Source: Pseudozobellia thermophila (lineage in GTDB: Bacteria; Bacteroidota; Bacteroidia; Flavobacteriales; Flavobacteriaceae). From it: a stretch of 64,000 nucleotides of DNA. The position numbers were made by a program, and so were the translations under genes. Below are positions 1-64,000 of this stretch, piece by piece (within the stretch, counting starts at the first letter, position 1; the number at the start of each line of letters is the position of its first letter). The stretch covers positions 95,402-159,401 of the forward strand of contig NZ_FQYU01000001.1 in assembly GCF_900141855.1 (NCBI RefSeq), in the 5' to 3' direction. The notes beneath the pieces are model-generated. The model was not told the DNA's origin and did no database searches. It worked only from the letters and a program-made list of their open reading frames with translations.

Positions 1-995
1 GTGAAGTGAAAGGCGACGTTGGTGCTCCAGGTATCGGAAAGCTGTTGGTTCCACAAAAGTTGGGCATGGTCTTGCCGGTAATTGTCCTCTTCCTTGTCGT
101 AAAATTGCAGGTTGCCCTCTTCGTCAAAATAGGCTCCGGAAACATTAAAGGTCCGGTTTTCATCTATATTGGGGTTGGCCCCCAAAGCGGCCACATAGGC
201 CGGTTCAAAACCGTACCAAGATTGATAGGTAACTTCATGCCCCCCGAAAATAAGGGCCTTCAACAAGGTGTTGTCATCCTTATAGGCGGCCTGTAGAAAA
301 TAGGATTCGAGTTTGGACGATGCCCTATCTATGTATCCGTCGGAAGTAATCCGCGACAACCTTCCGGAAATCTCAACACGGTCGTTCAACAGTCCCGTAC
401 TGAACTTGATATTGTTGCGCAATGTATTGAAACTGCCTATAGACGACGAAATTTGGCCATAGGCCTCTTCGGAAACGGCATCGGTCAGCAGGTTGAGGCT
501 TGCCCCGAAGGCCCCTGCCCCATTGGTCGACGTACCCACGCCCCTTTGTAACTGCAGACTTTCGGTCGACGAGGCAAAATCGGGCATATTCACCCAAAAG
601 GTACCGTGCGATTCGGCGTCGTTGTACGGAATTCCGTTGATGGTGACATTTACCCGGGTCGCATCGCTACCCCGTACCCGAATTCCGGTGTAACCCACAC
701 CCGCCCCGGCATCGGACGTGGTGACCACGGCCGGTAAATAGTTCATCAAGACAGGAATGTCTTGGCCCAGGTTACGCGGGGCGATCTCTTCCCTGCGCAG
801 GTTGGTAAAGGTCACCGGCGACTCCTTGTTTACCCGTACGGCCTGTACAAGCACCTCATCGAGTACCACTTTGGTACCTTCGAGCGAATCGACAGGTTGT
901 CTTTCCTGCCCCGATAGGGCCAAAGCCGGGCCGGTAAGGGCCGCCATATACAAAAGGTTTTTGATGGGCCTTTTTCCTTTTTTAAAAAGGCGCAT
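1..995 (-). CDS. TonB-dependent receptor, N-terminal part (signal peptide plus plug domain); the gene runs off the window start
   Basis: Hand translation of the minus strand from ATG at 995 gives MRLFKKGKRPIKNLLYMAALTGPALALSGQ...VTFTNLRREEIAPRNLGQDIPVLMNYLPAV...GIRVRGSDATRVNVTINGIPYND, a TonB-receptor plug-like segment. It is absent from the ORF track, presumably because no stop lies inside the window. Confidence 0.7.
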   Translation of the reverse strand, partial: MRLFKKGKRPIKNLLYMAALTGPALALSGQERQPVDSLEGTKVVLDEVLVQAVRVNKESPVTFTNLRREEIAPRNLGQDIPVLMNYLPAVVTTSDAGAGVGYTGIRVRGSDATRVNVTINGIPYNDAESHGTFWVNMPDFASSTESLQLQRGVGTSTNGAGAFGASLNLLTDAVSEEAYGQISSSIGSFNTLRNNIKFSTGLLNDRVEISGRLSRITSDGYIDRASSKLESYFLQAAYKDDNTLLKALIFGGHEVTYQSWYGFEPAYVAALGANPNIDENRTFNVSGAYFDEEGNLQFYDKEEDNYRQDHAQLLWNQQLSDTWSTNVAFHF

Positions 996-1380
996 TGGAC
1001 CGTCGGCAAAACCGACGGCCTTAGAACTGAAAATGGTAAAATACGTTTTCATTCGTACTAGAATTTAGTGACGAATAAAAGGGGCCATTATTCTAAAGTT
1101 AAACATGGTTTTTTGTTTCCGTAGGAAACCTTGGAAATTCCAAACAGCGATGTTATCGCCTCCCTTGGCGGCATTACCCGCCCAGGTTCATTGGGTATAA
1201 TCTCAGCCTGTCGGAACAAGCACCCCTTTGAGACGCGGCAAATATAGGCGAGGCCTTTTTAAAATCATAGCAAAAATTTTAAAATTTCGCTATGCCTTTA
1301 TTACCAAACAATTAACGCTTCGACATAAACCCTAAGGGCTTTATTTACGTATTTTAAGAAACCGCACTAGAAAAAGAACC

Positions 1381-3864
1381 ATGGGGAGCGAATCAGGCCG
1401 ATCTAAAAATAAATTCACCCTTAAAATAATTGCCAGTTATTTGGTGCTTGCCCTTTTAACGGCCGGGGTGGGCTACTTTATCTATACCGAGATCAAGACC
1501 TACGTTTCGACCGAAACCAACGACTCCAACGATGAAAAATTGCTCAAGACCAGTTCTTTGGTCACTAATCTTTATGAAGCGGAGAGCCTTTCGAAGCTCG
1601 CATTGCAAGATGGCGGACAGGTCAAATTCGATGCCTACTCAAAAAAAATAGACTCCATACAGGTCGAGATCGATAGCCTGAAGCAGTTGATGCTAGGCGA
1701 TGAACAGAAAGGACTCTTGGACAGTCTTCAGGTACTCTTAAGGCAAAAAGTGGCCAACAACAACGAACTGCGCAAGCTAAAGTCAAAAAGCGCGGCCAAC
1801 AATTCATTGGACAAGGCCTTAAAGGAATTTGAGAAAATAGAGGAGTCGTTCGGCAAGTTTTCAGCGGAAAACCTTTTTTCCGATTTCGATAAGTTATCGC
1901 CCAAAGTACAGCAATCGCTAAGGGAGTATGCGGCCTTGATCAACAGCAATGCCCCAAAGACGGGAGACCCTGCCGAAAATGCAGAATACGTAGACTCCAT
2001 ACTCAACGTCTCAAAAGAGATGCTTCGCAAGGCCAAACTCGAAGACTCGCGATCACAGCGCTTTTTGGCCCAAAAGGAAGTCGAGATGATCCGAAACGAC
2101 CTTGAGCTGTCACGACAACTCCAGAACATCATCACCGCCTTTGAACAAGAGATCATGGCCAGCAGTTACAACAACAGCCTCAAGAAACGGGAGACTTTGA
2201 GACGCACGACGCGCATTGCCGGCCTAGCCGCCCTGCTCGGTTTCGTCATCGTAGCCATTTTTTCGTTTTTGATTACCCGCGATTACTGGAAGGTACAGAC
2301 CTACCGGGCCCGTTTGGAAAAGGAGAAAAAATTCTCCGAATCGCTTTTAAAAAGCCGGGAACAACTGATCTCGACGGTGAGCCACGACTTGCGTACGCCC
2401 CTTAACACCATAGGGGGCTACTCCGAGCTTTTGGAAAGCACCGATCTTTCCCAAAAGCAATTGGGCTATATCAAACACGTAAAATCGGCCACGGAATACG
2501 TGGGCAACCTGGTGAACGACCTATTGGATTTTTCGAAGCTGGAAGCCGGCAAACTAAATATCGAAGACGTACCCTTTATTCCGGCCCACCTTATTCAGGA
2601 AACCGCCGAAAACCTACAGGCCCTACACAAGAACAAAGGCTTACGGCTCATATTGAACATCGCACCCGAATTGGAGCAAACCGTTTTGGGAGACCCCTTT
2701 AGGATCAGGCAGGTGCTGACCAACCTCATGGGCAATGCCTTCAAGTTTACCGAAGAGGGCCATGTAAAGGTCGATGCCTTCGTCGAAAGGGAAACGGGAA
2801 AAAGCATTTGGGCCAAAATTGCCGTTTCGGATACCGGAATCGGAATCGCCAAAGACAAACAGCACCTCATTTTTAAGGAGTTTGCCCAAGCGGAAAAAAA
2901 CACCGAAAAAAAATTCGGGGGCTACGGCCTGGGACTGACCATTTCAAAAAAGCTGGCCGAGCTTTTAAGGGGAAGCTTGACCTTGGAAAGCCAATTGGGC
3001 CAAGGAAGCACCTTTTGTCTTCAACTCCCCTTGGAAATTACCGAAGCCGTTGACCCAAAGGACGGCGAATTGCCCTATATGGCCCCCAAATTGCGCATGT
3101 TGATCATCGACGACGATACGGCCCTGCTACACATGCTGCGTGAACTGGCCGAAAGTATGGGCATTACGGCACACACCTATTCGAATTTTCTCTCGATCGA
3201 ACAAGATTCGCACTTGGCCTATGACATCGTACTGACCGATATACAAATGCCCCAGGTTACGGGCTTTGAGGTGCTGAAAAAGCTCAGGTCGGGCAACTAT
3301 ACCCATTACAAAAACCAACCGATCATAGCCATGACCGGCCGGCGCGACCTAGGGCCCGAAGCCTATATCGGGGTAGGCTTTACCCAAGTGTTGCAAAAGC
3401 CCTTTTCAAAGGGGGAGCTTGTGGCCACCTTAAAATTGATCGGTATCGAAGCCGGGCAGCCCCCCGTATCGGAGCCGTCGAAGGCCGATGAAAAAAACAG
3501 GGCCCCGCAATTGTACAACTTGGATATCATACACTCCTTTTTGGGTAAAAACGAAGATGCCCTCTTCGATGTACTGCAAACCTTTTTAAGGGATACCCGG
3601 TCGAACATGGCCCTGCTTGAAAAAACGGTAAAGCATAAAGACTACAGACAGGTGAACCAAGTGGCGCACCGAATGTTGCCCATGTTCAGGCAACTCAAGG
3701 TAAGAAAAAGCGTCTCGGCCTTGGAACAAATGGAACTGGCCACCCCTGAAAAAATCGATGGTCAGACCCTTGACGATCTGTTTTATGGATTGAGGGAGGA
3801 AGTCGACTTGCTGACAAAAACCTTGAAAGAGCGCTTGGCTACAAGTCCAAATTGTAGTGGTTGA
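1381..3864 (+). CDS. Hybrid sensor histidine kinase/response regulator with a C-terminal HPt-like domain
   Basis: HisKA H-box SHDLRTPLNTIGGYSELL; HATPase motifs GNAFKFT, DTGIGI, GYGLGLTISKKL; receiver domain LIIDDD...DIVLTDIQMP; C-terminal HRMLPMFRQLK resembles an HPt domain. Confidence 0.9.
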   Translation: MGSESGRSKNKFTLKIIASYLVLALLTAGVGYFIYTEIKTYVSTETNDSNDEKLLKTSSLVTNLYEAESLSKLALQDGGQVKFDAYSKKIDSIQVEIDSLKQLMLGDEQKGLLDSLQVLLRQKVANNNELRKLKSKSAANNSLDKALKEFEKIEESFGKFSAENLFSDFDKLSPKVQQSLREYAALINSNAPKTGDPAENAEYVDSILNVSKEMLRKAKLEDSRSQRFLAQKEVEMIRNDLELSRQLQNIITAFEQEIMASSYNNSLKKRETLRRTTRIAGLAALLGFVIVAIFSFLITRDYWKVQTYRARLEKEKKFSESLLKSREQLISTVSHDLRTPLNTIGGYSELLESTDLSQKQLGYIKHVKSATEYVGNLVNDLLDFSKLEAGKLNIEDVPFIPAHLIQETAENLQALHKNKGLRLILNIAPELEQTVLGDPFRIRQVLTNLMGNAFKFTEEGHVKVDAFVERETGKSIWAKIAVSDTGIGIAKDKQHLIFKEFAQAEKNTEKKFGGYGLGLTISKKLAELLRGSLTLESQLGQGSTFCLQLPLEITEAVDPKDGELPYMAPKLRMLIIDDDTALLHMLRELAESMGITAHTYSNFLSIEQDSHLAYDIVLTDIQMPQVTGFEVLKKLRSGNYTHYKNQPIIAMTGRRDLGPEAYIGVGFTQVLQKPFSKGELVATLKLIGIEAGQPPVSEPSKADEKNRAPQLYNLDIIHSFLGKNEDALFDVLQTFLRDTRSNMALLEKTVKHKDYRQVNQVAHRMLPMFRQLKVRKSVSALEQMELATPEKIDGQTLDDLFYGLREEVDLLTKTLKERLATSPNCSG

Positions 3865-5215
3865 TCTTATTGTACAGGGTCTTTCGGGTCACCTGCAGTA
3901 GTTTGGCCGCCTTCGACTTATTGAAATTGGTCTTTTTCAGGGCCTTGATGATCCGTTCCTTTTCAAATTCCGATTTTGAGAACCCATCCGCGACGGAAAC
4001 TTTTTCCTGGGGCTGAAGTACCTCCTTCGGGAGGGCCGAAACCTCCACTTCGTCGCCAACGGTCAACAATACGGCCCGCTTGATCACATTTTGGAGTTCG
4101 CGAAGGTTTCCGGGCCAGCGGTATAGCTGAAAAGCTTCCCAAACCTCTTTCGAAAATCCTTGAACATTTTTGCCAAGATTGGCATTCGCCTTGGCCAGAA
4201 AATTTTCGGCAAACAGGATCAAATCTTCAAAACGGTCTTCCAACGAGGGTATTTCTATTGAAAACTCGTTCAATCGGTGATAGAGGTCTTCCCTGAAGCT
4301 TCCTTTTTCAACGGCATCGGTCAAATCTTCGTTCGTAGCGGTAATAATACGCACATCGACCTCAATTTCCTTGGTACTTCCCACCCTTTTGATCTTACGT
4401 TCCTGAAGGGCCCTGAGCAGTTGTATTTGGTTTTCATAGCTTAGGTTTCCGACCTCGTCAAGGAACAAAGTACCCTTGTTCGCCGCCTCGAAATTTCCTA
4501 TTTTGTCTTCGACGGCACCGGTAAAGCTTCCCTTGATATGTCCAAAAAATTCGCTCGTGGCCAACTCCTTGGGTATGGCACCGCAGTCGACGGCCACAAA
4601 ATTAAAATCCCGTCTATTGCTGTTATCGTGAATGGCCCTTGCCGTAACCTCTTTGCCCGTCCCGCTTTCCCCGGTTATCAAAACCGACATATCGGTCGGG
4701 GCGACCAATTTGATATAATCATCCAATTTTTTGGATGCCTCGCTGATTCCCTTGACCACTTTGCCCCCCTTATCGGCGGTAAGGGCCGGCTTGGCCTTTG
4801 TCGCAACCCCATCTGCCGAATCTTCCCGTGGCCCGTCTTCCTCGTTTGGGGTAGCCGGAACCTTTAGGGCGTTATCGAGCACCATGACTATCTCATCGGG
4901 TGTAAAAGGCTTTGATATATAATCGAAGGCCCCTTTTTTCATGGCATTGACCGCGGAACCTACCTCGGCATAACCGGTCATAACGATTACCTGTGTCGAG
5001 GGATTGACCGATTTGATGTCGGTCAATAATTGTATCCCATCGTAATCGGGCAAACGCAGATCGGTAAGAATAAGATCGTAAGCCTTACTTTCGATTTTCT
5101 GCTTGGCATCGGGGACGGTAAAACTGGTCTCGACCTCGTAACCACGTTTGGTCAAAAACTTTTGCAACATTTGGCAAAAGGCGGCATCGTCTTCAATTAT
5201 CAACAGGTTTGGCAT
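3839..5215 (-). CDS. Sigma-54-dependent NtrC-type response regulator (REC + AAA+ sigma-54 activator + Fis HTH)
   Basis: Receiver LLIIEDD...LILTDLRLPDYDG; Walker A GESGTGKEV; GSFTGA sigma-54 contact motif; C-terminal HTH KAAKLLQVTRKTLYNKI. The likely start is the internal Met (MPNLLIIEDD) at 5215. The 3' end overlaps the convergent kinase gene by 26 bp. Confidence 0.9.
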   Translation of the reverse strand: MPNLLIIEDDAAFCQMLQKFLTKRGYEVETSFTVPDAKQKIESKAYDLILTDLRLPDYDGIQLLTDIKSVNPSTQVIVMTGYAEVGSAVNAMKKGAFDYISKPFTPDEIVMVLDNALKVPATPNEEDGPREDSADGVATKAKPALTADKGGKVVKGISEASKKLDDYIKLVAPTDMSVLITGESGTGKEVTARAIHDNSNRRDFNFVAVDCGAIPKELATSEFFGHIKGSFTGAVEDKIGNFEAANKGTLFLDEVGNLSYENQIQLLRALQERKIKRVGSTKEIEVDVRIITATNEDLTDAVEKGSFREDLYHRLNEFSIEIPSLEDRFEDLILFAENFLAKANANLGKNVQGFSKEVWEAFQLYRWPGNLRELQNVIKRAVLLTVGDEVEVSALPKEVLQPQEKVSVADGFSKSEFEKERIIKALKKTNFNKSKAAKLLQVTRKTLYNKINHYNLDL

Positions 5216-5392
5216 ATAGCAAATAATAGGTTCTGTTCTATCTACGTAAAAATAGCACAAGAAAGCTCTTTCAAGTGCCAATTTATCATAAAAGATATGT
5301 AAACCAGACTCCTTTAAAACCAAAAAGGAACCGTATCGCTACGGTTCCTTTTCACTATATTCGGGACAATCCCGTCATTAAGCTAACTATGC

Positions 5393-5698
5393 CTATTGCT
5401 CAATGGCGTTGCCTTCCTCGTCAAGAAGAAGGGCACCAGAGGTACCATCTTCCAAGGAAACCTCGATCTTGTACTGGTTCTCCTCGTTCTTGTGGGCCTT
5501 GTCGATAGTAGCACCAGGATAATTGGTGGCGATCATGTTAGTAATGGCCTCGGGAACCTCCTCAAGGGCAATTTCCGAAAAATTTTCTTGGGCCACGGCC
5601 TCGGTAGCGGCTTCTTGGGCTTCGGCAGCTTGCTCTTCTTGTGCAAATGCAGTTAAGGTTCCTAGTGCGAATACGGATGTGATAAATAATTTTTTCAT
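5393..5698 (-). CDS. Small secreted acidic protein, PepSY-like (paralog 1 of 3)
   Basis: Signal peptide MKKLFITSVFALGTLTAFAQ; about 100 aa, Glu/Ala-rich; C-terminal YKIEVSLEDG...EEGNAIE shared with the other two copies. Confidence 0.6.
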   Translation of the reverse strand: MKKLFITSVFALGTLTAFAQEEQAAEAQEAATEAVAQENFSEIALEEVPEAITNMIATNYPGATIDKAHKNEENQYKIEVSLEDGTSGALLLDEEGNAIEQ

Positions 5699-6112
5699 CT
5701 TCTTTTGATTTTAATGTATTTATATAAAATGTGATTCAAATTCAATAAGTACATTGAAAATATGATACCAAAAAATCCACAAATCACAAATAATTGATTT
5801 ACAGTGTTTTATATAAACATGTGTCGATTTGAAGTGGGTATAAATGGGAAATTTAAAGCGAGTGTGAATTTTTTACACATTAAGAAGGCCCAGTACGGTC
5901 GCTATGATCGCACTGAGCCCATGGCAAGCTTTGGGGGCCTACTGTTGATTATTGTCTTAAAAACGGGCAAGGTTTGTCCGAATGTCGGACCGTGGCATTA
6001 ATAACCCATTTGGGCGACTACGTGAGCCTCGGTAGCGAAAATAGAAAAGGGCTGCCATTAGCAACCCTTTTCCGACCAAACCAACTTGATACAAAACAAA
6101 TAACTCAAGTTA

Positions 6113-6415
6113 TTACATTTCAATCCAGTTACCATTTTCGTCTGCATACAAAGTACCGGCCGTACCGTCTTCCAATGATACTTCCAACTTGTATTGCTTA
6201 GCTTCGTTTTTATACGCCTTATCGATAGTGGCAGTAGGGTAGTTTTTGGAAACTGCCGCTGTTACGGCTTCCGGCAACTCTTCGGTAGCCACTTCGGAGA
6301 AATCGTCTTGGGCAACTGCCTCAGTTGCGTTCTCTTCCACTGCTTCTACTTCTTCTTGGGCAAATGCAGTTAGACTTCCAAGAGCGAATACTGCGGTGAT
6401 AAATAATTTTTTCAT
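6113..6415 (-). CDS. Small secreted acidic protein, PepSY-like (paralog 2 of 3)
   Basis: Signal peptide MKKLFITAVFALGSLTAFAQ; C-terminal YKLEVSLEDGTAGTLYADENGNWIEM. Confidence 0.6.
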   Translation of the reverse strand: MKKLFITAVFALGSLTAFAQEEVEAVEENATEAVAQDDFSEVATEELPEAVTAAVSKNYPTATIDKAYKNEAKQYKLEVSLEDGTAGTLYADENGNWIEM

Positions 6416-6795
6416 TGTTCTTCTTTTATAGGATTAACTGTGATGGATAGAGAAATAATAATACCAGAATGCGTTTTAAAATATAAAAAACTGATTATCA
6501 ATTATTTAAAAAACAAAGTGAAACCCCAAAGGTGTGTAATAATGGGTATTTGCCCTTTTTTATTGTGTAATTTATACACGGGATGACCAAATAGCGCCCT
6601 CTTGCGTACTCGCATCATGACCCGGGTAAGGGGAAGGCGACTTCACGTACCCAATATAAGGCATTGATCATATATGGCATTGATCGCGCCTATGGAAATT
6701 TTCCCATGGAAACAAAAAAAAGCCCCTTCTGCCAACTATTTGGCAAGGGGCTTTCCTTTATCGTCTAAACCGATAAGATAATTGGGCGAGGAGAA

Positions 6796-7104
6796 TTATT
6801 TCTCGATCCAGTTACCTTCAGCGTCGGCATACAATTCAGCAGTTTCGCCGTCTTCTTTGGCAACTTCCAACTTGTACTGGGCTTCTTCGTTCATGAAAGC
6901 TTTTGAAATGGTAGCTCCTGGGTGGGCAGCTTCCAAAGCCTCGGTAATGGCAGCTGGTACTTCTTCAGCAGCTATTTCATTGAAACCGTCTTGAGCAGCC
7001 TCAACTTGTTCGGTTGCTACTTCTTCTACAGTTGTTTCTTCTTCTTGTGCGAAAGCAGTCATTGTTCCTAGAGACAATACTGCGGCAAACATTAAATTTT
7101 TCAT
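6796..7104 (-). CDS. Small secreted acidic protein, PepSY-like (paralog 3 of 3)
   Basis: Signal peptide MKNLMFAAVLSLGTMTAFAQ; C-terminal YKLEVAKEDGETAELYADAEGNWIEK. Confidence 0.6.
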   Translation of the reverse strand: MKNLMFAAVLSLGTMTAFAQEEETTVEEVATEQVEAAQDGFNEIAAEEVPAAITEALEAAHPGATISKAFMNEEAQYKLEVAKEDGETAELYADAEGNWIEK

Positions 7105-7333
7105 TTTACTTGTGTGTTAGATTAAACTATTTGTTTTGATTTAACAGGTATAGAGGGAAAATGATGCCAATAACCAATACCTTTTCAAAATTTATGCAAC
7201 ATTTTCAAAATCAAATAGTTAACAAATAAAAACCCGATAAAACTATGGGTAGCACTGTGTAAAAAACAAAAAAAGTGTGTAAGATTTACACACTTTTTTG
7301 CTTTATAACCGTATGTTGTAACCACCCTTCTAC

Positions 7334-8875
7334 TTAGCGCACCTGATGCGCCGGCCTTAAAAGGTCGTTTACCGTTTTAACCGGGTTAAAGGTAGACGAA
7401 GGCACCTCAACAAAAATGGTATTCCAGAAGGCCATGGCCCCGTTCCACAAACCGGGAAGCTCCAAGGCCTTTAATTCCCTGCCCTCTTTGGTCTTACCTG
7501 TGATAAAACCTTGTTTGGGGTCTACAAAATTCATCAGGTCGTACTTTTCCCCTTTATGGTTCTTGACCGCACATACCAGGTCTACGGGATTAAAATGGGT
7601 AGCGTTCTTTAATATCCGGGCCTGGGCCGGGTCGTTCATATCGATTTGGGCCGATTCGATTATCTGTAAGGAAATATTGCCTTTTCTATCATTGATCCAA
7701 AACGGACCTCCCCCGGGTTCACCTTCGTTCTTGACCATTCCACATACCCTGATAGGTCGGTTGATCTTGTCTTTTAAGGCTTCCGCTTTTTGATTGCCCC
7801 CGAGCTCGTCAAATGCCTCGTTAAACCTGACGTTCAGTTCGTTCTCGAGAAAGGCTTTGATCTCCGCCAATTCCTTCTCCGAAAGTGCTCCCCCTTCCAA
7901 ACGCCTGGCATAGCCAAAGGCCTTTTCCTGAACACCCAACAATACCCCGGCCAAGAGCTTTTTGCTGTTGGCCATGTCGTTGGCGAACCTAGGCACGGTG
8001 ACGTTGTCTATGTTCTTGATAAAAATGATATCGGCTTCCTGTTCATTGAGGTTTTCGATCAAGGCCCCGTGGCCTCCCGGTCTAAACAGTACCGAGCCGT
8101 CCGCATTTCGAAAAGGTTCGTTCTCCATATCCACGGCAATGGTATCGGTTGAAGGTTTTTGAAACGAATAGCTCACCTTGAACGCGGTTTGGGTAGCATG
8201 TGAAACACGCTGTTTTACCGACTCGAATTCGGCATTGAACATGGTTCCGTGCTGGGGCGATATGGTAAAGTGCAGTTCGGCCGTATCTCCCGATTTGGCA
8301 TATTCGGCGGCCTCCTTCAGGTGTTCCTCAAAAGGGGTGGCCGTGTGGTCCCCGTACTTGTGAAAGGGCAGTAGGCCCTTGGGATAGAAACCGTAATTCA
8401 GGGCGTCTTCCGACATCATTTCCTTTACGAACAGGTATACTTCCTCGTCTTTTGAGGAAGCCTTGCCCGCAATGCGGGACATGACCAAATCGTAAAAGGC
8501 AAAATGGCGAAGCCCTTCGGAGAACTCTTTCATCGCCTTGTCGGCGGTACGCCCAAAATAGGCTTCCAAGCTTTCCTGGGACGGGTCGTAACTATCCAAG
8601 AAATTGAACAAGGCCTTGAACATTCGAGAAGCCGCCCCGGAGGCAGGAACAAATTTGAGCAGGGTCAGCCCCTTGTTTGCCGCCGCCTCGTATTTTGCAA
8701 TCTTATCTTTCGCTTCTTCGGGGGCAAACTTCATAATTCCCTCTCCAACGGTTACGGCCTTTTCCAATTGTACAAAGGGAATGCCTTCTTTAAAGGTTTC
8801 GATCTGCTCCCGCACCTTTGCTTCGGATATTCCCTTTTCCGAAAGCAATGCCAAGTCTTTTTCTGTCAAATTCAT
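7334..8875 (-). CDS. Conserved Bacteroidota protein (DUF4301-like) in an operon with the NRK-like kinase and PnuC
   Basis: 513-aa ORF with no recognisable catalytic motif; N-terminus MNLTEKDLALLSEKGISEAKVREQIETFKEGIPF matches my recollection of DUF4301. Its start overlaps the stop of the upstream ATPase by 4 bp. Confidence 0.55.
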   Translation of the reverse strand: MNLTEKDLALLSEKGISEAKVREQIETFKEGIPFVQLEKAVTVGEGIMKFAPEEAKDKIAKYEAAANKGLTLLKFVPASGAASRMFKALFNFLDSYDPSQESLEAYFGRTADKAMKEFSEGLRHFAFYDLVMSRIAGKASSKDEEVYLFVKEMMSEDALNYGFYPKGLLPFHKYGDHTATPFEEHLKEAAEYAKSGDTAELHFTISPQHGTMFNAEFESVKQRVSHATQTAFKVSYSFQKPSTDTIAVDMENEPFRNADGSVLFRPGGHGALIENLNEQEADIIFIKNIDNVTVPRFANDMANSKKLLAGVLLGVQEKAFGYARRLEGGALSEKELAEIKAFLENELNVRFNEAFDELGGNQKAEALKDKINRPIRVCGMVKNEGEPGGGPFWINDRKGNISLQIIESAQIDMNDPAQARILKNATHFNPVDLVCAVKNHKGEKYDLMNFVDPKQGFITGKTKEGRELKALELPGLWNGAMAFWNTIFVEVPSSTFNPVKTVNDLLRPAHQVR

Positions 8876-9438
8876 AGCTTCTTCAATAAATGGTCTATAT
8901 GTTTAATGGCCAATGCCAAACGTTCTTTCCTATTGCCTTTCAAGATAACAAAATTCCGATCATAGCGCTTTAAGGTATCTTTAAAATAAGCGAACATTCG
9001 TTCCCTTTCGTCCGGTTTGTCGCGAAGGTCGTCCGGCTCCCAAGGAACATCGATGTAGGTTAAAAAATAGAGGTCGTAGGAGTTTTCCAAGGCGTACTTT
9101 TCCAGAAGTGGGTCGCAATACCCCAAATAATAGGCTTCGGAATAGACCTTGGTCTCCAAAAGATCGGTATCGCAAATAAGGACATCGTTGGCCTTTTCGC
9201 TCAGGATGTTTTCGGTTTTCATTTGCCCCTCGGCTATGGGCAACAGATCATGGGGTTCGCAAACCTTGTGTTCCCTGTCCCATTTTTCTTGGAGGTATTC
9301 CCGTGCATACTCGGGCACCCATTGCGTTTCATAATGTGCTGCCAATTGTTGCGACAAGGTCGTTTTTCCCGTCGACTCCGGACCAAAAAGAACTACCTTA
9401 ATAAGGTCTGAGGGCTTTTGTTTAAGTGTTTCTTCCAT
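8872..9438 (-). CDS. NadR-C-terminal-like nicotinamide riboside kinase / AAA ATPase
   Basis: P-loop GPESTGKTTL; size and layout fit the NadR NRK domain; operonic with pnuC. Confidence 0.75.
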   Translation of the reverse strand: MEETLKQKPSDLIKVVLFGPESTGKTTLSQQLAAHYETQWVPEYAREYLQEKWDREHKVCEPHDLLPIAEGQMKTENILSEKANDVLICDTDLLETKVYSEAYYLGYCDPLLEKYALENSYDLYFLTYIDVPWEPDDLRDKPDERERMFAYFKDTLKRYDRNFVILKGNRKERLALAIKHIDHLLKKL

Positions 9439-10046
9439 GCCAGGTAGCCGAATACGGCTATAATCGTTAAAACGAAGTATAAAATGGCACTAAAGATAAG
9501 GCCTTTATATAAATATAAGGGAACGGTGATGATATCCCCAACGACCCAATACACCCAATTTTCAAGTTTCTTTTTGGCCATCAACCACATGCCCACAAAG
9601 AAAATGGCCGTCGTCAGGATATCGGCGTAGGCCGTCCAGGTGTCAAATTTATCGCTCAGCCAGTACACCATCGAAACAAAGACCAAGGTTCCGGCAAACA
9701 AGAGAAGCGACCCCCTTTTCTCCGCCGGTGTGGTCAAGGTAACGGGGATGTAATGGTCGTCGTCGACCTTGCGCGTCCATTCGTACCACCCAACGATGCT
9801 CATAATAAAATAATAGGCGTTGATAAGCATATCGCCCAGTAATCCGTAGACCCATAAGATGTAGACGGCAATACCGGTACCGATGATACCGGTGGGAAAA
9901 ACAAGAATGTTCTCGCGTTTGGAGTAGATGACGCTCAATAGCGAAAAAAACACACTGACCAACTCCAAGACAACGATGTGGTCGGGGGTACCTTTATATT
10001 GGGCGAACAGCCAATCAAAAATCTGGCCCATAATCGCTTCGGTCAA
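9393..10046 (-). CDS. pnuC: Nicotinamide riboside transporter PnuC
   Basis: About 215 aa and multi-TM, with PnuC-like features (QIFDWLF..., WYEWTR, GWYxW-type motif); adjacent to the NRK-like gene. Confidence 0.85.
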   Translation of the reverse strand: MTEAIMGQIFDWLFAQYKGTPDHIVVLELVSVFFSLLSVIYSKRENILVFPTGIIGTGIAVYILWVYGLLGDMLINAYYFIMSIVGWYEWTRKVDDDHYIPVTLTTPAEKRGSLLLFAGTLVFVSMVYWLSDKFDTWTAYADILTTAIFFVGMWLMAKKKLENWVYWVVGDIITVPLYLYKGLIFSAILYFVLTIIAVFGYLAWKKHLNKSPQTLLR

Positions 10047-10294
10047 ATTTTAGGGCTTTCGGACAAATTGGGCAAGGCTCGGTCGACCCGATGGCCTTCT
10101 CGCCCCCTGCACGAAGCCAATATGCGATCGAACCCCTCTCACCGTACCCCTTTCGGGCTTGCAAGCGACCGCAAATACCAAGTTTTATTATCAGGTTGGC
10201 GATGTGGGCGCCCCAACCTTCCCGAAAGTGAAAAAAGGCGGGGTCTTGGGATGCACTTATGGGACGGGCCGTTATATCGAGGAAAGACATCAGC

Positions 10295-10927
10295 TTATTT
10301 TTTTACGGCATAAACACAGGTGAAACCCTCGAACTCAAAAAAGCGTATATCGTAAAAGGACGAATCGCCCCGATAGAGGATTTCGGCGGTGGTACCCGAA
10401 CTATCGAATGAAAAGTCGGCGACGTCGATATGGTGCAAAAAACTCAGGCCCGGTTCGGCGTAAATTTTATAAAGTGCCTCCTTGCTTCCCCAAACGATGG
10501 TAAGCTTGCGTATCAGGGCATCGGTATTCGCAATGGTGCGGTATTCTTCGATGGGTGTAAACTTATGGGCGATGCGCAAAATTTTCTCGCGCTGTTTTTC
10601 GATGTCGATGCCCACTTCTTGGTCATCGCTGACGATAATGCCCGTAAATTGGTTCGAATGGGTAATCGATATTTTCTTTCCGTCCCTCAAGTGTGGCTTG
10701 CCAAATCCATCGTAAAACAGGTCGGCATCGACATAACCGGCCTCGGCCATCAGATGTCTAATGCTCAGAAAGGCCCTTCTATGCATTTCGGATTTCATGC
10801 CCGACATTCGCTTTTGGCAATAAGGAGTCAAAACGATGCCTGCCGAAAGGTCGGGCTCCGACTCGAGTACCTCCCAAATATAGACTGTGGTAGAGGCGTT
10901 TACCTTTAGTATCTTGTAAATAGGCAT
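10295..10927 (-). CDS. 4'-phosphopantetheinyl transferase (Sfp-type)
   Basis: GKPHL and ISITHS motifs typical of the PPTase superfamily; the likely start is the internal Met MPIYKIL at 10927. Confidence 0.8.
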   Translation of the reverse strand: MPIYKILKVNASTTVYIWEVLESEPDLSAGIVLTPYCQKRMSGMKSEMHRRAFLSIRHLMAEAGYVDADLFYDGFGKPHLRDGKKISITHSNQFTGIIVSDDQEVGIDIEKQREKILRIAHKFTPIEEYRTIANTDALIRKLTIVWGSKEALYKIYAEPGLSFLHHIDVADFSFDSSGTTAEILYRGDSSFYDIRFFEFEGFTCVYAVKK

Positions 10928-10955
10928 AGCGTTCTGTCCCTTTTTCTTAACTTTG

Positions 10956-10974
10956 CATCCACAAAATGTGGATG
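10956..10974. promoter_or_regulatory. Perfect inverted repeat CATCCACA-aaa-TGTGGATG in the PPTase/ahcY divergent promoter, about 40 bp upstream of the ahcY start
   Basis: Read directly from the sequence: 8-bp arms and a 3-bp spacer. Confidence 0.4.
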
Positions 10975-11009
10975 GCCACATATTACGAAAGTAAAAAATA
11001 AAAAAGACT

Positions 11010-12326
11010 ATGGATACCAAAACTGTTTCCTATCTACCGTATAAGGTAAAAGATATTTCTTTAGCGGATTGGGGAAGAAAAGAAATTGAGCTTGCCGAGG
11101 CCGAGATGCCCGGCCTAATGTCGCTTCGTGAAGAATATGGAAACGAACAACCCTTGAAGGGCGCCCGAATTGCCGGGTGTCTCCATATGACCATACAGAC
11201 GGCCGTTCTCATTGAAACCTTGGTCGCTTTGGGAGCCGAGGTAACTTGGAGTTCGTGCAATATATTTTCGACCCAAGACCATGCGGCCGCGGCAATTGCC
11301 GCAGCCGGTATTCCCGTTTATGCCTGGAAGGGTATGACCGAGGAGGAATTCGACTGGTGCATTGAGCAGACCCTCTTTTTCGGGGAAGAGCGAAAACCCT
11401 TGAACATGATCCTAGACGATGGCGGGGACCTGACCAATATGGTACTCGACCGCTATCCGGAACTGGCCAAAGGGGTAAAGGGACTTTCGGAGGAAACCAC
11501 CACCGGTGTCCACCGTTTGTACGAGCGTATGAAAAAGGGAACCCTGCCCATGCCGGCCATTAACGTAAACGATTCGGTCACAAAGTCAAAGTTCGACAAC
11601 AAATACGGATGTCGCGAGAGCGCCGTCGATGCCATTCGAAGGGCCACCGACACCATGCTTGCCGGCAAGCGCGTAGTGGTCGCCGGTTATGGCGATGTAG
11701 GCAAAGGTACCGCCGCTTCTTTCAGAGGTGCGGGATCGATTGTTACCGTAACCGAAATCGACCCCATCTGTGCCCTACAGGCGTGTATGGACGGATATGA
11801 GGTAAAAAGACTTGAAACCGTGGTAGACAAGGCGGATATCATTATCACCACCACAGGCAACAAGGACATTATCCGCCCCGAACACTTCAAGGCCATGAAA
11901 GACAAGGCCATTGTGTGCAACATCGGTCATTTCGACAACGAAATCGATATGGCCTGGCTAAATGCCAACTACGGGGACACCAAGGACGAGATCAAACCCC
12001 AGGTAGACAAGTACACCATAGACGGCAAGGACATTATCGTACTTGCGGAAGGTAGATTGGTGAATTTGGGCTGTGCCACGGGCCACCCCAGCTTCGTTAT
12101 GAGCAACTCCTTTACCAACCAGACCTTGGCGCAAATCGAGTTGTGGAACCATAGCGACAAATACAAGAACGAGGTATACATGTTACCCAAACACCTCGAT
12201 GAGAAGGTAGCGGCCCTACACCTATCGCGTTTGGGTGCCGAACTTACCCAATTAAAACCCGAGCAGGCCGAATATATCGGCGTTACCGTCGAGGGGCCGT
12301 TTAAACCCGATTATTACCGATATTGA
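11010..12326 (+). CDS. ahcY: Adenosylhomocysteinase
   Basis: Full-length SAH hydrolase: NAD-binding GYGDVGKG, size and conserved blocks throughout. Confidence 0.95.
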
Positions 12327-12346
12327 GAAATCGGACCGGATAGTAC

Positions 12347-12377
12347 GAAAAAGGCCTTGCAATGCAAGGCCTTTTTC
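12347..12377. terminator. Bidirectional rho-independent terminator between the convergent ahcY and GAF genes
   Basis: AAAAAGGCCTTGCaatGCAAGGCCTTTTT: a perfect hairpin flanked by an A-run and a T-run. Confidence 0.65.
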
Positions 12378-12398
12378 AATTATCGCCATTATTTGCGT

Positions 12399-12932
12399 TT
12401 AACTTATGGCCCTACATATAGCCTCCCCAATTTGAAGAAGTTTTGTCTTTTCCGCTTCGGTAAAGTCGTAGGGAACGGGTTTGGCAATGCCGATCGTACC
12501 GTACAAGGTGCCGTTAAGAAGCAATGGTGCCGCAATCGAGCCTTCCATTTTCGTTTCTTTGGCCGCGGGCCGTGCCACCCCCGAATCGTCGGTCTGAAGG
12601 TTGCACATTTCTACCGCCTCACGCCGTTCCGCGGCAATGCCGGCCATACCCTTTCCTATGGGTATAACCTCTACCTTGGGAATCAAAAACGGTGGAATAC
12701 CCTTTTGGGCCCTAAGTTTTAAAAGCGATGTTTCCTGGTCTAAAAAATGAAGGGTACCCGTTGCACAATCAAAATGCGAAATAACGGAATGCAGGACGGT
12801 ATCCCAATCGGGACTATCTTCTTGTATGTTGGCATAAATATCCGCTAACCCGGGCTTGTTTTTTTGGTTTTCATCCATAGGACTTAGATGCTTAAAGATT
12901 GAAATGGGCATCGCAAGGCCAAACTCCGACAA
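12399..12932 (-). CDS. GAF domain protein (free-methionine-(R)-sulfoxide reductase-like)
   Basis: Single GAF fold of about 170 aa (GMAGIAAERREAVEMCNLQTDD...). Confidence 0.7.
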   Translation of the reverse strand: MSEFGLAMPISIFKHLSPMDENQKNKPGLADIYANIQEDSPDWDTVLHSVISHFDCATGTLHFLDQETSLLKLRAQKGIPPFLIPKVEVIPIGKGMAGIAAERREAVEMCNLQTDDSGVARPAAKETKMEGSIAAPLLLNGTLYGTIGIAKPVPYDFTEAEKTKLLQIGEAICRAIS

Positions 12933-12982
12933 AGCCCCTTAGAAAGCCCTGCCCGCGGTTCGGCAACGATGCGCCTATATAA

Positions 12983-13147
12983 AACTTATTGGTTGAACTT
13001 ATGTATCAGCGCCTTATACCTGTCGGCCTCCTCCTTTGAATGGTTCCCGTAATCCTCGGTAATCGAATGTTCGATATTGTTCGCCTTTAAAAAAATGGAA
13101 ACCCGCTCCAGTTTTTCGGCCGTCCCTTTAATCTCAATTTTAGCCAT
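12983..13147 (-). CDS. Small hypothetical protein (54 aa), below the ORF-track size cutoff
   Basis: Hand translation MAKIEIKGTAEKLERVSIFLKANNIEHSITEDYGNHSKEEADRYKALIHKFNQ*; protein-like composition; downstream of rpmA on the same strand. Confidence 0.25.
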
Positions 13148-13444
13148 GTTGTAAACGTTTATTTAAAATCCGTAAAAAAAAGAACAATTTGGGGCGCGTT
13201 TTCGCCCCTAAATTAGGGGCAGGCTACAAAATTACAGAAATTGATTATATGAACTAGGTCTTGGCACCTTCAAAAATACCTTATCCGTTCTAAAAATGTA
13301 TTTTTTAACAGTTCTTAATGAAAAGGCCGTACCTCTACACCCTTAATTTTAAATTTCTTTCGATCGTCAGGACGAGGCATAGGGATACAAAAAACCCTAT
13401 CCAAATAGGATAGGGCCTTATAAATATCGATGCAAAGCGCGTTC

Positions 13445-13705
13445 TTAAGCCTCGAAAGGTTCTATCGAAACGTAAGACTTGCCCCCTGCTTTCTTTTGAA
13501 ATTTTACAATTCCGTCTACACGGGCATGCAATGAATGGTCTTTACCGGCGTACACATTCTCACCTGGATTGTGCTTGGTACCACGTTGTCTAACAATGAT
13601 ATTTCCGGCAACGGCGGCCTGTCCGCCAAAAATCTTAACGCCCAAGCGTTTCGATTCCGACTCCCTACCGTTCTTAGAACTACCTACACCTTTTTTGTGT
13701 GCCAT
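13445..13705 (-). CDS. rpmA: 50S ribosomal protein L27
   Basis: [24 protein letters not shown]... is canonical L27. Confidence 0.95.
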
Positions 13706-13779
13706 GATATTGGTTTTTTATGTGTGCCTCCCCTAAAACGGGAGAACACGAAATTAATTATACTTTACCTTTGGTAGGC

Positions 13780-14424
13780 CTATGCCTTACCACCATCTAG
13801 TTCGTCTTGCCATTTTTTCAGCTCGTCCCACTTGCCTTCGGCAGCCAATTTTGCCTGCGCTGGCCATGTGTCGGTAACGTGGTTGCCACGAACGTCGGCA
13901 ATAATCTCCGCGATCTTGGCCGCATCGGTCTTTGCCAATTCGGCGAAAGTGGAAATGCCGGCCGCAACCAAGGTTTCGGCTATCTTAGGACCGATTCCTT
14001 CGATTTTTTTCAAATCGTCGGCCTTGGCAGCCTTTTTAGGTGCCGCTTTTTCCGCTTTGGGCTTTGCCGCCGCTTTCTTGGGCTCTTCCTTCTTAGCTGT
14101 TTTTTTGGCTCCTTTGGCAACAATACTCTCGATCACGATCTCGGTCAAAGATTGACGGTGACCGTTTTTCTTTCTGTAACCTTTACGTCTTTTCTTTTTA
14201 AAGACAATAACCTTGTCACCTCTTAGGTGCTTTACGACTTTGGCCTCAACGGCCGCGCCGTCTATAGCCGGGGCGCCAACGGTAACGTTCGATCCATCCG
14301 CCAAAAGAAGTACGTTGTCAAAAACGACTTTCTTGCCTTCTTCGGCCTGTAAACGGTGAACATACACTTTTTGGTCTTTCGCAACTTTGAATTGCTGCCC
14401 TGCCATCTCTACGATTGCGTACAT
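13780..14424 (-). CDS. rplU: 50S ribosomal protein L21 with a long Lys/Ala-rich C-terminal extension carrying an HhH-like segment
   Basis: [14 protein letters not shown]... L21 core (about 100 aa) followed by a [16 protein letters not shown] tract and [24 protein letters not shown] (helix-hairpin-helix-like). Start taken at the internal Met at 14424. Confidence 0.9.
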
Positions 14425-14624
14425 AATGTGTATTATAATTGGTTTAAAATAATGCCTATTTTTCAATAAGCGGATGCAAATATACGCCTAAATCGTTAAT
14501 GTACAACACAATCACGCAGTTTTTACGCCCTAAAAAAACAATACGCCCCCCTTCGACGGGACCGACCAATGGCCCGCCCCATATCGATACCAATGACGCC
14601 AAGGGGAACAAAATGGGCAAGACC

Positions 14625-15095
14625 TTAGCCCACCTGCCTAGAAACCGGCTTTTTACGAGTGTTGTTGCTCGTCTTAAATAGTTGCATGAACGAAAGTGTC
14701 AAGACAAGGGTAGTCGCAAAACCCATGATGGCCACGGTAAAAAAAACGATTCCCTCGAAGTTTTTGAAATCGTTGAACCACACCGTGGTCAGTTCTTGAA
14801 GAAAGGCCGTGTTGATCTCCGTTGCATAGAGGGCAAAAAACAAGGTAAAGACCAATGTGGCCACAAAACCCGTGACCAGGCCGGCGGTAAAACCGCTTCC
14901 GTAATCAAAGTCCTTTTTTACCTCAAGTTTATAATATTTGATGGCCTCATAGATTCCGAAGCCCACGATTACGCCGTTAAAAAGGCTGAAAAAAACATTG
15001 GTGTGCAGGTCGAACAAAGCAAGAATCAAAAAATAGGCTATCAGGCAGCCGCTCGTGGCGACACCAAAACGTATGGGTAAAGCAAACTTTTTCAT
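14625..15095 (-). CDS. DUF4199-like small multi-TM membrane protein
   Basis: 156 aa with four hydrophobic segments, typical of a Bacteroidota family. Confidence 0.55.
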   Translation of the reverse strand: MKKFALPIRFGVATSGCLIAYFLILALFDLHTNVFFSLFNGVIVGFGIYEAIKYYKLEVKKDFDYGSGFTAGLVTGFVATLVFTLFFALYATEINTAFLQELTTVWFNDFKNFEGIVFFTVAIMGFATTLVLTLSFMQLFKTSNNTRKKPVSRQVG

Positions 15096-15231
15096 TTTTT
15101 TCAGTTTTTAAGGTTCACCCCTTTAAATTACTGAAAATTAAACAAGTATTGTTTTAAACCGTGTTAAAAATAAATAGTGTCGTATTGAATATCTTACAAA
15201 AATTCAATAATCTTGTAACAATCCCTTTTAC

Positions 15232-16587
15232 TTGAACACCTATTCGACATCCAAAGACTTTCCCATGACACAAAAACACATCGCAAGCTTTAGCCTGGCC
15301 CTCTTTACAGTGGTCTTAAGCGCCCAGCAAGTGGCCTTCGAAGAATACGACCTCGACAACGGTCTGCACGTTATCCTACACCAAGACAATTCGGTACCCG
15401 TGGTTACCACCTCGGTCATGTACCACGTTGGCGGTAAGGACCGAACCGAGGGCCGTACGGGCTTCGCCCATTTTTTTGAGCACTTATTGTTCGAGGGGAC
15501 AAAAAACATCGAGCGGGGCAAATGGTTCGAAATTGTATCTTCAAACGGCGGACAAAACAACGCCAACACTTCCCAAGACCGAACGTATTACTACGAGGTT
15601 TTTCCGTCAAACAATCTAAAGCTGGGCCTATGGCTCGAATCGGAAAGGATGCTTCACCCCGTCATCGACCAAAAGGGGGTCACCACCCAACAAGAAGTGG
15701 TGAAAGAAGAAAAACGACTGCGCTACGACAACCGCCCATACGGACAACTGATAACCGTGGTGGGCCAAAACCTGTTTAAAAAACACCCGTACAAAGACCC
15801 GAATATCGGCTACATGGAAGATCTGGACGCCGCTACCCTCGACGATGTGATCGCCTACAACAAGAAGTATTACGTGCCCAACAACGCGGTTTTGGTCGTA
15901 GCCGGAAACATCGACATCGACCAAACCAAAAAATGGGTCGCAGATTACTTTTCGGCAATCCCGAGGGGGGAAGAAATCGTACGCAACTACCCCAAGGAAG
16001 AACCCATACGGCAAGAAACCCGGGTAAAGGCCTATGACCCCAATATTCAGATCCCCGCTTACGTAATCTCGTACAGAACCCCAGGTTTCCGTGAAAGGGA
16101 CGCCTACGTCCTTGACATGATATCCTCTTATCTGAGCGACGGACAAAGCTCCAAACTCTATAAAAAAATGGTAGACGACCAGAAACAGGCCCTACAGGTC
16201 GGGGCCTTTAACGTAGGCCAGGAAGACTACGGCATGTACCTCGTATACGCACTTCCCGTAGGGGAAACCGATAGAGAAACCCTGCTCGGCGAAATGGAAG
16301 AGGAAATTGCCAAGGTAAGGGAAACGCCGATAAGCGAAAAGGACCATCAAAAACTATTGAACAAATTTGAGAACCAATTCGTAAACTCGAATTCCAGTAT
16401 AGCCGGCATTGCCAATTCACTGGCCAGAAACTACCTGCTCTATGGCGATACCGAGTTGATAAACAAGGAAATAGAGATCTATCGTTCGATTACGAGGGAA
16501 GAAATACAAGAAGTGGCCAACAAGTATTTAAAGCCGAACCAAAGGGTGATTATCGATTATTTGCCCGAAGACGCGCAAGCCAATTAA
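15232..16587 (+). CDS. M16 family (pitrilysin/insulinase) zinc peptidase, catalytic subunit
   Basis: Inverted zinc motif HFFEHLLFEGT (HxxEH) near the N-terminus after a signal peptide. Confidence 0.85.
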   Translation: MNTYSTSKDFPMTQKHIASFSLALFTVVLSAQQVAFEEYDLDNGLHVILHQDNSVPVVTTSVMYHVGGKDRTEGRTGFAHFFEHLLFEGTKNIERGKWFEIVSSNGGQNNANTSQDRTYYYEVFPSNNLKLGLWLESERMLHPVIDQKGVTTQQEVVKEEKRLRYDNRPYGQLITVVGQNLFKKHPYKDPNIGYMEDLDAATLDDVIAYNKKYYVPNNAVLVVAGNIDIDQTKKWVADYFSAIPRGEEIVRNYPKEEPIRQETRVKAYDPNIQIPAYVISYRTPGFRERDAYVLDMISSYLSDGQSSKLYKKMVDDQKQALQVGAFNVGQEDYGMYLVYALPVGETDRETLLGEMEEEIAKVRETPISEKDHQKLLNKFENQFVNSNSSIAGIANSLARNYLLYGDTELINKEIEIYRSITREEIQEVANKYLKPNQRVIIDYLPEDAQAN

Positions 16588-16633
16588 AGAACACAAAAGC
16601 TTAACCCGTTTCTGGGTATCAAAAACACAGACC

Positions 16634-18703
16634 ATGAAAAAAATTTTTACTTCGATATTCATAGTACTCTTCATCTTTTGCGGACAAGCACAAATTGACA
16701 GAAGCAAAATGCCCGAACCGGGACCGGCTCCCGAGATCAAGCTCAACAACCCGAAAACGTTCGCTATTCAAAACGGCTTAAAGGTCTTGGTGGTCGAAAA
16801 CCACAAGCTGCCCAGGGTATCGATACAACTTGAAATCGACAACCCGCCGATCTTGGAGGGCGACAAGGCCGGCGTCTCGAATCTAATGGCAAGCCTTCTG
16901 GGCAAGGGGTCGAAGAATATTCCCAAAGACGAATTTAACGAAGAGGTCGATTTTTTAGGGGCCAGAATCAATTTTGGCGCCCAAAGCGCCTTTGCCTCCT
17001 CACTGTCGCAGTATTTTCCAAGAATCTTGGAGTTGATGGCCGACGCTGCAATAAACCCGAATTTCACCCATGAGGAATTCGAAAAGGAGAAACAAAAGCT
17101 CTTGACCGGCCTTAAAGCCGACGAAAAGAACGTTCCCGCCATTTCGAGAAGGGTAAGCATGGCCCTGGCCTACACCAAAAACCATCCTTACGGGGAGTTT
17201 ATGACCGAAGAAAGCGTAAACAAGGTCAGCCTTACCGATATCATCCAATTTTATGAAACCTATTTCGTTCCGGCCAACGCCTATTTGGTCGTGGTCGGGG
17301 ATGTCGAGTTTGAACAGGTAAAAGCATTGGTAGAGGAGCATTTCATCTCGTGGACAAAAGCCGCCCCGCTTTCCTTTACGTTTTCAAGACCTTCGGACGC
17401 CCTTTACACCCAGATCAATTTTGTTGATATGCCCAATGCCGTACAATCGGAAATTATGGTCGAGAACCTGGTCGACCTCAAAAAAAACGACCCCGATTAT
17501 CTAGCGGCGGTAATGGCCAATGAAATACTTGGCGGCGGCGGTGAAGGACGTCTGTTCCTAAACCTTAGGGAAGACAAGGGCTATACCTACGGATCGTATT
17601 CGGGCATGGGTTACGACAAGCACGCCCCGTCACGTTTTATAGCTACCGCCAGTGTTCGAAATGCGGTAACAGACAGTGCCGTAGTAGAAATTTTAAAAGA
17701 AATAGACCGCATTCGAACAGCCCCGGTAACGCCTTCGGAATTGGAAAACACCAAGGCCAAATACACCGGAAGATTTGTAATGGCCCTGGAAAACCCGACC
17801 ACCATAGCCAACTATGCCCTGAATATCGAAACAGAAAACCTGCCCAAGGACTTCTACCAAACCTATCTCGAAAAGCTCAACGCCATAACCATTGAAGAGG
17901 TGCAAAAGGCCGCCCAAAAATATTTAAAGCCCGAAAACCTACGGATCGTGGTTACCGGCAAAGGAAGCGAGATATTGGAAAACCTCGAAAAGCTTAGCTT
18001 TAAAGGCAAAAAAATTCCGGTCAATTATTTCGACAAATACGCCAACAAGGTCGAAAAACCGGATTACAATTCCCCCTTACCGGCCAACCTGGGCGCCAAC
18101 GACGTGCTCCATAAATATATCGAAGCCATTGGGGGCGAAGCAAATGTAAAGGCAATTACATCGTACACCATGAGGGCCCAAGCCGAAATGCAGGGCACGA
18201 AATTGGACCTGGAAATGATCAAAACGGCAAAAAACCAATTCAGGCAAGATATAAAGGTGGCCGGTAACTCGATGAGTCTACAGGTTTTCGACGGTGAAAA
18301 AGGATACGTCGTGGCCCAAGGCCAGAGAAACGAAATGGGCGATGCCGACATTGCGAAAATCAAGCAAGAGGCGGCACCTTTTCCCGAATTGGGCTATCTG
18401 GACAGCGAGGTAAGCATTGAGGGCCTTGAAACCATCGCGGACAAAAAAGCCTACAAACTCAAAATATCGGACAACAAATGGTCGTATTACGATGTCGACA
18501 GCGGACTGAAGGTGCAAGAAACCAACACCACCGAAATGGCCGGGCAAATAATAACAAGCACGATCACCTATAGCGATTACAAGGAAGTCGGCGGGGTCAA
18601 ATTTCCCTTTATGCTCGCCCAGACCGTTGGTCCCCAAAGCTTCGAGTTCAAAGTTTCGGACATCAAGGTGAACGAAGGGGTATCCGACGCCGATTTTGAG
18701 TAG
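16634..18703 (+). CDS. M16 family peptidase partner, non-catalytic (no HxxEH)
   Basis: Signal peptide MKKIFTSIFIVLFIFCGQAQ; two M16-like halves; lies 46 bp downstream of the catalytic M16 gene. Confidence 0.8.
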   Translation: MKKIFTSIFIVLFIFCGQAQIDRSKMPEPGPAPEIKLNNPKTFAIQNGLKVLVVENHKLPRVSIQLEIDNPPILEGDKAGVSNLMASLLGKGSKNIPKDEFNEEVDFLGARINFGAQSAFASSLSQYFPRILELMADAAINPNFTHEEFEKEKQKLLTGLKADEKNVPAISRRVSMALAYTKNHPYGEFMTEESVNKVSLTDIIQFYETYFVPANAYLVVVGDVEFEQVKALVEEHFISWTKAAPLSFTFSRPSDALYTQINFVDMPNAVQSEIMVENLVDLKKNDPDYLAAVMANEILGGGGEGRLFLNLREDKGYTYGSYSGMGYDKHAPSRFIATASVRNAVTDSAVVEILKEIDRIRTAPVTPSELENTKAKYTGRFVMALENPTTIANYALNIETENLPKDFYQTYLEKLNAITIEEVQKAAQKYLKPENLRIVVTGKGSEILENLEKLSFKGKKIPVNYFDKYANKVEKPDYNSPLPANLGANDVLHKYIEAIGGEANVKAITSYTMRAQAEMQGTKLDLEMIKTAKNQFRQDIKVAGNSMSLQVFDGEKGYVVAQGQRNEMGDADIAKIKQEAAPFPELGYLDSEVSIEGLETIADKKAYKLKISDNKWSYYDVDSGLKVQETNTTEMAGQIITSTITYSDYKEVGGVKFPFMLAQTVGPQSFEFKVSDIKVNEGVSDADFE

Positions 18704-18736
18704 GGCCCAGGCCCGTACGGCGATGTAAAATAGCGA

Positions 18737-19612
18737 CTATGGCCTTCGTTTATTGACCAACCATACCCCGAACAGGATAATAGCACCACCAGCCAATTGG
18801 TAGAGGTTTACCGTTTCCCCGTCCAAAACGGCCCATAAAATGGCCACCAAGGGAATGGTATAGGTTACAGAGGCTGCAAAGACCGGACTCGCCAAATGGA
18901 TCAATCGGTTAAACAATATGTTGGCGATCGAAGTCCCCACCAAGGCCAGTACGAGTAGATAGCCCAAGGACCCGTGCATTTCAACGCCCTGCCCAAGCTT
19001 GTTGGGAAAACCTGAAAGGCCGACCAGTACCAAGGCCGGTAGGAAGGCAACGGCAAAACTACCCGTTGTAACCGATAAAGGACTTAGGTGGGCCAGGTGT
19101 TTTTTGACGATGTTAATGTTAAGGGCATAGCCTAGGGCCGAAGCCAATATAAAAACGGAATACCAATAGTTTTGATCGGGATCATACTCCACTCCCGCCG
19201 CTATGAGGGCCACCGTACCCAACAATCCGATAAGAACGCCCCATATCTGGCGTCTGGTGACAATGGTACCGAACAGGGCTATCCCTACCAAAGTGGTAAA
19301 CAGGGGAACTACGGAATTAAAAATCGAAGTGGTGCCACTGTCGATCTCGGTCTGGGCCAGGGCAAAGAGAAAGGGCGGAAAAAAAGAACTTAAAAGGCCC
19401 GCGATAACGATCCATTTCCAATCTTTGACACTGAGCCCCCTTATACTGCCGTAACCAAAAACAAATAGAAAAACTGACGCAAAAACGATGCGCAGCCCAC
19501 CCAACTCAAGTGCGGTCAGCCCCAACAACGCCCTTTTGATCAAAATGAACGAAGACCCCCAAATTACCGACAGCAATACCAGATATAGCCATTTTTGGGT
19601 AGTGTCTTTCAA
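18737..19612 (-). CDS. EamA/DMT-family transporter
   Basis: Ten TM segments, duplicated EamA-like halves (LSVIWGSSFILIK...). Confidence 0.8.
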   Translation of the reverse strand: MKDTTQKWLYLVLLSVIWGSSFILIKRALLGLTALELGGLRIVFASVFLFVFGYGSIRGLSVKDWKWIVIAGLLSSFFPPFLFALAQTEIDSGTTSIFNSVVPLFTTLVGIALFGTIVTRRQIWGVLIGLLGTVALIAAGVEYDPDQNYWYSVFILASALGYALNINIVKKHLAHLSPLSVTTGSFAVAFLPALVLVGLSGFPNKLGQGVEMHGSLGYLLVLALVGTSIANILFNRLIHLASPVFAASVTYTIPLVAILWAVLDGETVNLYQLAGGAIILFGVWLVNKRRP

Positions 19613-19897
19613 TTCGTTCCCTTTTCCGCAAATTTCAAACTTATTTTTAAAACCGGCGTTACTTTCGGCGGATCAAATCGCAATTTCACCGTGATTAAGG
19701 CCGCATTCCACAGAAACAAAGAAAAACCTAATCCCAATTGGGACCCGCCCCAGTGCGCCCGTCGACCAAAAATCATTAACCACGGCTCCTATTTCGCAAA
19801 GGCCACGGCCCGCCACGACATGAAATAATCGTTCTTTTCCCCTGCTCCTTTTTGGGTGCAATGGGAATGGTTTATATTTGTAGAAAACCCAACGTTT

Positions 19898-20314
19898 ATG
19901 AAAAAATTATTCTTGTTTGCGGCCATTGCCTTTCTATGCCTGAGCTCCTGTAATGAGCAAAAAGAGCCTACGCAAATGCAAAATGTTATGGCGATACATG
20001 ACGAAGTGATGCCCCAAATGGGCAAATTAGGGGATTTGGTAGGTGAACTGAACGCAAAGGAAAACGATAGCACAGAATTGGGCAAAAAGTACATGAAGGC
20101 CAAAAAAGACCTTCAGGCGGCCCACAAGTCGATGATGGATTGGATGCAAAATTTCGGAAACCGGTTCGACCCCGACGAAATATTGAACGGCAAAGAGCTT
20201 TCCGAACAAAAGCAACAGTGGCTCGATGAGGAGGAAGAAAAGGTAAAGGAACTCAAAAGGGAAATCACTGAAAGCATCGCCAACGCGGAAGCCCTCTTGG
20301 AAGGCGACGAATAA
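19898..20314 (+). CDS. Small secreted/lipoprotein, helical, paralog 1 (KSMMDWM motif)
   Basis: Start taken at MKKLFLFAAIAFLCLSSC (lipobox); shares AHDEVM..MGKL...KSMMDWMQ.FG.RFD.DE...GKELSEQKQ.WL.EEE with the next gene. Confidence 0.6.
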   Translation: MKKLFLFAAIAFLCLSSCNEQKEPTQMQNVMAIHDEVMPQMGKLGDLVGELNAKENDSTELGKKYMKAKKDLQAAHKSMMDWMQNFGNRFDPDEILNGKELSEQKQQWLDEEEEKVKELKREITESIANAEALLEGDE

Positions 20315-20406
20315 AGTCTTGCAAAACACCGATTTAAACTACCCTTGAAAGAGTTTCGCCCCCCGTCCCTTCCAAGTTGCCTACCTTAGCGTAAAACACG
20401 TATACC

Positions 20407-20838
20407 ATGCGCCCAACAAAAAACAGACTTGCCCTCGTTCTATGGGGTGTCCTCTTGCTCGGTTCGACCACGGTTTTTTCGCAAGGGGTCAATAAGAAAA
20501 TGACCAAAATGGAAGAAGTAATGGTCGCCCACGACGAGGTAATGGACAAAATGCCCAAGCTCTCCAAACTGATCAACCAGCTACAGACCCGGGCGAACGC
20601 TTCGTACGAAAAGGAAAAATACGAGAAGGCCATTGCCGATCTTAAAGCGGCCAACAAGTCGATGATGGACTGGATGCACGCCTTCGGAAAGCGTTTCGAC
20701 GCCGACGAGATGATGAAGGGAAAAGAGCTATCGGAGCAGAAGCAAAAATGGCTTCTCGAGGAAGAAAGGAACGTGGAACTGCTGAGGGAGGAAATCGATT
20801 CGGGCATTGCCCGCGCCGAAAAGGTCCTTGGCCTTTAG
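20407..20838 (+). CDS. Small secreted protein, paralog 2 (KSMMDWM motif)
   Basis: Signal peptide MRPTKNRLALVLWGVLLLGSTTVFSQ; collinear similarity to 19898..20314. Confidence 0.6.
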   Translation: MRPTKNRLALVLWGVLLLGSTTVFSQGVNKKMTKMEEVMVAHDEVMDKMPKLSKLINQLQTRANASYEKEKYEKAIADLKAANKSMMDWMHAFGKRFDADEMMKGKELSEQKQKWLLEEERNVELLREEIDSGIARAEKVLGL

Positions 20839-20848
20839 GCGTACCGTT

Positions 20849-21436
20849 TCACTCCTTCCATTTTAAGGTTTCCATGATCCCACGGATATCGTTGCGCAAA
20901 TAGGCCGCAGCCGGATATATCGAATCGTAATTGGGTTTTGTATAAAAATACAAGGAGCCGGTAACAAAGTTGCGGATACTGTCCGTTACATAGAACTGCG
21001 CTTGGGACGCGGCATCACCGCTCACCTCATAGAACATACCGTAGACCCTGTCCTCATCGTTGACAAAGGGCTGTTCGAGTATACCGTCGGCCTTGACCGA
21101 ATGCTCATAACTGAACTTTTGGGCATCGGACAACAATTGTTCAAGATTGCCCTCTACCTTTTTGTAGTTGATAAAGATCTCGCCCTTCATTTCGGGGTAC
21201 TCCAAAACCATCGAGTTCGCCGATTCATTTTTGATTCGCGCCAAACTGTTGTACTGAAAGCCGAACTTGTCAAAGTGCAACTCGGTCAAGGTGGGTTTGG
21301 GGTATTCGAGCCGCAACTGCCCCTTGGGCTTGGGCAGCGTATCTTCCTTACACCCCATCGATACCATGCCGAGGGCCAATACCACCACTTTTAAAAAACG
21401 GCCCGTCCTTTTATGAATATGCTTCATCTTGATCAT
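20849..21436 (-). CDS. gldD: Gliding-motility lipoprotein GldD (probable)
   Basis: Lipoprotein signal (...LALGMVSMGC) and PKPKGQLRLEYP at the N-terminus as I recall for GldD; directly downstream of gldE, with mutY-ssb-gldE-gldD synteny. Confidence 0.6.
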   Translation of the reverse strand: MIKMKHIHKRTGRFLKVVVLALGMVSMGCKEDTLPKPKGQLRLEYPKPTLTELHFDKFGFQYNSLARIKNESANSMVLEYPEMKGEIFINYKKVEGNLEQLLSDAQKFSYEHSVKADGILEQPFVNDEDRVYGMFYEVSGDAASQAQFYVTDSIRNFVTGSLYFYTKPNYDSIYPAAAYLRNDIRGIMETLKWKE

Positions 21437-21443
21437 CTTTGTA

Positions 21444-22772
21444 TTAATTGGTATGCCGCTCTTCGGGCACGGGCAAGGTTACCTTGATTTGCTTTAGCCT
21501 TTTTTTGTCCATACTTTCCACCACAAAGCTATAATCGTTGAAAATGATCTTTTCACCCCGCTTGGGAAAACTTCCTGCGATCTCGAGCACAAATCCGGCG
21601 ATGGTTTCCGCCTCCCCTTTTTTGGCCTCGAACCCTTCCTCGTCCTCGATTTTCGTCACCCTGTAAAAATCGCGCAAGGCAGTCTTGCCATCGAACACAT
21701 AGTTGTAATCGTCGAGTTTGGAGAAAACCAGGTCCTCATCATCAAATTCATCGGTAATATCGCCCACGATTTCCTCGATAATGTCCTCCAGGGTAACGAT
21801 CCCCGACGTGCCCCCATACTCGTCGACAACCACGGCCAAATGGTTTTTCTTTTCTTGAAACTCCAACAAAAGATCGTCCAATTTTTTGTTCTCCGGAACA
21901 AAATAAGGCTCGCGGACCAAAGTCATCCAATTGAAGGTTTTACGATCGATATAGGGCAGTAGGTCCTTAACGTAGAGCACCCCGAGAACATTGTCCATGT
22001 TTTCGGAAAAAACAGGTATACGCGAATAGCCGTTCTTTTTCACCTCGGCCATTACCTCTGCAAACTTCATATCCTCGCTCAGGGCGAAAATATCGATCCG
22101 CGGTCTCATGACCTGCTTGGTATCGGTGTTGCCGAAAGATACGATGCCCTCCAATATTTTCTGTTCTTCCTTCGTGGTATCGCCTTCATCGGTCAGTTCC
22201 AAGGCCTGTGACAAGTGATCCACGCTCAAATTGGAGCGCTGCTTGCCCAATCGTTTGTAAAGAAAGAGGGTACCCGACCGCATGGGCAGGCTTAGGGGCG
22301 AAAATATGACGTCCAATACCTTTAAGGGAAAAGCCATGACATGGGCGAATGCCACCCGGTTTCTATTGGCGTAGACCTTTGGCAAAATTTCCCCGAACAT
22401 CAATATCAAAAAGGTCGCTACGACCACCTCCAAAAGAAAGCGTACCCATTCCAACTCCACTGTGGCGAAAAGGGTGTTTCCCACATCACTGAAGAGCAAG
22501 ACCACTCCAATATTGATGGCGTTGTTGGCAATGAGGATAGTGGCCAATAGCTTTTTGGGACGTTCGAGTAATTTGACAATTACGGGGGCCCTTGCGGTCT
22601 TTTCGTCGGCAATATCCTTTATCTCGGTTGCCGAAAGCCCAAAAAATGCGACCTCGGCCCCGGAAATGAGGGCAGAACAAACAAGCAACAAGACCAGTAC
22701 GGCAACTTTGAAGGCAAAGGCGCCTCCCGAGGCAATCAAAAAGGGCAGAACACTAAAAGGGTCAGGGTCCAA
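21444..22772 (-). CDS. gldE: Gliding-motility protein GldE (CNNM/CorC-type: DUF21 TM domain, 2x CBS, CorC_HlyC)
   Basis: N-terminal 4-TM DUF21 domain, CBS pair, C-terminal transporter-associated domain; 442 aa. Confidence 0.8.
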   Translation of the reverse strand: MDPDPFSVLPFLIASGGAFAFKVAVLVLLLVCSALISGAEVAFFGLSATEIKDIADEKTARAPVIVKLLERPKKLLATILIANNAINIGVVLLFSDVGNTLFATVELEWVRFLLEVVVATFLILMFGEILPKVYANRNRVAFAHVMAFPLKVLDVIFSPLSLPMRSGTLFLYKRLGKQRSNLSVDHLSQALELTDEGDTTKEEQKILEGIVSFGNTDTKQVMRPRIDIFALSEDMKFAEVMAEVKKNGYSRIPVFSENMDNVLGVLYVKDLLPYIDRKTFNWMTLVREPYFVPENKKLDDLLLEFQEKKNHLAVVVDEYGGTSGIVTLEDIIEEIVGDITDEFDDEDLVFSKLDDYNYVFDGKTALRDFYRVTKIEDEEGFEAKKGEAETIAGFVLEIAGSFPKRGEKIIFNDYSFVVESMDKKRLKQIKVTLPVPEERHTN

Positions 22773-22905
22773 TCGTTAAAATTTAATTGTAAATGTAAAA
22801 CGTGTTTTTGTACGAATAATTATAGTTCTACTAAAAACTTGGAATCATTGGGCAAATAATTTTTTCATCGACCGAACCCTACGTCATTAACGGACTACGA
22901 CGGGC

Positions 22906-23376
22906 CTAAAACGGCAAGTCGTCCTCCTCGGAAACGCCGCCTCCCTGCACCCCTTCTACCTGGGGCGACTGGGCCGGCTGTGCATTTGACCGGTCGGTCG
23001 GTCGCGGCGCATTGCCTTGGCCACCGGCCATACTATCTTTCTTCGTGGTCAAAAAGGTAAAATCCTGTACATGTATTTCGGTGGTATAGCGCGTGTTGCC
23101 ATCTTCACCTTGCCATTGTCGATTTTTTAATCGTCCTTCGACATATACCTTGTCTCCCTTGCTCAGATACTTCTCGCATATCTCGGCGGCCTTGTTGCGC
23201 ACGACCACATTGTGCCAATCGGTATTGGTCACCCTTTCTCCCGTCTGCTTGTTGGTATAGGTCTCATTGGTCGCGATCGGAAATCTGCCGATACAACCTC
23301 CTCCTTCAAAATAGTGCATTTTGACCTCGTCGCCCAAATGCCCAATCAACATAACCTTATTCAATGTACCACTCAT
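22906..23376 (-). CDS. ssb: Single-stranded DNA-binding protein
   Basis: OB fold (NKVMLIGHLG...), Gly/Gln-rich tail, C-terminal DDLPF. Confidence 0.9.
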   Translation of the reverse strand: MSGTLNKVMLIGHLGDEVKMHYFEGGGCIGRFPIATNETYTNKQTGERVTNTDWHNVVVRNKAAEICEKYLSKGDKVYVEGRLKNRQWQGEDGNTRYTTEIHVQDFTFLTTKKDSMAGGQGNAPRPTDRSNAQPAQSPQVEGVQGGGVSEEDDLPF

Positions 23377-23396
23377 AATTTCGTCTCGTTTAATGG

Positions 23397-24443
23397 TCAA
23401 AAGTACGAATTTTTAAACGTTTTCAAGAACTCGGCAATTAAAACAGGGACAGGATATTTATCCGCCTCATCGAAGGAAACACCGCCCTCAAAACCGTCAT
23501 GGGTCTCGACCACCCAAAAGACCGTGTGCAGGTGGCGATGTGAGAGCTTGTGTACAATGGGATTTTCGTTATAGCGATAGACGTTGACAGCGTTGCCTAG
23601 CTGCGGAAAATCGGCTAGGCCGCCCCTGACCTCATCGATTAGGGCCTCTTTTGGGGTCTCGACCAATGGAAACTCCCAGAGGTTCCGCCATATCCCTTTG
23701 CCCGTACGCTGTCTCAGCCAGGTCTTACCTTCTGGGGAAACAGGCACCAGGTAATTAAAATAAAGGGTTTTTACCTTGGTCTTGGCCAACTTGACGGGCA
23801 GGCTGTCTATAGTGTTTTTTTGGAGCGCCACACAGCCCGAACGAAGGGGGCAGACCCCGCAATCGGGACTTTTAGGGGTGCACTGAACCGCACCAAACTC
23901 CATGATGCCCTGATTATAGTCGCGAATATGATCGCCGTCCATGACCTCACGGGCCAGTGTTTTAAAATATTTAACGCCGCCAGTGGCGTTAATGGGCTGT
24001 GTCACACCGAAAAAACGCGATAGCACCCGGTACACATTACCATCGACGACGGGCTCCGGCCTATCGAAACATATCGAAGCGATGGCGCTTGCCGTATAAT
24101 CGCCCACACCGGGCAGCTTCAACAGCCCGTCGTAGGTGTCAGGAAAACGGCCTTGGTGACCATAGGCGACCGTTTTCGCGGCGGCATGCAGGTTTCTGGC
24201 ACGCGAATAATACCCCAAGCCCTGCCAAAGTTTTAAAACTTCTTCCTCCGAGGCATTGGCCAGGTCTTCGACCTTTGGAAAACGCTCGACGAATTTTTGG
24301 TAATACGGCAGGCCCTGAGCCACCCGGGTCTGCTGGAGCATGATCTCGGACAGCCATATTTTATAGGGGTCCCTGGTGTTTCGCCAAGGCAGGCTACGCT
24401 TATTGCGCCGGTACCATCCCAGTATTTCCCTTGAAAATGTCAT
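23397..24443 (-). CDS. mutY: A/G-specific adenine DNA glycosylase MutY
   Basis: HhH-GPD domain (LPGVGDYTASAI), 4Fe-4S cysteines CTPKSPDCGVCPLRSGC, C-terminal NUDIX-like domain. Confidence 0.9.
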   Translation of the reverse strand: MTFSREILGWYRRNKRSLPWRNTRDPYKIWLSEIMLQQTRVAQGLPYYQKFVERFPKVEDLANASEEEVLKLWQGLGYYSRARNLHAAAKTVAYGHQGRFPDTYDGLLKLPGVGDYTASAIASICFDRPEPVVDGNVYRVLSRFFGVTQPINATGGVKYFKTLAREVMDGDHIRDYNQGIMEFGAVQCTPKSPDCGVCPLRSGCVALQKNTIDSLPVKLAKTKVKTLYFNYLVPVSPEGKTWLRQRTGKGIWRNLWEFPLVETPKEALIDEVRGGLADFPQLGNAVNVYRYNENPIVHKLSHRHLHTVFWVVETHDGFEGGVSFDEADKYPVPVLIAEFLKTFKNSYF

Positions 24444-24620
24444 CGATTACAATTAAGCCGTCAAAAGTAAAGATTTATAGCCCAAACCCGAACACCGCAA
24501 ACAGCTTAAACCTTAAAAGTAGTGGTGAACTACTTAAAATTAGTTTGTTAGCAAAAAAGAATGAATTTAATTTATATATTTGCATCCCAAAAAAATTATA
24601 CTGAAAATTCAACACGAGAA

Positions 24621-24911
24621 ATGACGAAAGCAGAAATTGTATCAAAAATCTCAGACAAACTGGGAATTGAAAAAGGAGATGTTCAGGCGACTGTAGAAAG
24701 TTTTATGGAAGAGGTGAAATCTTCTCTTGAAGGAGGTGATAATGTGTACTTGCGTGGTTTTGGAAGCTTTATCATTAAGACAAGGGCCGAAAAGACAGGA
24801 AGAAACATCAGCAAGAATACTACCATTAAAATACCTGCGCACAATATTCCGGCATTCAAGCCCGCCAAGGTTTTTGTAGAGGGTGTCAAAAGTAACGTAC
24901 AGGTTAAATAG
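24621..24911 (+). CDS. HU family DNA-binding protein
   Basis: MTKAEIVSKISDKLGI...RGFGSF..K.RAE..GRN..; 96 aa from the internal Met. Confidence 0.9.
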   Translation: MTKAEIVSKISDKLGIEKGDVQATVESFMEEVKSSLEGGDNVYLRGFGSFIIKTRAEKTGRNISKNTTIKIPAHNIPAFKPAKVFVEGVKSNVQVK

Positions 24912-24936
24912 TATTAATCATATAAACTAGGAATTT

Positions 24937-25026
24937 ATGCCGAGTGGTAAAAAAAGAAAAAGACATAAGGTAGCCACACACAAGCGCAAGAAGCGCAGAA
25001 GAGCTAACCGACACAAGAAAAAATAG
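24937..25026 (+). CDS. 29-aa Arg/Lys-rich micro-protein, bS22-like small ribosomal protein candidate
   Basis: Hand translation MPSGKKRKRHKVATHKRKKRRRANRHKKK*; lies 25 bp after HU and is followed by a clean terminator; below the ORF-track size cutoff. Confidence 0.5.
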   Translation: MPSGKKRKRHKVATHKRKKRRRANRHKKK

Positions 25027-25046
25027 ACCGTAAGGACTAGCAGGAC

Positions 25047-25072
25047 AGGGCTGATGATTTCAGCCCTTTTTC
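25047..25072 (+). terminator. Rho-independent terminator after the micro-ORF
   Basis: AGGGCTGAtgattTCAGCCCT followed by TTTTT. Confidence 0.55.
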
Positions 25073-25232
25073 TGCTCAAACTATATTTTCTTAAACTACG
25101 TTCATTGACATAGAAATTCACAAAAAAAATTTCGGCGGATTTTTTCAACGATCCGTTTCAATCATTGTTTAATCAATTTTTCCTTGTCAGCGTTATATCG
25201 ACGTTGATACGGATAAATACAAATACATTCAG

Positions 25233-26780
25233 GTGAATAGAGAATTAATCGTAAGATCTAGTTCCAATGCCGTTGATTTTGCCTTGCTGAAAGATGGTAA
25301 GCTCACTGAATTGCACAAAGAGGAAGACAACAACAATTTTTCCGTTGGCGACATATTCTTGGCCAAGGTACGGAAGCCCGTAACCGGCTTGAACGCCGCG
25401 TTCGTAAACGTAGGATACGAAAAGGATGCTTTTCTTCACTACCACGATCTAGGGCCTCAATTAGCCTCTTTGCTCAAATTCATAAAACAGGTGAGCACCG
25501 GTAAACTAAAGGATTACTCGCTCAGCAATTTTCCGTTCGAGAAGGACATTGACAAAAATGGCGTTATAACCGATGTTATAAAGGCCAACCAATCCATATT
25601 GGTTCAAATTGTAAAAGAACCCATTTCTACCAAAGGACCAAGAATAAGCTCCGAACTTTCCATTGCGGGACGCTACTTGGTAATGGTACCCTTTTCAGAC
25701 CGTGTTTCGGTATCACAGAAGATAGCGAGCAACGAAGAAAAAGATCGACTGAAAAGGCTAGTAAAAAGTATAAAACCTAAAGGATTCGGTGTTATAATCA
25801 GAACGGTTGCCGAAGGCAAGAAAGTAGCGGAACTCGACAAAGATCTAGAAAACCTGTTGGCCAAATGGTCAGCAATGTGTAAAAAACTGTACAAAGCGCC
25901 AACCCCGTCAAAGGTATTGGTGGAGCTCAACAGGGCTTCTTCCATACTACGGGATATCTTTAACGATACCTTTACCGGTATCCATGTAGATGACGAAACG
26001 CTGTACGAACAAATTCAAGACTACGTGCAAGAAATTGCACCTGGTAAGGAATCGATCGTTAAACCGTATAGGTCAAACGTGCCCATCTTTGAAAAGTATG
26101 GTATTGAGCGGCAGATAAAAACTTCTTTTGGCCGCACAGCCAGCATGAGCAAGGGAGCGTATCTTATCATAGAGCACACCGAAGCCCTCCACGTAATCGA
26201 CGTGAACAGCGGAAACCGCTCCAACAAGGCGAAAAACCAAGAGGAAACCGCTTTGGAGGTCAACCTTTTGGCCGCTTCGGAAATTGCAAGGCAGTTACGC
26301 CTGCGCGATATGGGAGGTATTATCGTGGTCGACTTTATCGACATGGTAAAGGCACCCAACCGACGAAAACTTTTCGACCACCTCAGGGACGAGATGAAGG
26401 ACGATCGGGCGAAGCACAAGATACTTCCACCGAGCAAGTTCGGGCTTATACAGATTACCAGACAACGGGTACGGCCCGAAATGAACATTAAGACAACCGA
26501 GGAAAACCCTAACGGTAACGGCAAAGAAATAGAAGCGCCCATCGTTTTGATAGACAAGATCAACGCCGATCTTGAAAAATTGTTAAAGGGGCCCAAAGCA
26601 AACAACGGAATTACACTTAACATCCATCCGTTTATCGCAGCCTATTTGACCAAAGGTTTTCCGTCCATTCGTTCCAAGTGGTTTTTGGAACACAAAAAAT
26701 GGATCAAAATTCAGCCACGGGATGCCTATACGTATCTCGAATACCGTTTTAAGGACAAGAACGGAAAAACCATTTATTAA
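25233..26780 (+). CDS. rng: RNase E/G family endoribonuclease (RNase G-like)
   Basis: S1 domain (GDIFLAKVRKPVTGLNAAFVNVG), catalytic domain; 515 aa with a GTG start. Confidence 0.9.
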   Translation: MNRELIVRSSSNAVDFALLKDGKLTELHKEEDNNNFSVGDIFLAKVRKPVTGLNAAFVNVGYEKDAFLHYHDLGPQLASLLKFIKQVSTGKLKDYSLSNFPFEKDIDKNGVITDVIKANQSILVQIVKEPISTKGPRISSELSIAGRYLVMVPFSDRVSVSQKIASNEEKDRLKRLVKSIKPKGFGVIIRTVAEGKKVAELDKDLENLLAKWSAMCKKLYKAPTPSKVLVELNRASSILRDIFNDTFTGIHVDDETLYEQIQDYVQEIAPGKESIVKPYRSNVPIFEKYGIERQIKTSFGRTASMSKGAYLIIEHTEALHVIDVNSGNRSNKAKNQEETALEVNLLAASEIARQLRLRDMGGIIVVDFIDMVKAPNRRKLFDHLRDEMKDDRAKHKILPPSKFGLIQITRQRVRPEMNIKTTEENPNGNGKEIEAPIVLIDKINADLEKLLKGPKANNGITLNIHPFIAAYLTKGFPSIRSKWFLEHKKWIKIQPRDAYTYLEYRFKDKNGKTIY

Positions 26781-26790
26781 AAGCTTTAAA

Positions 26791-26823
26791 GCGACCTTAC
26801 ATAAAAAAGGTCGCTTTTTTTTG
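26791..26823 (+). terminator. Rho-independent terminator after rng
   Basis: GCGACCTTacataaaaAAGGTCGC followed by TTTTTTTTT. Confidence 0.65.
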
Positions 26824-26884
26824 TTGCAAACTCTCGGAAACATACCTTAATTTTGGAGCCCACAAGGCCCCTAACCCCGGTTCA

Positions 26885-27352
26885 ATGCACAAAACCTATA
26901 CCTTACAGGAAGCCAAAAGAAAACTCGAGGGCTACTGCGCCTACCAAGAGCGCTGCCATAAGGAAGTGGTCGCCAAACTTCGCGAAATGCGCATGATACC
27001 CGAGGCCATAGACCAAATCGTAGTGCATTTGATCAACGAGAATTTTCTCAACGAAGAGCGCTTTGCACAAAGCTTCGCCCGGGGCAAGTTCAACGTAAAA
27101 AAATGGGGTAAACAGCGCATCGTAAACGAACTGAAAAGCCGCGACATTTCAAAGTACAACATCGATACGGCGCTGAAGGAAATCGACGAGACCGACTACC
27201 TCAAAACCTTCGACGACCTGGCCGAAAAACGATTGACCCAAATCAACGATAAGGATCCTCAAAGAAAAAGAAGGAAACTGGCCGATTATCTGCTTTATCG
27301 AGGATGGGAGCCCCATCTGGTCTACGACAAAATCAAACAGCTGGTCCCCTGA
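26885..27352 (+). CDS. recX: RecA regulator RecX
   Basis: 155-aa helical repeat protein with RecX-like sequence. Confidence 0.8.
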   Translation: MHKTYTLQEAKRKLEGYCAYQERCHKEVVAKLREMRMIPEAIDQIVVHLINENFLNEERFAQSFARGKFNVKKWGKQRIVNELKSRDISKYNIDTALKEIDETDYLKTFDDLAEKRLTQINDKDPQRKRRKLADYLLYRGWEPHLVYDKIKQLVP

Positions 27353-27386
27353 TGCGACCTGGGGCCCTACGATTTATTTTTATCTT

Positions 27387-27887
27387 TTAGAGAAAGTTGA
27401 ACACGACACCCAGGTTCACGTTAAACTGGTTGTGAAATTTGTCGGCTGCCGTCAAATCATCGGTCTCGTACTTGGCGATAGGGAATCCGAATTCGGTATA
27501 CACGCCGAGCCCATCGGAAAAGAAATACCGCGCCCCGGTATGGAAGCCAAAGTTCTTCAGCCCCAAATCGAGCCCCGGATATAGGTCAAAATCGTCGTTC
27601 ACGTCGATTATAGGCCCCAAATGGGCACTAAAGCGTACCTTGACGTCGAAACGCTCCAAGGTATCGTCATCTACGCCGTTGGCGATTCCCAACAGGTACG
27701 AGGAGGTCGCCCCTACCGATATGTTCTCGCCCAGGCCGTAATCGTACGAAGCAACGATCCCGCTGCCGTTTTCCTGCAAGTTGGCACCCACTTGAAACTT
27801 CTGGTCCCCATGTCCGGAGTAGGCCTGTGCTGAAAGGAAGCCGATGGTAGAAAACGTAAATATCAAAGTAAATAAGAAATTTTTCAT
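27387..27887 (-). CDS. Small outer-membrane beta-barrel protein (OmpW/OprG-like porin family)
   Basis: Signal peptide; alternating beta-strand pattern; C-terminal ...NLGVVFNFL with terminal aromatic residues. Confidence 0.7.
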   Translation of the reverse strand: MKNFLFTLIFTFSTIGFLSAQAYSGHGDQKFQVGANLQENGSGIVASYDYGLGENISVGATSSYLLGIANGVDDDTLERFDVKVRFSAHLGPIIDVNDDFDLYPGLDLGLKNFGFHTGARYFFSDGLGVYTEFGFPIAKYETDDLTAADKFHNQFNVNLGVVFNFL

Positions 27888-27905
27888 GTAAATGTTTATT
27901 GATGG

Positions 27906-28766
27906 TTATGCTGTATAAAAACGCTGTGTTCGTTCGATCGCCCTGTTGTTTTTGTGTTCGATCCATTTCTGCCCCCCTATATGGCGCATGGCTATATCAA
28001 AGCTTCGCATCACCAATACATTGTAGACCCCTTTGGCAAAGTTCAGGGGATTTTTGGGCCAGGAACGCAGGCTCATCGAAAAACCGGGCGTAATGTATTT
28101 CATATAGTGCCAATATCCTTCGGGCATATACAGCACCTCGCCATGGTTCAGTTCGGCGCGGTAGCCCGATGCGGACCTCAGTACGGGCCACTTGTCGTAG
28201 TCAGGGTCGGAAAAGTCGATGCTCTCGTGGGTGATCAGCGAATGGGGCACCTTGTACAAGTACTTGGTCTGTGAAGGAGGAAACAAAATGCACTCCTTTT
28301 TGCCATCGAAATGAAAGTGAAAAATATTGGCCAGATCGATATCGTAGTGCATGAAGGTATACGAGTCCCGGCCTCCAAAGAAAAGCATGGGAAGCTTTTT
28401 CTTTAGTTTGAGCCCGAAATCGGGAAAATCAAAATCGTCTTGCAGCTGGGGAACCTCCTTTAAGATGTTCCAGAGAAAAATGCGGTATTTGGTGGGTTCC
28501 GATTTTAGCAGGTCGATATAGTCGTCCATTTTCATTTCGGCGTGGGCCTCGTTGAACCCATCCTTATGGCTTACGGGCCTATCGTCGTACAGGGGGACGG
28601 TCTTGTCGCCCGCCACCTGCCGCATATAGTCCAAGCTCCATTTTTGGAACGCGGGCCAATGCTCAACGGCCTTTTCTATGACTACCGGCTTTTGCGGCTT
28701 GAAAAAGTGCTCTATGAAATCTTCCTTAGTAAGGGTACTTACCCGTGGAACAGCTTCTAATTTCAA
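27906..28766 (-). CDS. Cupin-like (JmjC-type) domain protein
   Basis: 286 aa; JmjC/Cupin_8-like core with His and Glu ligand positions (HYDIDLANIFHFHFDGKKECILFPP). Confidence 0.65.
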   Translation of the reverse strand: MKLEAVPRVSTLTKEDFIEHFFKPQKPVVIEKAVEHWPAFQKWSLDYMRQVAGDKTVPLYDDRPVSHKDGFNEAHAEMKMDDYIDLLKSEPTKYRIFLWNILKEVPQLQDDFDFPDFGLKLKKKLPMLFFGGRDSYTFMHYDIDLANIFHFHFDGKKECILFPPSQTKYLYKVPHSLITHESIDFSDPDYDKWPVLRSASGYRAELNHGEVLYMPEGYWHYMKYITPGFSMSLRSWPKNPLNFAKGVYNVLVMRSFDIAMRHIGGQKWIEHKNNRAIERTQRFYTA

Positions 28767-28795
28767 TAGTTTCTGCGTTGATTTTTGCGGATCAA

Positions 28796-28817
28796 ATTTA
28801 GCTAACCTTGGCTAAAT
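28796..28817. promoter_or_regulatory. Inverted repeat ATTTAGC-N8-GCTAAAT, with a third half-site ATTTAGCTAA at 28828..28837, upstream of the cupin gene
   Basis: Read from the sequence; lies in the 79-bp bioB/cupin intergenic region. Confidence 0.3.
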
Positions 28818-28845
28818 ATTTTCTTAAAATTTAGCTAATGTAAGA

Positions 28846-29940
28846 TTATTCGACCATTTTCGATTTGGCCTTTGCCTCTTCATTTCTGGGGATGGTATGC
28901 CCAGGCCGGCTCCATTTGGGCTTTTCGCCCAAGGGTCGGTACTTCGACTCCGAAGCTTCCACCGTTTTCGGCTGTGATACCTTGGTAAAGGGTTTTTGCG
29001 GATTCAGGCCGAGCAATTTGAACATCTCCATATCTTCGTTTACATCCGGGTTCGGGGTGGTCAACAACTTGTCGCCCGCAAAGATCGAATTGGCCCCGGC
29101 AAAGAAGCACATGGCCTGCCCCTCCCTGCTCATTTGGGTACGGCCGGCGGACAAACGCACCTGGGTCTCCGGCATAACGATGCGGGTAGTGGCCACCATA
29201 CGGATCATATCCCAAATGGAAACGGGCTCCATATCTTCCATGGGCGTACCTTCGACGGCCACCAGGGCATTGATCGGAACCGATTCGGGCTGGGGGTTCA
29301 AACTGGCCAAGGCCACCAACATTCCGGCGCGGTCTTCGATCGCCTCGCCCATACCGATGATACCACCACTACAGACCGTTACGTTGCTCTTTCTTACATT
29401 ATCGATGGTGTTCAAACGGTCTTCGAAAGCCCGGGTAGAGATTACATCCTTATAATAATCCTCCGAGGTATCCAGGTTATGGTTATAGGCATACAGTCCG
29501 GCCTCCGCCAAGCGCTTGGCCTGGTTTTCGGTCAACATGCCCAGGGTACAGCAAACCTCCATATCGAGCTTATTGATGGTACGTACCATTTCCAAGACCT
29601 GTTCAAATTCGGGCCCGTCCTTTACATTACGCCAAGCCGCTCCCATGCAAACACGCGAACTTCCCGAGGCCTTGGCCCTCAACGCTTGGGCCTTGACCTG
29701 CGAAACGGACATAAGGTCGTTGCCCTCGATATCGGTGTGGTACCGCGCCGCCTGCGGGCAATAGCCACAATCTTCGGGGCATCCCCCCGTCTTTATCGAG
29801 AGCAGGGTTGAGACCTGGACCGTATTGGGGTCGTGATATTTTCTATGGATGGTCGCCGCCTCGTAGAGCAGCTCCATCAAAGGTTTGTTGTATATATCAA
29901 GAATCTCCTCTTTGGTCCAATCGTGCCTTTGTTCGCTCAT
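28846..29940 (-). CDS. bioB: Biotin synthase
   Basis: Radical-SAM CPEDCGYCPQ; BioB-like throughout, with a charged C-terminal tail. Confidence 0.95.
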   Translation of the reverse strand: MSEQRHDWTKEEILDIYNKPLMELLYEAATIHRKYHDPNTVQVSTLLSIKTGGCPEDCGYCPQAARYHTDIEGNDLMSVSQVKAQALRAKASGSSRVCMGAAWRNVKDGPEFEQVLEMVRTINKLDMEVCCTLGMLTENQAKRLAEAGLYAYNHNLDTSEDYYKDVISTRAFEDRLNTIDNVRKSNVTVCSGGIIGMGEAIEDRAGMLVALASLNPQPESVPINALVAVEGTPMEDMEPVSIWDMIRMVATTRIVMPETQVRLSAGRTQMSREGQAMCFFAGANSIFAGDKLLTTPNPDVNEDMEMFKLLGLNPQKPFTKVSQPKTVEASESKYRPLGEKPKWSRPGHTIPRNEEAKAKSKMVE

Positions 29941-30031
29941 AATCTTTTCTGAATCTGGTTCAAAAATAGGAAATGCATTTGTCTTTATTCTTTAACTCCC
30001 TCCTAAATACGAATAAAATAGTAAGACAAAG

Positions 30032-31141
30032 CTATCTTTTGGGTTTAGGAAGAGGGTCCGACTTATCCTTCGGAACAAGTTTAAGCCTCATTGTTCCCTT
30101 GTCTTTAAAATGCCTATAGATATTATATGTTTTTTCAGTGAAATCGTCCGTACCATCACTTCGTTGGTGATAAAAAATCTTGATTGACTTACACTTCTCA
30201 TGCTCAAAGATATGGTTCAGCATGGTTCTATCAGACAAACCACAAGAATGACCAATAATATAAACCTGAAAATTATCTGCATCAATAAAACGAATTAAAT
30301 CATGATAATTTGACGTCTGCGAGTACATAAAGGACTTGATATGTGTAAAAAGACTATCGTCCTTTATATCTTCAAAATTTAAAAACTCTTTGTCCAATTC
30401 GTCACCGAATCCAAAAACAATGGGATTTTTCTCATTACCCAACTCACCATGTATATGTATCTCCTGTAGCGTAGATCCTTTTTTTTCAAAATCCAATTTC
30501 ATACGCAAATCGGCCATATATTTTCGCATTGTGGGAGTATAGTTGAAATTCAAAATACATATATTATTAGGGACTTCATCATATTTTAAGTTTTCTTTCA
30601 AGTTTTCGGTGACAACCTCATCTCTGTGAATTGGGTTCAAGAATACTAGAGAAAAATTACTTTGATTAAAGTTTTGATTTTCAATTTTCAAACTAACCAA
30701 ATAACTTTCAAGCTTCTTAGTGATAATTTCAAAATCATCATTTAACTGCTTTAAACTACTACTTTTACCTTTATTAGAAACTAAATGTTCAAAATATAGA
30801 TTTTCAATATCTACCCAACCTAAATCCGAACAACTATCATATATCGCTTTGAAAAAAGCAGAATGAAAAATGGCATTTACTTTACACATTCCGTCTGAAG
30901 AGGCAAACTCAGAAATAACATTTTTTACCTCCTCCATTGTTGAGGGAACGTTTCTATTTTTTATGGACGGACTCCTAAAATCATCTTCGTAATCTAACTC
31001 AAACAATTCATCTTGATACTTATCTGAAAGATAAAACTCTCGTAGTGCTTTTTGAAAGTAATCTAGTACAAAATCTTGATAGCTAGTCTTAAAACCATGG
31101 GCTAAATCGAAGCCATTCCCAATTAAAATAAGTCTATTCAT
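30032..31141 (-). CDS. AbiH-like abortive-infection protein (phage defence)
   Basis: N-terminal MNRLILIGNGFDLAHGFKTSYQDF is the hallmark start of the AbiH family; 369 aa; GC markedly lower (about 33%) than the flanking genes. Confidence 0.65.
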   Translation of the reverse strand: MNRLILIGNGFDLAHGFKTSYQDFVLDYFQKALREFYLSDKYQDELFELDYEDDFRSPSIKNRNVPSTMEEVKNVISEFASSDGMCKVNAIFHSAFFKAIYDSCSDLGWVDIENLYFEHLVSNKGKSSSLKQLNDDFEIITKKLESYLVSLKIENQNFNQSNFSLVFLNPIHRDEVVTENLKENLKYDEVPNNICILNFNYTPTMRKYMADLRMKLDFEKKGSTLQEIHIHGELGNEKNPIVFGFGDELDKEFLNFEDIKDDSLFTHIKSFMYSQTSNYHDLIRFIDADNFQVYIIGHSCGLSDRTMLNHIFEHEKCKSIKIFYHQRSDGTDDFTEKTYNIYRHFKDKGTMRLKLVPKDKSDPLPKPKR

Positions 31142-31280
31142 ACCTACTCATCATACCAAATCAAAAATAACCTTTCTAAAATTGATATTCCAAATAAGCC
31201 CCAACAATCCCGCGTGCCGAAACGAAAAAAAGCCTGTCAAAAAATCTGGACAGGCCTTGATTTATCGATTTAAGGAAGGC

Positions 31281-32720
31281 TTACTCCTTTTCGCCTTCCT
31301 TTGCGGGATCAGGTGATCCGGTAGCGTCGCCACCATCCCCTTCCTGGGCAAGCTCCTTGCCCTTCAGGTAGTCGGGCAATTGCATTCCGGCCATGTTGAA
31401 CATTTCCTGTAAAGGCGGGACGGACTTGTACATTCCGGAGATGAAGTTGGCGGTAGAACCTTTTCCATCGCCCGTCTTGGCTCCCGAATCCCATACGGTC
31501 ACCTTATCAATTTTAATATTCTTGATGGCTTCGGCCTGGGTTTTCACCAGCTCTGGAAGCTTATCGGCAATCAATAACAAGACAGCATCTTTAGGACTGT
31601 TTCCTGCCGCTTTTACGATTTCATCCAAACCTTGCGCTTGCTTGGTCAAAATTTCGAACAAACCTTTTGCCTCGGCCTCGGCCTTGTACAAGATGGCATC
31701 GGCCTCACCCTTGGCCTTTCTACGGATCATCTCCGCTTCGGCCTCGGCGGCGATCTCTACTTTCTTTTTATCGATTTCCGCAGGAACGACTATATCGGCC
31801 ATTTGTGAACTTCGCACCCTTTCGGCCCTAGCGATTTCCGCATCCTTCTCGGCCGCATACGATTCTTCCAAGGCCTTCGCCGCCTGTACCTTTTCGGCCG
31901 CTATCGCCGTTCTTTCGGCCTCGGCCTCCCTTTGGCGACGGATCGAATCTGAATTGGCGACATTGATCTTGGCGATGTTCTCCCCTTCGACGGCCTTGGC
32001 ATTGGCCGCCGCTACCTGGGTACGCTCATCCTGTACCGCATTGGCCTCACCGATGGATCCGTCCCTGTTTTTCTCGGCCACCGATTTTCTTGCCGCGTTG
32101 ATGGCATGTGCCGCGGCTTCCTTACCCAAGGCCTCGATATAGCCCGACTCGTCGACGATGTCCGTAATGTTCACGTTGATCAGCTTTAGGCCTACTTTCT
32201 TCAGTTCCGACTCCACACTCTGCGAGATATTGCTCAAGAACTTGTCCCTATCGGAGTTGATTTCCTCAATGTCCATGGAAGCGACCACCAAGCGCAACTG
32301 ACCGAAAATGATCTCCATGGCGAGTTCCTGTACGTCTTGCATGCCCTGGCCCAAAAGACGTTCGGCGGCATTTTGCATAATACCGGGCTCGGTGGAAATA
32401 CCAATGGTAAAGCGCGAAGGCACGTTTACCCTGATGTTTTGCTTACTCAAGGCGTTAACCAGGTTCACTTCGATCGAAATGGGCGTCAAATCCAAGTACT
32501 CGTAATCTTGGATTACGGGCCAGATAAAGGCCGCACCACCGTGTATACATTTGGCCGAGCTTCCCGCGCCCACCTTACCGTAGATCACCAAGATACGGTC
32601 TGAAGGACAGCGTTTGTAGCGTCTGATAAACGAGATGATAATGATAAAAAAGAAAAGAATGGCAAAACCAATGGCAAGGAGCGAAGCGCTACCCGCCAAT
32701 TGAAGGGGTACTAATAACAT
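31281..32720 (-). CDS. Flotillin-like SPFH/band-7 protein (YqiK-type)
   Basis: N-terminal TM segment, SPFH domain, long Ala/Glu-rich coiled coil (AEKDAEIARAE...). Confidence 0.85.
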   Translation of the reverse strand: MLLVPLQLAGSASLLAIGFAILFFFIIIISFIRRYKRCPSDRILVIYGKVGAGSSAKCIHGGAAFIWPVIQDYEYLDLTPISIEVNLVNALSKQNIRVNVPSRFTIGISTEPGIMQNAAERLLGQGMQDVQELAMEIIFGQLRLVVASMDIEEINSDRDKFLSNISQSVESELKKVGLKLINVNITDIVDESGYIEALGKEAAAHAINAARKSVAEKNRDGSIGEANAVQDERTQVAAANAKAVEGENIAKINVANSDSIRRQREAEAERTAIAAEKVQAAKALEESYAAEKDAEIARAERVRSSQMADIVVPAEIDKKKVEIAAEAEAEMIRRKAKGEADAILYKAEAEAKGLFEILTKQAQGLDEIVKAAGNSPKDAVLLLIADKLPELVKTQAEAIKNIKIDKVTVWDSGAKTGDGKGSTANFISGMYKSVPPLQEMFNMAGMQLPDYLKGKELAQEGDGGDATGSPDPAKEGEKE

Positions 32721-32724
32721 TTGG

Positions 32725-33303
32725 TCATTTATTTATGGGTTCAACAATTAAAATTCCGTTAGCGGTCACGTCCTTCACGACCACCACATTGCCCTGTACC
32801 AGGTCTTTATCGGCATCGGTAAGGGCCTCCAACTCGCGCAGGGAGCCCTGTACGTTTATGCTCACCTTACCGATACTTTTGCGATTGGCGCCAATGGTCA
32901 GGTATACCTCACCGATCTGGTCGATGGCGTTCTGGAGCTTTAAGGTGCCACTGCTCTGGAGTTTTCCCAAATAGTAGAAGAGGGAGGCCATGGCCAACAT
33001 CATCAGCAAGCCACATATGACCGAGATCAAGACCGTAAGTCCCTTCGACATTCCCGCATCCAGACAGGCAATGCCCGACCAGCCGAAAATGGTAAAGAAG
33101 CCGATAAGGTTTTTAAAGGATAAAAATTGAAATTCAATACCGGTATCCGCCTCGATCTGGGCATCGACATCACCGTCGATATCATCGACTTCACCTCCGA
33201 TAAAGGTCATTACCAAAAGTACAATGAAGATCAGGGAGGCCACTACGGCGGTAAACCAGTAGATTTTTTCGAACAACGTGTAGGTTTCTAAGCCTAGTTC
33301 CAT
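32725..33303 (-). CDS. NfeD-like/YqiJ-type membrane protein partnered with flotillin
   Basis: TM segments plus C-terminal OB-fold-like beta domain; lies 5 bp upstream of the flotillin gene. Confidence 0.6.
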   Translation of the reverse strand: MELGLETYTLFEKIYWFTAVVASLIFIVLLVMTFIGGEVDDIDGDVDAQIEADTGIEFQFLSFKNLIGFFTIFGWSGIACLDAGMSKGLTVLISVICGLLMMLAMASLFYYLGKLQSSGTLKLQNAIDQIGEVYLTIGANRKSIGKVSINVQGSLRELEALTDADKDLVQGNVVVVKDVTANGILIVEPINK

Positions 33304-33370
33304 AAGCTACAAAGTTTAGGTTGGCGATTAAAGATAAGAATAATCTTACCCAAAACAATTTGAAAGCGGA

Positions 33371-34558
33371 CTATCCCCTACGGGACAACAGAACGGAAAC
33401 CGCATTTCCCCCAAAACCCACCGCATTGACGAGTACTTTTTCAAGTTTGTCAAGCCCCGCAGGATAGGCAACAAAGGGGACTTTTATCGCCTGTTGGTGC
33501 CGTAACATCAAGACCGCAAGTTCTATACTTAACGCTCCCGAGGCCCCAAAAGTATGTCCGACTTTCCATTTGTTCGTCGTCAAGAAGGGCACCTTGTTGC
33601 CAAACACCTTACCGATCGCCCTGTACTCCGACAGATCGCCCTTTACCGTACCCGGCGCATGCATTACGATGGCGTCTACCTCATCGGGACGTATTTCACC
33701 CAAGGCCATTTTCATGGAAGCCTGAAAACACTCGGCATCCGTAGAAATGGAAATATTATGGCGTAAGGGCTCCGTGGCATACCCGATTCCCTCAATAACG
33801 GCCAAGGTTTTTTCTCCCACTCCCTTTTCAAGGCACATGACCGAAGCGCCCTCACCGAGGATCATGGTACTTTTTTCCTTTTCAAGGTCCAAGGCCCGGC
33901 TGGGGAAGCCCCCATTTCCTTCGGAAGCGTTCTCCGCCCGATACTGCGAATAAATTTTAAGCGCCTTCATCTGGGCTATCGTAAAAGGCGTTAGTGGCGC
34001 CTCGCTGCCCCCTACCAGAAATTTATCGGCCATACCGCTTCTCAGCCACGCCACCCCGTTCAAAACGGCATGCAGGGCGGTGGAACAGGTAATGGAATGC
34101 GATATCTCCGGGCCCTTGGTCTTTAGGTCGTGTGCCACCCAAGACGAAATATTCCCCAAGGTGGTGGTAGGCGACGAGAGCGTTGCCGTTCTATTGTTTT
34201 CAAGAAATTCTTTATGGTATTTTTCAAAGAGTGCGGTTGCTCCCCGCGATGAACCGATATTGACGCCGAAATCATCGCCCGCCTTCCATCCGGCCTTGGC
34301 AATTGCATCCCTTGAGGCATAAAGCGCGAACAAGACCGAATCGTCTAGGCTTTTGTACTTGTTGTCGGAATTCCTAAGCTGTTCTATCTCCTCCTTTGAC
34401 TCCTCTGACAAGGGAGCGGCCCATTCCTTGGTTGCACCAAAATCCCTTTGTCCAAAAAGATGGCTGTCTTTAAGATAGCTCGCCCAGGCTTCGCTGGAAG
34501 TTTTTCCCAATGGGGAGATTGAGCCTATTGCGGTAATGGATATCGGTTGTTCTTTCAA
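33371..34558 (-). CDS. Beta-ketoacyl-ACP synthase (KAS I/II family)
   Basis: Catalytic Cys (ITCSTALHAV), HAPGT and GHTFGASG His motifs; lies 9 bp downstream of bioA. Confidence 0.8.
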   Translation of the reverse strand: MKEQPISITAIGSISPLGKTSSEAWASYLKDSHLFGQRDFGATKEWAAPLSEESKEEIEQLRNSDNKYKSLDDSVLFALYASRDAIAKAGWKAGDDFGVNIGSSRGATALFEKYHKEFLENNRTATLSSPTTTLGNISSWVAHDLKTKGPEISHSITCSTALHAVLNGVAWLRSGMADKFLVGGSEAPLTPFTIAQMKALKIYSQYRAENASEGNGGFPSRALDLEKEKSTMILGEGASVMCLEKGVGEKTLAVIEGIGYATEPLRHNISISTDAECFQASMKMALGEIRPDEVDAIVMHAPGTVKGDLSEYRAIGKVFGNKVPFLTTNKWKVGHTFGASGALSIELAVLMLRHQQAIKVPFVAYPAGLDKLEKVLVNAVGFGGNAVSVLLSRRG

Positions 34559-34567
34559 GCGTTGGAT

Positions 34568-35869
34568 TTAAATACTGTTCAGCAGATCCTCTATGGTAGC
34601 ATATATTTTCTGTAGCTGTGGATCCGTAATGACATATGGGGCAGAAATATAAACGGTACTACCCAAAGGCCGCAAAAATACCCCATTATTCATGAAATGC
34701 CTGAAAATTTGGTCGCGCAAGTTGCCATAGCGCTCCATTTGCAAGTTAAGATCCAAGGCATAAATGATGCCGCACTGTCGCGTACGGGCCACCTTGGGGT
34801 GATCCTTTATTTTAAGATCGAAGCCCTGGTGCGAGGCGATTATTCTTTTGATACTGTCTTGGATCTCTAGTGACTGCAACAGTTCCAAGCCGGCCAAAGC
34901 CGCGGTACAGGCCAAGGGGTTGGCCGTATAGGTGTGACCGTGAAAGAGGCCTTTTGCCAAGTCGTCGCTATAGAAGGCATCGTAGACCTCTTGGGTGCAA
35001 CTGGTGACCGCCATGGGCAGCAGGCCGGCGGTAAGGGCCTTCGACATGCAGATGATATCCGGTTTAACGGTCATATGATCGGAGGCAAAAGCCTTTCCGG
35101 TCTTACCGAAGCCCGTCATCACCTCATCGGCAATGCAGAGCACCCCGTGTTTTTTCAAAAGTTTCAAAACCCGTTCCAGGTTTTCGGCCTTGTGCATTTT
35201 CATGGCGGCGGCACCCTGCACCAAAGGCTCGTAAATAAAGCCGGCCATATCGTTTTGCTGCAGCCTTTCTTCCAGCTGGGCAAGTACCTCATCGATGTTT
35301 TCGTCCGTAGGAACTGCAATTCGCTCAACGTCAATAAAAAAATCCTCGAAGGGGCCATTGTACACCGATAGTCCCGAAACGGACATCGCACCGAAGGTAT
35401 CCCCATGAAAACCCTCTTCAAAGGCCAGTAGGGTTTTGCGCTTTCTACCTTGGTTAAAATGGAATTGCAAGGCCATTTTAATACCGATTTCCGTAGCCGT
35501 AGAGCCATTATCGGAAAAGAAAAGCTTTTCTTGGTTTTCGGGCAGTAGCTTTATCAGCGCTTCCGACAATTTTACGGCCGGCCCATGGGTAAAGCCGCTG
35601 AAGACCACTTGATCCAATTGTTGCATCTGGGCATAGACCCTGTCGGTGATATAGGTATTACAATGTCCATAGGCACTGGTATACCAAGAGGCGATGCCGT
35701 CTATATACTCCTTTCCATCCTCATCGTACAAAAGGGCCCCTTTCGCCCTGATGATGCCCAACATATCCGGGTTCAATTTGTGTTGGGTCAAAGGGTGCCA
35801 GATGTGCTTTTTATCCCTAAGCGATAAACTTTCCCTTACTGGGGTTTCTGACGCGCTTGCCTTCTTCAT
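34568..35869 (-). CDS. bioA: Adenosylmethionine-8-amino-7-oxononanoate aminotransferase
   Basis: Class III aminotransferase with BioA-like N-terminus (HIWHP...), PLP Lys region. Confidence 0.9.
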   Translation of the reverse strand: MKKASASETPVRESLSLRDKKHIWHPLTQHKLNPDMLGIIRAKGALLYDEDGKEYIDGIASWYTSAYGHCNTYITDRVYAQMQQLDQVVFSGFTHGPAVKLSEALIKLLPENQEKLFFSDNGSTATEIGIKMALQFHFNQGRKRKTLLAFEEGFHGDTFGAMSVSGLSVYNGPFEDFFIDVERIAVPTDENIDEVLAQLEERLQQNDMAGFIYEPLVQGAAAMKMHKAENLERVLKLLKKHGVLCIADEVMTGFGKTGKAFASDHMTVKPDIICMSKALTAGLLPMAVTSCTQEVYDAFYSDDLAKGLFHGHTYTANPLACTAALAGLELLQSLEIQDSIKRIIASHQGFDLKIKDHPKVARTRQCGIIYALDLNLQMERYGNLRDQIFRHFMNNGVFLRPLGSTVYISAPYVITDPQLQKIYATIEDLLNSI

Positions 35870-35926
35870 AATGCAAAGATGGGAAATTAAAACTTTTTTT
35901 TTGAAGTATTTTGTTGATCTTTAGCC

Positions 35927-37570
35927 TTGAAAAATCAAAGGAAAATGAAATTTTTTGACGTCGGATTTTTGCACCCGACCAATACAAAAAATCTATATCG
36001 GCTATCGTTTTTAATCATTGTCCTCTATACGATATCCCTTTTTTACAATCTGCACCTCGCACCCTTGTATTCTGAAGAACCACGGCGTGCTCTGGTAGCC
36101 TTGGAAATGCTGCTGAACAACAACTTTATAGTCACTACCATTCTAAACCAAACCTTTTACGACCACCCTCCATTATGGAACATTGTACTCGCCGGAAGCA
36201 TAAAGCTCTTTGGCTACAACACCTTTGCCCTACGTTTTCCCTCGGCATTTTCACTTTTGCTCACGGGCATTCTAGCCTTTTATATGGGCAAAAAATACAT
36301 TAACACCAGATTCGGCATCTTAAGCGCCTTCTATTACTTGGTCTGTGCCGACCTTTATTTCTATTTTTCCGTAACCGCCGAAATCGACATCTTTTACTCC
36401 CTACTGGTCACCCTTAGCATATTCAGCATCTTTCATTTTTACGAACAGAAGCGGTTTTACCTTCTTTTTGGTACTGCCTATTTTTTTATTACCCTTGCTT
36501 TTTTGACCAAGGGTTTCGCCTCTTTCGCCTTTATAATAATCACCTTGGGCTCATACCTGTTGTATAAAAAAGACCTCAAGCGACTTTTCTCTTGGCCGCA
36601 TATCTTTTGCGCCCTCTTATCTGCGGCGGCGGTCTATTTCTACTTTTACATCTATGGAAGTTACGAGAACCTAGGTAGGTATATTTCGGAAATGTGGGGA
36701 CTAACAGAACAACGCACCTTACTCAGCGACCGGTTTGATGGAATCATAAAACACCTTTTCACGTTTCCCTTGAATTTCTTGGGCGTGATCTTTCCCTCTA
36801 CCCTATTCCTATTGTTTATTTGGGAAAAAGAACAGATACAAAACATCAAGGCACAACCCTACCTTGTTTTTCTGGTCATCGCCTTTATCGCCAACTTTTT
36901 GGTGTATTGGGTTTCTCCCGGAGCTAGAATCAGGTACACCTATATGTTCTTCCCCATGGTCGTAACCGTATTGAGCTACCCTTTGTTTCTTCGGCTAAAA
37001 GAAACCAACTGGAAACACAAGGCCTATCACACTTTTTTTAAGGCAATCATGGCCATTGCCGCCCTTGTCTGTCTGGTCATTCCGTTTGTGGGCTATTTTT
37101 CCATTTTACCCCATCTAAAATACACCATGCCGCTTTTCGGACTGCTTCTTATCCTCACCCTTATTTTTCACCATAAGACCATCGGATACACCAAACACCT
37201 TTTCGTTATTACCTTTATCGTACTCTGTAGATTGGTCTTTGACCATGTGGCCCTTCCCATGAAAGCCCTGACCTCATCCGGCGCGGCACACAAGAGCTAT
37301 GCCGAAGACATTCATAAGATCATTGGCGAGGACGAAACTCCCCTTTACGTATTTACACAGGAAGATTTACGGACCCACATACAAACGCCGTTCAAATTGT
37401 ACGAAACGGCATCATATCTAGAAATGTCGCGCAAGTCAATCGTAATGAATACGGATCAGTGTGAGTTGCCCGGCTACTATATTTTCAACAAGCAGAACTT
37501 GGAAGGACGCAAACCCTTGTACGAATTCACCATAAGCAAGGTAGATTTGGCCCTGGTAAAAATAGACTGA
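35927..37570 (+). CDS. Polytopic membrane glycosyltransferase, GT39/GT83 (ArnT/PMT-like)
   Basis: About 12 TM segments; early loop SEEPRRALVALEML fits the DE/EP..RYA-type catalytic loop of ArnT-like enzymes. Confidence 0.6.
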   Translation: MKNQRKMKFFDVGFLHPTNTKNLYRLSFLIIVLYTISLFYNLHLAPLYSEEPRRALVALEMLLNNNFIVTTILNQTFYDHPPLWNIVLAGSIKLFGYNTFALRFPSAFSLLLTGILAFYMGKKYINTRFGILSAFYYLVCADLYFYFSVTAEIDIFYSLLVTLSIFSIFHFYEQKRFYLLFGTAYFFITLAFLTKGFASFAFIIITLGSYLLYKKDLKRLFSWPHIFCALLSAAAVYFYFYIYGSYENLGRYISEMWGLTEQRTLLSDRFDGIIKHLFTFPLNFLGVIFPSTLFLLFIWEKEQIQNIKAQPYLVFLVIAFIANFLVYWVSPGARIRYTYMFFPMVVTVLSYPLFLRLKETNWKHKAYHTFFKAIMAIAALVCLVIPFVGYFSILPHLKYTMPLFGLLLILTLIFHHKTIGYTKHLFVITFIVLCRLVFDHVALPMKALTSSGAAHKSYAEDIHKIIGEDETPLYVFTQEDLRTHIQTPFKLYETASYLEMSRKSIVMNTDQCELPGYYIFNKQNLEGRKPLYEFTISKVDLALVKID

Positions 37571-37578
37571 GCCTACAC

Positions 37579-38196
37579 CTAGAGCGTTTTTAATATAGAA
37601 GCGAACTTATCGGCGTATCTTTTAACGACGGCCTTGTCAAAAACAGGCTCCTCATCTATGCGACCGATCAAGGAAACCCCGGTTTTGTGAAGGATAATGT
37701 TTTCGGTATGCGGATTGGCGTCGCCACTAAAAAGCACCGAAACGTCGTAGCCCTTTTGGGTCAACCAATTAATGGTCAAGAGCGAATGGTTGATACTGCC
37801 CAGGTAATGGCGCGAAACCACCACTACTTTGTAGGTAGGCATGATAATATCGAGTACGGTATCGGTATCGTTGAAAGGTACCAAAATGCCCCCGCAACCC
37901 TCGATGACCAAGTGGTTATCGGTCTCGGGCTCCTCGATTTTTTGACGATCGATATGGATGCCGTCTATTTCCGCCGCGGCGTGCGGACTCATAGGTTCAC
38001 TCAATTCGTAACTGCTCTTGTGTATTACCGTTTTATCGTTGGAAATGAGCGATTTTACCTTGTGGCTATCGCTATTCTCCAAATCGCCCGCTTGAACGGG
38101 TTTCCAATAATCTGCTTGCAGAGCTTCCGCGATAACGGCCGAAGCAATTGTTTTTCCTACTCCCGTAGAAATTCCTGTTACGAAAAATTGTGACAT
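37579..38196 (-). CDS. bioD: Dethiobiotin synthase
   Basis: P-loop GISTGVGKT, BioD size. Confidence 0.9.
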   Translation of the reverse strand: MSQFFVTGISTGVGKTIASAVIAEALQADYWKPVQAGDLENSDSHKVKSLISNDKTVIHKSSYELSEPMSPHAAAEIDGIHIDRQKIEEPETDNHLVIEGCGGILVPFNDTDTVLDIIMPTYKVVVVSRHYLGSINHSLLTINWLTQKGYDVSVLFSGDANPHTENIILHKTGVSLIGRIDEEPVFDKAVVKRYADKFASILKTL

Positions 38197-38197
38197 A

Positions 38198-38581
38198 CTA
38201 ATCTTGGTTTGTGATCATGCCACAATTTAGGCATTTGTATTTTCTTTTCTCAAAAAACGGGAAAAGTTTATTCAAAAGTCCCTGTCGTTTATAATAAACC
38301 TCCGACTTTTGGGCCTTGCAATTGGGGCAAACAATCAGGTTGCCCTCATCGTCTATGGCATAGGCCCTAATTTCGTTGTAAACGGCCAGGGCGCGCTCCT
38401 TATCCTCGGTGTACACCTGCAATTTCACCCCGCCAATGGCATTGCTGATGAGCGGGTCGGAATTTAGGGTATGCTCATCCCTGAGAAAAACAGGAATGCC
38501 CTCGGACTCCAATTTTCCTTTCAGTATTTGAACGTCGGAAGGATATTCAAAGGAGGCAATGGTATAAAACTTCTCTTTCAT
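38198..38581 (-). CDS. DUF2007-like small protein between bioF and bioD
   Basis: Start taken at the internal Met MKEKFYTIASFEY; C-terminal Cys pairs CPNC...CLNC. Confidence 0.5.
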   Translation of the reverse strand: MKEKFYTIASFEYPSDVQILKGKLESEGIPVFLRDEHTLNSDPLISNAIGGVKLQVYTEDKERALAVYNEIRAYAIDDEGNLIVCPNCKAQKSEVYYKRQGLLNKLFPFFEKRKYKCLNCGMITNQD

Positions 38582-38582
38582 A

Positions 38583-39734
38583 TTACAATAGGCTGGCCAC
38601 TTCTTCCAGTAGATTATCGATCTCTTTTTCGGTATTAAAACCATGCAGGCAAATGCGCAAGCGCTCTTGCCCTTCCGGAACGGTGGGCGAAAGGATCGCG
38701 CGAACATCGAAGCCCTTATCTTGAATGGCCTTGGCCATGTTCCGGGCCTTGTGGTTACCAGGAACCAAACAACAGTGAATGGCCGAATCGCTGATGATGA
38801 ATTGTTCCTTCAGGCCCAAATCGCTTAGTTTATGGTTGAAATGGGAAATGTTATGCCTCAGTTTTTCCAACCCATCGACAGGCGCCCTCAAATGGCCATA
38901 GGCCGATAGTACGGAAGCTATCGAATGGGGCGGAAGCCCTGTCGTATAGATAAAACTACGGGCAAAATTCGCCAAGTACGACTTTAGGCCCTCGCTGCCC
39001 AAAATCGCGGCGCCATGGCAGCCCACACCTTTCCCAAAGGTAACTAGGCGGGCAAATACGCTGTCCTGCAGGCCCAAGGCCTGCACCAAGCCCTCCCCAT
39101 GGCTTCCAAAGACCCCAAGGGCATGGGCCTCGTCGACCACCAAATGGCAATTTTGGGCTTTGCATATGGCCGCTAAATCTTCTAAATCGGGGGCATCCCC
39201 ATCCATGGAAAAAACCGATTCCGTCACCACGTATATTTCGGTGTCGGCGAGATTTCGACTCCGCTCCATCCGGCATCTGTTCTTCAGGTCTTCCAGGTCG
39301 TTATGTTTAAATTTATAACTCTTGGCATGGCCCATACGAATACCGTCGCGAATACTCGCATGAATGTACTCATCATAAAAAACGATATCGCCCCGTTGGG
39401 GCACCGAACTAAAAAAACCGATATTGGCGTCGTAACCCGAGTTAAAGACCAAGGCCGCCCCGGTTTGGTGAAATTGACACAGCTCAGTTTCCAAAGCCTG
39501 ATAAAGAGGGTGGTTTCCCGAAAGCAAACGCGAACCTGTTGCCCCGTTTTGCAAGACCTTATGCCCTTCCATAAGACGCAAGGCTTCGGCGGAAACCGAT
39601 TGGCACCGTGAAAGTCCCAAATAATCATTGGACGAAAAATCGACCAAACCATGGGATGCGGGCAAGCTCCTTAAGGCATTGACAGCATTTCTATCGCTTA
39701 GCTTTTTCGCTAATTTTTCGGGCAGGTCTACCAT
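38583..39734 (-). CDS. bioF: 8-amino-7-oxononanoate synthase
   Basis: SNDYLGL, PLP Lys region; start taken at MVDLPEKL. Confidence 0.9.
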   Translation of the reverse strand: MVDLPEKLAKKLSDRNAVNALRSLPASHGLVDFSSNDYLGLSRCQSVSAEALRLMEGHKVLQNGATGSRLLSGNHPLYQALETELCQFHQTGAALVFNSGYDANIGFFSSVPQRGDIVFYDEYIHASIRDGIRMGHAKSYKFKHNDLEDLKNRCRMERSRNLADTEIYVVTESVFSMDGDAPDLEDLAAICKAQNCHLVVDEAHALGVFGSHGEGLVQALGLQDSVFARLVTFGKGVGCHGAAILGSEGLKSYLANFARSFIYTTGLPPHSIASVLSAYGHLRAPVDGLEKLRHNISHFNHKLSDLGLKEQFIISDSAIHCCLVPGNHKARNMAKAIQDKGFDVRAILSPTVPEGQERLRICLHGFNTEKEIDNLLEEVASLL

Positions 39735-39853
39735 AACCCAAATGTAGCATCTTTGAACGAATAGAAAAACCACGGCGGGCATCCGGATCAAGGTCCTTTC
39801 TATTCCTTGCCTTATTCTACCGTTTTTTTGACGAATATTATACCTTTAACCTA

Positions 39854-41689
39854 TTGAACATCCACAACCCTGATTTAATGAAATTCCCTTTATCCTTCCT
39901 TCTGTACATTACCGCCAGCATTCTTTATGCCCAAACCAACCGTTACGAAATTTCTTTTGGGAATGCCGTACACCACGAAGCGGTCGTAAAAGGCATTTTT
40001 CCAGAATTGAAAACGGACACGGTCGCTTTTCGTATGAGCCGCACTTCACCCGGACGCTACGCCTTGCACGAATTTGCAAAAAACGTATACCATTTTAAGG
40101 CATGGGACAGCAAGGGGAAGGCCCTTGAGGTTTTACGCCCCGACCCCTATCAATGGCAAGTGGTGGGCCACGACGGCTCCATCACCATTAGCTATACCCT
40201 ATTTGCCAATCGCGGGGGAGGAACCTATTCGCAAGTAGACGAAACCCATGCCCATTTGAACATACCCGCCACGTTCATGTATGCCCCCGAACTGAGCGAT
40301 CGAAAAATTGAAGTGGATTTTAAGGTTCGGGAAGATTTAAACTGGAAGGTAGCCACACAATTGCCCCTAGTTTCGGGCACTACCTATTCCGCCCCCGACC
40401 TCTATTATTTTATGGATAGCCCAACGGAGATAAGCGACCATGCCGTTCGTGAATTTAAAGTAGACCATAACGGAAAGCAGCAGAACATACGATTTGTACT
40501 GCACCACAACGGCACGGACGAGGAACTCGACGCCTATTTTGAACAGGTTAAAAAGGTAGTGCTTGCGGAAAAAGAGGTCTATGGCGAACTGCCCGGTTTC
40601 GACTACGGCACCTATACCTTTTTGGCCTGCTATATCCCCAATGCTTCCGGTGACGGTATGGAACACCGCAACTCGACGGTTTTGACCAGTACCCGTAGCC
40701 TTTCGGAAGGAGGAATGCAAGCCAATATCGGTACCGTTTCCCACGAATTCTTCCATGCGTGGAACGTGGAGCGCATCCGCCCGAAATCGTTGGAACCCTT
40801 TAATTTCGAGGAAGCCAATATGAGCGGGGCCCTATGGTTTGCCGAAGGTTTTACCAGTTATTACACCAACCTGATCCTGTGCAGGGCAGGCATTATCTCC
40901 CCGGAAAAATATGTGGAAGGCATTTCAGGCACCTTCAACTATGTATGGAACTCCCCGGCACGCCGATTTTTTAATCCTATCGAGATGAGCTACCAAGCCC
41001 CCTTTGTGGATGCGGCCACTTCGGTAGACCCCGTTAACCGCGAAAACACCTTTATTTCCTATTATTCGTACGGAAGTGTTCTTGGTCTGGCCTTGGATTT
41101 ATCGCTTCGCAAGGAAAAACTGAACCTCGACGATTTTATGAAACTCGTTTGGAAGAAATACGGAAAAACCGAAAAACCGTACACTATAGAGGACCTTCAG
41201 CAGACACTGGCCGAATATGCCGGAAGCGATTTTGCCGAGGTGTTCTTCGGCAAGTACATTTACAAGAGCGAAATGCCCGATTACCCAACACTGTTAAGCC
41301 TTGTGGGGGTAGGGTTGAAGCAAAATCCGCAAGTGCCTTATTTTGGGGCCGCCGTATCCTTAAATGGCGATGGCCAAGGAGAGATCCGGTCGAACCCCAA
41401 GATCGGTACACCGGCCTATGAAGCCGGACTCGACAAAGGCGATATCATTACCGACATCAACGGTAGCGGTTTTCCCGATGGACAACAGTTCGGCGCCTAC
41501 ATCGAAAAACAGAAGGTCGGCGACACCCTTAAGATCGCCTTCGAGCGTTTTGGGGTAGAAAAGCGTTGTACGGTAGTTCTTGGGGCAAATCCCGATTACC
41601 GGCTTTTGTTAATGGAGAAGGAAGGCGGCAAGCCGTCAAAAAAACAATTGCGCCAAAGAAACGACTGGCTTAAAATCCAAGCGCGGTGA
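39854..41689 (+). CDS. M61 family glycyl aminopeptidase with a C-terminal PDZ domain
   Basis: HEFFHAWN zinc motif; PDZ (GLDKGDIITDINGSG); signal peptide. Confidence 0.8.
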   Translation: MNIHNPDLMKFPLSFLLYITASILYAQTNRYEISFGNAVHHEAVVKGIFPELKTDTVAFRMSRTSPGRYALHEFAKNVYHFKAWDSKGKALEVLRPDPYQWQVVGHDGSITISYTLFANRGGGTYSQVDETHAHLNIPATFMYAPELSDRKIEVDFKVREDLNWKVATQLPLVSGTTYSAPDLYYFMDSPTEISDHAVREFKVDHNGKQQNIRFVLHHNGTDEELDAYFEQVKKVVLAEKEVYGELPGFDYGTYTFLACYIPNASGDGMEHRNSTVLTSTRSLSEGGMQANIGTVSHEFFHAWNVERIRPKSLEPFNFEEANMSGALWFAEGFTSYYTNLILCRAGIISPEKYVEGISGTFNYVWNSPARRFFNPIEMSYQAPFVDAATSVDPVNRENTFISYYSYGSVLGLALDLSLRKEKLNLDDFMKLVWKKYGKTEKPYTIEDLQQTLAEYAGSDFAEVFFGKYIYKSEMPDYPTLLSLVGVGLKQNPQVPYFGAAVSLNGDGQGEIRSNPKIGTPAYEAGLDKGDIITDINGSGFPDGQQFGAYIEKQKVGDTLKIAFERFGVEKRCTVVLGANPDYRLLLMEKEGGKPSKKQLRQRNDWLKIQAR

Positions 41690-42222
41690 TACGCTATACC
41701 ACGGCATCGACCGATGACGAACTGAAGCAGATCCTCGCCCTTCAGGAAAGAAACCTGGCCTCTAAGGTGTCGTCCCTCGAAAAGGAAAAAGAAGGCTTTG
41801 TAACCGTAGCGCATACCTTCGACACCTTAAAGGCGATGAACGATACCTGCCCCCATATCATTGCTAAATCGGAGCATGCGGTCATCGGCTATACCCTCTG
41901 TATGCACCCTAGGTTTTCGGATGCCATCGAGGTCTTAAAACCCATGTTCGACGAGATCGAAGGCATTCTTCCCCCCGTGGAAAACTATATCGTTATGGGC
42001 CAGGTCTGCATCGACAAGGCCTTTCGCAAGCAGGGCGTTTTCAGAAAATTGTACGAAACCATGCAGGCCAAGACCAAAAGGGATTTCAGCAGTATTATCA
42101 CCGAGATCGACGCGGGCAACACCCGCTCTTTGCAAGCCCATTATGCTATCGGTTTTAAAGAACTGCACACCTATACATCGGGAGCCCGGGAGTGGAAAAT
42201 CGTGCGTTTTCGATACCTATAA
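41686..42222 (+). CDS. GNAT family N-acetyltransferase
   Basis: Acetyl-CoA-binding motif QGVFRKLYE; start overlaps the M61 stop (ATGA). Confidence 0.75.
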   Translation: MIRYTTASTDDELKQILALQERNLASKVSSLEKEKEGFVTVAHTFDTLKAMNDTCPHIIAKSEHAVIGYTLCMHPRFSDAIEVLKPMFDEIEGILPPVENYIVMGQVCIDKAFRKQGVFRKLYETMQAKTKRDFSSIITEIDAGNTRSLQAHYAIGFKELHTYTSGAREWKIVRFRYL

Positions 42223-42305
42223 AAAACCCGAACACTCCTACATGCAGCTTATTTGACCCGTCGTCCTTACCAATTCCATATTTTTGATTCACCAACTATA
42301 CGCAC

Positions 42306-42517
42306 CTGATTACAAACACAATAAGCCCTAGCCAAAAATCGTTGAAAACACAGTATTTCGTCGAAAAATTTGTAGTATTTTTCTTTGTTAAAAGTATATT
42401 TAACATGCTCTAGCATACAAATTATTGTATCGATTATTGGTTTTCCTTCTTATGTTTTGCACACCTGGTTTTTCCGATAGTATCCACTTTGATTAATTGG
42501 GCAAGGGGAAATGGCTC
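42306..42517 (+). repeat. Direct repeat copy A: a diverged duplicate of the promoter and first ~30 codons of the OMP gene at 48129, truncated by an in-frame TAA
   Basis: Collinear with 48011..48221 (TCGAAA(A/T)TTTGTAGTATTTTTC...CCTTCTTATGT.TTG.ACAC.TGGTTTTTCC...TTGGGCAAGG.GAAATGGCTC); similarity stops exactly after AAATGGCTC. Confidence 0.7.
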
Positions 42518-42587
42518 CCATATAAGCATGGTACTACCAACTACAACAATCAAAAATTCAAGCAACGAAAAAAAGGGAGGTCAAACA

Positions 42588-42695
42588 TTTGAATTAAGCG
42601 ATCGAAAATACAGCCGAGCAAGAAACTATGCGGAAGATCAAACGGTTCTCAAAAACGACAGTGAAGGTTTAACACCAGCATGGGCACAAACGTGA
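42588..42695 (+). pseudogene. C-terminal fragment of an IS200/IS605-family Y1 (RAYT-like) transposase
   Basis: ...YSRARNYAEDQTVLKNDSEGLTPAWAQT* parallels the C-terminus of the 43630..44038 copy (...YSSARNYAEDQTVLKIDSEGLT). Confidence 0.6.
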
Positions 42696-42720
42696 CACCG
42701 GCGCCAGCAGGTGATGGCTC
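42683..42720. repeat. REP-like element / IS200-like right-end motif, family member 1
   Basis: GCACAAACGTGACACCGGCGCCAGCAGGTGATGGCTC; nearly identical to 44882..44919 and related to 44068..44100. Confidence 0.6.
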
Positions 42721-42782
42721 AAATTTGAATCTAGATTTGTAGAAAACCTGTCCTACTAATTGGGGGATGAACACGCTTATGT

Positions 42783-43026
42783 TGGGGAGTTCAAAAAAAG
42801 GATTGACGCCAATACGGGAGAAGTATATAGTACAATGGAAAGTCGTTAGCTTTTAATCAATTTAGTTTGAACAATACTAAGCAAAAAATGAATTTAAAAT
42901 AATCTCTGATGCAGCTAAGAAGAATGGAGATTTGATTGATGGACAATTTAGAGGTGTTACAAAAGATGGTTTTGAAATAGAGGGTTATTTGAAAGATGGA
43001 AAAGTAGATACTTTTTACTTTTTATA
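42783..43026 (+). pseudogene. Degraded fragments of a MORN/YwqK-like repeat protein (immunity-protein-like)
   Basis: Short frames GEFKKRIDANTGEVYS...* and DAAKKNGDLIDGQFRGVTKDGFEIEGYLKDGKVDTFYFL* show the G-x-Y/F-x-x-G repeat signature of YwqK/MORN-type proteins. Confidence 0.3.
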
Positions 43027-43037
43027 GTTAGTTTTAA

Positions 43038-43469
43038 ATGAATTGGTTGATAGAAAATAAGCGGTTTGATATGACTGACCTAATGGTCACCATAGATTTT
43101 GAACCCAAGAACGATCCCTTAAGGTATTTTTTATCAAGTATCGGCGTATTTAACTACCCAAAATTTTTAGACTCTTTTAGTAGTTCTAAAAGTTACTACA
43201 CACATGTCTCATCTCTGAGATTTTACAAAGATTTGGATTGGGAAGATTTAGAAGAATTATCAGAGGTAGGAGGTATTAAAGAGGGTGAGATTACAATATC
43301 TCATGAAGTTTATGGAGAAACTGTTTTAAAAGAAGCAGTTTTTAAGGAATTGATTTTGGACTATTCTCAAGCGCTATTAGAAACCTATAAAAATGACTCC
43401 TCTGCTCCTAAATTATGGAGCAACGAAATGACTGATGAGATAACCAAATTGAAGAATAAGCCGAGTTAA
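43038..43469 (+). CDS. Hypothetical cytoplasmic protein (immunity-protein-like; no signal peptide; low GC)
   Basis: 143-aa ORF; no recognisable motif. Confidence 0.5.
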   Translation: MNWLIENKRFDMTDLMVTIDFEPKNDPLRYFLSSIGVFNYPKFLDSFSSSKSYYTHVSSLRFYKDLDWEDLEELSEVGGIKEGEITISHEVYGETVLKEAVFKELILDYSQALLETYKNDSSAPKLWSNEMTDEITKLKNKPS

Positions 43470-43549
43470 GTGTAACAGCTTGGCTTTTTACATCAAATTA
43501 ATTTTAGCAGCCTTGATAAAGTGGTCAATGGTAGTAATCAGAAACCCCG

Positions 43550-43576
43550 CCTGCACGAGCGTGACGCTCGTGCAGG
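43550..43576. repeat. 27-bp perfect palindrome (left-end hairpin of an IS200/IS605-like element)
   Basis: CCTGCACGAGCG-TGA-CGCTCGTGCAGG, about 55 bp upstream of the tnpA pseudogene. Confidence 0.7.
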
Positions 43577-43629
43577 TCAGAGTAAGAAGATCCTGAGCCA
43601 AGCACTAAACAATTAAAAGTAAGATAGTA

Positions 43630-44038
43630 ATGAGCAGAAAACACAAATTCAATAACCCTACCGCAGCCTACTTCGTAAGCTTCGCCACCGTATATTGGAT
43701 CGATGTGTTTACCAGACAGGCCTATTTCTCGATATTGGAAAATGCGGTCGGTTACTGTCGAGCGGAAAAAGGAATGGATATTACGGATGATGGAAAGCGC
43801 AGCCAAAAAGAAAAGGAATATAACCAAAAGGCAATTCTGGCAACATAACAACAAACCTATTGAGCTATGGAGTAACAAAGTCATAAAACAGAAGATCGAT
43901 TATATACACAACAACCCGGTAGAAGCAGGGTTCGTAACAAATGCCATTGATTGGAAATACAGCAGTGCAAGAAACTATGCGGAAGATCAAACAGTTCTCA
44001 AAATTGACAGTGAAGGTTTAACACTAGGTATGCTATGA
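43630..44038 (+). pseudogene. tnpA: IS200/IS605-family Y1 transposase (REP-associated tyrosine transposase-like), frameshifted
   Basis: N-terminal part MSRKHKFNNPTAAYFVSFATVYWIDVFTRQAYF (frame of 43630..43848) continues in another frame (43703..44038) as ...IDYIHNNPVEAGFVTNAIDWKYSSARNY; a Y1 transposase interrupted by a frameshift. Confidence 0.7.
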
Positions 44039-44067
44039 AAATGCGACCGCTTAATACTAGGTTGAAT

Positions 44068-44100
44068 GGGCATAAGCGTGACGCTTGTGCCAGCAGGGGA
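44068..44100. repeat. Right-end hairpin / REP-like motif, family member 2
   Basis: GGGCATAAGCGTGACGCTTGTGCCAGCAGGGGA, which contains the palindrome AAGCG-TGA-CGCTT. Confidence 0.55.
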
Positions 44101-44205
44101 GAGAAATCAACTATCCAGGAGGCGGGCATCAATATGAGTTTATAAACGATTGGAGTATTGATAATTTCACAGATTATTTAAACTTAATAGAAAAAAAATA
44201 ATCAA

Positions 44206-44754
44206 ATGAGAATAAAAAATCTATCCCTTATTTATCGGGATTTAATACATGAAGTAAATTTAGATTTAGGTTTATATATTGAATCCATTAATGTTAATAA
44301 AGTTGAGAGTAGTGTTCTAAGAAATTATAACCATGGTATTTCATGGAAGTATCAAACCGTAGAAAAAGATCTTTTGGAAATAAAATTGATGGAGAAAGAG
44401 AAAAGAATCTTGGCATATCCCTCCCCTGACATGAAATACATGGTCGTTTTGTTCGATAGAAACTCGCAATACCATCCACATCCGAACAACCTTGTGGTAT
44501 TTTACGCCAATGGGGAAGAAAAACAAGTGGTCAAGGTCCCAGAATTAATTTCAGATCAAGCCGTAAAAAACACCGATAACCCTTTTGGGGTAGATAAAGA
44601 AGGAAGTTTTGAAAATATTTGGTGGTATAAAAAAGAAAACGAAAAAAAGATGGTAGTAGATATCCATTTTGCATGGGAAAATACAGAAACAAGGGAGTTT
44701 GACCCCGAAACAGGGCAATTTGGCAATTTAATCAGAGTTTCCGGTAGATTTTAG
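44206..44754 (+). CDS. Hypothetical protein (182 aa; no signal peptide; low GC)
   Basis: ORF only. Confidence 0.5.
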   Translation: MRIKNLSLIYRDLIHEVNLDLGLYIESINVNKVESSVLRNYNHGISWKYQTVEKDLLEIKLMEKEKRILAYPSPDMKYMVVLFDRNSQYHPHPNNLVVFYANGEEKQVVKVPELISDQAVKNTDNPFGVDKEGSFENIWWYKKENEKKMVVDIHFAWENTETREFDPETGQFGNLIRVSGRF

Positions 44755-44881
44755 GACTTACTCCCGCTAGCGCGAACATTTGAACCAAGCTTGCCGAAGT
44801 ATCACGGCGGTACCCACTACAGCGATAATACCCAGTAGGCTATAAAAGCAAAACGAATATGGGTTTGCAACAAATTTTTAA

Positions 44882-44919
44882 CCGCACAAACGTGACACCG
44901 GCACTAGCAGATGATGCTC
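44882..44919. repeat. Solo REP-like motif, family member 3
   Basis: CCGCACAAACGTGACACCGGCACTAGCAGATGATGCTC, about 90% identical to 42683..42720. Confidence 0.55.
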
Positions 44920-44970
44920 ACAATTAAATCTTTATAAGGTGGATTTAAGTAAAATGGATTGGATTACTAA

Positions 44971-45477
44971 ATGGAAATATTGATACAAATGAACATTACC
45001 GCAAAAGAATTTAGGACGATTAAACCTTTCGAATCATACACGGAGAATGATGTACAAGGAGGATTGACAAAATCTGTATTGGATATCTATTTATATATAT
45101 ATGATAATTTCTCGGTAATGAACTTTGTCGCTGATTATAACAAACAAAATCCTTTAGAAGTATTTGGCAATACTCCAAAAGAAAAAAGACTAGTACAATT
45201 AAATAATTTAAATAAAAGTATAGAAAAAGGCAACGACCCGGTTTCGATTGGAAAGTATTCCTTATTGGATAACAACCTAATAGAAATGAAATGGAATTAC
45301 TATTACGGAGAAGATATTGAATTGATCTTTAAAGGGGAAATACTCTTAAACGGTGATGCCCTAAAAGGAACCTTCTATAAGAATGGGGAAGTCGACATAC
45401 CCTCTAGGGTTTACTACAACATCGACAAACCCTTGCCCGACCCTTTGATCCCGGAGGATGATGAAGATATGGCTTAA
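44971..45477 (+). CDS. Hypothetical protein (168 aa)
   Basis: ORF only. Confidence 0.5.
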   Translation: MEILIQMNITAKEFRTIKPFESYTENDVQGGLTKSVLDIYLYIYDNFSVMNFVADYNKQNPLEVFGNTPKEKRLVQLNNLNKSIEKGNDPVSIGKYSLLDNNLIEMKWNYYYGEDIELIFKGEILLNGDALKGTFYKNGEVDIPSRVYYNIDKPLPDPLIPEDDEDMA

Positions 45478-45685
45478 TAAAAGGAAAACAAAACACTATT
45501 CCCTGCAGGGGTTTAGTGCAGGAAAAAATGGCGTATTGGGTGCTCCCGAATGGCATTTGCCTAAAAACATTGAAATGGATAAGGGTGCAGAACTGTGGGA
45601 AATTTTAAACGATGAATCGGAAATCTTAAGAGGTCGGATAGTCGATATATATGATTCTAAAACCTTCATAACAATAATCAATTAA
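45458..45685 (+). CDS. Hypothetical small protein (75 aa)
   Basis: ORF overlapping the previous stop by 20 bp. Confidence 0.35.
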   Translation: MMKIWLNKRKTKHYSLQGFSAGKNGVLGAPEWHLPKNIEMDKGAELWEILNDESEILRGRIVDIYDSKTFITIIN

Positions 45686-45687
45686 AA

Positions 45688-46140
45688 ATGAAGTATAGAT
45701 TTGGCTCATATGTAGTTTACAAAGAAATGGATTGTTATTTAATCTCCAGAAAAGAATGGAGAATAGTATCCAAGGATATTAAGAGTCAAAAACTAGGGTT
45801 TAAAGCCTATGAGGCTGGTTTCCCTTATTATAAAAAAATCGATAAGACCGACATACAATCAGGTTATTTTGTTCGTACAAAAGCAAAATACAAAGATTTC
45901 ACCTTTGAATTATTTCAAAATGAGGCATTGAAAAATGATTATAAAGTACGATTAAAATTGAACAACCTTGACTTTGATGCCTACGATTATTTTGGGTTTC
46001 CTTACCGAAATGATGATGCCAGTATTGAAGTCAATGAGGAAGAATTGGAAGAAATTTGGGAAGAGCGCAAACCCCTAGCTCGGTTCCCGTTCAAAACAGA
46101 AAAAATAAAGTTTATAAAAAAAGAAGGGGAGTTTTTGTAA
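45688..46140 (+). CDS. Hypothetical protein (150 aa)
   Basis: ORF only. Confidence 0.5.
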   Translation: MKYRFGSYVVYKEMDCYLISRKEWRIVSKDIKSQKLGFKAYEAGFPYYKKIDKTDIQSGYFVRTKAKYKDFTFELFQNEALKNDYKVRLKLNNLDFDAYDYFGFPYRNDDASIEVNEEELEEIWEERKPLARFPFKTEKIKFIKKEGEFL

Positions 46141-46287
46141 TGTCCTCATCAAGGTTTTTCATATTTAATACTAGTATATCAACATTGCAACCCTGTACGT
46201 TTAAAATGTATGGCCCGAATTGGTCGTTAGTTCCAAAAAAATCAGCGCTAAGGAATACAAGGCTAAGAGCCTGTCTAAAATGGCCTT

Positions 46288-46554
46288 ATGACTAAAAACA
46301 TGAAATCCAAAAGAAACATAGAACCCATAATAACTTACTCTATTGCCATAATTTTAATCGGGTATCTTCTTCTGAATTACGGCTCGTTTCACATAGATGA
46401 AGACTACCCTTCATCATGGAAGGCACAATTGATACACATAGTCTCTAAATTTCTTTTAAATGATACAGCCGGGCGCATGGTAGGCCAAATAGTCCTTTCG
46501 CTATTGGGTATCGTTTGCTGCTTTAAAATTTACAAAGTCATAAAAGCTAAATAA
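46288..46554 (+). CDS. Small two-TM membrane protein, paralog 1
   Basis: IEPIITYSIAIILIGYLL...LSLLGIVCCFKIYKVIKAK; paralogous to the next ORF. Confidence 0.45.
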   Translation: MTKNMKSKRNIEPIITYSIAIILIGYLLLNYGSFHIDEDYPSSWKAQLIHIVSKFLLNDTAGRMVGQIVLSLLGIVCCFKIYKVIKAK

Positions 46555-46564
46555 TTGCCTAGGC

Positions 46565-46816
46565 ATGAGACCGAAAAGAGATATAGAACCGATCATAGCT
46601 TACTCTATAGCAATAATGTTAATAGTGTATTTGCTTGCCAGCTATGACACCTTTTCCGTTGATGAAAACCGCCCTCCTCATGGAAAATGGATTGTTGTTA
46701 TATATAAGTTTCTTTTAAATCATGAGTTTGGCAGTATTATCGCCAAAGGAGTCCTATTGTTGTTGGGCATCTATTGTTGCCGTCAACTATACAACGCTTT
46801 TAAAACTAAACAATAG
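46565..46816 (+). CDS. Small two-TM membrane protein, paralog 2
   Basis: IEPIIAYSIAIMLIVYLL...LLLLGIYCCRQLYNAFKTKQ. Confidence 0.45.
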   Translation: MRPKRDIEPIIAYSIAIMLIVYLLASYDTFSVDENRPPHGKWIVVIYKFLLNHEFGSIIAKGVLLLLGIYCCRQLYNAFKTKQ

Positions 46817-46951
46817 TCTGATATGGTGTTCCCATAATAACCAGAGAGGCTCCTGATTTTTGAGATAATTTAGGAGGAGCTATGTAGTAGTCCCTTCCAA
46901 TGGGATGAAATTAGAATCATTTAATATGGTAAGATTTAAAAAGTAATTTTT

Positions 46952-47206
46952 ATGAACTGGCATAACGCATTAAAAGATATATATCGAAAACTTGAAGCTT
47001 CTGGATATAAAGGAATCAAGGAGGATATTCATGAAGGTCAATTGAGTGGTGGAACTGGTGGGGAATTTTTTTCAATAGTTCTAACTAAATTAATAGAAAT
47101 CAAAAAAAATCAACCCATTGTCTATTGCTTGCTAAAAAAAGAAGTAGATGAATTTATTGCTTATGCTAAATCAATTAATTACTTGAACTCTGATTTTAAG
47201 ATTTAA
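46952..47206 (+). CDS. Hypothetical small protein (84 aa)
   Basis: ORF only. Confidence 0.4.
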   Translation: MNWHNALKDIYRKLEASGYKGIKEDIHEGQLSGGTGGEFFSIVLTKLIEIKKNQPIVYCLLKKEVDEFIAYAKSINYLNSDFKI

Positions 47207-47329
47207 TTTTTATGAAAGAGTGCATCCCTGCGGTGAAAAATTAGCAATAGGAAAAATTGGCCTTCGGCAGCGCAGGCGTCACAGCTAAAACACTGTCCCC
47301 GCTTGTGATTAATACTTTTAATAATATCA

Positions 47330-47731
47330 ATGGGCTATCTAAAAGACTATAATAGAAATAAAGACGAAATTCTTCATTCTTTTCAAGACTTAATCGAAAA
47401 GGAAGATGATTCATTTTCAGAACTTGGGTTTAATTTTTCAAAATGTGGGTTTGGTGATGCAAGAAGTCAAGACGACCATATAGAATTTATCTGGAAAAAA
47501 GAAAAAAGAGAACTCAGTGTTTGCTTTTGGATCCCTTTTTGGAAGAACTACAAAATTGACGAGAACTTTATGGTAACCTATAGTCTAACTAATGATATGG
47601 GTAAAAAGCATCCATTAATTTCTAAGGCTATTGAATTCAATAAATTACGCGGGGAAAATATTAGAGCCAAGATAAGCACACTATTCAAACATATTGCGGA
47701 AATCATCAATTCAAAAAATATAAATTTATAA
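47330..47731 (+). CDS. Hypothetical protein (133 aa)
   Basis: ORF only. Confidence 0.5.
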   Translation: MGYLKDYNRNKDEILHSFQDLIEKEDDSFSELGFNFSKCGFGDARSQDDHIEFIWKKEKRELSVCFWIPFWKNYKIDENFMVTYSLTNDMGKKHPLISKAIEFNKLRGENIRAKISTLFKHIAEIINSKNINL

Positions 47732-47736
47732 TAGTT

Positions 47737-47811
47737 CCCTCACGCTCGTGCCCGCAACAGACAATACCCCCCACTTCGGCAGGCTCGGCGCAAGGCTTCG
47801 AAGGGCGGGGA
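47737..47811. repeat. Hairpin-rich repeat element, copy 1
   Basis: TCACGCTCGTGCC (half of the IS200-like LE palindrome) followed by CCCCCCACTTCGGCAGGCTCGGCGCAAGGCTTCGAAGGGCGGGG; the same roughly 45-bp imperfect hairpin recurs at 56043..56089. Confidence 0.6.
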
Positions 47812-48010
47812 ATGTTCCCGGCCTTAGGGCCAGTTCGCAGGTATGCATTTGGAATTGTCTTCGGTACTGGCCACACGGTCAAGCAAGTCGGCCCGGGAGT
47901 GAAAACCACGCGTATTAAATACTTACAACAAAATAAAACTTCCTACACAAATATTAATTTTCTTGTAGTCCTTACAACGCCAATATTCACAATATATAAC
48001 ACGTACTTCA

Positions 48011-48221
48011 CTCATTACAAACACAATAACTTCATTTAAAAAAATCTAAGATTCATTACATTTCATCGAAATTTTTGTAGTATTTTTCGCTTTTTAACTT
48101 AAATTTAACTAGTTAAGAATACGAATCATTGTACCGATTATTAGTTCCCCTTCTTATGTGTTGTACACTTGGTTTTTCCCAAAGTATCAACTTTGACCAA
48201 TTGGGCAAGGAGAAATGGCTC
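48011..48221 (+). repeat. Direct repeat copy B: the functional promoter and 5' end of the OMP gene
   Basis: See copy A at 42306..42517. Confidence 0.7.
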
Positions 48222-50588
48222 AGATACAACGGCGGTGTGTCGGCCAATGCCGTCTATTACGACGGTACCGCCAACCGACAGGAGCTCACCTATTACCTCA
48301 CCGGAAGCTTAAACTTCAACATTGCCGGGGTGTACAACGTTCCGCTATCGTTTACCTATTCGAACCAAGAGTTCAATTTTCCCAACCCCTTTAACTTTAA
48401 TCGCTTGAGCCTGCATCCATCCTACAAATGGGCTACCGCACATATCGGCGACGTAAGCATGACCTTTTCGCCCTACACCCTCGCCGGTCACCAATTTACG
48501 GGCGGCGGTTTTGACCTGAATCCGGAAGGGAAATTTCAAATAAGCGCCATGTACGGCCACTTTTTAAAGGCCACCGAATACAACGAGGAACACCCCGAGG
48601 CCCTTACCGCCTACAAACGCATGGGCTATGGCATAAAGACCGCCTATGATTTCGATTTTATGAAACTGGGACTCATTCTCTTTAAGGCCCATGACGAAGA
48701 GAACTCATTGGAAAATCCGTTTCCCGTGGAGCTCGGACTCTCACCCAAAGACAATGCCGTGCTCTCCTTCGAATCGGAATTCCGGCTTTTCGAAAAGGCC
48801 AGTATACACATAGAATACGCCATATCGGGCGTTACCGAGGACACGAGGCCGACCGAAGCCCCTTCGTCTCCCGGGCTGCTGTCCTTCCTTCTAAAAGAAA
48901 ACATAAGCACCCAATACTACAAGGCCCTGAACGCATCGTTAGACTACCCCGCGGGCAACGGAACCTTGGGACTAGGGTATGAACGCATCGACCCCGAGTA
49001 CAAGACCCTGGGTGCCTATTATTTCAACAACGACCTCGAAAACATCACGGTAAACGCGAGCCAGTCGGTTTTCGACAACAAACTCAACCTCAGCGTAAAC
49101 GCCGGCCTGCAGCGCGATAACCTGAACAAGGCCAAATCATCGGACCAACAGCGCATCGTAAGTGCCATCAACGCCAATTACACGGCCTCCGACCGTTTGG
49201 GCTTCAATGCATCCTACAGCAACTTTCAGTCCTACACCAACATTCGCGACCAGTTCGATTACATCAACCAAGTAGGGGCCTACGACAATATAGACACGCT
49301 GAACTATCGCCAGATTTCACAAAATGCCAACTTGGGCATCAACTACATCCTCAAAAAAACAGAGACCAAACAGCACAGCACCAACCTTAACCTGGTCTAT
49401 CAAAACAGCACCAACCAACAGGAAGGCGAAACCATAGAAGGCGGGGAAAACTCCTTCTACAACGGTATGGCGGGCTATACCCTGGGCTACCCCAAACAGG
49501 CCCTCAACATCTCCTTGGCCGCCAACGTTTCGTACAATACCGTGGCCGAGGACGACAACATGACCCTTGGCCCCACCCTATCCATCGGCAAGCAGTTTTT
49601 CGACAAGCAACTGCGCACCAACTTTTCAAGTTCGTACAATACGAGCTACGCCAACGGGGAACAGCAGAACAACATCCTTAACTTTAGGTTGGGCAGTAAC
49701 TATACGCTGTACAAAAAACACAACCTCAGCCTTAATTTTCTGATGCTTTTCAGGAATTCGGAACTCAATACGGGGCGCGACCTGACCATTACCTTCGGCT
49801 ACAGCTATGCCTTTGACAACTTTAAGCTCGACCTTGATTCCCATAGGCGCAGTCCCAACGAACGCGACCCCCGCAACAGGGAAAGCACGTTGAGCTTCCG
49901 CTACCGCAATGTATCGTACAGCGGCACGATACCCCAACTGAACGAGCAGCTGACCAACGTGTACGAGAGTCCGCAGTTCGCCGACATCCCCCAATTCAAG
50001 AAAGACGAGCTCAAAATCCTTTTGGCCACCGTCAAAGAGCAAAAGCGGGAGGAAAAATACAAGGAGCAGGCCCTTATTTTTCTTGAGGAGCTCTACGCCT
50101 TCGACGATTTTAAAACCATTTACGACGAGGCCCTGTACAACGTGGTCATGGCCATCAAAGACGACATGAAGAAAGTGGACATGGCCCTGGAAAAACTCTT
50201 CGTCGCCAAAAAACTGGAAGCCGACGAGCACCCCCTGAACGGAAAGGGTCCCGAAAACTATACGGAAAAGGACAAAACCCTGGTGCCGGAGTACGAAGCC
50301 CTCCTAAAAGAGCGGGAGACCCGTTTGCGAAAATTGGTAGGACATAGGTGGATGGAAACCCAGTTCGCCGCCTTTACCTCCAAGGAAAAGATAGCGAAAG
50401 GAATAGGCTTTTTACTGGAGTTCAAGAAAAAACAGGCCCTAAAATCCTTTGAGCTTTATGAAAAAACCGAAAACCAGGAAAAACTGGAATACTACCTCGA
50501 AAACGAAATCATCGATTTCTACTATAAGAAGTCGCTGAAAACGGTAAACCCCGAACTGTTCGAACTGAGGTATATCAATAAATTGTAG
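48129..50588 (+). CDS. Large outer-membrane beta-barrel-like protein (~570 aa, aromatic/Asn/Ser/Thr/Tyr-rich) with a ~230-aa C-terminal helical Lys/Glu-rich domain; unknown family
   Basis: TTG start with signal peptide (M)YRLLVPLLMCCTLGFSQS; alternating beta-strand character with frequent aromatic-Asn/Ser residues; C-terminal ...KEQKREEKYKEQALIFLEELYAFDDFKTIYDEALYNVVMAIKDDMKK is helical. Confidence 0.7.
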   Translation: MYRLLVPLLMCCTLGFSQSINFDQLGKEKWLRYNGGVSANAVYYDGTANRQELTYYLTGSLNFNIAGVYNVPLSFTYSNQEFNFPNPFNFNRLSLHPSYKWATAHIGDVSMTFSPYTLAGHQFTGGGFDLNPEGKFQISAMYGHFLKATEYNEEHPEALTAYKRMGYGIKTAYDFDFMKLGLILFKAHDEENSLENPFPVELGLSPKDNAVLSFESEFRLFEKASIHIEYAISGVTEDTRPTEAPSSPGLLSFLLKENISTQYYKALNASLDYPAGNGTLGLGYERIDPEYKTLGAYYFNNDLENITVNASQSVFDNKLNLSVNAGLQRDNLNKAKSSDQQRIVSAINANYTASDRLGFNASYSNFQSYTNIRDQFDYINQVGAYDNIDTLNYRQISQNANLGINYILKKTETKQHSTNLNLVYQNSTNQQEGETIEGGENSFYNGMAGYTLGYPKQALNISLAANVSYNTVAEDDNMTLGPTLSIGKQFFDKQLRTNFSSSYNTSYANGEQQNNILNFRLGSNYTLYKKHNLSLNFLMLFRNSELNTGRDLTITFGYSYAFDNFKLDLDSHRRSPNERDPRNRESTLSFRYRNVSYSGTIPQLNEQLTNVYESPQFADIPQFKKDELKILLATVKEQKREEKYKEQALIFLEELYAFDDFKTIYDEALYNVVMAIKDDMKKVDMALEKLFVAKKLEADEHPLNGKGPENYTEKDKTLVPEYEALLKERETRLRKLVGHRWMETQFAAFTSKEKIAKGIGFLLEFKKKQALKSFELYEKTENQEKLEYYLENEIIDFYYKKSLKTVNPELFELRYINKL

Positions 50589-50836
50589 ACAATGAACAAT
50601 TAGCAATTAGCAATAAACAATGAGCAATGAACAGTTAACAGTAGGCAGTGGGCAGTGGGCAGTGAACAGTTAGCAATTAGCAATTAGCAATGAACAATTA
50701 ACAGTGAACAGTTGGCAGTGGGCAGTGGACAATTGACAATTAACAGTGAACAGTTAGCAATGAGCAATGAACAGTAGGCAGTTGGCTGTGGGCAGTGGGC
50801 AGTGAACAGTTGGCAGTGGGCAGTTGGCAGCTATTA
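50589..50836. repeat. Tract of about 35 tandem degenerate heptanucleotide repeats (unit RCARTKR, e.g. GCAGTGG / GCAATTA / ACAGTGA)
   Basis: acaatga acaatta gcaatta gcaataa acaatga gcaatga acagtta acagtag gcagtgg gcagtgg gcagtga ... gcagttg gcagcta; starts on the base after the OMP stop codon and runs into the 5' end of the next long ORF. Confidence 0.9.
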
Positions 50837-50869
50837 GTTCTAAGAAAATTAAAAAATATCGGACCGTTG

Positions 50870-53800
50870 ATGACCAACAGCGTTATAAAACATATGAAAA
50901 ACAACGATTTAGCATTGCAGCATCCCTTTACAAACCCGGTAAATGGCCGTGGCGCATGGCGCAAGACCTTCGGTAAGGGTCAGGCTGTGCTTTTATACAT
51001 GCTTCTTTTCTTCCTATGCTTCCTGGGTAGCCTCGCGGTAAACGCCCAGTCCTTTCCCGTTCAGGTGATTCCTCAGGTAACCCCGCCGGCGCCGATCTAT
51101 TTCTCCGATTATGCCGATGCGAGTACCTTGGGCAGTCCGCTCCGCGTGCAGATCATCTTGAACGATTTTGAGATCGCCAACCGCGAGATACGCCTGCGTA
51201 CCTATTTTGAGGGCGGGGGTATCAGCTTTCATAGTAACGATGTGGTGCTAGGTGCCGAAAAACTCTATTTGGAAGGCGGCGTGCCCTTGGTACTCACCAA
51301 CGTACAATTGGCCCCGTACTTTAGGTTCGAGAACATTAGCGGAATATCGCCCAACGTATACGGAAAAGCCATTCCCGAAGGCGCCTACTCCTTTTGTTTT
51401 GAGGTGTACGATGTACTGACGGGCAACCGCCTGTCGCAAAAAAGCTGTGCCACCAGCGTTGTCTTTCAAAACGAACCGCCCTTTCTGGTCGCACCGAGAA
51501 ACAAGTCCAACCTAGCCGAAACCAATCCGCAGAACATCGTCTTCCAATGGACGCCACGCCACATCAACGTGAGCAATGTGGAATACGAACTGAGCATCGT
51601 GGAGATCTGGGATACCCAGGTAGACCCGCAACAGGCCTTTTTAAGCTCTCCGCCCGTTTTTCAGGTCACGACCACCGCCACCACCTACGTATACGGTCCG
51701 GCCGACCCGCTTTTTCTTTCGGGAAAAAACTACGCCTGGCGCGTACAGGCCAAGGCCAAGCAAGGGGTCGAGGAAATCGGACTCTTCAAAAACCAGGGCT
51801 ATAGTGAAATCTATTCCTTCAGCTATGCCGGCACCTGCGACCTGCCCATCGGTATCAACCACGAAGTAAAGGGCAGTACCAATGCCAATATCTTTTGGGA
51901 CGATTTCGCTACCGATGTGCCCGAATATACGGTGCGGTACCGCCAAAAGAACATAGAGGGAGCGGAGTGGTTTATGAACAAGACCACTTCGAACCAAACC
52001 ACCCTGTGGGACCTTAAGGCAGGCACCACCTACGAATACCAGGTGCAAAAACAATGCTCGGTGACCGGAAGCGATTGGAGCATGGCCAAGGAGTTTACCA
52101 CCTTTATCGCCGACGACGAAGCCAGTGTCTACGACTGTGGCATAACGCCCGATTTTGATGTTTCGAACAAAGAGCCCCTGCCCAGCATCTCCTCCGGTGA
52201 AAAGTTTATGGCGGGCGACTTCCCCATAAATATTTTAAAGGTAAGCGGTAAAAATGGCCGTTTTACGGGTAAAGGATACGTGACCATCCCTTATTTGAAC
52301 AGCATTCGAGTGGGCGTAGAGTTTACCAATGTGCTTATCAATACCGACAAGAAATTGGCCGAAGGTACCGTAGTCACCACCTACGACCCGAGTTTAAAGA
52401 ACATCTTGGACATAAACGAATCAGTCGATACGGTAGAAGATGCCGTTGATGCCGTGGGGGAATTTTTTGAAGGAGATAACGACCTAGATGAAATTCGCGT
52501 CAACTGGGCCCTTAGATCTAAGAAAGATATAAAAATAAAAGGTGGTAAAGTCGTGATCACCAACCCCAATACGGGGGCAACCAAATCGGAACCCTTAGGC
52601 GACGATATGGTGATTACCGACAGTGAAGGGAAAACCTATTACGTAGATGCGGAAGGAAAAATAACCGAAGGGGGATCACTTGCTACTGGCGGGGCCATAA
52701 GCCCGGATACCGTAGAAGGCGTCTCGAACAACGGCCAAATAGAATCCTTAACGGCAGAAGGTGTTCTGGTCACCTTTAACGAAGCGGGTACGTATGCCAT
52801 GGATATAATGCCCAAGGGCGAAATAGGAAAGCTCAAGGACGAGTACACAGTTATAAAGGATGCGGAAGGCAACGACTATGTGCTTACCCACCATGCCGTA
52901 AAGAATAGGGCAAGCACCAAAATAAAGGCCAAAATCGACATTAAAAACGATGCCTACGATGTATCGGATGTCATCTTCAAGACCAAGCATGGGGATAGTA
53001 TCCCCACGACCTTCAAGGGCAATCAGGCCACCTTGACCTTGAAAGGCAGGTTTACCTTCGAAAACGAGGTAATCTATGCGGTCGTACCCGACAAGGACGA
53101 CAGTACAAAACAACTTACGGCCGGGGCGTTTACCCTTTGGCATCTATCCGAACGCACCGTAAAAGTGGCCCTGGTTTCCGTTAACGGCGCCTCTTTGGGT
53201 AATATCGAATCCAACGTTTCCGACATCTTCAAAAAAGCGGTGGCCCGTATTGAGTTCGGCGAGAGCCTTTCCCTTTCCGTCACCAAGGACGAACTAGGAA
53301 GCAACCAAAAATTGGATGTAGGCGAAAGCGCATGGGCCGCGGCCTATAACGAGGAACAGAAGATGCTCGTAAACAAGGTGAAGCAATTGCCCAACTATAA
53401 GACCGACACCTATTATGTCTTGGTCTTCAACGACATAGAACCTTCAGAATCCATCGGTGGATTTATGCCCCTACAGCGGCAAATGGGCTTTGTATTTGGC
53501 GGTGACCCAGATGATGGTGAAGATAAGAACGGGGACAAGAGCAAGACCTTGGCCCACGAAATAGGCCATGGTATTTTCGCCCTTCAGCACCCCTTCGCTG
53601 AATATGACATGCCTGAAAATCAAACCGATTGGCTCATGGATTATGGCAGTGGAGACCAATTGCCCCATACCCATTGGGCCCAGATCCATGACCCGGCCCT
53701 TAAATTCTACATTTTTCAAGATGAGGAGGATGGTTTATTAATACAAAACGGAATCACTCCATATCTTAACATTCATGAAAAAAATTGGGATAATTATTGT

Positions 53801-55912
53801 TTTTTGTCTCCTATTGGTACTGCAATAGATATACCGGGTGCCACCCATGTAATGTTTAATGAAGATGGGGCCGTAATTGCTTTTAAAATAGGTAATGAAA
53901 AATTTTTAGGGCTTTATAACCCGGCCAAGCAGCGTTTTATAGGATATCTCAACTCTACTTCAAAACTGATTACAAAAGAAATGAGTCTCACAGAAGACTT
54001 TAGAAAAAAATTCAATGAAGAAAAATTCACCAATATCAAATTTGCTGAAAAATCCAAAGATATTGTCGCAATTGCTAAAAAAAAGCATAAATCAAGATAT
54101 TTGGATTGTATCTATCAAGTGATATGGGAAAATTCAACAATAGGAAGTAGCTATACTGGTATATCAACCCCGCCCTTTATTCCAAATGACGGTACCATAG
54201 AGAATTTTATTTCTGGCAATCAATGTGCAAATGCTACAAGTGATGGAATAATCGATGGCCCAGGTGATGTAGTTTATTTTAAACTATTTGAGTTTGTTGA
54301 CAATGAAGAAAGAATAAAATTGATAGAGTTTTCAAATTACTTATCCGATTTATTAAAAAATAAAACCTTCGCGTTCTACGGATATGGTTTAGAAAATTAT
54401 GAAATATCCAATTCGATTAACAAAGAAGTTTTAAATTATTTAACAAACAATAAGATTTATTCCAAGGAAAAATTTGAAGAACATTTTCCCATTCAAACAT
54501 TCTCACGTGACAAAGACATAATATTTTCCACAATTGATTTAAGAAAAACAATACCAAAGGATTATAATTCGAAGGAAAGTATAGATTATGAAATACTCAA
54601 TGCGACAGGGGAAAAGCGTCCATATGAATATTCTTTCTCTGATTTGACAGTTCGACTTCAATATTTAGCCGACGACACTTTTATTAAAACGGCCATTCAT
54701 AAAATGGAAGCCGAAGGTAGAGCTGAGCCAATTTCTCAAAAAGACGGATACAACCAATACGTAGCTAAGTATGGTACTGATGCCGCGTTTATTCTATGGG
54801 CAGAATTTGCTTCCAATGCTAGCAAAGATGTTATGTCCGCTTATTTTATCCATAGAGTCACTGCTGAATATGGTGTTGCCCTCTTACAAGAAATTTCAAA
54901 AGAAGCGGCAGAAAAATTCATATGGGGAGTACTAGAGGAATCTATTCCGAATTACCTTGCAAACGAATTACTTGACGAAGATCAATTTAGTAAAGACTTC
55001 TTTCAAGATGCATTGTTAGCAGGTGTCAAAAATACAATTAGCCCCACAGGTAGAAAATTTACGGATGTTGCAATTGAGAAAGGATATGATTGTCTCATTG
55101 GACTTGATATATCAACAATTGATGGTCTTTTATTTTCAAAGTCAAAAGAAGAATTGGAAAAATACTTACTGTATGGGTCATTTGAATGTGTTTTTCCAAT
55201 GATTGCTCCCAAACTGTTTGATTATGTACTCAAAGGTAACCCGGTCGCAAAAAAAGTACACAAATATTTGACAACAAAGCTAAATATTGACCATAGTCAG
55301 ACCCCTGATTTAATGATTAAAATGTTGGGGATGGAAAAAAACTTAAAGGGGAAAAGCGAACATTATAGAAGTGTTTTAAAAGAAATCATTACTACAGAAT
55401 CTGGCGCCCAAGCAATTGATGTTTTAATTAAAGCAAATTTTGACTATACCACGTTATCGGTCTCCAATTTAAGAAGACTAAAAAATGTCGTAGAAAAATG
55501 GGGAAACAGTAATGAAATGGTGGAATTATTCAAAAGCACAACCGATGTAAACAGAATGCTGATTTACATGGAAAAAATGGTGAAATCACCACAAGAATAC
55601 AAAGAGCTATTAAAAAAAATAGGCGAAAATGAGATGTTTTCAAAAACAATAACGATAAATGGAAAAACAGTGAATATAGAAACCTATTTCAATAGTTTTC
55701 ATGACGGGTATACCTATTATCACAAACAAGAGAATAACATACATTACTATGCGAAAATGAACGGGGCCGACGGTTTGCGTATCATAATAGACCTAACCAA
55801 TAGTGCTATTCCTGTGATAAAAAATATATCGTATGGCACAGCAGCTAACGTTCTGAAAGATTTCATATCAAATTCGATAGAATATAAGTTGGACATTTCA
55901 GATGATAACTAG
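50870..55912 (+). CDS. Giant secreted multidomain protein (about 1680 aa): FN3-like domains, a central zincin-like HEIGH metallopeptidase module, and a low-GC C-terminal third of unknown function
   Basis: The ORF is open from 50795, but its first 25 codons are the heptamer repeat. Candidate starts are M at 50870, 50894 or 50999, all before the signal-like segment LLYMLLFFLCFLGSLAVNAQS. FN3-like blocks (e.g. ...IVFQWTPRH...YAWRVQAKA..., ...TVRYRQKN...YEYQVQKQ). LAHEIGHGIFALQHPF at 53555..53569. GC drops from about 50% to about 28% near 53700. Confidence 0.8.
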   Translation: MTNSVIKHMKNNDLALQHPFTNPVNGRGAWRKTFGKGQAVLLYMLLFFLCFLGSLAVNAQSFPVQVIPQVTPPAPIYFSDYADASTLGSPLRVQIILNDFEIANREIRLRTYFEGGGISFHSNDVVLGAEKLYLEGGVPLVLTNVQLAPYFRFENISGISPNVYGKAIPEGAYSFCFEVYDVLTGNRLSQKSCATSVVFQNEPPFLVAPRNKSNLAETNPQNIVFQWTPRHINVSNVEYELSIVEIWDTQVDPQQAFLSSPPVFQVTTTATTYVYGPADPLFLSGKNYAWRVQAKAKQGVEEIGLFKNQGYSEIYSFSYAGTCDLPIGINHEVKGSTNANIFWDDFATDVPEYTVRYRQKNIEGAEWFMNKTTSNQTTLWDLKAGTTYEYQVQKQCSVTGSDWSMAKEFTTFIADDEASVYDCGITPDFDVSNKEPLPSISSGEKFMAGDFPINILKVSGKNGRFTGKGYVTIPYLNSIRVGVEFTNVLINTDKKLAEGTVVTTYDPSLKNILDINESVDTVEDAVDAVGEFFEGDNDLDEIRVNWALRSKKDIKIKGGKVVITNPNTGATKSEPLGDDMVITDSEGKTYYVDAEGKITEGGSLATGGAISPDTVEGVSNNGQIESLTAEGVLVTFNEAGTYAMDIMPKGEIGKLKDEYTVIKDAEGNDYVLTHHAVKNRASTKIKAKIDIKNDAYDVSDVIFKTKHGDSIPTTFKGNQATLTLKGRFTFENEVIYAVVPDKDDSTKQLTAGAFTLWHLSERTVKVALVSVNGASLGNIESNVSDIFKKAVARIEFGESLSLSVTKDELGSNQKLDVGESAWAAAYNEEQKMLVNKVKQLPNYKTDTYYVLVFNDIEPSESIGGFMPLQRQMGFVFGGDPDDGEDKNGDKSKTLAHEIGHGIFALQHPFAEYDMPENQTDWLMDYGSGDQLPHTHWAQIHDPALKFYIFQDEEDGLLIQNGITPYLNIHEKNWDNYCFLSPIGTAIDIPGATHVMFNEDGAVIAFKIGNEKFLGLYNPAKQRFIGYLNSTSKLITKEMSLTEDFRKKFNEEKFTNIKFAEKSKDIVAIAKKKHKSRYLDCIYQVIWENSTIGSSYTGISTPPFIPNDGTIENFISGNQCANATSDGIIDGPGDVVYFKLFEFVDNEERIKLIEFSNYLSDLLKNKTFAFYGYGLENYEISNSINKEVLNYLTNNKIYSKEKFEEHFPIQTFSRDKDIIFSTIDLRKTIPKDYNSKESIDYEILNATGEKRPYEYSFSDLTVRLQYLADDTFIKTAIHKMEAEGRAEPISQKDGYNQYVAKYGTDAAFILWAEFASNASKDVMSAYFIHRVTAEYGVALLQEISKEAAEKFIWGVLEESIPNYLANELLDEDQFSKDFFQDALLAGVKNTISPTGRKFTDVAIEKGYDCLIGLDISTIDGLLFSKSKEELEKYLLYGSFECVFPMIAPKLFDYVLKGNPVAKKVHKYLTTKLNIDHSQTPDLMIKMLGMEKNLKGKSEHYRSVLKEIITTESGAQAIDVLIKANFDYTTLSVSNLRRLKNVVEKWGNSNEMVELFKSTTDVNRMLIYMEKMVKSPQEYKELLKKIGENEMFSKTITINGKTVNIETYFNSFHDGYTYYHKQENNIHYYAKMNGADGLRIIIDLTNSAIPVIKNISYGTAANVLKDFISNSIEYKLDISDDN

Positions 55913-55960
55913 CGAAACATATAAACATATAATTAATGGCGTGCGGAACACCCCTCTAGC

Positions 55961-56089
55961 GCAAGCATCACGCTCGTACCATGTTCAAAACACCCCTGTA
56001 AAGTAGTAGGGTACTACTTTACCGTCCCCCCAAGGGGACAATAACCCCTACTTCGGCAGGCTCGGCGCAAGGCTTCGAAGGGCGGGGGA
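55961..56089. repeat. Hairpin-rich repeat element, copy 2 (longer; nested palindromes)
   Basis: TCACGCTCGTACC ... GTAAAGTAGTA-GGG-TACTACTTTAC (11-bp arms) ... GTCCCC-CCCAA-GGGGAC ... CCCCTACTTCGGCAGGCTCGGCGCAAGGCTTCGAAGGGCGGGGG; the 3' part is nearly identical to 47767..47811. Confidence 0.6.
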
Positions 56090-56222
56090 TGTAGGATCGA
56101 ACCGATGCAGATAGAAGGGAAAAATAGAAAGGTGAATAAAACAAAAAGAAGAAAAAATAAAAAATGATTGAGTCTCCCTTAGTTCCCTGGGGAGTACATA
56201 AACACGAAAAATTTCACGTAGT

Positions 56223-59200
56223 ATGAAAAACAACTACCTGTACATAGTTTCACTCCTATGCTTCGCTGCCGTCGTGTTCGGCCAGTCGGCATACGCCCAT
56301 GGCAACCCCTGGGCACATACAAGCTATTCCCTCCTGACCAGCAATATCGGGTCAAAAAGCTTATCGACACCCATAACGGAAAAAGATTCGACCTCGGCAA
56401 GTCCAAAGGACAGTGTCAAACTCAAAAAGGCAGATGCCCGACAGTTGGCCCACTTACAACAATTGGCGGCCCTTCGCGGCTCGGTATTGACACCCGCCGC
56501 AACGGCTCCTACCCCCCCTAAAACAGAAGAAGCAGCCGTTGAGGAAGAAAAGGTGTTCCGTTCCTTCCCTTCTTTGGACCAACAGTTGGCCGAAAGCCAA
56601 GACTTTAACGTGTCCTTCGCCAATCGCGCACCTGAGTTCAACGAGGCCTACCTGGCCGAAAACTTCCAGCAAAACCCTGCCGTAGAAAAACTGATCAATA
56701 ATGCCAAAGGCGCCCTCGATGCCGTCAAGGAGCTGGGCAACTTTGTAGACATCATAACCGGCAAAGACCTATTGGAACTCCCGGTGGGGCTCAAAAAGAC
56801 CGACCAGACCTCGAACAACTCCGTAGAGCTCGCCATTACCGAGGTAAAGTTCACCCCCGGCTATGCCCTACTCAAGGTATGGGCCCGATTGATCATACCC
56901 GAAAAGGGCGAAGTTAAAAACGAAAAAGATCGTGGCATCGAACGCGAACTCTTTTTTGGGGCCGAAAACGTAAAACTATCTTACGATGGCGGCCTATCGG
57001 GCGATATGAAACTGGTGCTGTTGGGCAACCAGGCCATCCCCATACAAGGCGACAACTGGCTATTGACCCTAAAAGGGGGAATAGACCTCAAAAAAAACAC
57101 CTTTGGCGACCAATCGTATATCGAGTTCGATTGCTCCGACCTAAAAGGCATCAGCCTTGAGGGCGACCTGCGGGTGTCGCGAAACGTACTCCTGCCCATT
57201 GACGAGAACGGTAATTACGTCTGTTCCGACAAAGGGGATAACCAAAATATAAAAGACAATGAAAAAGCCATAGAAAACAATTGCTACGTCGGCACCTCGT
57301 TCAGCGTAAAGGCCGAAGGTTGGAACGACCTTTTGGTCAATGTCGACCTACCGCGTTTTGAGGTGGTGGGCCTCAAGGGATGGGGCTTCAACCTTACCAA
57401 CGTAGTACTTGATCTAAGCGATAGTAGAAACGCGCCCAAACTCGACCTTCCCGAGGAATACGACCAAATCTACCCCGGTGAGGACAAAAAACTATGGCGG
57501 GGCTTCTATGCCGAAGAAGTAAGCGTTATGCTGCCCGAGGGCATCAATAGCACCAAGAAATCGAACGGCAGGGTCGAATTCGGGGCCAAAAACTTGGTAT
57601 TGGACAGTCAGGGTGTCTCGGGCACCTTCTATGGGGAAAACGTTCTAAAAACCGGCGATGGCGCCGCTGGCAAATGGGCCTTTACCATAGACGAGGTAAG
57701 CATTTCCCTTTCCCGAAATTCATTGACCGACGGATCCATCGGCGGAGACATTGCCGTTCCCATCTTCGAAGAGCCCATGGACTACGAAGGATACATAGCC
57801 CAAAACGGATATGGTCTGGAAGTGGGACTCAACAGCAACTACAAAACCCCCGTGTTCTTGGGTGAAATGCAACTCGAACGCAACTCCAGCGTAGCCATTG
57901 ATGTAAAAGAGGGCCATGTTTACCCCTCGGCCAACCTAACAGGAAAACTCTCCGTTATCGGTGAAATAGGCCAAAAAGAGGGGGATGCATCGCCCAGCGC
58001 CGAAGAAGCCGAAGCGAGCGGAAAGGGGTTCAGCTTTCCCGGAATCGAGTTTCAAGAACTAAAATTGGAGACCGAGCCCGGTAAAAAAACCATAAGTGCC
58101 GAGAGTTTCGGTTTTACCGGCGAAATGAAGCTGATGAACTTTCCCGCCTCGGTCGAAAACCTCGAATTGGTCACCCCCAAGGATCAGGTCGGCCTTTCCT
58201 TTGACCTAAAGATCAACCTTGATGGCGAAGGATCCCATGCCACAACCAGCATGGACATTATGGGCAAGTTGGAAGACGGTGCCAAAATCCATAAATGGAA
58301 ATTTGAAAAAGTATCGGTCGATGGTATTGAGATCGATTACACCAAAGCCAATTTTCAAATTACCGGCGAACTGGATGTTATGGAAGACGACCCTGTCTAT
58401 GGCAACGGGTTTAAGGGGAATCTCACCGCCACTTTCAAAAAATTAAAGTTCAGCGCCGAAGGCAATGCCATTTTTGGGAATAAGGATTTCAGGTATTGGA
58501 CCGTGGACATCGCCACCAACTCCATACAAAACGAGGGCACAACGAAATTGCCCATTAAGGCTTTCGTCGGTGGTCTATCGTACAAAATGCAAAAGGTCAG
58601 CGGCAACAGTTCCGGCTTCGAACCGGGAACGGCCGTTTATAAACCCGATGCCAATACTGGGCTAGGGGTACGTGCCGGGGTAAAAATCACCACCGAAAAT
58701 GCCGACGCCTTCTCCTGTAAAGCCTATCTCGAAATGGAGTTCAATGCACATGGCGGACTCAACCGGATCGGATTTATGGGCGAAGGGGCCATCATGGGCA
58801 AGGACGAAACAAGTCCGGACGACCTAAAGAAATCGGCAGAGGTCGCCGAAAAAGTCGATCAATCGCTACAAGACAACTCTGCAGCTGCCCAAAATAAACA
58901 ATACGGAAACTTTATGGCCGCGGCCAAGGAATCGATTCCCGTACACGATGTAGCTGCTTCGGGCAAGGTCGGTGTGTACGTGGGTATTGAAAAAGATTTT
59001 GTCAACGACACCTTTGACGGCGAATTTGAACTCTATATGGATCTCGAGGCCATCAAAGGCGGAGGAGCCAATAATTTGGCCGGCTATGCCAAAATACACA
59101 CCGGCCCCACTGACTGGTATATGTATATCGGTACGCCCGACCAGCGAATAGACCTGTTGTTCAACTCCGGCGTTCAGGTAAGGGTCGGCGGCTACTTTAT

Positions 59201-61235
59201 GACCGGAACAAAATTACCGGCCCCAGGCGACATCAGCCCCCACCCAATAGTTACCAAAATTTTGGGCGATGATATATTGAGGGGCGAACGCAAGGACAAC
59301 CAACTTACTGCAGGAAAAGGCTTCGCCTTCGGTATGAATTTCGGCTACGGCTATGGCTTCGATTGGGGCCTATTCTACGCCATGGTAGAAATCGGTGCCG
59401 GTTTCGATGTCATGCATGCCTATTACCCCAATGCCAAATGTGTGGGCAGACCAGGACCCGTTGGCAACAACGGCTGGTATAGCATGGGCCAGGTATACGC
59501 CTATTTGTACGGAGAGTTCGGTGTTAAGGTAGACCTCGCCTTTATCAAAGGGAATTTTACGATTGCCGAGGCGGGCGTTGCTGCCGCGCTAAGAGGCCAA
59601 TTTCCAAACCCGGTCTATATTCAAGGGTATGTAGGTATGTATTACAAAATCTTGGGCGGACTTGTATCGGGAAGAATGAGGATGAAGGTAGAATTAGGGG
59701 AGGAATGCGAACTGGAGAATATTAACGACACCATTGGCGTTCCGATGATCTCCGATGTAACACCTAGGGATGGAGACGATGATGTTTCAGTATTTGCGGC
59801 TCCTCAAGCCGTTTTCAATTACGCCGCCAACTCGGACTTTACCGTTGATCTAGAAGAGGGGGTCAGGACCTTTAAGTTGCAGTTGAAAAACTTTACCGTC
59901 ACTTCCGAAGGCCAAGAAATACTAGGAAGTTTAGAGTGGAACGACACCAACGATGCCGTTACGTTCAAACCGGAACGCCCCTTACCTTCGGAAAAAGAGG
60001 TAAAAGTGGTGGTCGAGGTCAGTTTTGACGAAAAGATTGATGGCACCTATAAAACCATGACCGAGGAAGGCAAGCCTGTCTTGGAAAAACAGGAGATTGT
60101 CTTTGTTACCGATAAGGCGCCGGACCATATTGTATGGGAAAACGTGGCTTATTTGTACCCTGTGAAGGAGCAGCGAAATTTCTATCCAAAGGAATACAAG
60201 ACGGGTTATGTCAAAATGATCCAGCCCCAGGACAATCTCTTTAACAAAGGCTTTGAAATAAGGGCCGAGTTTGTATCCAGGGCTTCAGGGCAGGGTGTCC
60301 GAACCCCTGTTAGTTATGACAAAAACAAGGGCATGGTCTTTTTTGATATTCCTGATTTGATGCTTGATGCCGAATACGACCTGAACTTAATGGTCTTTCC
60401 TCCGGGTCAGGAAATTCCCACGGAAATCGTCGTCGAGGAAACCGAATTGTTGGCAGACGAAGAAGGAGGGGACACTACGTGGTACGACCCCGATACCGAA
60501 ACCCAAAGTACAAAAAACGTATCGGCCAGCGCAGTAGTGGCCAACAAAAAAGCATCAAGTGTTACCATTTCGAATGCCGCCCCAAAATCTATTTTTGATT
60601 ATCCCTTCAAAACAAGTAGACATGAGACATTTGGGGATAAAGTCAAGAATTTAGAGCCCACAAACTATCTCCTTAATGCATCCATATATGCCGATGTCCA
60701 TTCATTATCAATTCAGGTTACAGATTATGAATATCTTGATATACTAGAAGTAATTGGGAATTCTTACACTCAAACAAAACCTTTAGTTTATGCTGAAGCG
60801 GTCTTAAATGACAGTTATTATAAGAAGAAAATCGGGCCTTTGTTGTATGATGATGATATATATCCACTAGGCGGGAATATAGAATTAGATAGAGACACAA
60901 CAATCCTAGGGGTTCCCCCTATTAGATCTTTTGTTATCGGTGACGAGTATATGGCAAACCTAGCCTCGAACCCAAGCTCATTCTGGGTTAAAAATAGAAT
61001 ACCACATATCTATAATTTGCCTTACCAATACAAAGCCGATATGGTCAATTTGAGAGAGAAGTTTATAGAAATTTATTCCGAAGGAGAAGGTGATAAAGAA
61101 ACATACAACAACTTCAAGTATTTGATGACGAGTTTTCCTCCTTTACCCTTGGGGACTTATAATGCCAAATTAATTTATAGAACGCCTGGACAATTATATC
61201 AAAAAGGATATCCCATAAAATACAAAAATCAATAG
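56223..61235 (+). CDS. Giant secreted protein (1670 aa) with an Ig-like (Big/SbsA-type) segment and a low-GC C-terminal ~220 aa; unknown function
   Basis: Signal peptide MKNNYLYIVSLLCFAAVVFGQ; Ig-like block VTPRDGDDDVSVFAAPQAVFNY...VTFKPERPLPSEKEVKVVV; GC falls to about 35% from about 60580 to the stop. Confidence 0.8.
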   Translation: MKNNYLYIVSLLCFAAVVFGQSAYAHGNPWAHTSYSLLTSNIGSKSLSTPITEKDSTSASPKDSVKLKKADARQLAHLQQLAALRGSVLTPAATAPTPPKTEEAAVEEEKVFRSFPSLDQQLAESQDFNVSFANRAPEFNEAYLAENFQQNPAVEKLINNAKGALDAVKELGNFVDIITGKDLLELPVGLKKTDQTSNNSVELAITEVKFTPGYALLKVWARLIIPEKGEVKNEKDRGIERELFFGAENVKLSYDGGLSGDMKLVLLGNQAIPIQGDNWLLTLKGGIDLKKNTFGDQSYIEFDCSDLKGISLEGDLRVSRNVLLPIDENGNYVCSDKGDNQNIKDNEKAIENNCYVGTSFSVKAEGWNDLLVNVDLPRFEVVGLKGWGFNLTNVVLDLSDSRNAPKLDLPEEYDQIYPGEDKKLWRGFYAEEVSVMLPEGINSTKKSNGRVEFGAKNLVLDSQGVSGTFYGENVLKTGDGAAGKWAFTIDEVSISLSRNSLTDGSIGGDIAVPIFEEPMDYEGYIAQNGYGLEVGLNSNYKTPVFLGEMQLERNSSVAIDVKEGHVYPSANLTGKLSVIGEIGQKEGDASPSAEEAEASGKGFSFPGIEFQELKLETEPGKKTISAESFGFTGEMKLMNFPASVENLELVTPKDQVGLSFDLKINLDGEGSHATTSMDIMGKLEDGAKIHKWKFEKVSVDGIEIDYTKANFQITGELDVMEDDPVYGNGFKGNLTATFKKLKFSAEGNAIFGNKDFRYWTVDIATNSIQNEGTTKLPIKAFVGGLSYKMQKVSGNSSGFEPGTAVYKPDANTGLGVRAGVKITTENADAFSCKAYLEMEFNAHGGLNRIGFMGEGAIMGKDETSPDDLKKSAEVAEKVDQSLQDNSAAAQNKQYGNFMAAAKESIPVHDVAASGKVGVYVGIEKDFVNDTFDGEFELYMDLEAIKGGGANNLAGYAKIHTGPTDWYMYIGTPDQRIDLLFNSGVQVRVGGYFMTGTKLPAPGDISPHPIVTKILGDDILRGERKDNQLTAGKGFAFGMNFGYGYGFDWGLFYAMVEIGAGFDVMHAYYPNAKCVGRPGPVGNNGWYSMGQVYAYLYGEFGVKVDLAFIKGNFTIAEAGVAAALRGQFPNPVYIQGYVGMYYKILGGLVSGRMRMKVELGEECELENINDTIGVPMISDVTPRDGDDDVSVFAAPQAVFNYAANSDFTVDLEEGVRTFKLQLKNFTVTSEGQEILGSLEWNDTNDAVTFKPERPLPSEKEVKVVVEVSFDEKIDGTYKTMTEEGKPVLEKQEIVFVTDKAPDHIVWENVAYLYPVKEQRNFYPKEYKTGYVKMIQPQDNLFNKGFEIRAEFVSRASGQGVRTPVSYDKNKGMVFFDIPDLMLDAEYDLNLMVFPPGQEIPTEIVVEETELLADEEGGDTTWYDPDTETQSTKNVSASAVVANKKASSVTISNAAPKSIFDYPFKTSRHETFGDKVKNLEPTNYLLNASIYADVHSLSIQVTDYEYLDILEVIGNSYTQTKPLVYAEAVLNDSYYKKKIGPLLYDDDIYPLGGNIELDRDTTILGVPPIRSFVIGDEYMANLASNPSSFWVKNRIPHIYNLPYQYKADMVNLREKFIEIYSEGEGDKETYNNFKYLMTSFPPLPLGTYNAKLIYRTPGQLYQKGYPIKYKNQ

Positions 61236-61236
61236 T

Positions 61237-63300
61237 TTGAAAAGAATTTCTTTTATCATATACATGCTCATTAACCTTTGCTGGGGCCAAGACTCAACCT
61301 CGGTTCAACTTATTTCAAGGTCGCTTCCCGACAAGGTGATGCTCAGGTGGGCCGTAGACCAACCTTTGGGCTGGAAAATGGGCAACGAATACGGCTTTTA
61401 CGTAGAACGGTCTACCATTTCACGCAACGGGGAGGCCGTAGTTCCCATAGAACGAAAAATGCTCTTTCAAGAACCCCTAAAACCAAGACCTCTGGAGGAA
61501 TGGGAAACATTGGCCAACCAAGACCAGAACATAGCTGTCCTGGCCCAGGCCCTTTTTGGGGAAACTTTTGAAACCCTAGCTCCAAAAACCGGGGTTTTGG
61601 GAAAAATCAACGCCGTTAACGACGAATTGGAACAGCGCTTTACCTTTGCCCTTTTAGCTGCCGAACAAAGCTTTGAAGGAGCCAAACTAGCGGGTTGGGG
61701 GTTAGTGGATACCTCTGTGGTTCCCGGAGAAGCATACGTTTATAAAGTTACGGTGGCCCTGCCCGAAGATGCAAACATAAAAATCAAGGAAGCATCAACA
61801 TATGCAGGAACCCATCTTTACGAAAAATTGCCCCAACCTATTGGCTTGGCAGGTATTTTTAAAGACTCCCATGTGTTACTAAGCTGGAACTATAACCTCT
61901 TAAGCAGTATTTATACGAGTTATATCGTCGAAAAATCGGCCGACGGCCTCAACTTTGAAGAACAGAACCAACAACCGATTTTTAATGCATCACAACATGC
62001 AAATGACAATAACATTGCCCTTTATTACACCGATTCCATACCCAACGACAAGACCTTTTACTACCGCGTAAAAGGTAAAAACGCATTCGGCGAAATTGGG
62101 CCTGCCAGTCCTATAGTACAAGGGAAGGGCAAAAAATCATTGGAATATGTACCGAGAATTTATAGAAAAGAAATGCCCACCGACCATAAAGCCATTCTTT
62201 ATTGGGAATTTAAAGAAGAGGGAAGCGAACTGATTACCAAATTTCAACTAAACCGGTCAAACACCAATGACGGCCCTTTCAGAACGGTAATAGACAATAT
62301 TCCACCTACAAGCAGAAGCATCTCCTACGATAAATTGGACCGTATTAATTACTTCACGGTGTCGGCAGTGGATAAAAACGGAACCAAAAGTGAATCGCTT
62401 CCAGTCATGGTACAACCTGTAGATTCCGTACCTCCTGCAGCACCTAAAGGTTTGATTGGAACAATGGACACTACGGGCATCGTAAGGCTCTCTTGGGCCA
62501 AAAATCTGGAAGAGGACTTAAAAGGATATAGGATCTTTAGGTCTAACAATCCGAATACAGAATTCAGTGAAATCACAACAGAAACACACGACTCGGAAAA
62601 TTACAACGACTCACTATCCATTCGTAATCTGAACACCAAGGTGTACTACAAACTACAGGCAGAGGACCAAAGGTACAACAGGTCGGGATTCTCCCAAATG
62701 TTGGTGGTCAACAAACCCGATTTAATTCCTCCTTCACCCCCTGTACTTACAAAATACGGGATTTCAGAAGAAGGAATCCGAATCAGCTGGGTGCCAAGCA
62801 GTAGTCCGGATGTCTCATCCCATCAGGTCTTTAGAAAGATCATAGGCAAACAGACGGATTTATGGGAAAAGATCCATGAAACCGCAACAAAAAGCGACAC
62901 TACCTTTTTAGATTCCCGGGAATTGGAACAAAATCGGTATTCCTACATCGTAGTGGCAAAGGACTCTTCGGGACTGGAGAGTACTCCTTCGGCTCCTATT
63001 ACCGTTGCGTGGAGCGGTAAAACGATCAAGGACGACGATCTTAAATTTTCCGGTACGGCAAACAGGGAATTACGCTTTATACACCTTTCTTGGAAAATAA
63101 AAGACCAAGAGGTTCTGGAATATCGATTGTACAGAGGAACAACGGTAAACGACCTTAAACTATTTAAAACATTCAATAAAGATGTAACTAGTTATAACGA
63201 TATCGATTTGAAGATAAACTCCGAATATACGTATGGGTTACAATTCGTTTTGATATCTGGTGCTCTCTCCCCCGTCAAGAAATTGGAATTAAAATATTAA
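61237..63300 (+). CDS. Secreted protein with multiple fibronectin type III domains (687 aa)
   Basis: TTG start 2 nt after the previous stop, (M)KRISFIIYMLINLCWGQD; repeated FN3 signatures (LRWAV...YGFYVERS; LSWAKNLEEDLKGYRIFRS; ISWVPSSSPDVSSHQVFRK; YYRVKGKNAFGE). Confidence 0.75.
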   Translation: MKRISFIIYMLINLCWGQDSTSVQLISRSLPDKVMLRWAVDQPLGWKMGNEYGFYVERSTISRNGEAVVPIERKMLFQEPLKPRPLEEWETLANQDQNIAVLAQALFGETFETLAPKTGVLGKINAVNDELEQRFTFALLAAEQSFEGAKLAGWGLVDTSVVPGEAYVYKVTVALPEDANIKIKEASTYAGTHLYEKLPQPIGLAGIFKDSHVLLSWNYNLLSSIYTSYIVEKSADGLNFEEQNQQPIFNASQHANDNNIALYYTDSIPNDKTFYYRVKGKNAFGEIGPASPIVQGKGKKSLEYVPRIYRKEMPTDHKAILYWEFKEEGSELITKFQLNRSNTNDGPFRTVIDNIPPTSRSISYDKLDRINYFTVSAVDKNGTKSESLPVMVQPVDSVPPAAPKGLIGTMDTTGIVRLSWAKNLEEDLKGYRIFRSNNPNTEFSEITTETHDSENYNDSLSIRNLNTKVYYKLQAEDQRYNRSGFSQMLVVNKPDLIPPSPPVLTKYGISEEGIRISWVPSSSPDVSSHQVFRKIIGKQTDLWEKIHETATKSDTTFLDSRELEQNRYSYIVVAKDSSGLESTPSAPITVAWSGKTIKDDDLKFSGTANRELRFIHLSWKIKDQEVLEYRLYRGTTVNDLKLFKTFNKDVTSYNDIDLKINSEYTYGLQFVLISGALSPVKKLELKY

Positions 63301-63302
63301 GT

Positions 63303-64000
63303 ATGCCTAATTTAATAAAATATTTCATAATTGGATTCATTATGCTTACGACCAAGGCTTTATATGGTCAGTATAAATACTTGATAAGTTTTAAAGGTAA
63401 CATTACCTACGACGATTATGTTAGTCCTTCTATCAATTATTATTCTTATGATATCTATATAAATGGAAACAATAGAATTTATCGACTTGCGCCAGAGTCC
63501 AGTACAATCAGTTTAGAAGAAACCATTGTCTTTAGCTCCTCTACACCTATAAGCTCTATCAATATCAGGGTAACCATTAATAACAGTGCAGCCACACCTA
63601 ATGGAGCAGCTTCTTGTTCTTATCCAGCTAACCAGTATGATGTAGATTTAAATATTGATAGTTGTCTTTATTCTCCCATATTTAATTCAGGTTGCTTAAC
63701 CGTTAATTGGGATTATTATTCCTTTAGTGAAATTCCAAATTTTCAAAATTACAATTTTTACGACCCTATTAATAATTCACTCGGAATTTGCGAAAGACTA
63801 ACAATTCAAGCCACTCAAACAAATTGTCCAGCCATTTTTCCATATGCTCTTGAGGCAAGTATAAATGACCCGTTATTTTCAGATTCATTTGAGCTTGCTC
63901 CTTTTAGTACAAATCGATTTAGTTATTCAACTAATATAAATAATATTCCGGGTTTAAATCCTAGTGATTTATTGTATATAAGAGCAAGATATACATCCAA
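63303..64000 (+). CDS. Secreted hypothetical protein, 5' part (runs off the window end); very low GC
   Basis: ATG 3 nt after the previous stop; MPNLIKYFIIGFIMLTTKALYGQ signal peptide; open frame to the window end by hand translation; Asn/Ser/Tyr-rich. Confidence 0.5.
   Translation, partial: MPNLIKYFIIGFIMLTTKALYGQYKYLISFKGNITYDDYVSPSINYYSYDIYINGNNRIYRLAPESSTISLEETIVFSSSTPISSINIRVTINNSAATPNGAASCSYPANQYDVDLNIDSCLYSPIFNSGCLTVNWDYYSFSEIPNFQNYNFYDPINNSLGICERLTIQATQTNCPAIFPYALEASINDPLFSDSFELAPFSTNRFSYSTNINNIPGLNPSDLLYIRARYTS

Follow-up and report, generated by a model that had tools for sequence, protein, structure and literature searches.

The window (the whole stretch of 64,000 nucleotides of Pseudozobellia thermophila DNA that was analysed, to which all positions refer unless a related locus is named) carries an AT-rich island between two neighbouring genes of a locus whose order, M61 peptidase, GNAT and OMP, is kept in 17 related loci. 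To its left stands an intact GNAT acetyltransferase gene (41686..42222, forward strand, 178 aa, Pfam Acetyltransf_1; stop codon at 42220-42222), and to its right the OMP gene (48129..50588, forward strand), which encodes 819 aa from a TTG start conserved, like the signal peptide, across genera. The OMP gene is annotated as 810 aa from ATG 48156, and its product is 100% identical to the Pseudozobellia thermophila protein P0001. The AT-rich character of the island noticed in an earlier, sequence-only reading is real (GC 0.352 for 42541-47759, versus 0.49-0.50 in the flanking GNAT and OMP genes).

The OMP gene is the first of a Flavobacteriaceae (Pseudozobellia/Zobellia) polymorphic-toxin operon, in which it is followed by the toxin gene (50795..55912, forward strand, 1705 aa as ORF) and by genes for proteins of 1670 and 687 aa. 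The 3' flank of the toxin gene contains a REP-like site (55967..55979, reverse strand) and a 56-bp sequence, D8_B (56037..56092, forward strand), in its native position upstream of the 1670-aa gene. The toxin has a conserved N-terminal part with fn3, a HEIGH motif at aa 921 and, from about aa 980, a variable AT-rich C-terminus (GC 0.31-0.36, versus 0.48-0.51 for the N-terminus), and the same pattern of conserved N-terminus and variable C-terminus was found across 65 loci. Toxin domains, including deaminase, ADP-ribosyltransferase or HNH domains, were recognised in 32 homologous C-termini [Toxin-deaminase (1.5e-38), ART, Tox-SHH, AHH, HNH, Endonuclea_NS_2], and genes directly after such toxins include members of the immunity families Imm49, Imm3, SUKH-1/5/6 and NADAR. 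The C-terminus and the downstream gene co-vary: toxins ending in MDWxxWKY are followed by a homologue of the island ORF 44971-45477 (4/4), those ending in KITLKLID by a 187-aa gene (3/3) and those ending in APWT(N/K) by a gene of 113-117 aa (2/2). For the P. thermophila toxin, neither a recognisable C-terminal toxin domain nor an adjacent immunity gene was found.

A blastn self-comparison of the 64-kb window gave, at the two ends of the island, one collinear match of 42184-42525 with 47891-48229 (71.6% identity, 352 columns, E 4.6e-39), and no third copy. The collinear homology claimed earlier is thus real and far above chance, and the repeats are not target-site duplications, as had been argued; their proposed length of about 210 bp did not stand, since the repeat reaches about 120 bp further left. 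Each copy runs from the last ~13 GNAT codons through the intergenic region and a promoter core that is conserved between genera into the first ~36 OMP codons. Overall identity is 72%, falling to about 60-65% where the sequence is unconstrained, with sub-blocks at 83% (42412-42525/48116-48229) and 80% (42355-42404/48060-48109). The best-conserved blocks are those that about 20 genomes from several genera also keep in front of their orthologous OMP gene, which rules out mere low-complexity AT-rich similarity, and the copies also have in common a non-conserved intergenic stretch and a C-terminal GNAT extension (RFRYL / RIKYL) that is missing from L047 and L055, two loci without the island. Similarity had been said to stop exactly after AAATGGCTC; this holds for nucleotide comparison in the window, but at the protein level and against orthologous OMP genes the resemblance of copy A continues for about 4 codons (KWLPYKHG versus KWLRYNGG), to about 42536.

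Copy A (42184..42536, forward strand) begins within the GNAT gene and continues with a variable intergenic part (42223-42350), a promoter core (about 42353-42408), the 5' UTR and an OMP pseudo-start of about 36 codons (TTG 42425), translated as LYRLLVFLLMFCTPGFSDSIHFD, stop, LGKGKWLPYKHG. The in-frame TAA reported earlier is present at 42494-42496 and is specific to the P. thermophila genome, the orthologous copy A of L068, one of the Zobellia relatives, reading CAA. Of 82 constrained columns, 12 in copy A and 1 in copy B depart from the cross-genus consensus, and in the promoter and UTR of copy A 3 of 26 constrained columns are altered, among them the TTAACTTA box. Preferential retention of constrained columns in copy A was not significant (p = 0.32); each of the four genomes with the island retains its promoter core, which stands in two different junction contexts. 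At joint J1, which is common to the window and L068, the OMP start is cut at about codon 36 and followed, about 25 bp beyond, by a C-terminal fragment (~37 codons) of an IS200-like REP-associated tyrosine transposase (RAYT; 42561..42695, forward strand), matched by tblastn to RAYT genes in L022, L003, L050 and others and 90% identical to 43949-44027. Copy A is indeed a decaying duplicate joined to an IS200-like (RAYT) fragment.

All island ORFs have the same orientation, with dN/dS values of 0.11-0.55, and most received no family assignment in profile searches (Pfam, NCBIfam). After the RAYT fragment come a degenerate REP-like half-site (42684..42716, forward strand, repeat family D7) and a possible toxin C-terminal stub (42881..43030, forward strand, ending in GYLKDGKVDTFYFL and a stop), a weak assignment made by position only, directly 5' of the next ORF, as no homologue was found. 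This next ORF (43038..43469, forward strand, 143 aa, GC 0.333) is AT-rich and a candidate orphan immunity gene, with no Pfam or NCBIfam match. A RAYT pseudogene in two frames (43630..44038, forward strand; 43630..43848 and 43703..44038) is preceded by a perfect REP hairpin (CCTGCACGAGCGTGACGCTCGTGCAGG, 43549..43577; fold -25.3 kcal/mol, z = -6.1) and followed by another REP hairpin (44069..44090; fold z = -2.9), both matching the REP motif GCACRAGCGTGAC. It is shorter than its intact homologues, the 188-aa genes of L002, L003, L011, L018 and others, which it matches at 67-88% (tblastn); the L003 homologue is recognised by Pfam Y1_Tnp (1.5e-8) and NCBIfam REP_Tyr_transpos (82.6 bits, cutoff 80). 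The RAYT homologues of about 10 genomes lie at 17.5-22.5 kb in the locus. The REP motif has 8 matches in the window versus 1.2 expected, all within this locus, and is limited to 17-21 kb in related loci.

Further right, a 182-aa ORF (44206..44754, forward strand, dN/dS 0.35), also a candidate orphan immunity gene, belongs to a cassette found 97% identical at another array position in L068. A REP-like half-site (44884..44916, forward strand) then directly precedes a toxin stub and immunity cassette, an arrangement with counterparts in L068 and L066. The stub (44936..44983, forward strand) translates into the last 15 codons of a toxin plus stop (KVDLSKMDWITKWKY), the intact toxins of L001, L015, L031 and L065 ending in MDW(S/I)(K/T)(N)WKY; it shares 13 nt with the start of the following gene, as in the intact toxin-immunity pair of L001, and its region matches L001 18260-18802 by blastn. 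The gene that follows (44971..45477, forward strand, 168 aa, dN/dS 0.11-0.55) is intact, has homologues directly 3' of the matching toxin C-terminus in the same four loci, and matches L001 18286-18789, immediately 3' of the L001 toxin. It is predicted to be an orphan immunity gene, the cognate toxin type not being encoded in the P. thermophila genome. Six more co-oriented ORFs without family matches (45458..47731, forward strand, GC 0.29-0.36; 45458-45685, 45688-46140, 46288-46554, 46565-46816, 46952-47206 and 47330-47731) are candidate orphan immunity genes. In L013 and L003, homologues of 45688-46140 stand in the arrays that follow the toxin, and those of 46288-46554 and 46565-46816, which encode paralogous membrane proteins, after a short toxin gene in L036; positional homologues were found only for the ORFs starting at 44971, 45458, 45688 and 46288/46565. 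The array ends with a REP-like site (47739..47751, reverse strand).

The right edge is formed by D8_A (47760..47815, forward strand), a 56-bp copy of the toxin gene 3' flank that is 95% identical to 56037-56092 and has no significant fold. At its right end, joint J2, it meets a decayed GNAT 3' remnant (47816..47928, forward strand, stop mutated to CAA), which is secure for the last ~13 codons (47891-47928, within the 352-column HSP) and doubtful further left, the whole stretch reaching only E 0.06 in protein comparison. The remnant is kept at 87-95% in L001, L066 and L068, and J2 is common to these and the window. Copy B (47891..48240, forward strand), whose conserved blocks TTCATCGAAAA and TTAACTTAnnTTTAA are present in about 20 genomes, contains the GNAT remnant, a variable intergenic part, the working promoter core (about 48058-48113), the 5' UTR and the OMP start (TTG 48129); as previously described, it runs on as the intact 819-aa gene and is its working 5' end. 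The D8 copies are 95% identical and the boundary copies 72%, so that the two repeat pairs date differently; one simple event followed by neutral decay is therefore insufficient, and gene conversion, a diverged donor or several events are needed.

This structure is common to three Zobellia relatives (L001, L066 and L068), and a check of 25 other loci found no comparable duplication. Comparison with related genomes, as suggested earlier, did reveal an empty site, with about 210-245 bp between GNAT and OMP, in three other Zobellia species and one Maribacter (L047, L055, L067 and L009). In other genera the gap is variable and holds HipBA-like and other toxin-antitoxin genes, GAF sensors or peptidases. 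The islands of the relatives contain extra copies of the toxin 3' flank: L066 has D8 with the sequence after it, L068 has D8 twice, and L001 has the first 29 codons of the 1670-aa gene. These extra flank copies indicate repeated rounds. Island cassettes are 97% identical between the window and L068, with a permuted order and flanks at 90.6-94.3%, and an immunity gene of the L001 island encodes a protein 92.6% identical to that of the cognate gene of Maribacter aquimaris (L015), the OMPs being about 75% identical.

The island is best read as a store of immunity genes, toxin-gene stubs and dead transposase copies left over from the neighbouring toxin operon, and not as a foreign mobile element; every recognisable component has relatives downstream of the toxin gene in other genomes. 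Since the 56-bp 3'-flank copy also stands at its right edge, we consider it probable (about 0.7) that the island is the orphan immunity array of the adjacent polymorphic-toxin operon, left over from a second copy of the toxin module. Either tandem duplication or the recombination-mediated integration of locus-derived DNA would have placed a second whole module (GNAT 3' end, promoter, OMP, toxin, array, 3' flank) next to the first in tandem, J2 being the new joint. The upstream, older module would then have lost its OMP and toxin genes by deletion, creating J1, while promoter and immunity array stayed; from this succession we infer that the 5' boundary of the module is present twice, as the repeats 42184-42536 and 47891-48240. 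Later rounds of a like kind, plus exchange between strains, may have reshuffled the array. Two complete modules in tandem were found in no genome; there were only stubs and, in L034, a partial toxin duplication. The sequence-only reading had offered Campbell-type integration of a circular element, or an old duplication later invaded: the duplication or Campbell topology is required by the structure, but an independent circular or integrative invader does not agree with the toxin-downstream contents, with D8 at the right edge, or with the ORFs inspected in 39.8-51 kb, among which no integrase was found.

A real but clearly lesser chance is given to import. A diverged relative would have supplied a circular or linear segment of the same locus in which GNAT 3' end, promoter, OMP start, array and D8 were already joined, and this segment would have recombined with the promoter/OMP region of the resident locus (by Campbell integration or homology-facilitated illegitimate recombination). 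The array would then be foreign, and the difference between boundary copies would be that between donor and recipient, which suits boundary copies that are only 72% identical although J2 is shared by genomes with 90-94% identical flanks, as well as the swapping of cassettes between lineages seen above; for the T6SS arrays of Vibrio cholerae, a comparable mechanism has been put forward (PMC5361080). The donor would still have had to form two illegitimate joints (J1 and J2), however, the 95% identity of the D8 copies does not fit a donor whose intergenic region is about 30% diverged, and divergence from the outgroup L067 is equal in both flanks (73-76%), without discontinuity.

It is improbable that the island was built by RAYT/REP units, the HUH transposase moving REP-bounded toxin-immunity cassettes, as single-stranded circles, from downstream of the toxin to upstream of the OMP gene. 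It is true that both truncation points (OMP stub, 42536-42561; toxin stub, 44884-44936) have RAYT remnants or REP sites beside them, that in L002 and L003 cassettes alternate with two intact RAYT copies, that neither the window nor 1.3 Mb of related loci shows the REP motif outside this locus, and that cassette order differs between the window and L068. The hairpins, however, lie about 40-70 bp from the RAYT genes, which they flank, and do not flank the cassettes, all RAYT copies in the window are pseudogenes, homologous recombination between repeated RAYT/REP sequences can also permute cassettes, and peel-and-paste transposition does not explain a duplicated boundary and D8 without REP at their ends. 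Site-specific insertion of an unrelated genomic island or integrative element, with the repeats as att sites, would suit the AT-richness, the terminal direct repeats and the variable GNAT-OMP gap of other genera, but is largely refuted, and very improbable, given the lack of an integrase or integrase-type recombinase among the ORFs of 39.8-51 kb, repeats of ~350 bp at 72% identity, which are not att-like, and contents and right-end marker that come from the toxin locus. That there was no duplication, only a functionally conserved promoter/leader motif present twice, accords with the best-matching blocks being the cross-genus ones but is refuted by collinearity through the non-conserved intergenic stretch, the GNAT extension and the decaying OMP coding start of copy A, and is the least credible reading.

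Orphan-immunity arrays are a known kind of arrangement, found here in an unusual position. Under the reading of the island as the remainder of a second toxin module, the promoter of copy A may plausibly drive the co-oriented immunity genes now, and these would shield the cell from toxins of its neighbours that it has itself stopped making.

The two stretches that bracket the AT-rich island were compared by blastn self-comparison of the 64-kb window. The collinearity claimed in the sequence-only reading held, 42184-42525 aligning with 47891-48229 at 71.6% identity over 352 columns (E 4.6e-39) with sub-blocks of highest identity at 83% and 80%, and no third copy was found in the window. These direct repeats, referred to as copy A (42184-42536) and copy B (47891-48240), start ~120 bp further left than had been proposed, and thereby include the last ~13 codons of a GNAT acetyltransferase gene (41686-42222), whose stop codon is mutated in copy B (TAA to CAA). 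At the other end, copy A is translated as LYRLLVFLLMFCTPGFSDSIHFD*LGKGKWLPYKHG (asterisk, stop) and copy B, the working start of the outer-membrane-protein (OMP) gene (48129-50588), as LYRLLVPLLMCCTLGFSQSINFDQLGKEKWLRYNGG; comparison of the two translations carries the homology to about codon 36 (~42536), slightly past AAATGGCTC, where similarity had been said to end. The in-frame TAA described in copy A lies at 42494-42496 and is private to the P. thermophila genome, CAA being found in the orthologous copy A of a close relative. The island is AT-rich as stated, with a GC content of 0.352 between the copies against 0.49-0.50 in the flanking genes. Two other sets of repeats were observed elsewhere in the window: three tandem repeats ~690-720 bp apart at 5445-7104 (conserved stretches 74-86%), which have no connection with the island and appear to be three tandem paralogous minus-strand genes, since TTTTTTCAT, at the end of each, is an ATG start in reverse complement; and a 152-bp direct repeat (20085-20236 and 20615-20766; 76% identity, 530 bp apart).

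A Pseudozobellia thermophila protein whose annotated start is ATG 48156 (810 aa) matches the OMP at 100% identity. Exact-sequence look-up of the 819-aa form gave no match, and the databases probably hold the 810-aa ATG version, as in protein P0001. The TTG at 48129 and the signal peptide added by this start are kept across genera, with the upstream codons conserved as coding; the gene probably starts at this TTG, giving a normal signal peptide, MYRLLVPLLMCCTLGFSQ.

The OMP gene heads an operon that was compared across 65 related loci taken from species-representative genomes, with another three taken from close relatives. The order OMP, large fn3 protein (1705 aa here, gene 50795-55912) and 1670-aa protein is conserved in all loci fetched, and an M61 peptidase and a GNAT gene precede the operon in 17 of them. 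In tblastn searches of the 65 loci, residues ~80-560 or ~80-1060 of the large protein were conserved, and its C-terminal part gave two weak matches only (25-27% identity, L037 and L044); the last 20 residues are unlike in nearly every genome. In the window, a HEIGH motif lies at residue 921 and the GC content of the gene falls from 0.48-0.51 to 0.31-0.36 near residue 980. Of the C-terminal types, three are found in more than one genome (in 4, 3 and 2, respectively), and each precedes its own type of small ORF with an overlap or a gap of a few bases. Pfam domains in the C-termini of 32 homologues were Toxin-deaminase (three times, 1.5e-38), ART, Tox-SHH, AHH, HNH and Endonuclea_NS_2, and those in the genes following homologous toxins were Imm49, Imm3, SUKH-1/5/6 and NADAR. 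The 1705-aa protein belongs to a family of polymorphic toxins.

The variable C-terminus of the window toxin comprises 725 residues and has no Pfam match; its sole database relative is protein P0128 (36% identity). A search of the window for a cognate immunity gene, using the 192-aa membrane protein that follows P0128, found no homologue. The stretch that separates the toxin stop (55912) from the next gene (56223), at 55913-56222, contains no ORF; an ORF directly after the toxin gene is present in most homologues checked and is also missing in L042, L044 and L049. PDB sequence searches with the toxin and the OMP gave fn3 matches only, or none. Three side observations concern the toxin gene. Between the OMP stop and this gene lies a degenerate tandem array of heptamers (50590-50830, ~240 bp, ~34 copies of CAATTAG / CAGTGAA / CAGTGGG), which could be regulatory or a variable-length spacer; similar arrays follow the OMP stop in L003, L015, L016, L017 and L037. 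The toxin gene ends at ~1060 residues, just past the conserved part, in L066 (12484-17564) and L068 (12501-17545), and three separate ORFs follow (~170, 234 and 207-216 aa), an arrangement that represents a split toxin or toxin loss. A second, partial copy of the toxin N-terminus (residues ~4-491, 68%) separates the OMP gene from the full toxin gene in L034, from an uncultured Cellulophaga (2843-4300, 7920-10619), and is an independent case of duplication within the operon.

The array carried by the island (42537-47759) is located upstream of the first gene of this operon and not 3' of the active toxin gene. At its left end, the OMP stub of copy A is followed after ~25 bp by the last ~37 codons of a RAYT (REP-associated tyrosine transposase) gene, a C-terminal piece corresponding to the IS200-like fragment noticed earlier; this joint is referred to as J1. 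A REP-like half-site lies 3' of the fragment, followed by what may be a toxin stub and by an ORF of 143 aa. A frameshifted RAYT pseudogene is placed between two REP hairpins, a perfect one upstream of it (43549-43577, z = -6.1) and a second one at 44069-44090 (z = -2.9). Then come a 182-aa ORF, another REP half-site and a toxin 3' stub (44936-44983; last 15 codons and stop, KVDLSKMDWITKWKY*), which shares its final 13 nt with the beginning of an intact ORF of 168 aa (44971-45477), candidate for an orphan immunity gene. Six further small ORFs on the same strand and a REP-like site lead to D8 (47760-47815), a 56-bp segment 95% identical to 56037-56092 just 3' of the toxin gene. Directly after D8 comes the GNAT remnant with which copy B starts (joint J2). 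The island ORFs gave no matches to Pfam, immunity families included, or to NCBIfam, and have dN/dS values of 0.11-0.55; the GC content of the island equals that of the variable C-terminus of the toxin. D8 was considered as a REP or a terminator and rejected as either, since it is unstructured on folding (z = +0.4 and -0.6).

Homologues of the island components were then located in the related loci. In ~10 genomes (Arenibacter, Euzebyella, Pseudozobellia and others), RAYT homologues are found 3' of the toxin gene and before the 1670-aa gene, in every case bordered by this REP motif, and none of these genomes has one upstream of the OMP gene. Homologues of ORF 44971-45477 are found directly 3' of toxins ending in ...MDW(S/I)(K/T)(N)WKY (L001, L015, L031, L065), and those of ORF 45688-46140 in arrays 3' of the toxin (L003, L013). 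This placement downstream of the toxin argues that the island consists of toxin-locus material, as an orphan immunity array with toxin stubs, and not of an unrelated mobile element. A full toxin of the ...MDW(S/I)(K/T)(N)WKY type is absent from the locus of the window genome, where ORF 44971-45477, overlapping its stub, is an immunity gene without cognate toxin beside a toxin 3' remnant; a search with the domain of the ...MDWSKWKY toxin returned 7 short fragments only.

The sequence-only reading had looked to relatives lacking the island for an empty site, and such sites were found, with 210-245 bp from GNAT to OMP, in Z. amurskyensis, Z. barbeyronii, Z. laminariae and one Maribacter genome. 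Islands of 5 to more than 8 kb occupy the site in two Z. uliginosa strains (L001, L068) and in Zobellia sp. OII3 (L066). J2 is common to the window and these three loci, and J1 to the window and L068; L001 and L066 have another left joint in common, at which copy A is kept as its promoter core only, cut right after TATATTTAACATGC. The L066 island contains an extra toxin 3'-flank marker (D8 and the following 100 bp), the L068 island holds two D8 copies, and the L001 island holds the upstream region and first 29 codons of the 1670-aa gene. Cassettes common to the window and L068 are 97% identical, against 90.6-94.3% for the flanks, and their order is unlike in the two genomes. Among 25 further loci checked for duplication of the promoter and OMP start, L001 had a remnant of 50 bp and the others had none. 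The relatives form a natural series for array growth, from the empty site through an island of one round to islands of several rounds with extra 3'-flank markers. In other genera the GNAT-OMP gap is variable too, but the genes in it are unrelated (GAF sensors, HipBA-like and other toxin-antitoxin pairs, peptidases), and no immunity arrays were found in these gaps. Upstream of the OMP promoter there is thus a general hotspot at which genes insert. Variable gaps were observed at 8156-9698 in L011/L018, at 5496-6148 and 8968-9527 in L013, and at ~7.1-9.7 kb in L002-L004.

From the anatomy of the island and the comparison with relatives, we infer a mechanism in which the structure would require two illegitimate joints, J1 and J2. 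J2, which connects the toxin 3' flank to the GNAT 3' end, could derive from tandem duplication of the whole module or, equally, from circularisation and reintegration; as read from the sequences, there may be a short GCGGG microhomology at this joint. J1 would derive from a deletion of the OMP and toxin genes of the upstream copy, reaching a RAYT copy in the array. The resulting order would be promoter copy A, OMP stub and old array; D8, GNAT remnant and promoter copy B; and the working operon. The extra 3'-flank markers in the islands of relatives suggest that the process was repeated. An intermediate in which both modules are complete was not found.

The serious rival to this duplication in place is import, either by the Campbell-type integration of a circular element proposed in the sequence-only reading or by homology-facilitated illegitimate recombination, a route put forward for Vibrio cholerae (PMC5361080). 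The two repeat pairs should mark one and the same rearrangement, yet identity is 95% between the D8 copies and 72% overall between the boundary copies, falling to ~60-65% in the part not conserved across genera, and it is this conflict that keeps import in contention. Between close relatives, the variable intergenic part is 98-99% identical in copy A and 83-88% in copy B, with 84-96% for D8. To explain such uneven identities, one has to invoke gene conversion, a diverged donor or several events, and the difference between the two repeat pairs, taken with that between copies A and B among close relatives, points to mosaic recombination or gene conversion at this locus. Dating of the duplication by a clock was dropped, the identities of segments among close relatives being very uneven. 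A Campbell-integrated element of the integrase-borne, att-bounded kind is dismissed: no integrase-type tyrosine recombinase was found among the ORFs of 39.8-51 kb (flanking genes scanned, M61 peptidase and GNAT), the repeats are ~350 bp long at 72% identity, and the island is not integrase-borne. Further upstream, biotin-synthesis genes are present in L067 and L068.

Copy A places a promoter region at the head of the array. Upstream of the OMP gene, ~20 genomes have two conserved blocks, TTCATCGAAAA and TTAACTTAnnTTTAA, the second of which resembles the Bacteroidetes -7 element, TAnnTTTG. Copy A retains the first of these in full and, of the second, the part TATATTTAAC. All four genomes with an island have kept the promoter core, and no other part of copy A is common to them; it stands in two different junction contexts and in each genome precedes co-oriented small ORFs. 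Copy A departs from the cross-genus consensus at 3/26 constrained promoter/UTR columns and 9/56 constrained coding columns, and copy B at 1/82 constrained columns overall; preferential retention of constrained columns in copy A was not significant (p = 0.32). A sigma-70 promoter and terminator scan gave counts at shuffle level, the sigma-70 consensus being unsuited to Bacteroidetes promoters, and an Rfam scan of 41.5-56.5 kb (E <= 1) returned one chance-level viral motif and no known RNA that would account for the conserved leader. Judged on these features, activity of the copy A promoter is plausible, at roughly even odds; if active, it would be a simple means of keeping old immunity genes expressed after toxin loss.

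RAYTs normally accompany dispersed REP populations, and a REP motif confined to one locus is unusual. Here, all eight matches of the REP motif (CCTGCACGAGCGTGACGCTCGTGCAGG as hairpin) in the 64-kb window lie inside the toxin locus, and in ~1.3 Mb of related loci all matches lie at 17-21 kb, beside RAYT; no dispersed REP/REPIN copies were found in either set, which represents partial genome sequence. Inverted REP hairpins flank RAYT in the window and likewise in L003, L011, L014, L018, L020, L022 and L050. The intact RAYT of L003 (Pseudozobellia sp. WGM2) matches Pfam Y1_Tnp (1.5e-8) and NCBIfam REP_Tyr_transpos (82.6 bits, cutoff 80); L002 and L003 have two RAYT copies each. RAYT with inverted REP was also observed as a recurrent feature of arrays at ~17.5-22.5 kb (L002, L003, L011, L014, L018, L020, L022, L036, L050).

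These units raise the idea of a two-site cassette system, with an expressed site after the conserved part of the toxin and a promoter-driven storage array upstream, between which RAYT/REP would shuffle cassettes. RAYT or REP sequence adjoins both truncation points, the motif is restricted to the locus and the cassette order is permuted, but the hairpins border transposase genes and not cassettes, and every RAYT copy in the window (42561-44090) is dead, one being a frameshifted pseudogene and the other a fragment. We consider such a system very doubtful; if true, it would be an integron-like gene-capture device built on a HUH single-strand transposase, and would give RAYTs a function.

rAID clusters are reportedly linked to a tyrosine recombinase and carried on mobile elements, whereas the recombinase-like genes here are HUH-type RAYT pseudogenes only and the array lies inside the toxin operon's own locus. 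The AID and rAID clusters of gut Bacteroidales (Ross et al. 2019, bioRxiv 10.1101/471110) are otherwise alike in their orphan immunity arrays and toxin remnants, in protecting against the toxins of other strains, in a composition unlike that of the host genome and in horizontal exchange. Orphan arrays are also described for the T6SS of Vibrio cholerae, via sequential displacement of effector-immunity modules (Kirchberger et al. 2017, PMC5361080), and orphan modules for Rhs and CDI (PMC3150448). With these the island shares old immunity genes kept after loss of the toxin part, toxin 3' stubs beside the orphans, cassettes resembling cognate pairs of other strains, which indicates horizontal exchange, and the illegitimate joints plus homologous recombination invoked for them. 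It differs from them in lying upstream of the whole operon instead of in the 3' region, in being headed by a duplicate of the operon promoter and first-gene start, in a duplicated unit comprising the whole module (OMP and toxin) instead of the toxin 3' end only, in the embedded RAYT/REP units, and in delivery, which involves a Flavobacteriaceae OMP with an fn3-containing toxin and not T6SS, Rhs or CdiA. By analogy with T6SS, Rhs and CDI loci and AID clusters, the locus is best read functionally as an orphan immunity array. RAYT/REP systems (PMC5581495) likewise have a transposase gene between inverted REP hairpins; here, in contrast, several copies or remnants occur in one locus, and their place inside toxin-immunity arrays is conserved across several genera.

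The toxin system is probably related to the TANFOR class of Bacteroidetes polymorphic toxins defined by Jana, Salomon and Bosis 2020 (PMC7073777), which are also large secreted proteins with a conserved N-terminal region, variable C-terminal toxins and downstream immunity genes. According to its supplement, TANFOR toxins have an fn3 / Pur_ac_phosph_N-like domain at ~residues 300-390 (361-436 in the window toxin), and a BaCT toxin given there is carried by locus L037 (Maribacter polysiphoniae). The TANFOR model TIGR02542 gave no NCBIfam match to the whole 1705-aa protein (E <= 0.01) or to residues 61-400 (E <= 10), in a library that may omit TIGR02542. The word 'orphan' does not occur in PMC7073777; the sections consulted describe no conserved OMP, 1670-aa or 687-aa neighbours, upstream arrays or RAYT association, and the downstream genes given in the Figure 1 legend include a transposase.

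In dense bacterial communities, orphan immunity arrays probably influence which bacteria can coexist; they have so far come mostly from the T6SS, Rhs and CDI systems of Proteobacteria and gut Bacteroidales. The locus follows the same logic in marine Flavobacteriaceae and in a little-studied toxin system, but with the array placed before the operon and retaining its own copy of the operon promoter; the conserved RAYT/REP units inside such arrays are a lead on a possible role for RAYTs.

Follow-up and report, generated by a model that had tools for sequence, protein, structure and literature searches.

Orphan immunity arrays of a similar kind to the region described here are known to be protective in Bacteroidales (10.1101/471110) and in Serratia (PMC10539506). 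The RAYT transposases that also feature in this region are regarded as domesticated, single-copy and non-mobile genes (PMC5581495). Within the stretch of Pseudozobellia thermophila DNA analysed here (64,000 nucleotides, hereafter the window), a 5.9 kb island at 42.2-48.1 kb resembles the known polyimmunity or rAID arrays, and most probably is itself a polyimmunity (orphan-immunity) island, adjoining a polymorphic-toxin locus that occurs in marine Flavobacteriaceae. In contrast to the recombinase-associated arrays of gut Bacteroidales, a difference already pointed out in a first-pass annotation of this DNA, its cassettes are divided by HUH/Y1-type RAYT/REP elements. If this reading holds, the island would protect the cell from toxins that the cell itself does not make.

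Extent, composition and flanks of the island

The GC content of the island is 0.355 (~36%), ranging from 0.33 to 0.39 along its length, compared with 0.48 (48%) in the genome and ~0.48 in the flanks, and this difference in base composition supports a foreign origin. The island is bordered by a GNAT gene on one side and, on the other, by a conserved 819-aa gene, OMP819, the head gene of the polymorphic-toxin locus (Table 1). The ‘OMP’ in this name is our own label, taken from sequence pattern only, and searches of Pfam and NCBIfam with OMP819 gave no match.

As the first-pass annotation had described, nine short, low-GC ORFs of 75-182 aa lie in the island, all on the + strand. None of the nine (0/9) matched Pfam, NCBIfam or PHROGs, in keeping with the earlier view that they carry no recognisable motif, so that neither phage nor housekeeping families were found among them in these collections; likewise, no island protein matched the curated Imm/SUKH families. 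The earlier statement that signal peptides are missing holds for seven of the nine ORFs, which have no hydrophobic N-terminus, whereas the remaining two form a two-TM pair. One ORF that had been counted as a small gene, o75, proved to be what is left of the 3' end of a G1-type toxin gene. While every toxin in the island is destroyed, the eight candidate immunity ORFs are all intact, and the dN/dS values of the island ORFs (0.14-0.39) indicate purifying selection, orphan-versus-cognate comparisons included.

A direct repeat of ~220-290 bp is present at both ends of the island (42306-42525 and 48011-48229, ~82% identity), with weaker similarity reaching back to ~42237/47940, and the left copy is ~80-83% identical to 47940-48235. 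It contains the promoter region and the first ~35 codons of OMP819, and blastx with the left copy matched aa 1-38 of OMP819 orthologues. When compared with the genomes in which this site is empty, the left copy was found to be the more diverged (75-77% identity, vs 84-85% for the right copy). This flanking repeat had been overlooked in the first-pass annotation.

Table 1. Features of the island and of the adjoining toxin locus, in window coordinates
Feature	Position	Strand	Description
Left direct-repeat copy	42237..42535	+	Duplicated upstream region of OMP819 with a pseudo 5' end of this gene (~35 codons; TAA in frame)
RAYT (Y1) C-terminal remnant	42600..42678	+	aa ~160-183; blastx matches intact RAYTs
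Degenerate R-type REP	42684..42716	+	Left boundary of cassette 1; non-folding (DNA fold z -0.4)
EndoU-like toxin 3' remnant	42881..43027	+	Last ~48 codons; translation ends ...AKKNGDLIDGQFRGVTKDGFEIEGYLKDGKVDTFYFL*
o143	43038..43469	+	Candidate immunity gene for EndoU-like toxin
REP hairpin	43541..43582 (core 43553-43573)	+	Upstream of RAYT remnant
RAYT pseudogene	43630..44038	+	Frameshift and deletion of aa ~52-96, HUH motif included
R-type REP	44069..44102	+	Downstream of RAYT remnant; left boundary of cassette 2; 10-bp stem, z -2.9
Tne2-like NADase toxin 3' remnant	44100..44201	+	33 codons, REINYPGGGHQYEFINDWSIDNFTDYLNLIEKK*
o182	44206..44754	+	Putative Tni2-like immunity gene
Half L-type REP	44763..44777	+	After o182; ctcccgctagcgcgaac = 5' half of L-type REP CCCCGCTAGCGCGAGCG
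Degenerate R-type REP	44884..44916	+	Left boundary of cassette 3; non-folding; 91% identity to 42684-42716
G1 cluster-2 toxin 3' remnant	44915..44983	+	~19-22 codons, ...LNLYKVDLSKMDWITKWKY*
o168	44971..45477	+	Immunity-type partner of G1 cluster-2 toxins; orphan in P. thermophila genome
‘o75’	45458..45685	+	G1-type toxin 3' remnant read as ORF; homology over aa 14-75
o150	45688..46140	+	Immunity-type partner of o75-type G1 toxin
o88 and o83	46288..46816 (46288-46554; 46565-46816)	+	Paralogous two-TM proteins
o84 and o133	46952..47206; 47330..47731	+	Small ORFs
Half L-type REP and 56-nt element	47737..47815 (REP half 47737-47759)	+	56-nt element also upstream of G2
Right direct-repeat copy	47940..48235	+	Upstream region and start of OMP819
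OMP819	48129..50588	+	Conserved first gene of toxin locus; orthologues in 65 loci across Flavobacteriaceae
G1	50795..55912	+	Polymorphic toxin with fn3 domain and HExxH motif (near aa 922-937); N-terminal part conserved, C-terminus variable and low in GC
L-type REP	55959..55979	+	In G1-G2 gap

The adjoining toxin locus

The genes of the toxin locus follow the order OMP819, G1, a variable slot and G2. Comparison of G1 across ~60 Flavobacteriaceae species, in which the N-terminal part is conserved and the C-termini vary, supports its assignment as a polymorphic toxin; conservation with locus L001 is limited to 50820-52464, and aa 26-1061 are conserved with L002. The C-terminal types include ART, deaminase, EndoU-type, CdiA RNase-A, Tox-SHH and NS-endonuclease, and the extreme C-termini of G1 orthologues matched ART (2.4e-15), Endonuclea_NS_2 (1.6e-17), Toxin-deaminase (1.1e-38), CdiA-CT RNase A (6.3e-11) and Tox-SHH (2.6e-9). 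Supplement 3 of Jana et al. 2020 lists a BaCT DNase for the L038 locus. The family to which the next ORF belongs, the start of which is -32 to +9 nt away, co-varies with each of the G1 C-terminal clusters. The G1 of the window itself belongs to C-terminal cluster 10, and no Pfam or PDB match was obtained for the cluster-2 toxin domain; a cluster-2 G1 is carried by Z. uliginosa DSM 2061, for example. The variable C-termini of G1 bear out the earlier description, in which giant proteins with mosaic C-termini directly follow the array. As a giant secreted protein, G1 would presumably use the conserved N-terminal part for export and delivery and carry an exchangeable toxin domain in its last ~300 residues, and the ORF directly 3' of G1 would encode the matching immunity protein.

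Toxin stubs and their immunity partners

A toxin partner was matched for four of the eight candidate immunity ORFs, each of these cassettes consisting of a toxin 3' stub followed by its cognate partner (o143, o182, o168 and o150); together with the homologues of the partners, the stubs agree with the proposal of the first-pass annotation that this is an orphan-immunity island at a polymorphic-toxin locus. In L068 the o143 homologue is preceded by a gene whose end is a near match to the stub before o143, and that gene was weakly assigned as EndoU-like (EndoU_bacteria, E 1.1e-4, 23.1 bits, below the curated cutoff of 25.3). Homologues of o143 (51-78% identity) always lie 3-4 nt 3' of an EndoU-like gene, and o143 has a dN/dS of 0.14. 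A MORN/YwqK-like fragment had previously been read before this ORF (42783..43026); that reading was rejected, the sequence being the EndoU-like toxin gene end at 42881-43027.

Aligned by eye, the short translation REINYPGGGHQYEFINDWSIDNFTDYLNLIEKK* matches the end of a 246-aa protein, the partner of o182-like genes in L075, as well as a 50-aa stub in L073. The best PDB sequence match of the 246-aa partner is Tne2 (6b12_A), again a weak assignment (E 0.015), and o182 homologues overlap the stop codon of the Tne2-like gene. Structure prediction, which the first-pass annotation had suggested as a check, gave an o182 model with the predicted fold of the solved immunity protein Tni2; as the o182 profile search did not find Tni2 by sequence, this link rests on the predicted fold.

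The third stub matches the G1 C-terminal ends in L002, L016, L032 and L066, and overlaps the start of o168 by 13 nt, like in L002. Homologues of o168 (55-73% identity) are located directly 3' of a cluster-2 G1 in 4/4 genomes, the gap ranging from -32 to +4 nt, and the dN/dS of o168 is 0.23-0.25. Matches of o75, searched by phmmer against 1.84e9 representative proteins, were the extreme C-termini of larger proteins, among them residues 1625-1684 of the G1 orthologue P0030 (1686 aa, ending ...GSPEWHLPNNIEMEEGAELWEIFNDGSEILRGRII...; 65% identity). In L198/L199, a 149-aa ORF with 74% identity to o150 starts 2 nt after P0030. Further o150 homologues occupy the slot between G1 and G2 in L004 and L014, and the island of L002 contains o150 as well; its dN/dS is 0.14-0.39.

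RAYT remnants and REP sequences

Both RAYT copies in the window are dead. The pseudogene corresponds to aa 1-51 (69-88% identity) followed by aa 97-188 (67-75%) of intact 190-aa RAYTs (blastx), which score above cutoff with NCBIfam REP_Tyr_transpos and also match Pfam Y1_Tnp, and the tail at 42600-42678 is 90-93% identical to 43949-44027. One frameshifted and one truncated Y1 gene had been recognized before, and are indeed present (43630-44035, frameshifted/deleted; 42600-42671, tail only); their IS200-like identity, however, was rejected, as they are RAYTs with inverted REPs. Five hairpins had likewise been proposed, of which those at 43553 and 44070 fold, whereas 42684 and 44884 are degenerate, non-folding REP copies and 47737 is half a REP. 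The REP at 43553-43573 has a 12-bp stem (-16.4 kcal/mol, z -6.98), and shuffles gave 0 matches expected by chance for the core motif. The REP at 44069-44102 shares its position and orientation, and that at 42684-42716 its register, with the REP that follows intact RAYTs. In L001, the place equivalent to 44763-44777 is taken by an L-type REP, and the homology block between L001 and the window starts exactly at REP 44884.

At the right end of the island, TCACGCTCGTGCCCGCAACA equals the 3' half of the L-type REP with its flank in L004, and the adjacent 56-nt element (47760-47815) is 94.6% identical to 56037-56092. The pairing of this element with an L-type REP, at the island right end and upstream of G2, is also found in L001, L002 and L076, making four genomes in total, and a single L-type REP precedes G2 in six other loci. 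Homology blocks between genomes begin at REPs, and all 32 REP matches (32/32) in 1.27 Mb of related loci fell inside small-ORF slots (P about 5e-7). This shows that HUH/Y1 elements are present and located at cassette edges; an active role of RAYT/REP in building the array is a further possibility.

Such a role would imply that RAYT (Y1) cuts and joins ssDNA at REP hairpins, thereby capturing or moving cassettes of toxin stub and immunity gene, as an integron-like device with a Y1 enzyme replacing the tyrosine recombinase. The restriction of REPs to slots is in line with this, as are the R-type REP that directly borders the stub in three cassettes of the window and, before an o75-type stub, in L004, the reading of the array as tandem units of REP-L, RAYT, REP-R, stub and immunity gene, and the finding that at least 11 genomes, belonging to several genera, have an intact RAYT with inverted REPs in the slot between G1 and G2. 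However, homologous recombination between REP copies would yield an identical pattern, both window RAYT copies are inactive, and RAYTs are regarded as domesticated and non-mobile (PMC5581495). Furthermore, the same RAYT/REP family adjoins MFS, RNase III and aminotransferase genes in metagenome contigs, and its link to immunity capture may thus be incidental. No conserved target sequence was evident by eye at the cassette junctions, and we found no literature report associating RAYT/REP with these immunity cassettes. We consider such an active system rather unlikely.

Variation between relatives and origin of the island

A cross-strain survey, also suggested in the first-pass annotation, showed that the content varies whereas the flanks are conserved. 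Only a gap of ~215 nt is present at the site in L048, L056 and L010, where it is therefore empty, representing two Zobellia species and one Maribacter, and the close relatives L001, L002 and L076 (Zobellia sp. OII3, with an island of 18 ORFs) carry three different cassette sets in differing orders.

As a polyimmunity island, the region would consist of at least four units of a REP, the last 19-60 codons of a toxin gene and an intact immunity gene, the toxins having been destroyed and the immunity genes kept under purifying selection. The island proteins may bind and block matching toxin domains injected by neighbouring strains, and their genes may be transcribed from the duplicated promoter region. 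The island itself could be a translocated G1-G2 slot, generated by a tandem duplication extending from the OMP819 promoter through G1 and the slot, followed by a deletion reaching from codon ~35 of OMP819 to within the slot, which would leave the ~290-bp direct repeat and a right end in common with the region upstream of G2. As the repeat copies are only ~82% identical, the proposed duplication must be ancient unless one of the copies was exchanged at a later time. Cassettes would subsequently have been gained, lost and reordered at REP sequences, either via ordinary recombination between REP copies or via RAYT action.

Alternatively, the island might be mere debris of toxin-immunity modules displaced by newly recombined G1 C-termini, offering no protection and decaying, similar to orphan cdiA-CT/cdiI or rhs modules. 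The shortening of all toxin parts to 19-60 codons, the deleted or frameshifted RAYT copies, the degenerate REPs and the loss or alteration of cassettes between close relatives would fit such decay, but the contrast between eight intact immunity ORFs and the uniformly destroyed toxins, the low dN/dS values, the size of related islands (up to 18 ORFs) and the protection known from such arrays in Bacteroidales and Serratia make it improbable. That the region is left over from a phage, from an integrative element, or from a toxin-antitoxin or anti-phage defence island unrelated to interbacterial toxins is largely refuted and highly improbable. In favour of such a reading are the low GC, the small unannotated ORFs, the transposase remnants and the direct repeats at the flanks, all of them features that islands have in general. 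Against it, the PHROGs search was without matches, the precomputed Pfam annotation of syntenic islands and flanks contained no integrase or phage genes, no tRNA was found, and both stubs and partners correspond to secreted polymorphic toxins and not to type II TA toxins.

Remaining small ORFs of the island

The proteins o88 and o83 share 50% aa identity (72% at the nt level), confirming the paralogous tiny two-TM pair described before. Their homologue in L037 lies 12 nt 3' of a short G1, and a weak profile match (hhalign probability 86%) was obtained with two 86-aa ORFs, a two-TM pair as well, that precede OMP819 in L045; no other locus shares the G1 C-terminal type of the window. Neither o84 nor o133 had a family match in Pfam, NCBIfam or PHROGs, and no homologue of o84 was present in any fetched locus. 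The o133 protein shares 96% identity with the ORF that closes the island of Zobellia sp. OII3, and its dN/dS is 0.32.

A predicted orphan-immunity island beside a polymorphic-toxin locus

The segment at 42.2–48.1 kb, between the GNAT gene and the 819-aa gene OMP819, is, as judged from its gene content and from related loci, a real orphan-immunity island of predicted immunity genes beside an undescribed flavobacterial polymorphic-toxin locus. The first-pass annotation had proposed such an island, and the proposal is borne out by four cassettes, each pairing a toxin stub (the 3' remnant of a toxin gene) with its predicted partner, and by variability between strains.

Coordinates of the island, its surroundings and related features in other loci
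Feature	Locus	Position (strand)	Remark
Low-GC patch	window	30032–31141 (−)	GC 0.32–0.33; 369-aa ORF
Segment compared with L001	window	35010–42678	~94% DNA identity
M61 and GNAT genes	window	39854–42222	left of island
Direct repeat, left copy	window	42306–42525	weaker similarity back to 42237; in-frame stop
~55-nt segment of the OMP819 upstream region, copy in the left repeat	window	42353–42408
~55-nt segment, third copy	L076	2878–2933	89% identical to window 42353–42408
Fragment annotated as MORN/YwqK-like	window	42783–43026
Toxin-end frame	window	42881–43027	directly 5' of o143
o143	window	43038–43469 (+)
REPs around RAYT remnant	window	43553; 44070
o168	window	44971–45477 (+)	homologues after cluster-2 G1 in L002, L016, L032, L066
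o150	window	45688–46140 (+)	preceded by o75 stub
Two-TM pair (o88/o83)	window	46288–46554; 46565–46816 (+)
56-nt GC-rich element	window	47760–47815; 56037–56092	island right end; 5' of G2
Direct repeat, right copy	window	48011–48229	weaker similarity back to 47940
OMP819	window	48129–50588
OMP819 to 687-aa protein	window	48129–63300
HExxH motif of G1	window	~53558–53605	G1 aa ~922–937
G1 C-terminal domain and the gap after it	window	54782–56222	low GC; cluster 10
Low-GC patch	window	63303–64000	GC 0.32–0.33; continues past window end
Stub + o182-like module	L073	7849–8561	Pseudozobellia sp. WGM2
Array with o182-like gene	L074	1–5500	metagenome contig
Second RAYT subfamily	L012	19219–19815
Second RAYT subfamily	L037	18216–18812
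Second RAYT subfamily	L044	19532–20131
Second RAYT subfamily	L053	17721–18317

G1 and the following ORF behave as a predicted toxin/immunity pair

When a single genome was scanned for each species, OMP819 orthologues were detected in 65 loci, from genera including Zobellia, Euzebyella, Maribacter, Arenibacter, Sediminicola, Flagellimonas and Aquimarina; the label OMP819 is taken from the sequence pattern alone, and no family was found for the protein. ORF maps showed the constant order OMP819, G1 (741–2147 aa), a slot of one to six small variable ORFs, and the giant protein G2. From the window and loci L002–L066, OMP819, G1, the slot, G2 (1670 aa) and a 687-aa fn3 protein are seen to be kept in more than 60 Flavobacteriaceae species, and fn3 was the sole family match among the proteins from OMP819 to the 687-aa protein.

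As described at first pass, the array is followed directly by giant proteins with mosaic C-termini. Conservation of G1 is restricted to the N-terminal part, the similarity ending at window position 52464 with L001 and near aa 1061 with L002, and the last 300 residues of 52 G1 orthologues fell into 29 clusters. Each C-terminal cluster has its own ORF family downstream, starting −32 to +9 nt from the G1 stop: the family is o168 for cluster 2 (4/4 genomes), F32 for cluster 7 (2/2), F49 for cluster 8 (2/2) and F22, F15 or F18 for cluster 0. In several clusters the extreme C-terminus of G1 matched Pfam toxin domains, namely ART, Endonuclea_NS_2, Toxin-deaminase, CdiA-CT RNase A (RNAse_A_bac) and Tox-SHH. 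A conserved N-terminus with variable toxin C-termini is thus combined with a co-varying downstream partner, and on these grounds G1 and the ORF after it behave as a toxin/immunity pair. The N-terminus of G1 appeared signal-peptide-like by eye, Pfam and NCBIfam giving fn3 only, and we found no description in the literature of the class to which G1 and its downstream ORF belong.

The TANFOR toxins of Bacteroidetes are large, carry Fn3 domains and end in polymorphic toxin domains, with immunity genes behind them (Jana, Salomon and Bosis, 2020; PMC7073777). G1 resembles them in its size, its fn3 domains and its polymorphic C-termini with predicted immunity genes downstream, and their BaCT table includes the Maribacter polysiphoniae locus (L038; supplement 3, as a BaCT DNase), but G1 occurs together with the conserved 819-aa gene and another giant protein. 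Membership of G1 itself among the TANFOR toxins, which have an N-terminal TANFOR domain (TIGR02542), found no support: it gave no NCBIfam match even at E 10 (the presence of TIGR02542 in the library being unconfirmed), and its L038 orthologue is annotated with FN3 only (PMC7073777). The OMP819–G1–slot–G2 locus appears to be a previously undescribed delivery locus for polymorphic toxins, distinct from TANFOR.

An HExxH motif (LAHEIGHGIFALQHPF) is conserved in G1 just ahead of the point where the orthologues diverge and may mark a zincin-type peptidase that frees the toxin domain. In the window, the G1 C-terminus is followed by a 311-nt gap that contains a REP and no ORF. The sole, distant homologue of this C-terminus was P0027 (L077), which is followed by a multi-TM protein. 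The AF2 model of the window's G1 C-terminus, built from two sequences, was poor (pLDDT 53.8) and was therefore left out of the fold search, and PDB sequence searches with this C-terminus and that of cluster 2 returned nothing.

The island varies between strains within conserved flanks

The island has a GC content of 0.33–0.39 vs ~0.48 in both flanks. All nine short ORFs of 75–182 aa previously reported on its + strand were found at the same coordinates, with GC contents of 0.29–0.36 and with the REP family between the cassettes. In agreement with the first-pass annotation, none has a recognizable motif, there being zero matches in Pfam, NCBIfam and PHROGs, and no island ORF belongs to a catalogued Imm family. 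That they lack signal peptides held for seven of the nine, which have no hydrophobic N-terminus; the other two are the tiny two-TM proteins, which are indeed paralogous. tRNA and Rfam scans of the island found nothing. Two more low-GC patches in the window may be foreign DNA; the 369-aa ORF in one had no PDB sequence match, and the other is an ORF after the 687-aa protein.

Variable content between conserved flanks, suggested at first pass as a check on the proposal, was observed: the islands of the window, of L001 and L002 (both ‘Z. uliginosa’) and of L076 (Zobellia sp. OII3) differ, and the site is empty in L048, L056 and L010. These empty-site genomes are Z. amurskyensis, Z. barbeyronii and one Maribacter, in which GNAT and OMP819 are neighbours with a gap of ~215 nt. 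The four occupied loci share both the left and the right junction, and between these the L001, L002 and L076 islands are made up and arranged differently; L076 has the most ORFs (18), the last of which is a homologue of the island ORF o133. The island families o168, o150, F22, F32, F42 and F62 also occupy the G1–G2 slot of other genomes, and dN/dS of the island ORFs was 0.14–0.39. Between the window and L001, dS was 0.42 for OMP819 vs 0.05–0.07 for the M61 and GNAT genes, and this jump across the island indicates that the toxin locus has its own recombination history and was exchanged independently of the left flank. The similarity to L001 left of OMP819 is high although the two genomes are labelled Pseudozobellia thermophila and Zobellia uliginosa, and ‘Pseudozobellia sp. 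WGM2’ (L004) is far more distant (83% aa identity in OMP819); the genus labels look inconsistent.

Toxin stubs accompany the predicted immunity genes

In four cassettes (o143, o182, o168 and o150) only a toxin stub is left in the window, and homologues elsewhere occupy the cognate position; the island holds at least four tandem predicted immunity genes, each for a different toxin that is absent in cis. The 19–22 codons 5' of o168 read ...LNLYKVDLSKMDWITKWKY*, which is the end of cluster-2 G1 toxins, and this stub and the o168 start share 13 nt, precisely the overlap seen in L002. The window's own G1 C-terminus belongs to a cluster different from this partner type.

When 1.84 billion representative proteins were searched, the ORF o75, previously counted among the small genes, matched larger proteins at their very C-terminal ends. 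The best large match was the G1 orthologue P0030 (72% identity across its N-terminal 927 residues), and an ORF 74% identical to o150 starts 2 nt after it; from these relationships, o75 is a G1-type toxin stub and o150 its predicted partner. The fragment 5' of o143 that had been taken for a MORN/YwqK-like repeat protein gave no Pfam match at E up to 1 and is near-identical to the C-terminal end encoded by an EndoU-like gene. Metagenomic homologues of o143 lie 3–4 nt after a gene with a sub-threshold EndoU_bacteria match, whose ending, ...AKKNGGLIDGPFRGVTKDGFEIEGYLRNGKVDTFYFL*, is almost identical to the toxin-end frame in the window.

A predicted model of o182 has the Tni2 fold, at 11% sequence identity to Tni2 (PDB 6B12), which an o182 profile search misses; the top PDB match of the o182 partner toxin was Tne2, although weak (E 0.015). 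In contrast to the Tne2–Tni2 NADase pair of Pseudomonas protegens, this partner toxin is not a T6SS effector, and 33 codons of it are left in the window. A lone module of a Tne2-like stub and an o182-like gene was observed in L073 between uracil-DNA glycosylase and MutS-domain-V genes, distant from the toxin locus, so single orphan modules scatter in the genome too. In L074 an o182-like gene lies within a small-ORF array including two NADAR-domain proteins, which may be another immunity array, against NAD- or ADP-ribose-directed toxins.

An o88/o83 homologue directly follows a short G1 in L037. Comparison of o88/o83 with a two-TM ORF pair in L045, which alone among the other loci shares the G1 C-terminal type of the window, gave an hhalign probability of 86%, which is weak for short TM proteins. 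The multi-TM protein that follows P0027 is suggestive, not decisive, for o88/o83 as candidate immunity proteins against the resident G1 toxin. No toxin partner was identified for o84 or o133.

REP hairpins coincide with cassette edges

The Y1 remnants of the island are of HUH/Y1 type and REP-associated, as annotated, but not IS200-like. Intact relatives of 190 and 198 aa scored 82.6 and 99.7 bits with NF047646 (REP_Tyr_transpos; cutoff 80 bits) and 29 and 20 bits with NF033573 (IS200; cutoff 55 bits), and nine intact RAYTs are flanked by ~30-nt REPs (CCCCGCTAGCGCGAGCGTCACGCTCGTGCC ... GGCACGAGCGTGACGCTCGCGCTAGCGGGG) that are inverted rather than direct hairpins. The report of one damaged and one truncated Y1 gene was accurate: one copy is without the HUH region (aa ~52–96), the other is a 24-codon tail, and both are remnants rather than Y1 proteins with HUH and the catalytic Tyr. 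Only part of the five hairpins reported withstood inspection, the two around the RAYT remnant folding and the others being degenerate or halved.

The 64-kb window contains three core REP matches, all in two slots, and in 1.27 Mb of related loci 32/32 REP matches lie inside small-ORF slots (P ~5e-7). Matches to the REP core on many high-GC metagenome contigs look like unrelated palindromes and were disregarded. An R-type REP is located at the left edge of three window cassettes, abutting the toxin stubs of o182 and o168 and lying ~165 nt 5' of the EndoU stub; in L004 it abuts an o75-type stub. The array reads as tandem units of REP-L, RAYT and REP-R followed by stub and immunity gene, with the RAYTs at different stages of decay.

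The intact relatives resemble REPtrons (Bertels et al., 2017; PMC5581495) in scoring above the REP_Tyr_transpos cutoff and in having two inverted REP hairpins each, whereas those in the window are pseudogenes, with REPs that fall on the edges of cassettes. In contrast to the usual single copy, two copies occur 1.4–2.2 kb apart in L003 and L004.

Comparison with known immunity arrays

Known orphan-immunity arrays come chiefly from Bacteroidales of the gut and from a few proteobacteria, and the island extends them to marine Flavobacteriaceae. Polyimmunity loci are tandem co-directional arrays of unrelated immunity genes that vary between strains, often lie beside a recombination gene and are thought to pre-empt non-kin toxins (Zhang et al., 2012; PMC3482391). 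The island is likewise tandem, co-directional, heterogeneous, variable between close relatives, predicted to pre-empt such toxins and associated with a recombination gene, but this is an HUH/Y1 RAYT instead of XerC/D, the ORFs lie outside catalogued Imm families, the units keep a toxin stub and the array is attached to a toxin locus.

The rAID-1 (recombinase-associated acquired interbacterial defence) arrays of gut Bacteroidales are defined by a 5' XerD-like recombinase with >44% identity to BF9343_RS08045 and at least two co-directional downstream genes with GC ≤41% and repetitive intergenic sequences (Ross et al., 2019; 10.1101/471110). The likeness to recombinase-associated immunity arrays noted at first pass, with HUH/Y1 elements as punctuation, is sound. 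The island agrees with the definition in gene array, GC content and repeats, varies between strains, and has homologues that are cognate immunity genes elsewhere. The XerD-like recombinase is replaced by RAYT/REP: the upstream genes encode an M61 peptidase and GNAT, the island ORFs have no Pfam match, and Pfam annotation of the syntenic islands revealed no integrase. The island further differs in that its repeats are RAYT REP hairpins, its host is a marine Flavobacteriaceae, its toxins are of the G1 type, either surface or secreted, and not T6SS effectors, and its immunity is predicted.

In CDI and Rhs loci, displaced toxin-tip and immunity pairs (cdiA-CT/cdiI, rhs-CT/rhsI) gather beside the active toxin gene, and the island similarly consists of displaced toxin-tip/immunity remnants beside an active polymorphic toxin gene. 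Its stubs, however, are 19–60 codons long and without an upstream homology block and so, unlike the CDI/Rhs modules, cannot be recombined back into G1; moreover, the main array precedes the locus and itself follows a duplicated promoter with a 5' fragment, and its units are REP-bounded. In an Rhs example, orphan immunity can protect from the toxins of other strains (PMC10539506). The present data supply four candidate toxin/immunity pairs, two of whose toxin domains are without known activity, and a locus of more than 60 species that is apparently undescribed as a class.

Origin of the island and possible role of the RAYTs

The island is flanked by a direct repeat of ~82% identity, overlooked at first pass, that comprises the upstream region and first ~35 codons of OMP819. 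The left copy is a pseudo-fragment, and the right copy is nearer to empty-site genomes (84–85% vs 75–77% identity for the left). The right end of the island consists of half an L-type REP and a 56-nt GC-rich element (…ACTTCGGCAGGCTCGGCGCAAGGCTTCGAAGGGCGGGG…) and matches the region 5' of G2 in four genomes, those of the window, L001, L002 and L076. The ~55-nt segment directly 5' of the OMP819 start has a third copy, within the island of Zobellia sp. OII3, which may be a promoter used again.

An old tandem duplication running from the OMP819 promoter through G1 and the slot, followed by loss of the DNA between OMP819 codon ~35 and a point within the slot, would leave such an island, and both the flanking repeat and the right end fit this origin. 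The flanking repeat may also, though less probably, stem from a circle with an OMP819 5' fragment that integrated in the Campbell manner; we favour duplication and deletion because the island right end resembles the region 5' of G2.

The REPs abutting toxin stubs offer a handle on whether RAYTs, whose function is debated, mediate gene-cassette exchange. The same RAYT/REP family also occurs beside housekeeping genes on metagenome contigs, and we found no paper tying RAYTs to immunity cassettes. An active role of RAYTs is possible; recombination between REP copies instead of RAYT action would give the same picture. It seems rather unlikely that RAYTs and REP hairpins are here more than 'domesticated' housekeeping elements and form the working recombination machinery of this widespread flavobacterial toxin locus, inserting toxin-tip/immunity modules into G1 and shunting old immunity genes into arrays; if so, they would constitute a single-strand, HUH-driven integron analogue for interbacterial warfare genes. 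A second RAYT subfamily (198–199 aa, MKEGYII...) was observed in the G1–G2 slot, sometimes beside the first.

Follow-up and report, generated by a model that had tools for sequence, protein, structure and literature searches.

A probable TANFOR-class toxin of Pseudozobellia thermophila in a conserved Bacteroidota gene cluster with unannotated partners

The window analyzed here, a 64,000-nt stretch of Pseudozobellia thermophila DNA, contains five genes (g1–g5), all on the forward strand, together with an upstream array of small ORFs and non-coding elements in the g1–g2 and g2–g3 spacers (Table 1). All ORFs were found as described in an earlier reading of the window (the initial annotation), with the same gene order, sizes and shared orientation; the gaps given there as 2 nt and 3 nt are in fact 1 nt (g3–g4) and 2 nt (g4–g5). 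The ORF containing g2 spans 50795–55912 (1705 aa), and both g2 start variants are present in a public protein collection (P0234/P0235). Signal peptides were called by eye from the N-termini, without a predictor. Scans of g1, g3 and g5 against Pfam and NCBIfam yielded no matches, and queries of the PDB sequences with g1, g2, g4 and a profile built from g3 returned Fn3 matches only.

Table 1. Position of genes, domains and non-coding elements, in window coordinates.
Feature	Positions	Strand	Remarks
Orphan immunity-like array of small ORFs	43038..47731	+	Upstream of the cluster; GC 0.35–0.38
g1, predicted outer-membrane beta-barrel with C-terminal helical domain	48129..50588	+	819 aa; TTG start
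Degenerate heptamer tract	50590..50830	+	Unit CARTDRV, ~34 units; between g1 and g2
g2, probable TANFOR-class polymorphic toxin	50870..55912	+	1680 aa; alternative start 50894 (1672 aa)
TANFOR-like N-terminal domain of g2	51059..51457	+	47% identity to Aquimarina L064
Fn3 domain of g2	51875..52081	+	Pfam fn3, E 7.8e-7; residues 361–429 of the 1705-aa ORF
Zincin-type motif HEIGHGIFALQH of g2, candidate toxin-releasing peptidase	53555..53590	+	Conserved in relatives
Variable low-GC C-terminal module of g2 (putative toxin end)	53978..55909	+	Unrelated to Zobellia orthologue
Two hairpins, g2–g3 spacer	55998..56044	+	Stems at 55998–56022 and 56019–56044
g3, conserved beta-rich putative envelope protein	56223..61235	+	1670 aa; no known family
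g4, multi-Fn3 protein, constant partner of g3	61237..63300	+	687 aa; TTG start; Pfam fn3
g5, putative SprB-repeat surface protein, N-terminal 232 aa only	63303..64000	+	ATG at 63303; runs off the window; assigned by position and weak similarity

Both non-coding elements noted in the initial annotation were recovered. The CARTDRV pattern matches 27 times in the heptamer tract, against 0 matches expected, and Maribacter polysiphoniae (L054) has a shorter tract in the same place, following its barrel gene. Such a tract is seen in only 1–3 other loci, and we therefore rejected it as a general feature of the cluster. The hairpin reported between g2 and g3 is a perfect 11-nt stem at 55998–56022, accompanied by a second hairpin, and both are unique within the window. 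The 310-nt spacer in which they lie has no match in Rfam and contains no credible ORF.

The domain layout of g2 comprises a signal-peptide-like N-terminus (called by eye), a TANFOR-like N-domain, Fn3, an HExxH module and a variable C-terminus, with modular homology to 50 relatives. TANFOR polymorphic toxins have been described in the Bacteroidota (Jana, Salomon & Bosis 2020; PMC7073777), and g2 is very probably a divergent member of this class, and the genes around it a TANFOR-type toxin cluster that serves antagonism. No match to the TIGR02542 model (T_forsyth_147) was obtained for the window g2 itself at E<=10, and the g2 proteins of the Zobellia/Arenibacter clade lie under TIGR02542 detection and are not in the published TANFOR list. 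Four g2 homologues (L064, L057, L025 and L081) do match the model at E 5e-9 to 8e-4, all under its 67-bit cutoff. In the Aquimarina homologue (L064) the match covers residues 43–175 (E 5e-9), the stretch over which g2 is 47% identical, and residues 59–559 of g2 are 44% identical to the same protein. The TANFOR-then-Fn3 order, with the Fn3/Pur_ac_phosph_N domain ~300 residues in, is that of listed TANFOR proteins. Those of Cellulophaga and Aquimarina place TANFOR at ~27–160 and an Fn3-like domain at ~300–375, with a PKD lipoprotein upstream (PMC7073777 supplement), and their architecture is the same as that of g2. The zincin motif of g2 lies ~130 residues ahead of the point where homologues diverge; the pattern AHE[IL]GHG..L.HPF...WLMDY is retained in 18/18 relatives containing the module, with only minor substitutions and an invariant HExxH.

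The C-terminal module of g2 is exchanged between close relatives. The window protein and the g2 of Zobellia uliginosa share 88% identity as far as residue 1061 and are wholly unrelated beyond it, and GC content within the window gene drops from 0.50 to 0.30 at ~53.7–53.85 kb. Middle regions are mosaic among g2 relatives, and their extreme C-termini include Toxin-deaminase (E 1e-37), Endonuclea_NS_2 (E 8e-17) and HNH domains; small genes in immunity position follow these toxin-ended relatives. For Maribacter (L054), the published BaCT toxin-family list includes the ORF that follows a split g2. The window module has no Pfam family match. An exhaustive HMMER search with it recovered 101 relatives, and the four long ones that were scanned against Pfam are g2-like proteins; the empty result of a word-indexed search with the same module was taken as an artefact, the query protein itself having been missed. 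The idea that the last 150 residues of g2 constitute a fused immunity domain was dropped because the matching small proteins share a C-terminus and have graded lengths, as truncated gene calls or orphan toxin ends would. Variable C-terminal modules had been ascribed to the giant proteins of the cluster in general; this holds for g2 only, whereas g3 and g4 show conservation over their full lengths.

No immunity gene adjoins the toxin at the window locus, nor does the window contain a homologue of the membrane protein encoded after this toxin type in two other loci, L083 and L084 (189 aa in L084, 12955–13524). The small ORFs of the upstream array have no Pfam matches, and copies of g2-linked small genes from relatives were found among them, which bears out its description as immunity-like. 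The ORF at 44971–45477 shares 73% identity along its whole length with a Zobellia uliginosa gene (L003, 9141–9647) that overlaps the g2 stop, and 55% identity with the counterpart of that gene in Cellulophaga (L008). The ORFs at 45458–45685 and 45688–46140 match two neighboring genes of the array that lies downstream of g2 in Aquimarina (L084), and also a gene in Arenibacter (L024). Together, the variable toxin C-terminus, the immunity-position genes and the copies in the orphan array uphold the reading of the region as antagonistic.

Directly before g2 lies g1, for which structure prediction yields a barrel-first protein with ~26 beta-strands over ~540 residues and a C-terminal helical domain of ~230 aa, in agreement with the architecture initially proposed. 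The structures it matches best are usher barrels, which translocate proteins, at scores that do not set them apart from other large barrels. PorP/SprF barrels have ~14 strands and ~300–400 aa, and SusC/TonB-dependent receptors combine a plug with a 22-strand barrel. A search for homology of g1 to either group found none, including no PorP_SprF match (PF11751) at E<=0.1. Neither POTRA domains nor a 16-strand Omp85 barrel are present in g1, and the exoprotein has no TPS domain or haemagglutinin repeats, so that the barrel is, as first noted, unlike those of CDI/two-partner secretion and SprF arrangements. Among loci with full flanks, g1 lies within 10 kb in 22/53, and Aquimarina ERC-38 (L084) has no g1 around its g2; the barrel is therefore a non-obligatory neighbor.

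The conservation of the cluster was assessed on 80 retrieved loci from several Bacteroidota families, 53 of them with full flanks and most of the remainder ending inside the cluster. Throughout these loci g3, g4 and a SprB-repeat protein (family C0) travel together and co-oriented, with g4 directly after g3 in 71/80 and C0 after g4 in 72/80. Counts for the 53 full-flank loci are 51 for g4, 52 for C0 and 36 for g2, and most retrieved loci have a TANFOR gene no more than 10 kb away. Orientation is the same in 370/371 core genes. The model of g3 (pTM 0.45) is beta-rich and looks barrel-like, with no fold assignment from structure comparison (TM<=0.13). A relative of g3 occurs in at least 596 species. 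Frequent partners are the g1 barrel and a PKD lipoprotein, the latter found in other clades and missing in the window. No PorP/SprF-like gene, glycoside hydrolase or SusD was found within the cluster. The gene order, conserved and co-oriented across the Bacteroidota, indicates that the region is one functional cluster and not a chance run of secreted genes.

Members of C0 carry SprB repeats and a Por_Secre_tail domain (type A CTD), and a T9SS CTD is present in 56/57 complete members. The truncated g5 is weakly colinear with C0 N-termini (23% over 227 aa, E 5e-5, against L012) and, judged by position and this similarity, is the positional equivalent of C0, a SprB-repeat T9SS cargo. The initial annotation had remarked on the absence of T9SS CTD, Rhs and PAAR signatures, and none matched in g1–g4 in Pfam and NCBIfam scans; neither the type A (Por_Secre_tail) nor the type B (CHU_C) sorting domain gave a hit in these four proteins at E<=0.1. 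Taken as an absence of any T9SS link, this observation nonetheless misleads, since the putative T9SS-cargo partner is g5, encoded immediately after them.

On balance, we favor the interpretation that the region represents a copy of an interbacterial-antagonism cluster distributed across the Bacteroidota and organized around the TANFOR-class toxin g2, with the following proposal for export. The g5 product would be exported by the T9SS and form a surface fibre. The g2 protein would reach the periplasm via Sec and, since it carries no T9SS tail, would traverse the outer membrane or be anchored there with the aid of g1, the barrel, and possibly of the barrel-like g3, instead of by a T9SS-tail route. 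The Fn3 protein g4 and g5 would then hold g2 at the surface, the zincin module would release the C-terminal toxin by cleavage upon its delivery into a neighboring cell, and immunity proteins would protect kin. The role of g1/g3 as the export route of the toxin is a more tentative element, somewhat less likely than not, proposed because g2 lacks a CTD, g1 is a large barrel placed directly before g2, the best matches of that barrel are usher barrels and HExxH is invariant. Possible, though doubtful, is a dedicated outer-membrane export/display apparatus for TANFOR toxins, formed by g1 and g3 with the help of g4 alongside a T9SS-exported SprB-type fibre, in which the helical domain modeled at the g1 C-terminus may be periplasmic.

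The most constant neighbor in the cluster is a T9SS cargo (C0, in 52/53 loci), T9SS is present in >95% of TANFOR genomes (PMC7073777), and g1 is not always near g2. These observations fit the hypothesis of Jana et al. (2020) that the TANFOR toxin is a T9SS substrate with a non-canonical signal, in which case g1, g3 and g4 would be no conduit but could be surface-anchoring or assembly factors for fibre and toxin. Against it, no CTD of either type was matched in g2 at E<=0.1 (Pfam), the cluster lacks a PorP/SprF-like gene, and the large barrel gene directly before g2 would be left otherwise unexplained. We regard this explanation, too, as rather unlikely.

Improbable, in our assessment, is an adhesion or gliding surface-filament operon paralogous to sprCDBF, with g3 and g4 as SprD- and SprC-like helper proteins by analogy and g2 as a surface enzyme or adhesin, its variable end serving attachment or nutrition and not killing. 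SprF, SprC (Fjoh_0981) and SprD (Fjoh_0980) are anchoring/assembly factors for SprB. The SprB repeats of g5 relatives, the barrel-like g3 model alongside the listing of SprD among outer-membrane integral proteins (PMC12045153), and the lack of an immunity gene adjoining the window toxin speak for such an operon, but g2 relatives have true toxin domains followed by immunity-position genes, and the C0 CTD is of type A, whereas that of SprB is of type B, with no SprF partner. The label of TonB-dependent receptor that some database records give to g1 homologues would make g1 a TonB-dependent/SusC-like receptor in a nutrient-uptake locus. We rejected this label, and consider such a locus extremely improbable: g1 has no Plug, TonB_dep_Rec, CarboxypepD_reg or SusD match at E<=0.1 in Pfam or NCBIfam, its model has no plug domain, and neither glycoside hydrolases nor SusD occur in the cluster.

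For interbacterial killing without a T6SS in the Bacteroidota, both environmental and host-associated, TANFOR toxins are the leading candidate, and how they are exported has been a question since 2020. The present analysis extends the family into clades missed by the curated model, reveals an invariant zincin motif just ahead of the swappable end in every long form, and draws attention to two unannotated partners, the near-constant ~1600-aa g3 and a frequent large barrel. A dedicated g1/g3 apparatus, if confirmed, would constitute a new Bacteroidota secretion/contact-killing pathway in hundreds of species. The zincin motif, g3 and g1 provide concrete targets in the tractable Flavobacterium johnsoniae, Cellulophaga and Zobellia galactanivorans. 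The system had been put forward as a candidate undescribed one; its toxin class and T9SS-cargo neighbors are in fact published (PMC7073777), whereas g1 and g3 as partners, and the export route, are undescribed.

With chaperone-usher ushers (FimD, PapC) g1 has no Usher family match in common, and it differs from them in lacking the plug and the N- and C-terminal usher domains. With the published TANFOR toxins (PMC7073777) the window cluster shares, within the Bacteroidota only, a toxin with a signal-peptide-like N-terminus, a homologous N-domain, Fn3 and a polymorphic C-terminus, which in relatives is followed by immunity-position genes. The neighbors also correspond, genes with SprB repeats and T9SS CTD, Fn3 and PKD (the last in other clades) being enriched beside TANFOR toxins (PMC7073777). 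The barrel g1, the ~1600-aa g3 and the HExxH module are not reported there, and the window clade lacks the PKD lipoprotein and has a long form of the barrel instead. The sprCDBF operon of Flavobacterium johnsoniae is analogous in that a T9SS-exported SprB-repeat protein follows two large helper genes, one of which encodes the outer-membrane SprD; it differs in that the window-type SprB-repeat protein has a type A and not a type B CTD, SprF/PorP is missing and the cluster includes a toxin gene. The CdiB-CdiA-CdiI system of CDI/two-partner secretion likewise combines a barrel gene beside a giant exoprotein, a swappable C-terminal toxin, and immunity genes with orphan arrays. Unlike it, the window cluster is without POTRA domains, a 16-strand Omp85 barrel and TPS/haemagglutinin repeats, and has the additional g3, g4 and g5 and a T9SS link; the two nevertheless probably share a similar ecological way of working.

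The five open reading frames described in the initial annotation, all in the same orientation, are present in the window, as are the heptamer tract between g1 and g2 and the hairpin element of the g2-g3 spacer, which comprises two hairpins. Pfam and NCBIfam scans recognized Fn3 as the sole domain in g2 and g4, and no family in g1, g3 or the window part of g5. The protein encoded by g1 matches one from Pseudozobellia thermophila with 100% identity, which identifies this flavobacterium as the source of the window. Homologs of g1 number more than 2,700, with 60-94% identity across Flavobacteriaceae genera, and every one of them is unnamed or carries a loose label. The heptamer tract consists of degenerate CARTDRV heptamers with higher-order periods of 63-70 nt, extends into the annotated 5' region of g2 and is unique within the window; a shorter tract occupies the equivalent position in Maribacter polysiphoniae (locus L054, 2493-2541). 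Such a tract could act in regulation or be prone to slippage.

Features of the window cluster and a recurring neighbor family
Feature	Position	Strand	Remarks
g1, barrel	48129-50588	+	819 aa
Heptamer tract	50590-50830		~240 nt
g2, candidate toxin	ORF 50795-55912	+	public proteins: start 50870, 1680 aa; start 50894, 1672 aa
Structured spacer segment	55940-56110		GC-rich
Hairpins	55998-56022, 56019-56044
g3, beta-rich protein	56223-61235	+	1670 aa
g4, multi-Fn3 protein	61237-63300	+	687 aa, TTG start
g5, candidate SprB-repeat protein	63303 to beyond window end	+
C5, PKD lipoprotein			~450 aa; recurring neighbor family in 80 loci

Scanning a g3 profile against one genome per species identified at least 596 loci, and ORFs were called and clustered in the best 80, which derive from Flavobacteriaceae, Chitinophaga, Tenacibaculum, Aquimarina, Apibacter, Prevotellaceae MAGs and Cytophagia. 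The gene set recurring in these 80 loci encompasses g3, g4, the SprB-repeat protein family C0, C5, the barrel and g2, with 370 of 371 genes on the same strand. Among the 53 loci with full 10-kb flanks, C0 is found in 52, g4 in 51, g2 in 36, the barrel in 22 and C5 in 20, loci without g2 being mostly cut off inside the cluster. Two gene orders were found: barrel, g2, small genes, g3, g4, C0 in the window clade, and g3, g4, C0, C5, (barrel), g2 in most other loci. C0 proteins combine SprB repeats with a type A T9SS sorting domain, detected in 56 of 57 complete copies; g5 sits at the C0 position, and its N-terminal part within the window shows weak colinearity with C0 N-termini. In Flavobacterium and Tenacibaculum (L029, L038, L042, L048, L033 and L056; ~16600-24500 in each), 2-4 tandem paralogs of ~390-630 aa (mostly ~430 aa) take the place of the single SprB-repeat gene, and a long copy bearing a T9SS tail comes after them.

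The g2 proteins are modular. Residues ~65-560 are common to all relatives, residues 560-1050 are common to the long forms and contain an invariant AHE[IL]GHG..L.HPF...WLMDY zincin motif, and the region past ~1061 is mosaic or unrelated among relatives. The Zobellia uliginosa ortholog is 88% identical through residue 1061 and unrelated thereafter, and this similarity ends where the GC content within the g2 ORF drops from 0.50 to 0.30. C-terminal domains of g2 relatives include Toxin-deaminase (E 1e-37), Endonuclea_NS_2 (E 8e-17) and HNH. Short g2 forms of ~750 aa (L046 21827-24127; L064 12312-14558) do not contain the zincin module. Their helical region weakly matches BAR and alpha-xenorhabdolysin subunit A (E 0.002) and might therefore include a membrane-active part.

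A word-indexed protein search with a 655-aa query spanning the window toxin end (53945-55909) returned nothing, although the collection contains the full protein; such nulls are unreliable for low-complexity, K/E-rich queries, and exhaustive search yielded 101 relatives of this end. The four long relatives scanned with Pfam are g2-like proteins. In L083 and L084, which carry the window's toxin end, the next genes encode multi-pass membrane proteins that are homologous to each other (27% identity, E 1.7e-16), and in L084 this gene overlaps the g2 stop. Since no homolog of this gene is present throughout the 64-kb window and the g2-g3 spacer contains no credible ORF, the window toxin lacks its cognate immunity gene locally. 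The exact site of immunity genes in relatives is occupied by the structured segment bearing both hairpins, in an otherwise AT-rich spacer. This segment has no Rfam match and is not repeated elsewhere in the window; it may represent either a terminator or the scar left by a deletion.

Upstream of g1, window ORF 44971-45477 shares 73% identity with the Z. uliginosa gene that overlaps the stop of g2 and 55% with its Cellulophaga counterpart, the g2 proteins of both sharing the same toxin end. For the following ORFs (45458-45685 and 45688-46140), matches are two neighboring genes of the Aquimarina ERC-38 (L084) array, which lies downstream of g2, and an Arenibacter gene located between g2 and g3. 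Based on these matches to g2-adjoining genes, the low-GC array is best read as an orphan immunity-type array. It also contains a duplicated gene pair (46288-46554, 88 aa; 46565-46816, 83 aa) in tandem, with 50% mutual identity and a weak match to the membrane protein family DUF4064. The L084 array includes a PIN-domain gene (15239-15610) and several small unknown genes, suggesting that immunity genes share such arrays with genes of other conflict systems. Further upstream (39854-42222) lie a GNAT-like gene and a gene for a PDZ-containing M61 glycyl aminopeptidase. The M61 homolog is directly downstream of the SprB-repeat gene in three Cellulophaga loci (L008, L015 and L017), and these positions suggest a rearrangement of the cluster or the array with respect to the sequences flanking it.

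The exchanged g2 toxin ends, the toxin domains in relatives and the immunity-type genes support antagonism, one of the functions previously proposed for this cluster, specifically of the polymorphic-toxin kind; a purely adhesin or gliding system and a nutrient-uptake locus both fit poorly. The g1 barrel, possibly with g3, would mediate passage or anchoring of g2, which would be displayed at the surface together with g4 and the T9SS-exported SprB-type fiber, and the zincin module would free the toxin end. The main rival is direct export of g2 by the T9SS, as proposed in 2020 (PMC7073777), and loci with no barrel near the cluster count in its favor. We nonetheless favor the g1-based route, because the Pfam scan revealed no T9SS tail of any kind in g2 and a large barrel gene directly precedes it.

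The initial annotation proposed that the system is undescribed, which holds only in part. We did not find in the literature searched the near-universal partnership of g3 and the frequent one of g1, the barrel's long and short forms, the invariant zincin motif, or the reach of the TANFOR polymorphic-toxin class into the window clade. The class itself and its T9SS-cargo neighbors are already published: Jana, Salomon and Bosis (2020; PMC7073777) defined TANFOR-domain toxins in Bacteroidetes, reported enrichment of SprB, CTD (T9SS sorting), Fn3 and PKD domains near their genes, and put forward their T9SS export as a hypothesis, without experimental test. Their BaCT toxin-family list includes the ORF following the split g2 of L054, and their supplement has no Pseudozobellia, Zobellia or Arenibacter entries. 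The window g2 has no match to the TANFOR N-domain model TIGR02542; its homologs in L064, L057, L025 and L081 match it, all under the curated cutoff, and over the matching stretch the window g2 is 47% identical to that of L064. Together with the absence from the list, these similarities identify g2, at the sequence level, as a divergent, so far unlisted member of the TANFOR class, whose listed Cellulophaga and Aquimarina proteins, with a PKD lipoprotein upstream, present the same TANFOR-then-Fn3 layout as g2.

Follow-up and report, generated by a model that had tools for sequence, protein, structure and literature searches.

A 35-unit intergenic heptanucleotide array in Pseudozobellia thermophila and its one- to three-unit counterparts in Zobellia

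The spacer between an 810-aa gene and the giant gene that follows it in Pseudozobellia thermophila contains a tandem array of 35 degenerate heptanucleotides, whereas the orthologous spacers of four Zobellia genomes contain one to three units of the same kind. The array lies within the window analysed here, a stretch of 64,000 nucleotides of contig NZ_FQYU01000001.1, and it belongs to the known class of bacterial intergenic heptanucleotide repeats. With moderate confidence, we regard it as a degenerate minisatellite that grew by slippage and unequal exchange in the P. thermophila lineage and that is tolerated there without a dedicated sequence-specific function.

The coordinates of the features are collected in Table 1. 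When the sequence is cut into 7-mers from 50590, 35 consecutive in-register units (245 bp) are read without a single indel, in agreement with the approximately 35 degenerate heptamers over 245 bp that had been noted in an earlier reading of the letters alone (the sequence-only reading). That reading let the tract begin at the nucleotide after the stop codon of the upstream gene, which is true in its own register; in the register used here the array starts 1 nt past the stop codon. It had also been said to fill the whole intergenic space; this space measures 281 nt up to ATG 50870, and the array takes up 245 of them, ending 35 nt before this ATG. Three positions of the unit are near-fixed, position 1 (C in 35/35), position 2 (A in 34/35) and position 4 (T in 34/35), and the others are about 40–50% polymorphic (G21/A14 at position 3, G17/T15/A3 at position 5, A21/G14 at position 6 and G20/A14/T1 at position 7). 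There are 15 unit types, the most frequent being CAGTGGG (five copies) and CAATGAA, CAATTAG, CAGTGAA and CAGTTGG (four copies each), arranged in alternating blocks of A/T-rich CAAT and G-rich CAGT units. Purines predominate on the + strand (A 88, G 72, T 52, C 36), a stop triplet is found inside 23 of the 35 units, and all three + frames are closed except at the G-rich 3′ end. A three-unit degenerate pattern has 33 matches in the window, all of them within the array, compared with 0.13 expected from shuffles; the same scan found no second array of this pattern elsewhere in the 64 kb.

Superimposed on the basic period of 7, for which TRF reports 0% indels, there are higher-order periods of 14, 28, 42, 63 and 70 bp, together with a 21-bp sub-period in the 3′ half of the array. 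The longest exact repeats inside the array measure 25 nt (50702/50800) and 24 nt (50648/50788), and never more than two identical units are adjacent. An 18-mer, AACAGTGAACAGTTRGCA, had been thought to recur about four times; only two occurrences were found, and the element present four times is instead the 14-mer CAGTGAACAGTTRG, at 50660, 50702, 50744 and 50800. The 70-bp period and the 24–25-nt internal repeats indicate probable block duplications in the later growth of the array.

Table 1. The heptamer array and its flanking features (positions in the window).
Feature	Position	Strand	Basis
Bacteroidetes-type promoter-like motif TTTG-N-TAAATTTA, 5′ of the 810-aa gene	48074..48107	+	motif scan
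Upstream gene, 810 aa, N-terminal signal-like sequence	48156..50588	+	60–94% identity across Flavobacteriaceae
“Unit 0”, TTGTAGA, overlapping the stop codon TAG (50586–50588), in register, 5/7 match	50583..50589	+	reading and Zobellia alignment (CAGTAGG there)
Heptamer array, consensus CA[A/G]T[G/T/a][A/G][A/G] (CA-R-T-K-R-R)	50590..50834	+	direct reading, TRF, pattern scan
70-bp (10-unit) higher-order repeat, 3.2 copies, 80% matches, score 292	50593..50815	+	TRF
Conserved A-rich leader TAGTTCTAAGAAAATTAAAAAATATCGGACCGTTG between the array and the first conserved ATG	50835..50869	+	Zobellia alignment
Giant gene, 1680 aa, one fn3 domain, hydrophobic signal-like segment; second conserved ATG at 50894	50870..55912	+	Pfam, Zobellia alignment, Logan gene call

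An independent short-read assembly of the region (Logan, run SRR4169751) contains two contigs, 47781–50703 and 50675–56079, both 100% identical to the window. Their overlap, a 29-mer inside the array, occurs only once in the window, and every array base is covered; the assembly does not join them, with one 31-mer (50674–50704) missing between the two, which gives the break no interpretable bearing on heteroplasmy. For P. thermophila, one strain and one read set are on record. This break within the array is what speaks for an assembly artefact in array length or unit order. Such an artefact is very improbable, as the two identical contigs together cover all the array bases and the longest internal exact repeat (25 nt) is shorter than the k-mer of 31.

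The array is located between two protein-coding genes of the same orientation. The 810-aa protein, which is named “TonB-dependent receptor” or “outer membrane protein beta-barrel” in the sources, has no Pfam or NCBIfam match, and its assignment as an outer membrane protein (OMP) is plausible. Its sequence agrees at 100% identity with a P. thermophila protein. For the giant protein, Pfam and NCBIfam yield fn3 alone. Further 3′, the giant gene is followed by a gene for a 1670-aa protein and then by one for a 678–687-aa fn3 protein, and the cluster is closed, just outside the window, by a 1678-aa SprB/Por_Secre_tail (T9SS) protein. GTG 50795, from which a “1705-aa ORF” had been drawn, lies inside the array and is a mechanical ORF extension, made possible because the G-rich 3′ end of the array is stop-free; it is not the real start. 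ATG 50870 and ATG 50894 are conserved in Zobellia and the true start is therefore a downstream Met, as the sequence-only reading had anticipated. In the Logan assembly, the recorded gene call starts the giant gene at 50870, and no product starting from 50894 is on record.

Regarding transcription, a motif scan found no Bacteroidetes-type promoter motif between 50588 and 50894, and the one that it did find is 5′ of the 810-aa gene, a disposition which suggests that the 810-aa and giant genes are probably co-transcribed, with the array intercistronic in one transcript. The sigma-70 scan of the tract gave a single 9/12 match (50712–50740), not above chance, and a terminator scan gave nothing above chance. 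The giant gene is closely followed by a perfect hairpin, GTAAAGTAGTA-GGG-TACTACTTTAC (55998–56024), which could be a terminator, and the next spacer, 5′ of the 1670-aa gene, contains an A-rich period-7 mini-array (AATAAAA x4.4) at 56135–56165.

The 3′ third of the giant ORF (54000–56000) has a GC content of 33–34%, compared with 46–53% in its first 3 kb, and the Zobellia orthologues of the protein have 1058, 1064, 1785 and 1930 aa, with small ORFs following in two of the genomes; swapping of C-terminal modules is suggested by this pattern. The 810-aa/giant gene pair is flanked, in both outer spacers, by the copies of a 56-nt dispersed repeat (47760–47815 and 56037–56092, 95% identical) of the form GACAATA.CCCC.ACTTCGGCAGGCTCGGCGCAAGGCTTCGAAGGGCGGGG.ATGT, with inverted CCCC..CTTCG / CGAAGG..GGGG ends. 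Three Logan contig ends (47781, 56058 and 56079) fall within this repeat, which is therefore probably a multi-copy REP-like element of the P. thermophila genome. In addition, a segment made up of the promoter-like region and the initial ~100 nt of the 810-aa gene (48060–48229) has a duplicate 5.7 kb upstream (42355–42525, 80–83% identity). The duplication brackets a low-GC island (33–39%, 42.3–48.1 kb) that contains small ORFs without Pfam matches as well as internal repeats (42600–42678 resembles 43949–44027 at 90%; 42684–42716 resembles 44070–44102 and 44884–44916). One of its ORF fragments (43703–44038) carries a YIHNNPV...WKYSS motif, which we take to be reminiscent of IS200/RAYT-type transposases. 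Z. laminariae lacks the island and has M61 peptidase and acetyltransferase genes directly upstream, and in Z. uliginosa and Zobellia sp. OII3 small ORFs are found at the island position.

The orthologous locus was read and aligned in four Zobellia genomes. In each of them, 43–67 nt separate the stop codon from the first conserved ATG, compared with 281 nt in P. thermophila, and heptamers are found at the stop codon in the same register as the P. thermophila array. Z. laminariae has a single unit (CAGTAGG), Z. uliginosa strain 1 has two (CAGTAGG CAGTAAT), Z. uliginosa strain 2 has a variant 3 nt longer than that of strain 1 (~2.4 units), and Zobellia sp. OII3 has three (CAGTAGG CAGTGGA CAGTAAT). 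Z. uliginosa and Zobellia sp. OII3 have their stop codon inside the first unit; in Z. laminariae, whose stop codon is TAA, the unit starts just after it. One inter-genome difference in spacer length within the set formed by Zobellia and P. thermophila is not a multiple of 7. The 3′ flank, TTAG..C TAAGAAAATTAAAAAA ... ATG ... ATGAAAAAC, is alike in Z. uliginosa, Zobellia sp. OII3 and, after the array, P. thermophila. The leader motif TAAGAAAATTAAAAAA within it is common to the Z. uliginosa and Zobellia sp. OII3 loci (L123, L124 and L126), and Z. laminariae (L127) retains only AAAATTAAAAAA, with no second ATG. Because one to three in-register units lie between the same conserved flanks in Zobellia, the most parsimonious reading of these sequences is that the array would be a lineage-specific in-situ expansion, about tenfold, which took place in the Pseudozobellia lineage from an ancestral proto-repeat of 1–3 units. 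The suggestion that the tract is a product of slippage-type instability gains support from this series of 1, 2, ~2.4 and 3 units set against 35.

More distant Flavobacteriaceae do not share the CAGT units: none was found at the spacer in 80 metagenomic loci of the same gene. The pooled autocorrelation of the orthologous Flavobacteriaceae spacers is weakly raised at lag 7 (0.337 vs ~0.30), which does not amount to a universal signal and is restricted to a few lineages. Some other Flavobacteriaceae have short heptamer runs of other sequence after the orthologous gene, (GGGTGTT)x3.7 and a GARRTAC-like series, and a hexamer run, (GAAATG)x4, also occurs in such a spacer (these runs are at L147 4967–4992, L154 ~4960–5040 and L146 ~2221–2290). 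The contig of one distant homologue (L186 1–69) opens with (GTAGGCA)x9.7, an array of the CAGTAGG type.

The proposed course of events would begin with a short proto-repeat (CAGTAGG CAGTRRN) overlapping the stop codon of the upstream gene, which repeated replication slippage and unequal exchange would have enlarged in the P. thermophila lineage, single units being added first and multi-unit blocks later, so as to give the 70-bp higher-order period. The expansion would have taken up the one stretch free of constraint, which separates the stop codon from the conserved A-rich leader of the giant gene, and the array would be tolerated because it is non-coding, signal-free and structure-free, which makes it presumably near-neutral. 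Its direct consequence is a longer intercistronic spacer, 281 nt in place of 43–67 nt, and the giant gene would be affected, if at all, as a side effect of that length.

Arrays of this type are widespread. A scan for (CARTDRR)x5 over 185,579 species-representative genomes, for which chance expectation is ~1e-3 by our own estimate, matched at least 120 genome loci. Among the matches listed there are Cyanobacteria (Microcoleus, Rivularia, Microcystis and others), Bacteroidota (Chitinophagaceae, Saprospiraceae, Flavobacteriaceae and Cytophagales), Acidobacteriota, Planctomycetota, Chloroflexota and other phyla. Within this same sample of listed matches, which is biased by the search pattern and was placed on approximate, crude ORF-based gene maps, 78 of the 80 placeable arrays are intergenic, and the 80 placed arrays have no orientation preference relative to genes: 21 are same-sense and 25 antisense to their neighbours, 13 lie between convergent and 21 between divergent genes. 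No orthologous pairs for measuring turnover were found among the matches listed (at least 120 loci). About 10 of the 34 listed arrays with a co-directional upstream ORF begin 0–4 nt past its stop codon on these crude maps (for example L002, L003, L004, L038, L084, L087, L089, L107 and L117), and most unit types of the listed arrays contain TAA, TAG or TGA. Stop-codon anchoring may be a general way of seeding or bounding such arrays, to judge from their sequences.

The period of 7 dominates the tandem repeats of the listed loci (240 arrays), followed by 14 and 21, and 80 of the 240 period-7 arrays have unrelated units, with neither a CAGT nor a CAAT core. Among IMG/VR viral contigs, the test pattern has at least 120 matches and two permuted control heptamers have at least 120 and 88, a coarse comparison since two of the three counts are lower bounds. 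A mechanism specific to the CA-T core was rejected, as the permuted controls are about as frequent in the viral contigs and a third of the period-7 arrays lack the core. With control heptamers similarly frequent and a third of the arrays core-less, the special feature is therefore the 7-nt unit length and not the CA-T core. Five-unit arrays of both test and control patterns are plentiful in the viral contigs (L208–L287), including giant-virus MAGs (GVMAG records).

A classical phase-variation switch, one of the roles that had been suggested for the tract, is unlikely, given that the tract is 5′ of the start codon, too long and too degenerate; contingency loci contain a long perfect or near-perfect tract, and here no more than two identical units are neighbours and the longest exact repeat is 25 nt. 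Curved DNA and a recombination hotspot, which the sequence-only reading had also put forward, are candidate roles. Lying upstream of the start codon, the array is therefore unable to frameshift the giant gene, and a frameshift switch was rejected, as was a promoter-spacing switch, since neither a sigma-70-type nor a Bacteroidetes-type promoter straddles the array. The scarcity of identical neighbours and the shortness of the exact repeats make the array a poor slippage substrate now, and high-rate slippage at present appears unlikely from its sequence; block-level unequal exchange is possible. Folded alone, the array RNA is less structured, for either strand, than any of 200 shuffles (z +3.55 and +4.70), and when flanks of 50 nt upstream and 220 nt downstream are included, its fold is still weaker than that of each of 100 shuffles (z +4.2). 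Hairpin, terminator and hmw-like models were ruled out by folding below the shuffles. At E<=1, Rfam has no match to the array, the only match being a chance one to HCV elsewhere.

The main alternative to a tolerated minisatellite is an expression rheostat or contingency locus, in which the array would be transcribed in the RNA of the giant gene, as leader or intercistronic sequence, and a length changed by slippage would tune the transcription read-through, the mRNA stability or the translation of that gene, after the hmw1A model. The position of the array is a counter-point to neutrality, since a place directly 5′ of a giant, probably surface-associated protein gene is the classical setting of repeat variation; the 7-bp units precede a giant gene with an fn3 domain, the gene cluster is closed by a SprB/Por_Secre_tail (T9SS) protein, and the unit number varies between relatives (1–3 vs 35). 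Use of Shine-Dalgarno sequences is largely absent in the phylum Bacteroidetes. An unstructured purine-rich RNA would suit ribosome loading, and MacGregor proposed the binding of S1 or Csp for TAACTGA-type repeats (PMC4679880). The precedent, which is also the functional case best understood so far, comes from Haemophilus influenzae, where the length of the (ATCTTTC)n repeat of hmw1A/hmw2A inversely sets adhesin expression by way of a 5′-UTR hairpin that RNase III cleaves (PMC12721329). The two systems have in common that tandem units of 7 bp, transcribed in the leader in the case of hmw (PMC12721329), precede the gene for a very large surface protein, and they differ in that hmw has perfect repeats, which form a long hairpin by pairing with a G-rich segment, whereas the P. 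thermophila units are degenerate and their RNA is less structured than shuffles. The absence of an hmw-type hairpin (z +3.5 to +4.7), the degenerate units, whose slippage would be far below that of perfect tracts, and the lack of orientation preference of the arrays as a class among the matches listed all weigh against a rheostat, which we consider unlikely. A version of it in which the array would be a Bacteroidota counterpart of the hmw heptamer, acting as a transcribed, unstructured and stop-rich spacer whose length, altered by block exchange, would set the giant:OMP ratio, is an analogy that seems quite improbable.

The array might alternatively be a multi-site protein-binding array or a DNA-structural element, in which a DNA-binding protein would recognise the CA(R)T core at 7-bp intervals, with a phasing of 21 bp, and would organise or silence the locus. 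The near invariance of C1, A2 and T4 over 35 units and the 21-bp sub-period in the 3′ half speak for such an element, and an unidentified partner binding heptamer repeats has been speculated on in a Nostoc preprint, where deletion of a heptamer repeat had modest effects on reporter expression by a mechanism not established (10.1101/2022.06.06.494920). The contrast between the near-fixed C1/A2/T4 and the ~40% polymorphic rest is a suggestive but weak sign of constraint on the CA-T core: two singletons do fall on positions 2 and 4, and breakpoints of intra-unit slippage can reshuffle a few old point mutations into 15 unit types. Binding is nonetheless highly doubtful, as the Zobellia orthologues manage on 1–3 units, genomes with such arrays also contain many heptamer arrays of unrelated units, viral contigs show the control patterns at about the same frequency, and no candidate for a binding protein came to light. 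A G-quadruplex, or another non-B DNA or RNA element like those of the GGGAATC and GGGGAYT heptamers, could be imagined from the G-rich strand (G 72 vs C 36), the CAGTGGG units and the precedent of PMC4692102. It is extremely improbable, since a regular-expression search found no four-G3 motif even with loops of up to 12 nt, there is just one weak G2 motif (at 50777), and units with GGG are never adjacent in runs of more than two.

The tract had not been recognised by the sequence-only reading as a described element, yet intergenic heptanucleotide tandem repeats have already been described (PMC4679880; PMC4692102), including mixed arrays in Flavobacteriia (PMC4679880). As represented in these two papers, Mrazek et al. 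2007 found heptanucleotides to be the most abundant class of long SSR in many prokaryotes and considered that ~7 nt possibly contact the polymerase during slippage; the heptamer excess is attributed there to polymerase slippage, and repeat-less relatives are mentioned for Gramella and Aequorivita (PMC4679880; PMC4692102). The P. thermophila array consists of head-to-tail 7-nt units without spacers, well beyond chance (35 units, 0 indels; 33 matches against 0.13), it is non-coding, between the stop codon at 50588 and the conserved ATG 50870, and its copy number varies among related genomes at one site. In tandem 7-nt structure, excess over chance, intergenic location, heterogeneity, variability between close relatives and the polymerase slippage proposed as origin, it resembles the long SSRs as these papers portray them, with no difference in kind; the genus is not among the hosts named in PMC4679880 and PMC4692102.

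Among the closest described arrays are the direct repeats of the heptamer TAACTGA reported by MacGregor (2015) in Beggiatoaceae, 15 Cyanobacteria and 5 Bacteroidetes, including long arrays, interspersed with further heptamers, in Gramella forsetii, Aequorivita sublithincola and Elizabethkingia anophelis; the closest relatives of these Flavobacteriia have shorter spacers without repeats (PMC4679880), a situation like that of Zobellia and P. thermophila. TAACTGA is the reverse complement of TCAGTTA, which repeats as CAGTTAT, and the unit families are thus related. Exact TAACTGA, TCAGTTA or CAGTTAT units are missing from the P. thermophila array because position 7 is a purine, the nearest being CAGTTAG, CAGTTAA and the terminal CAGCTAT. 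Both neighbouring genes have the CAGT strand as their sense strand, which corresponds to MacGregor's “reverse” orientation, and 35 nt separate the end of the array from the start codon, whereas the “forward” BOGUAY pattern is within a few nt of the start.

Heterocystous cyanobacteria have STRR (short tandemly repeated repetitive) heptanucleotides with the units CCCCAGT, CAACAGT and TTGGTCA, reportedly described by Mazel et al. in 1990. Three STRR heptanucleotides are mentioned for Calothrix PCC 7601 in a citation within PMC4692102. They are likewise tandem heptamers that share a CAGT or CAAT core when rotated, and they differ from the P. thermophila array in their exact units, in their host, which here is not a cyanobacterium, and in being dispersed and multi-copy, compared with one array in the 64-kb window. 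The heterogeneous GGGANTN arrays of Rehm et al., with conserved and free positions, vary extensively in length between close Xanthomonas relatives (PMC4692102). The GGGAATC (Xanthomonas) and GGGGAYT (Nostoc) repeats resemble the P. thermophila array in being intergenic and heterogeneous, with some positions conserved and with a length that varies between close relatives (PMC4692102); they are quadruplex-forming, whereas the P. thermophila array has no G-quadruplex motif.

By itself, the locus matters little, being one more instance of a known and functionally unexplained class. If the hmw-like version of length control were true, stop-codon-anchored heptamer arrays would be a general, cross-phylum means of tuning operon-internal expression. 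The Flavobacteriaceae are known for invertase-type rather than repeat-type variation, and if length variation does tune the giant gene, the array would be an early case of SSR-based expression control in the family. The comparison of Zobellia with Pseudozobellia captures the birth of what would be an expanded array from a seed of 1–3 units that includes the stop codon, with both flanks intact, and this pair of genera may serve as a clean natural example for the question of why bacterial slippage favours 7-nt units.
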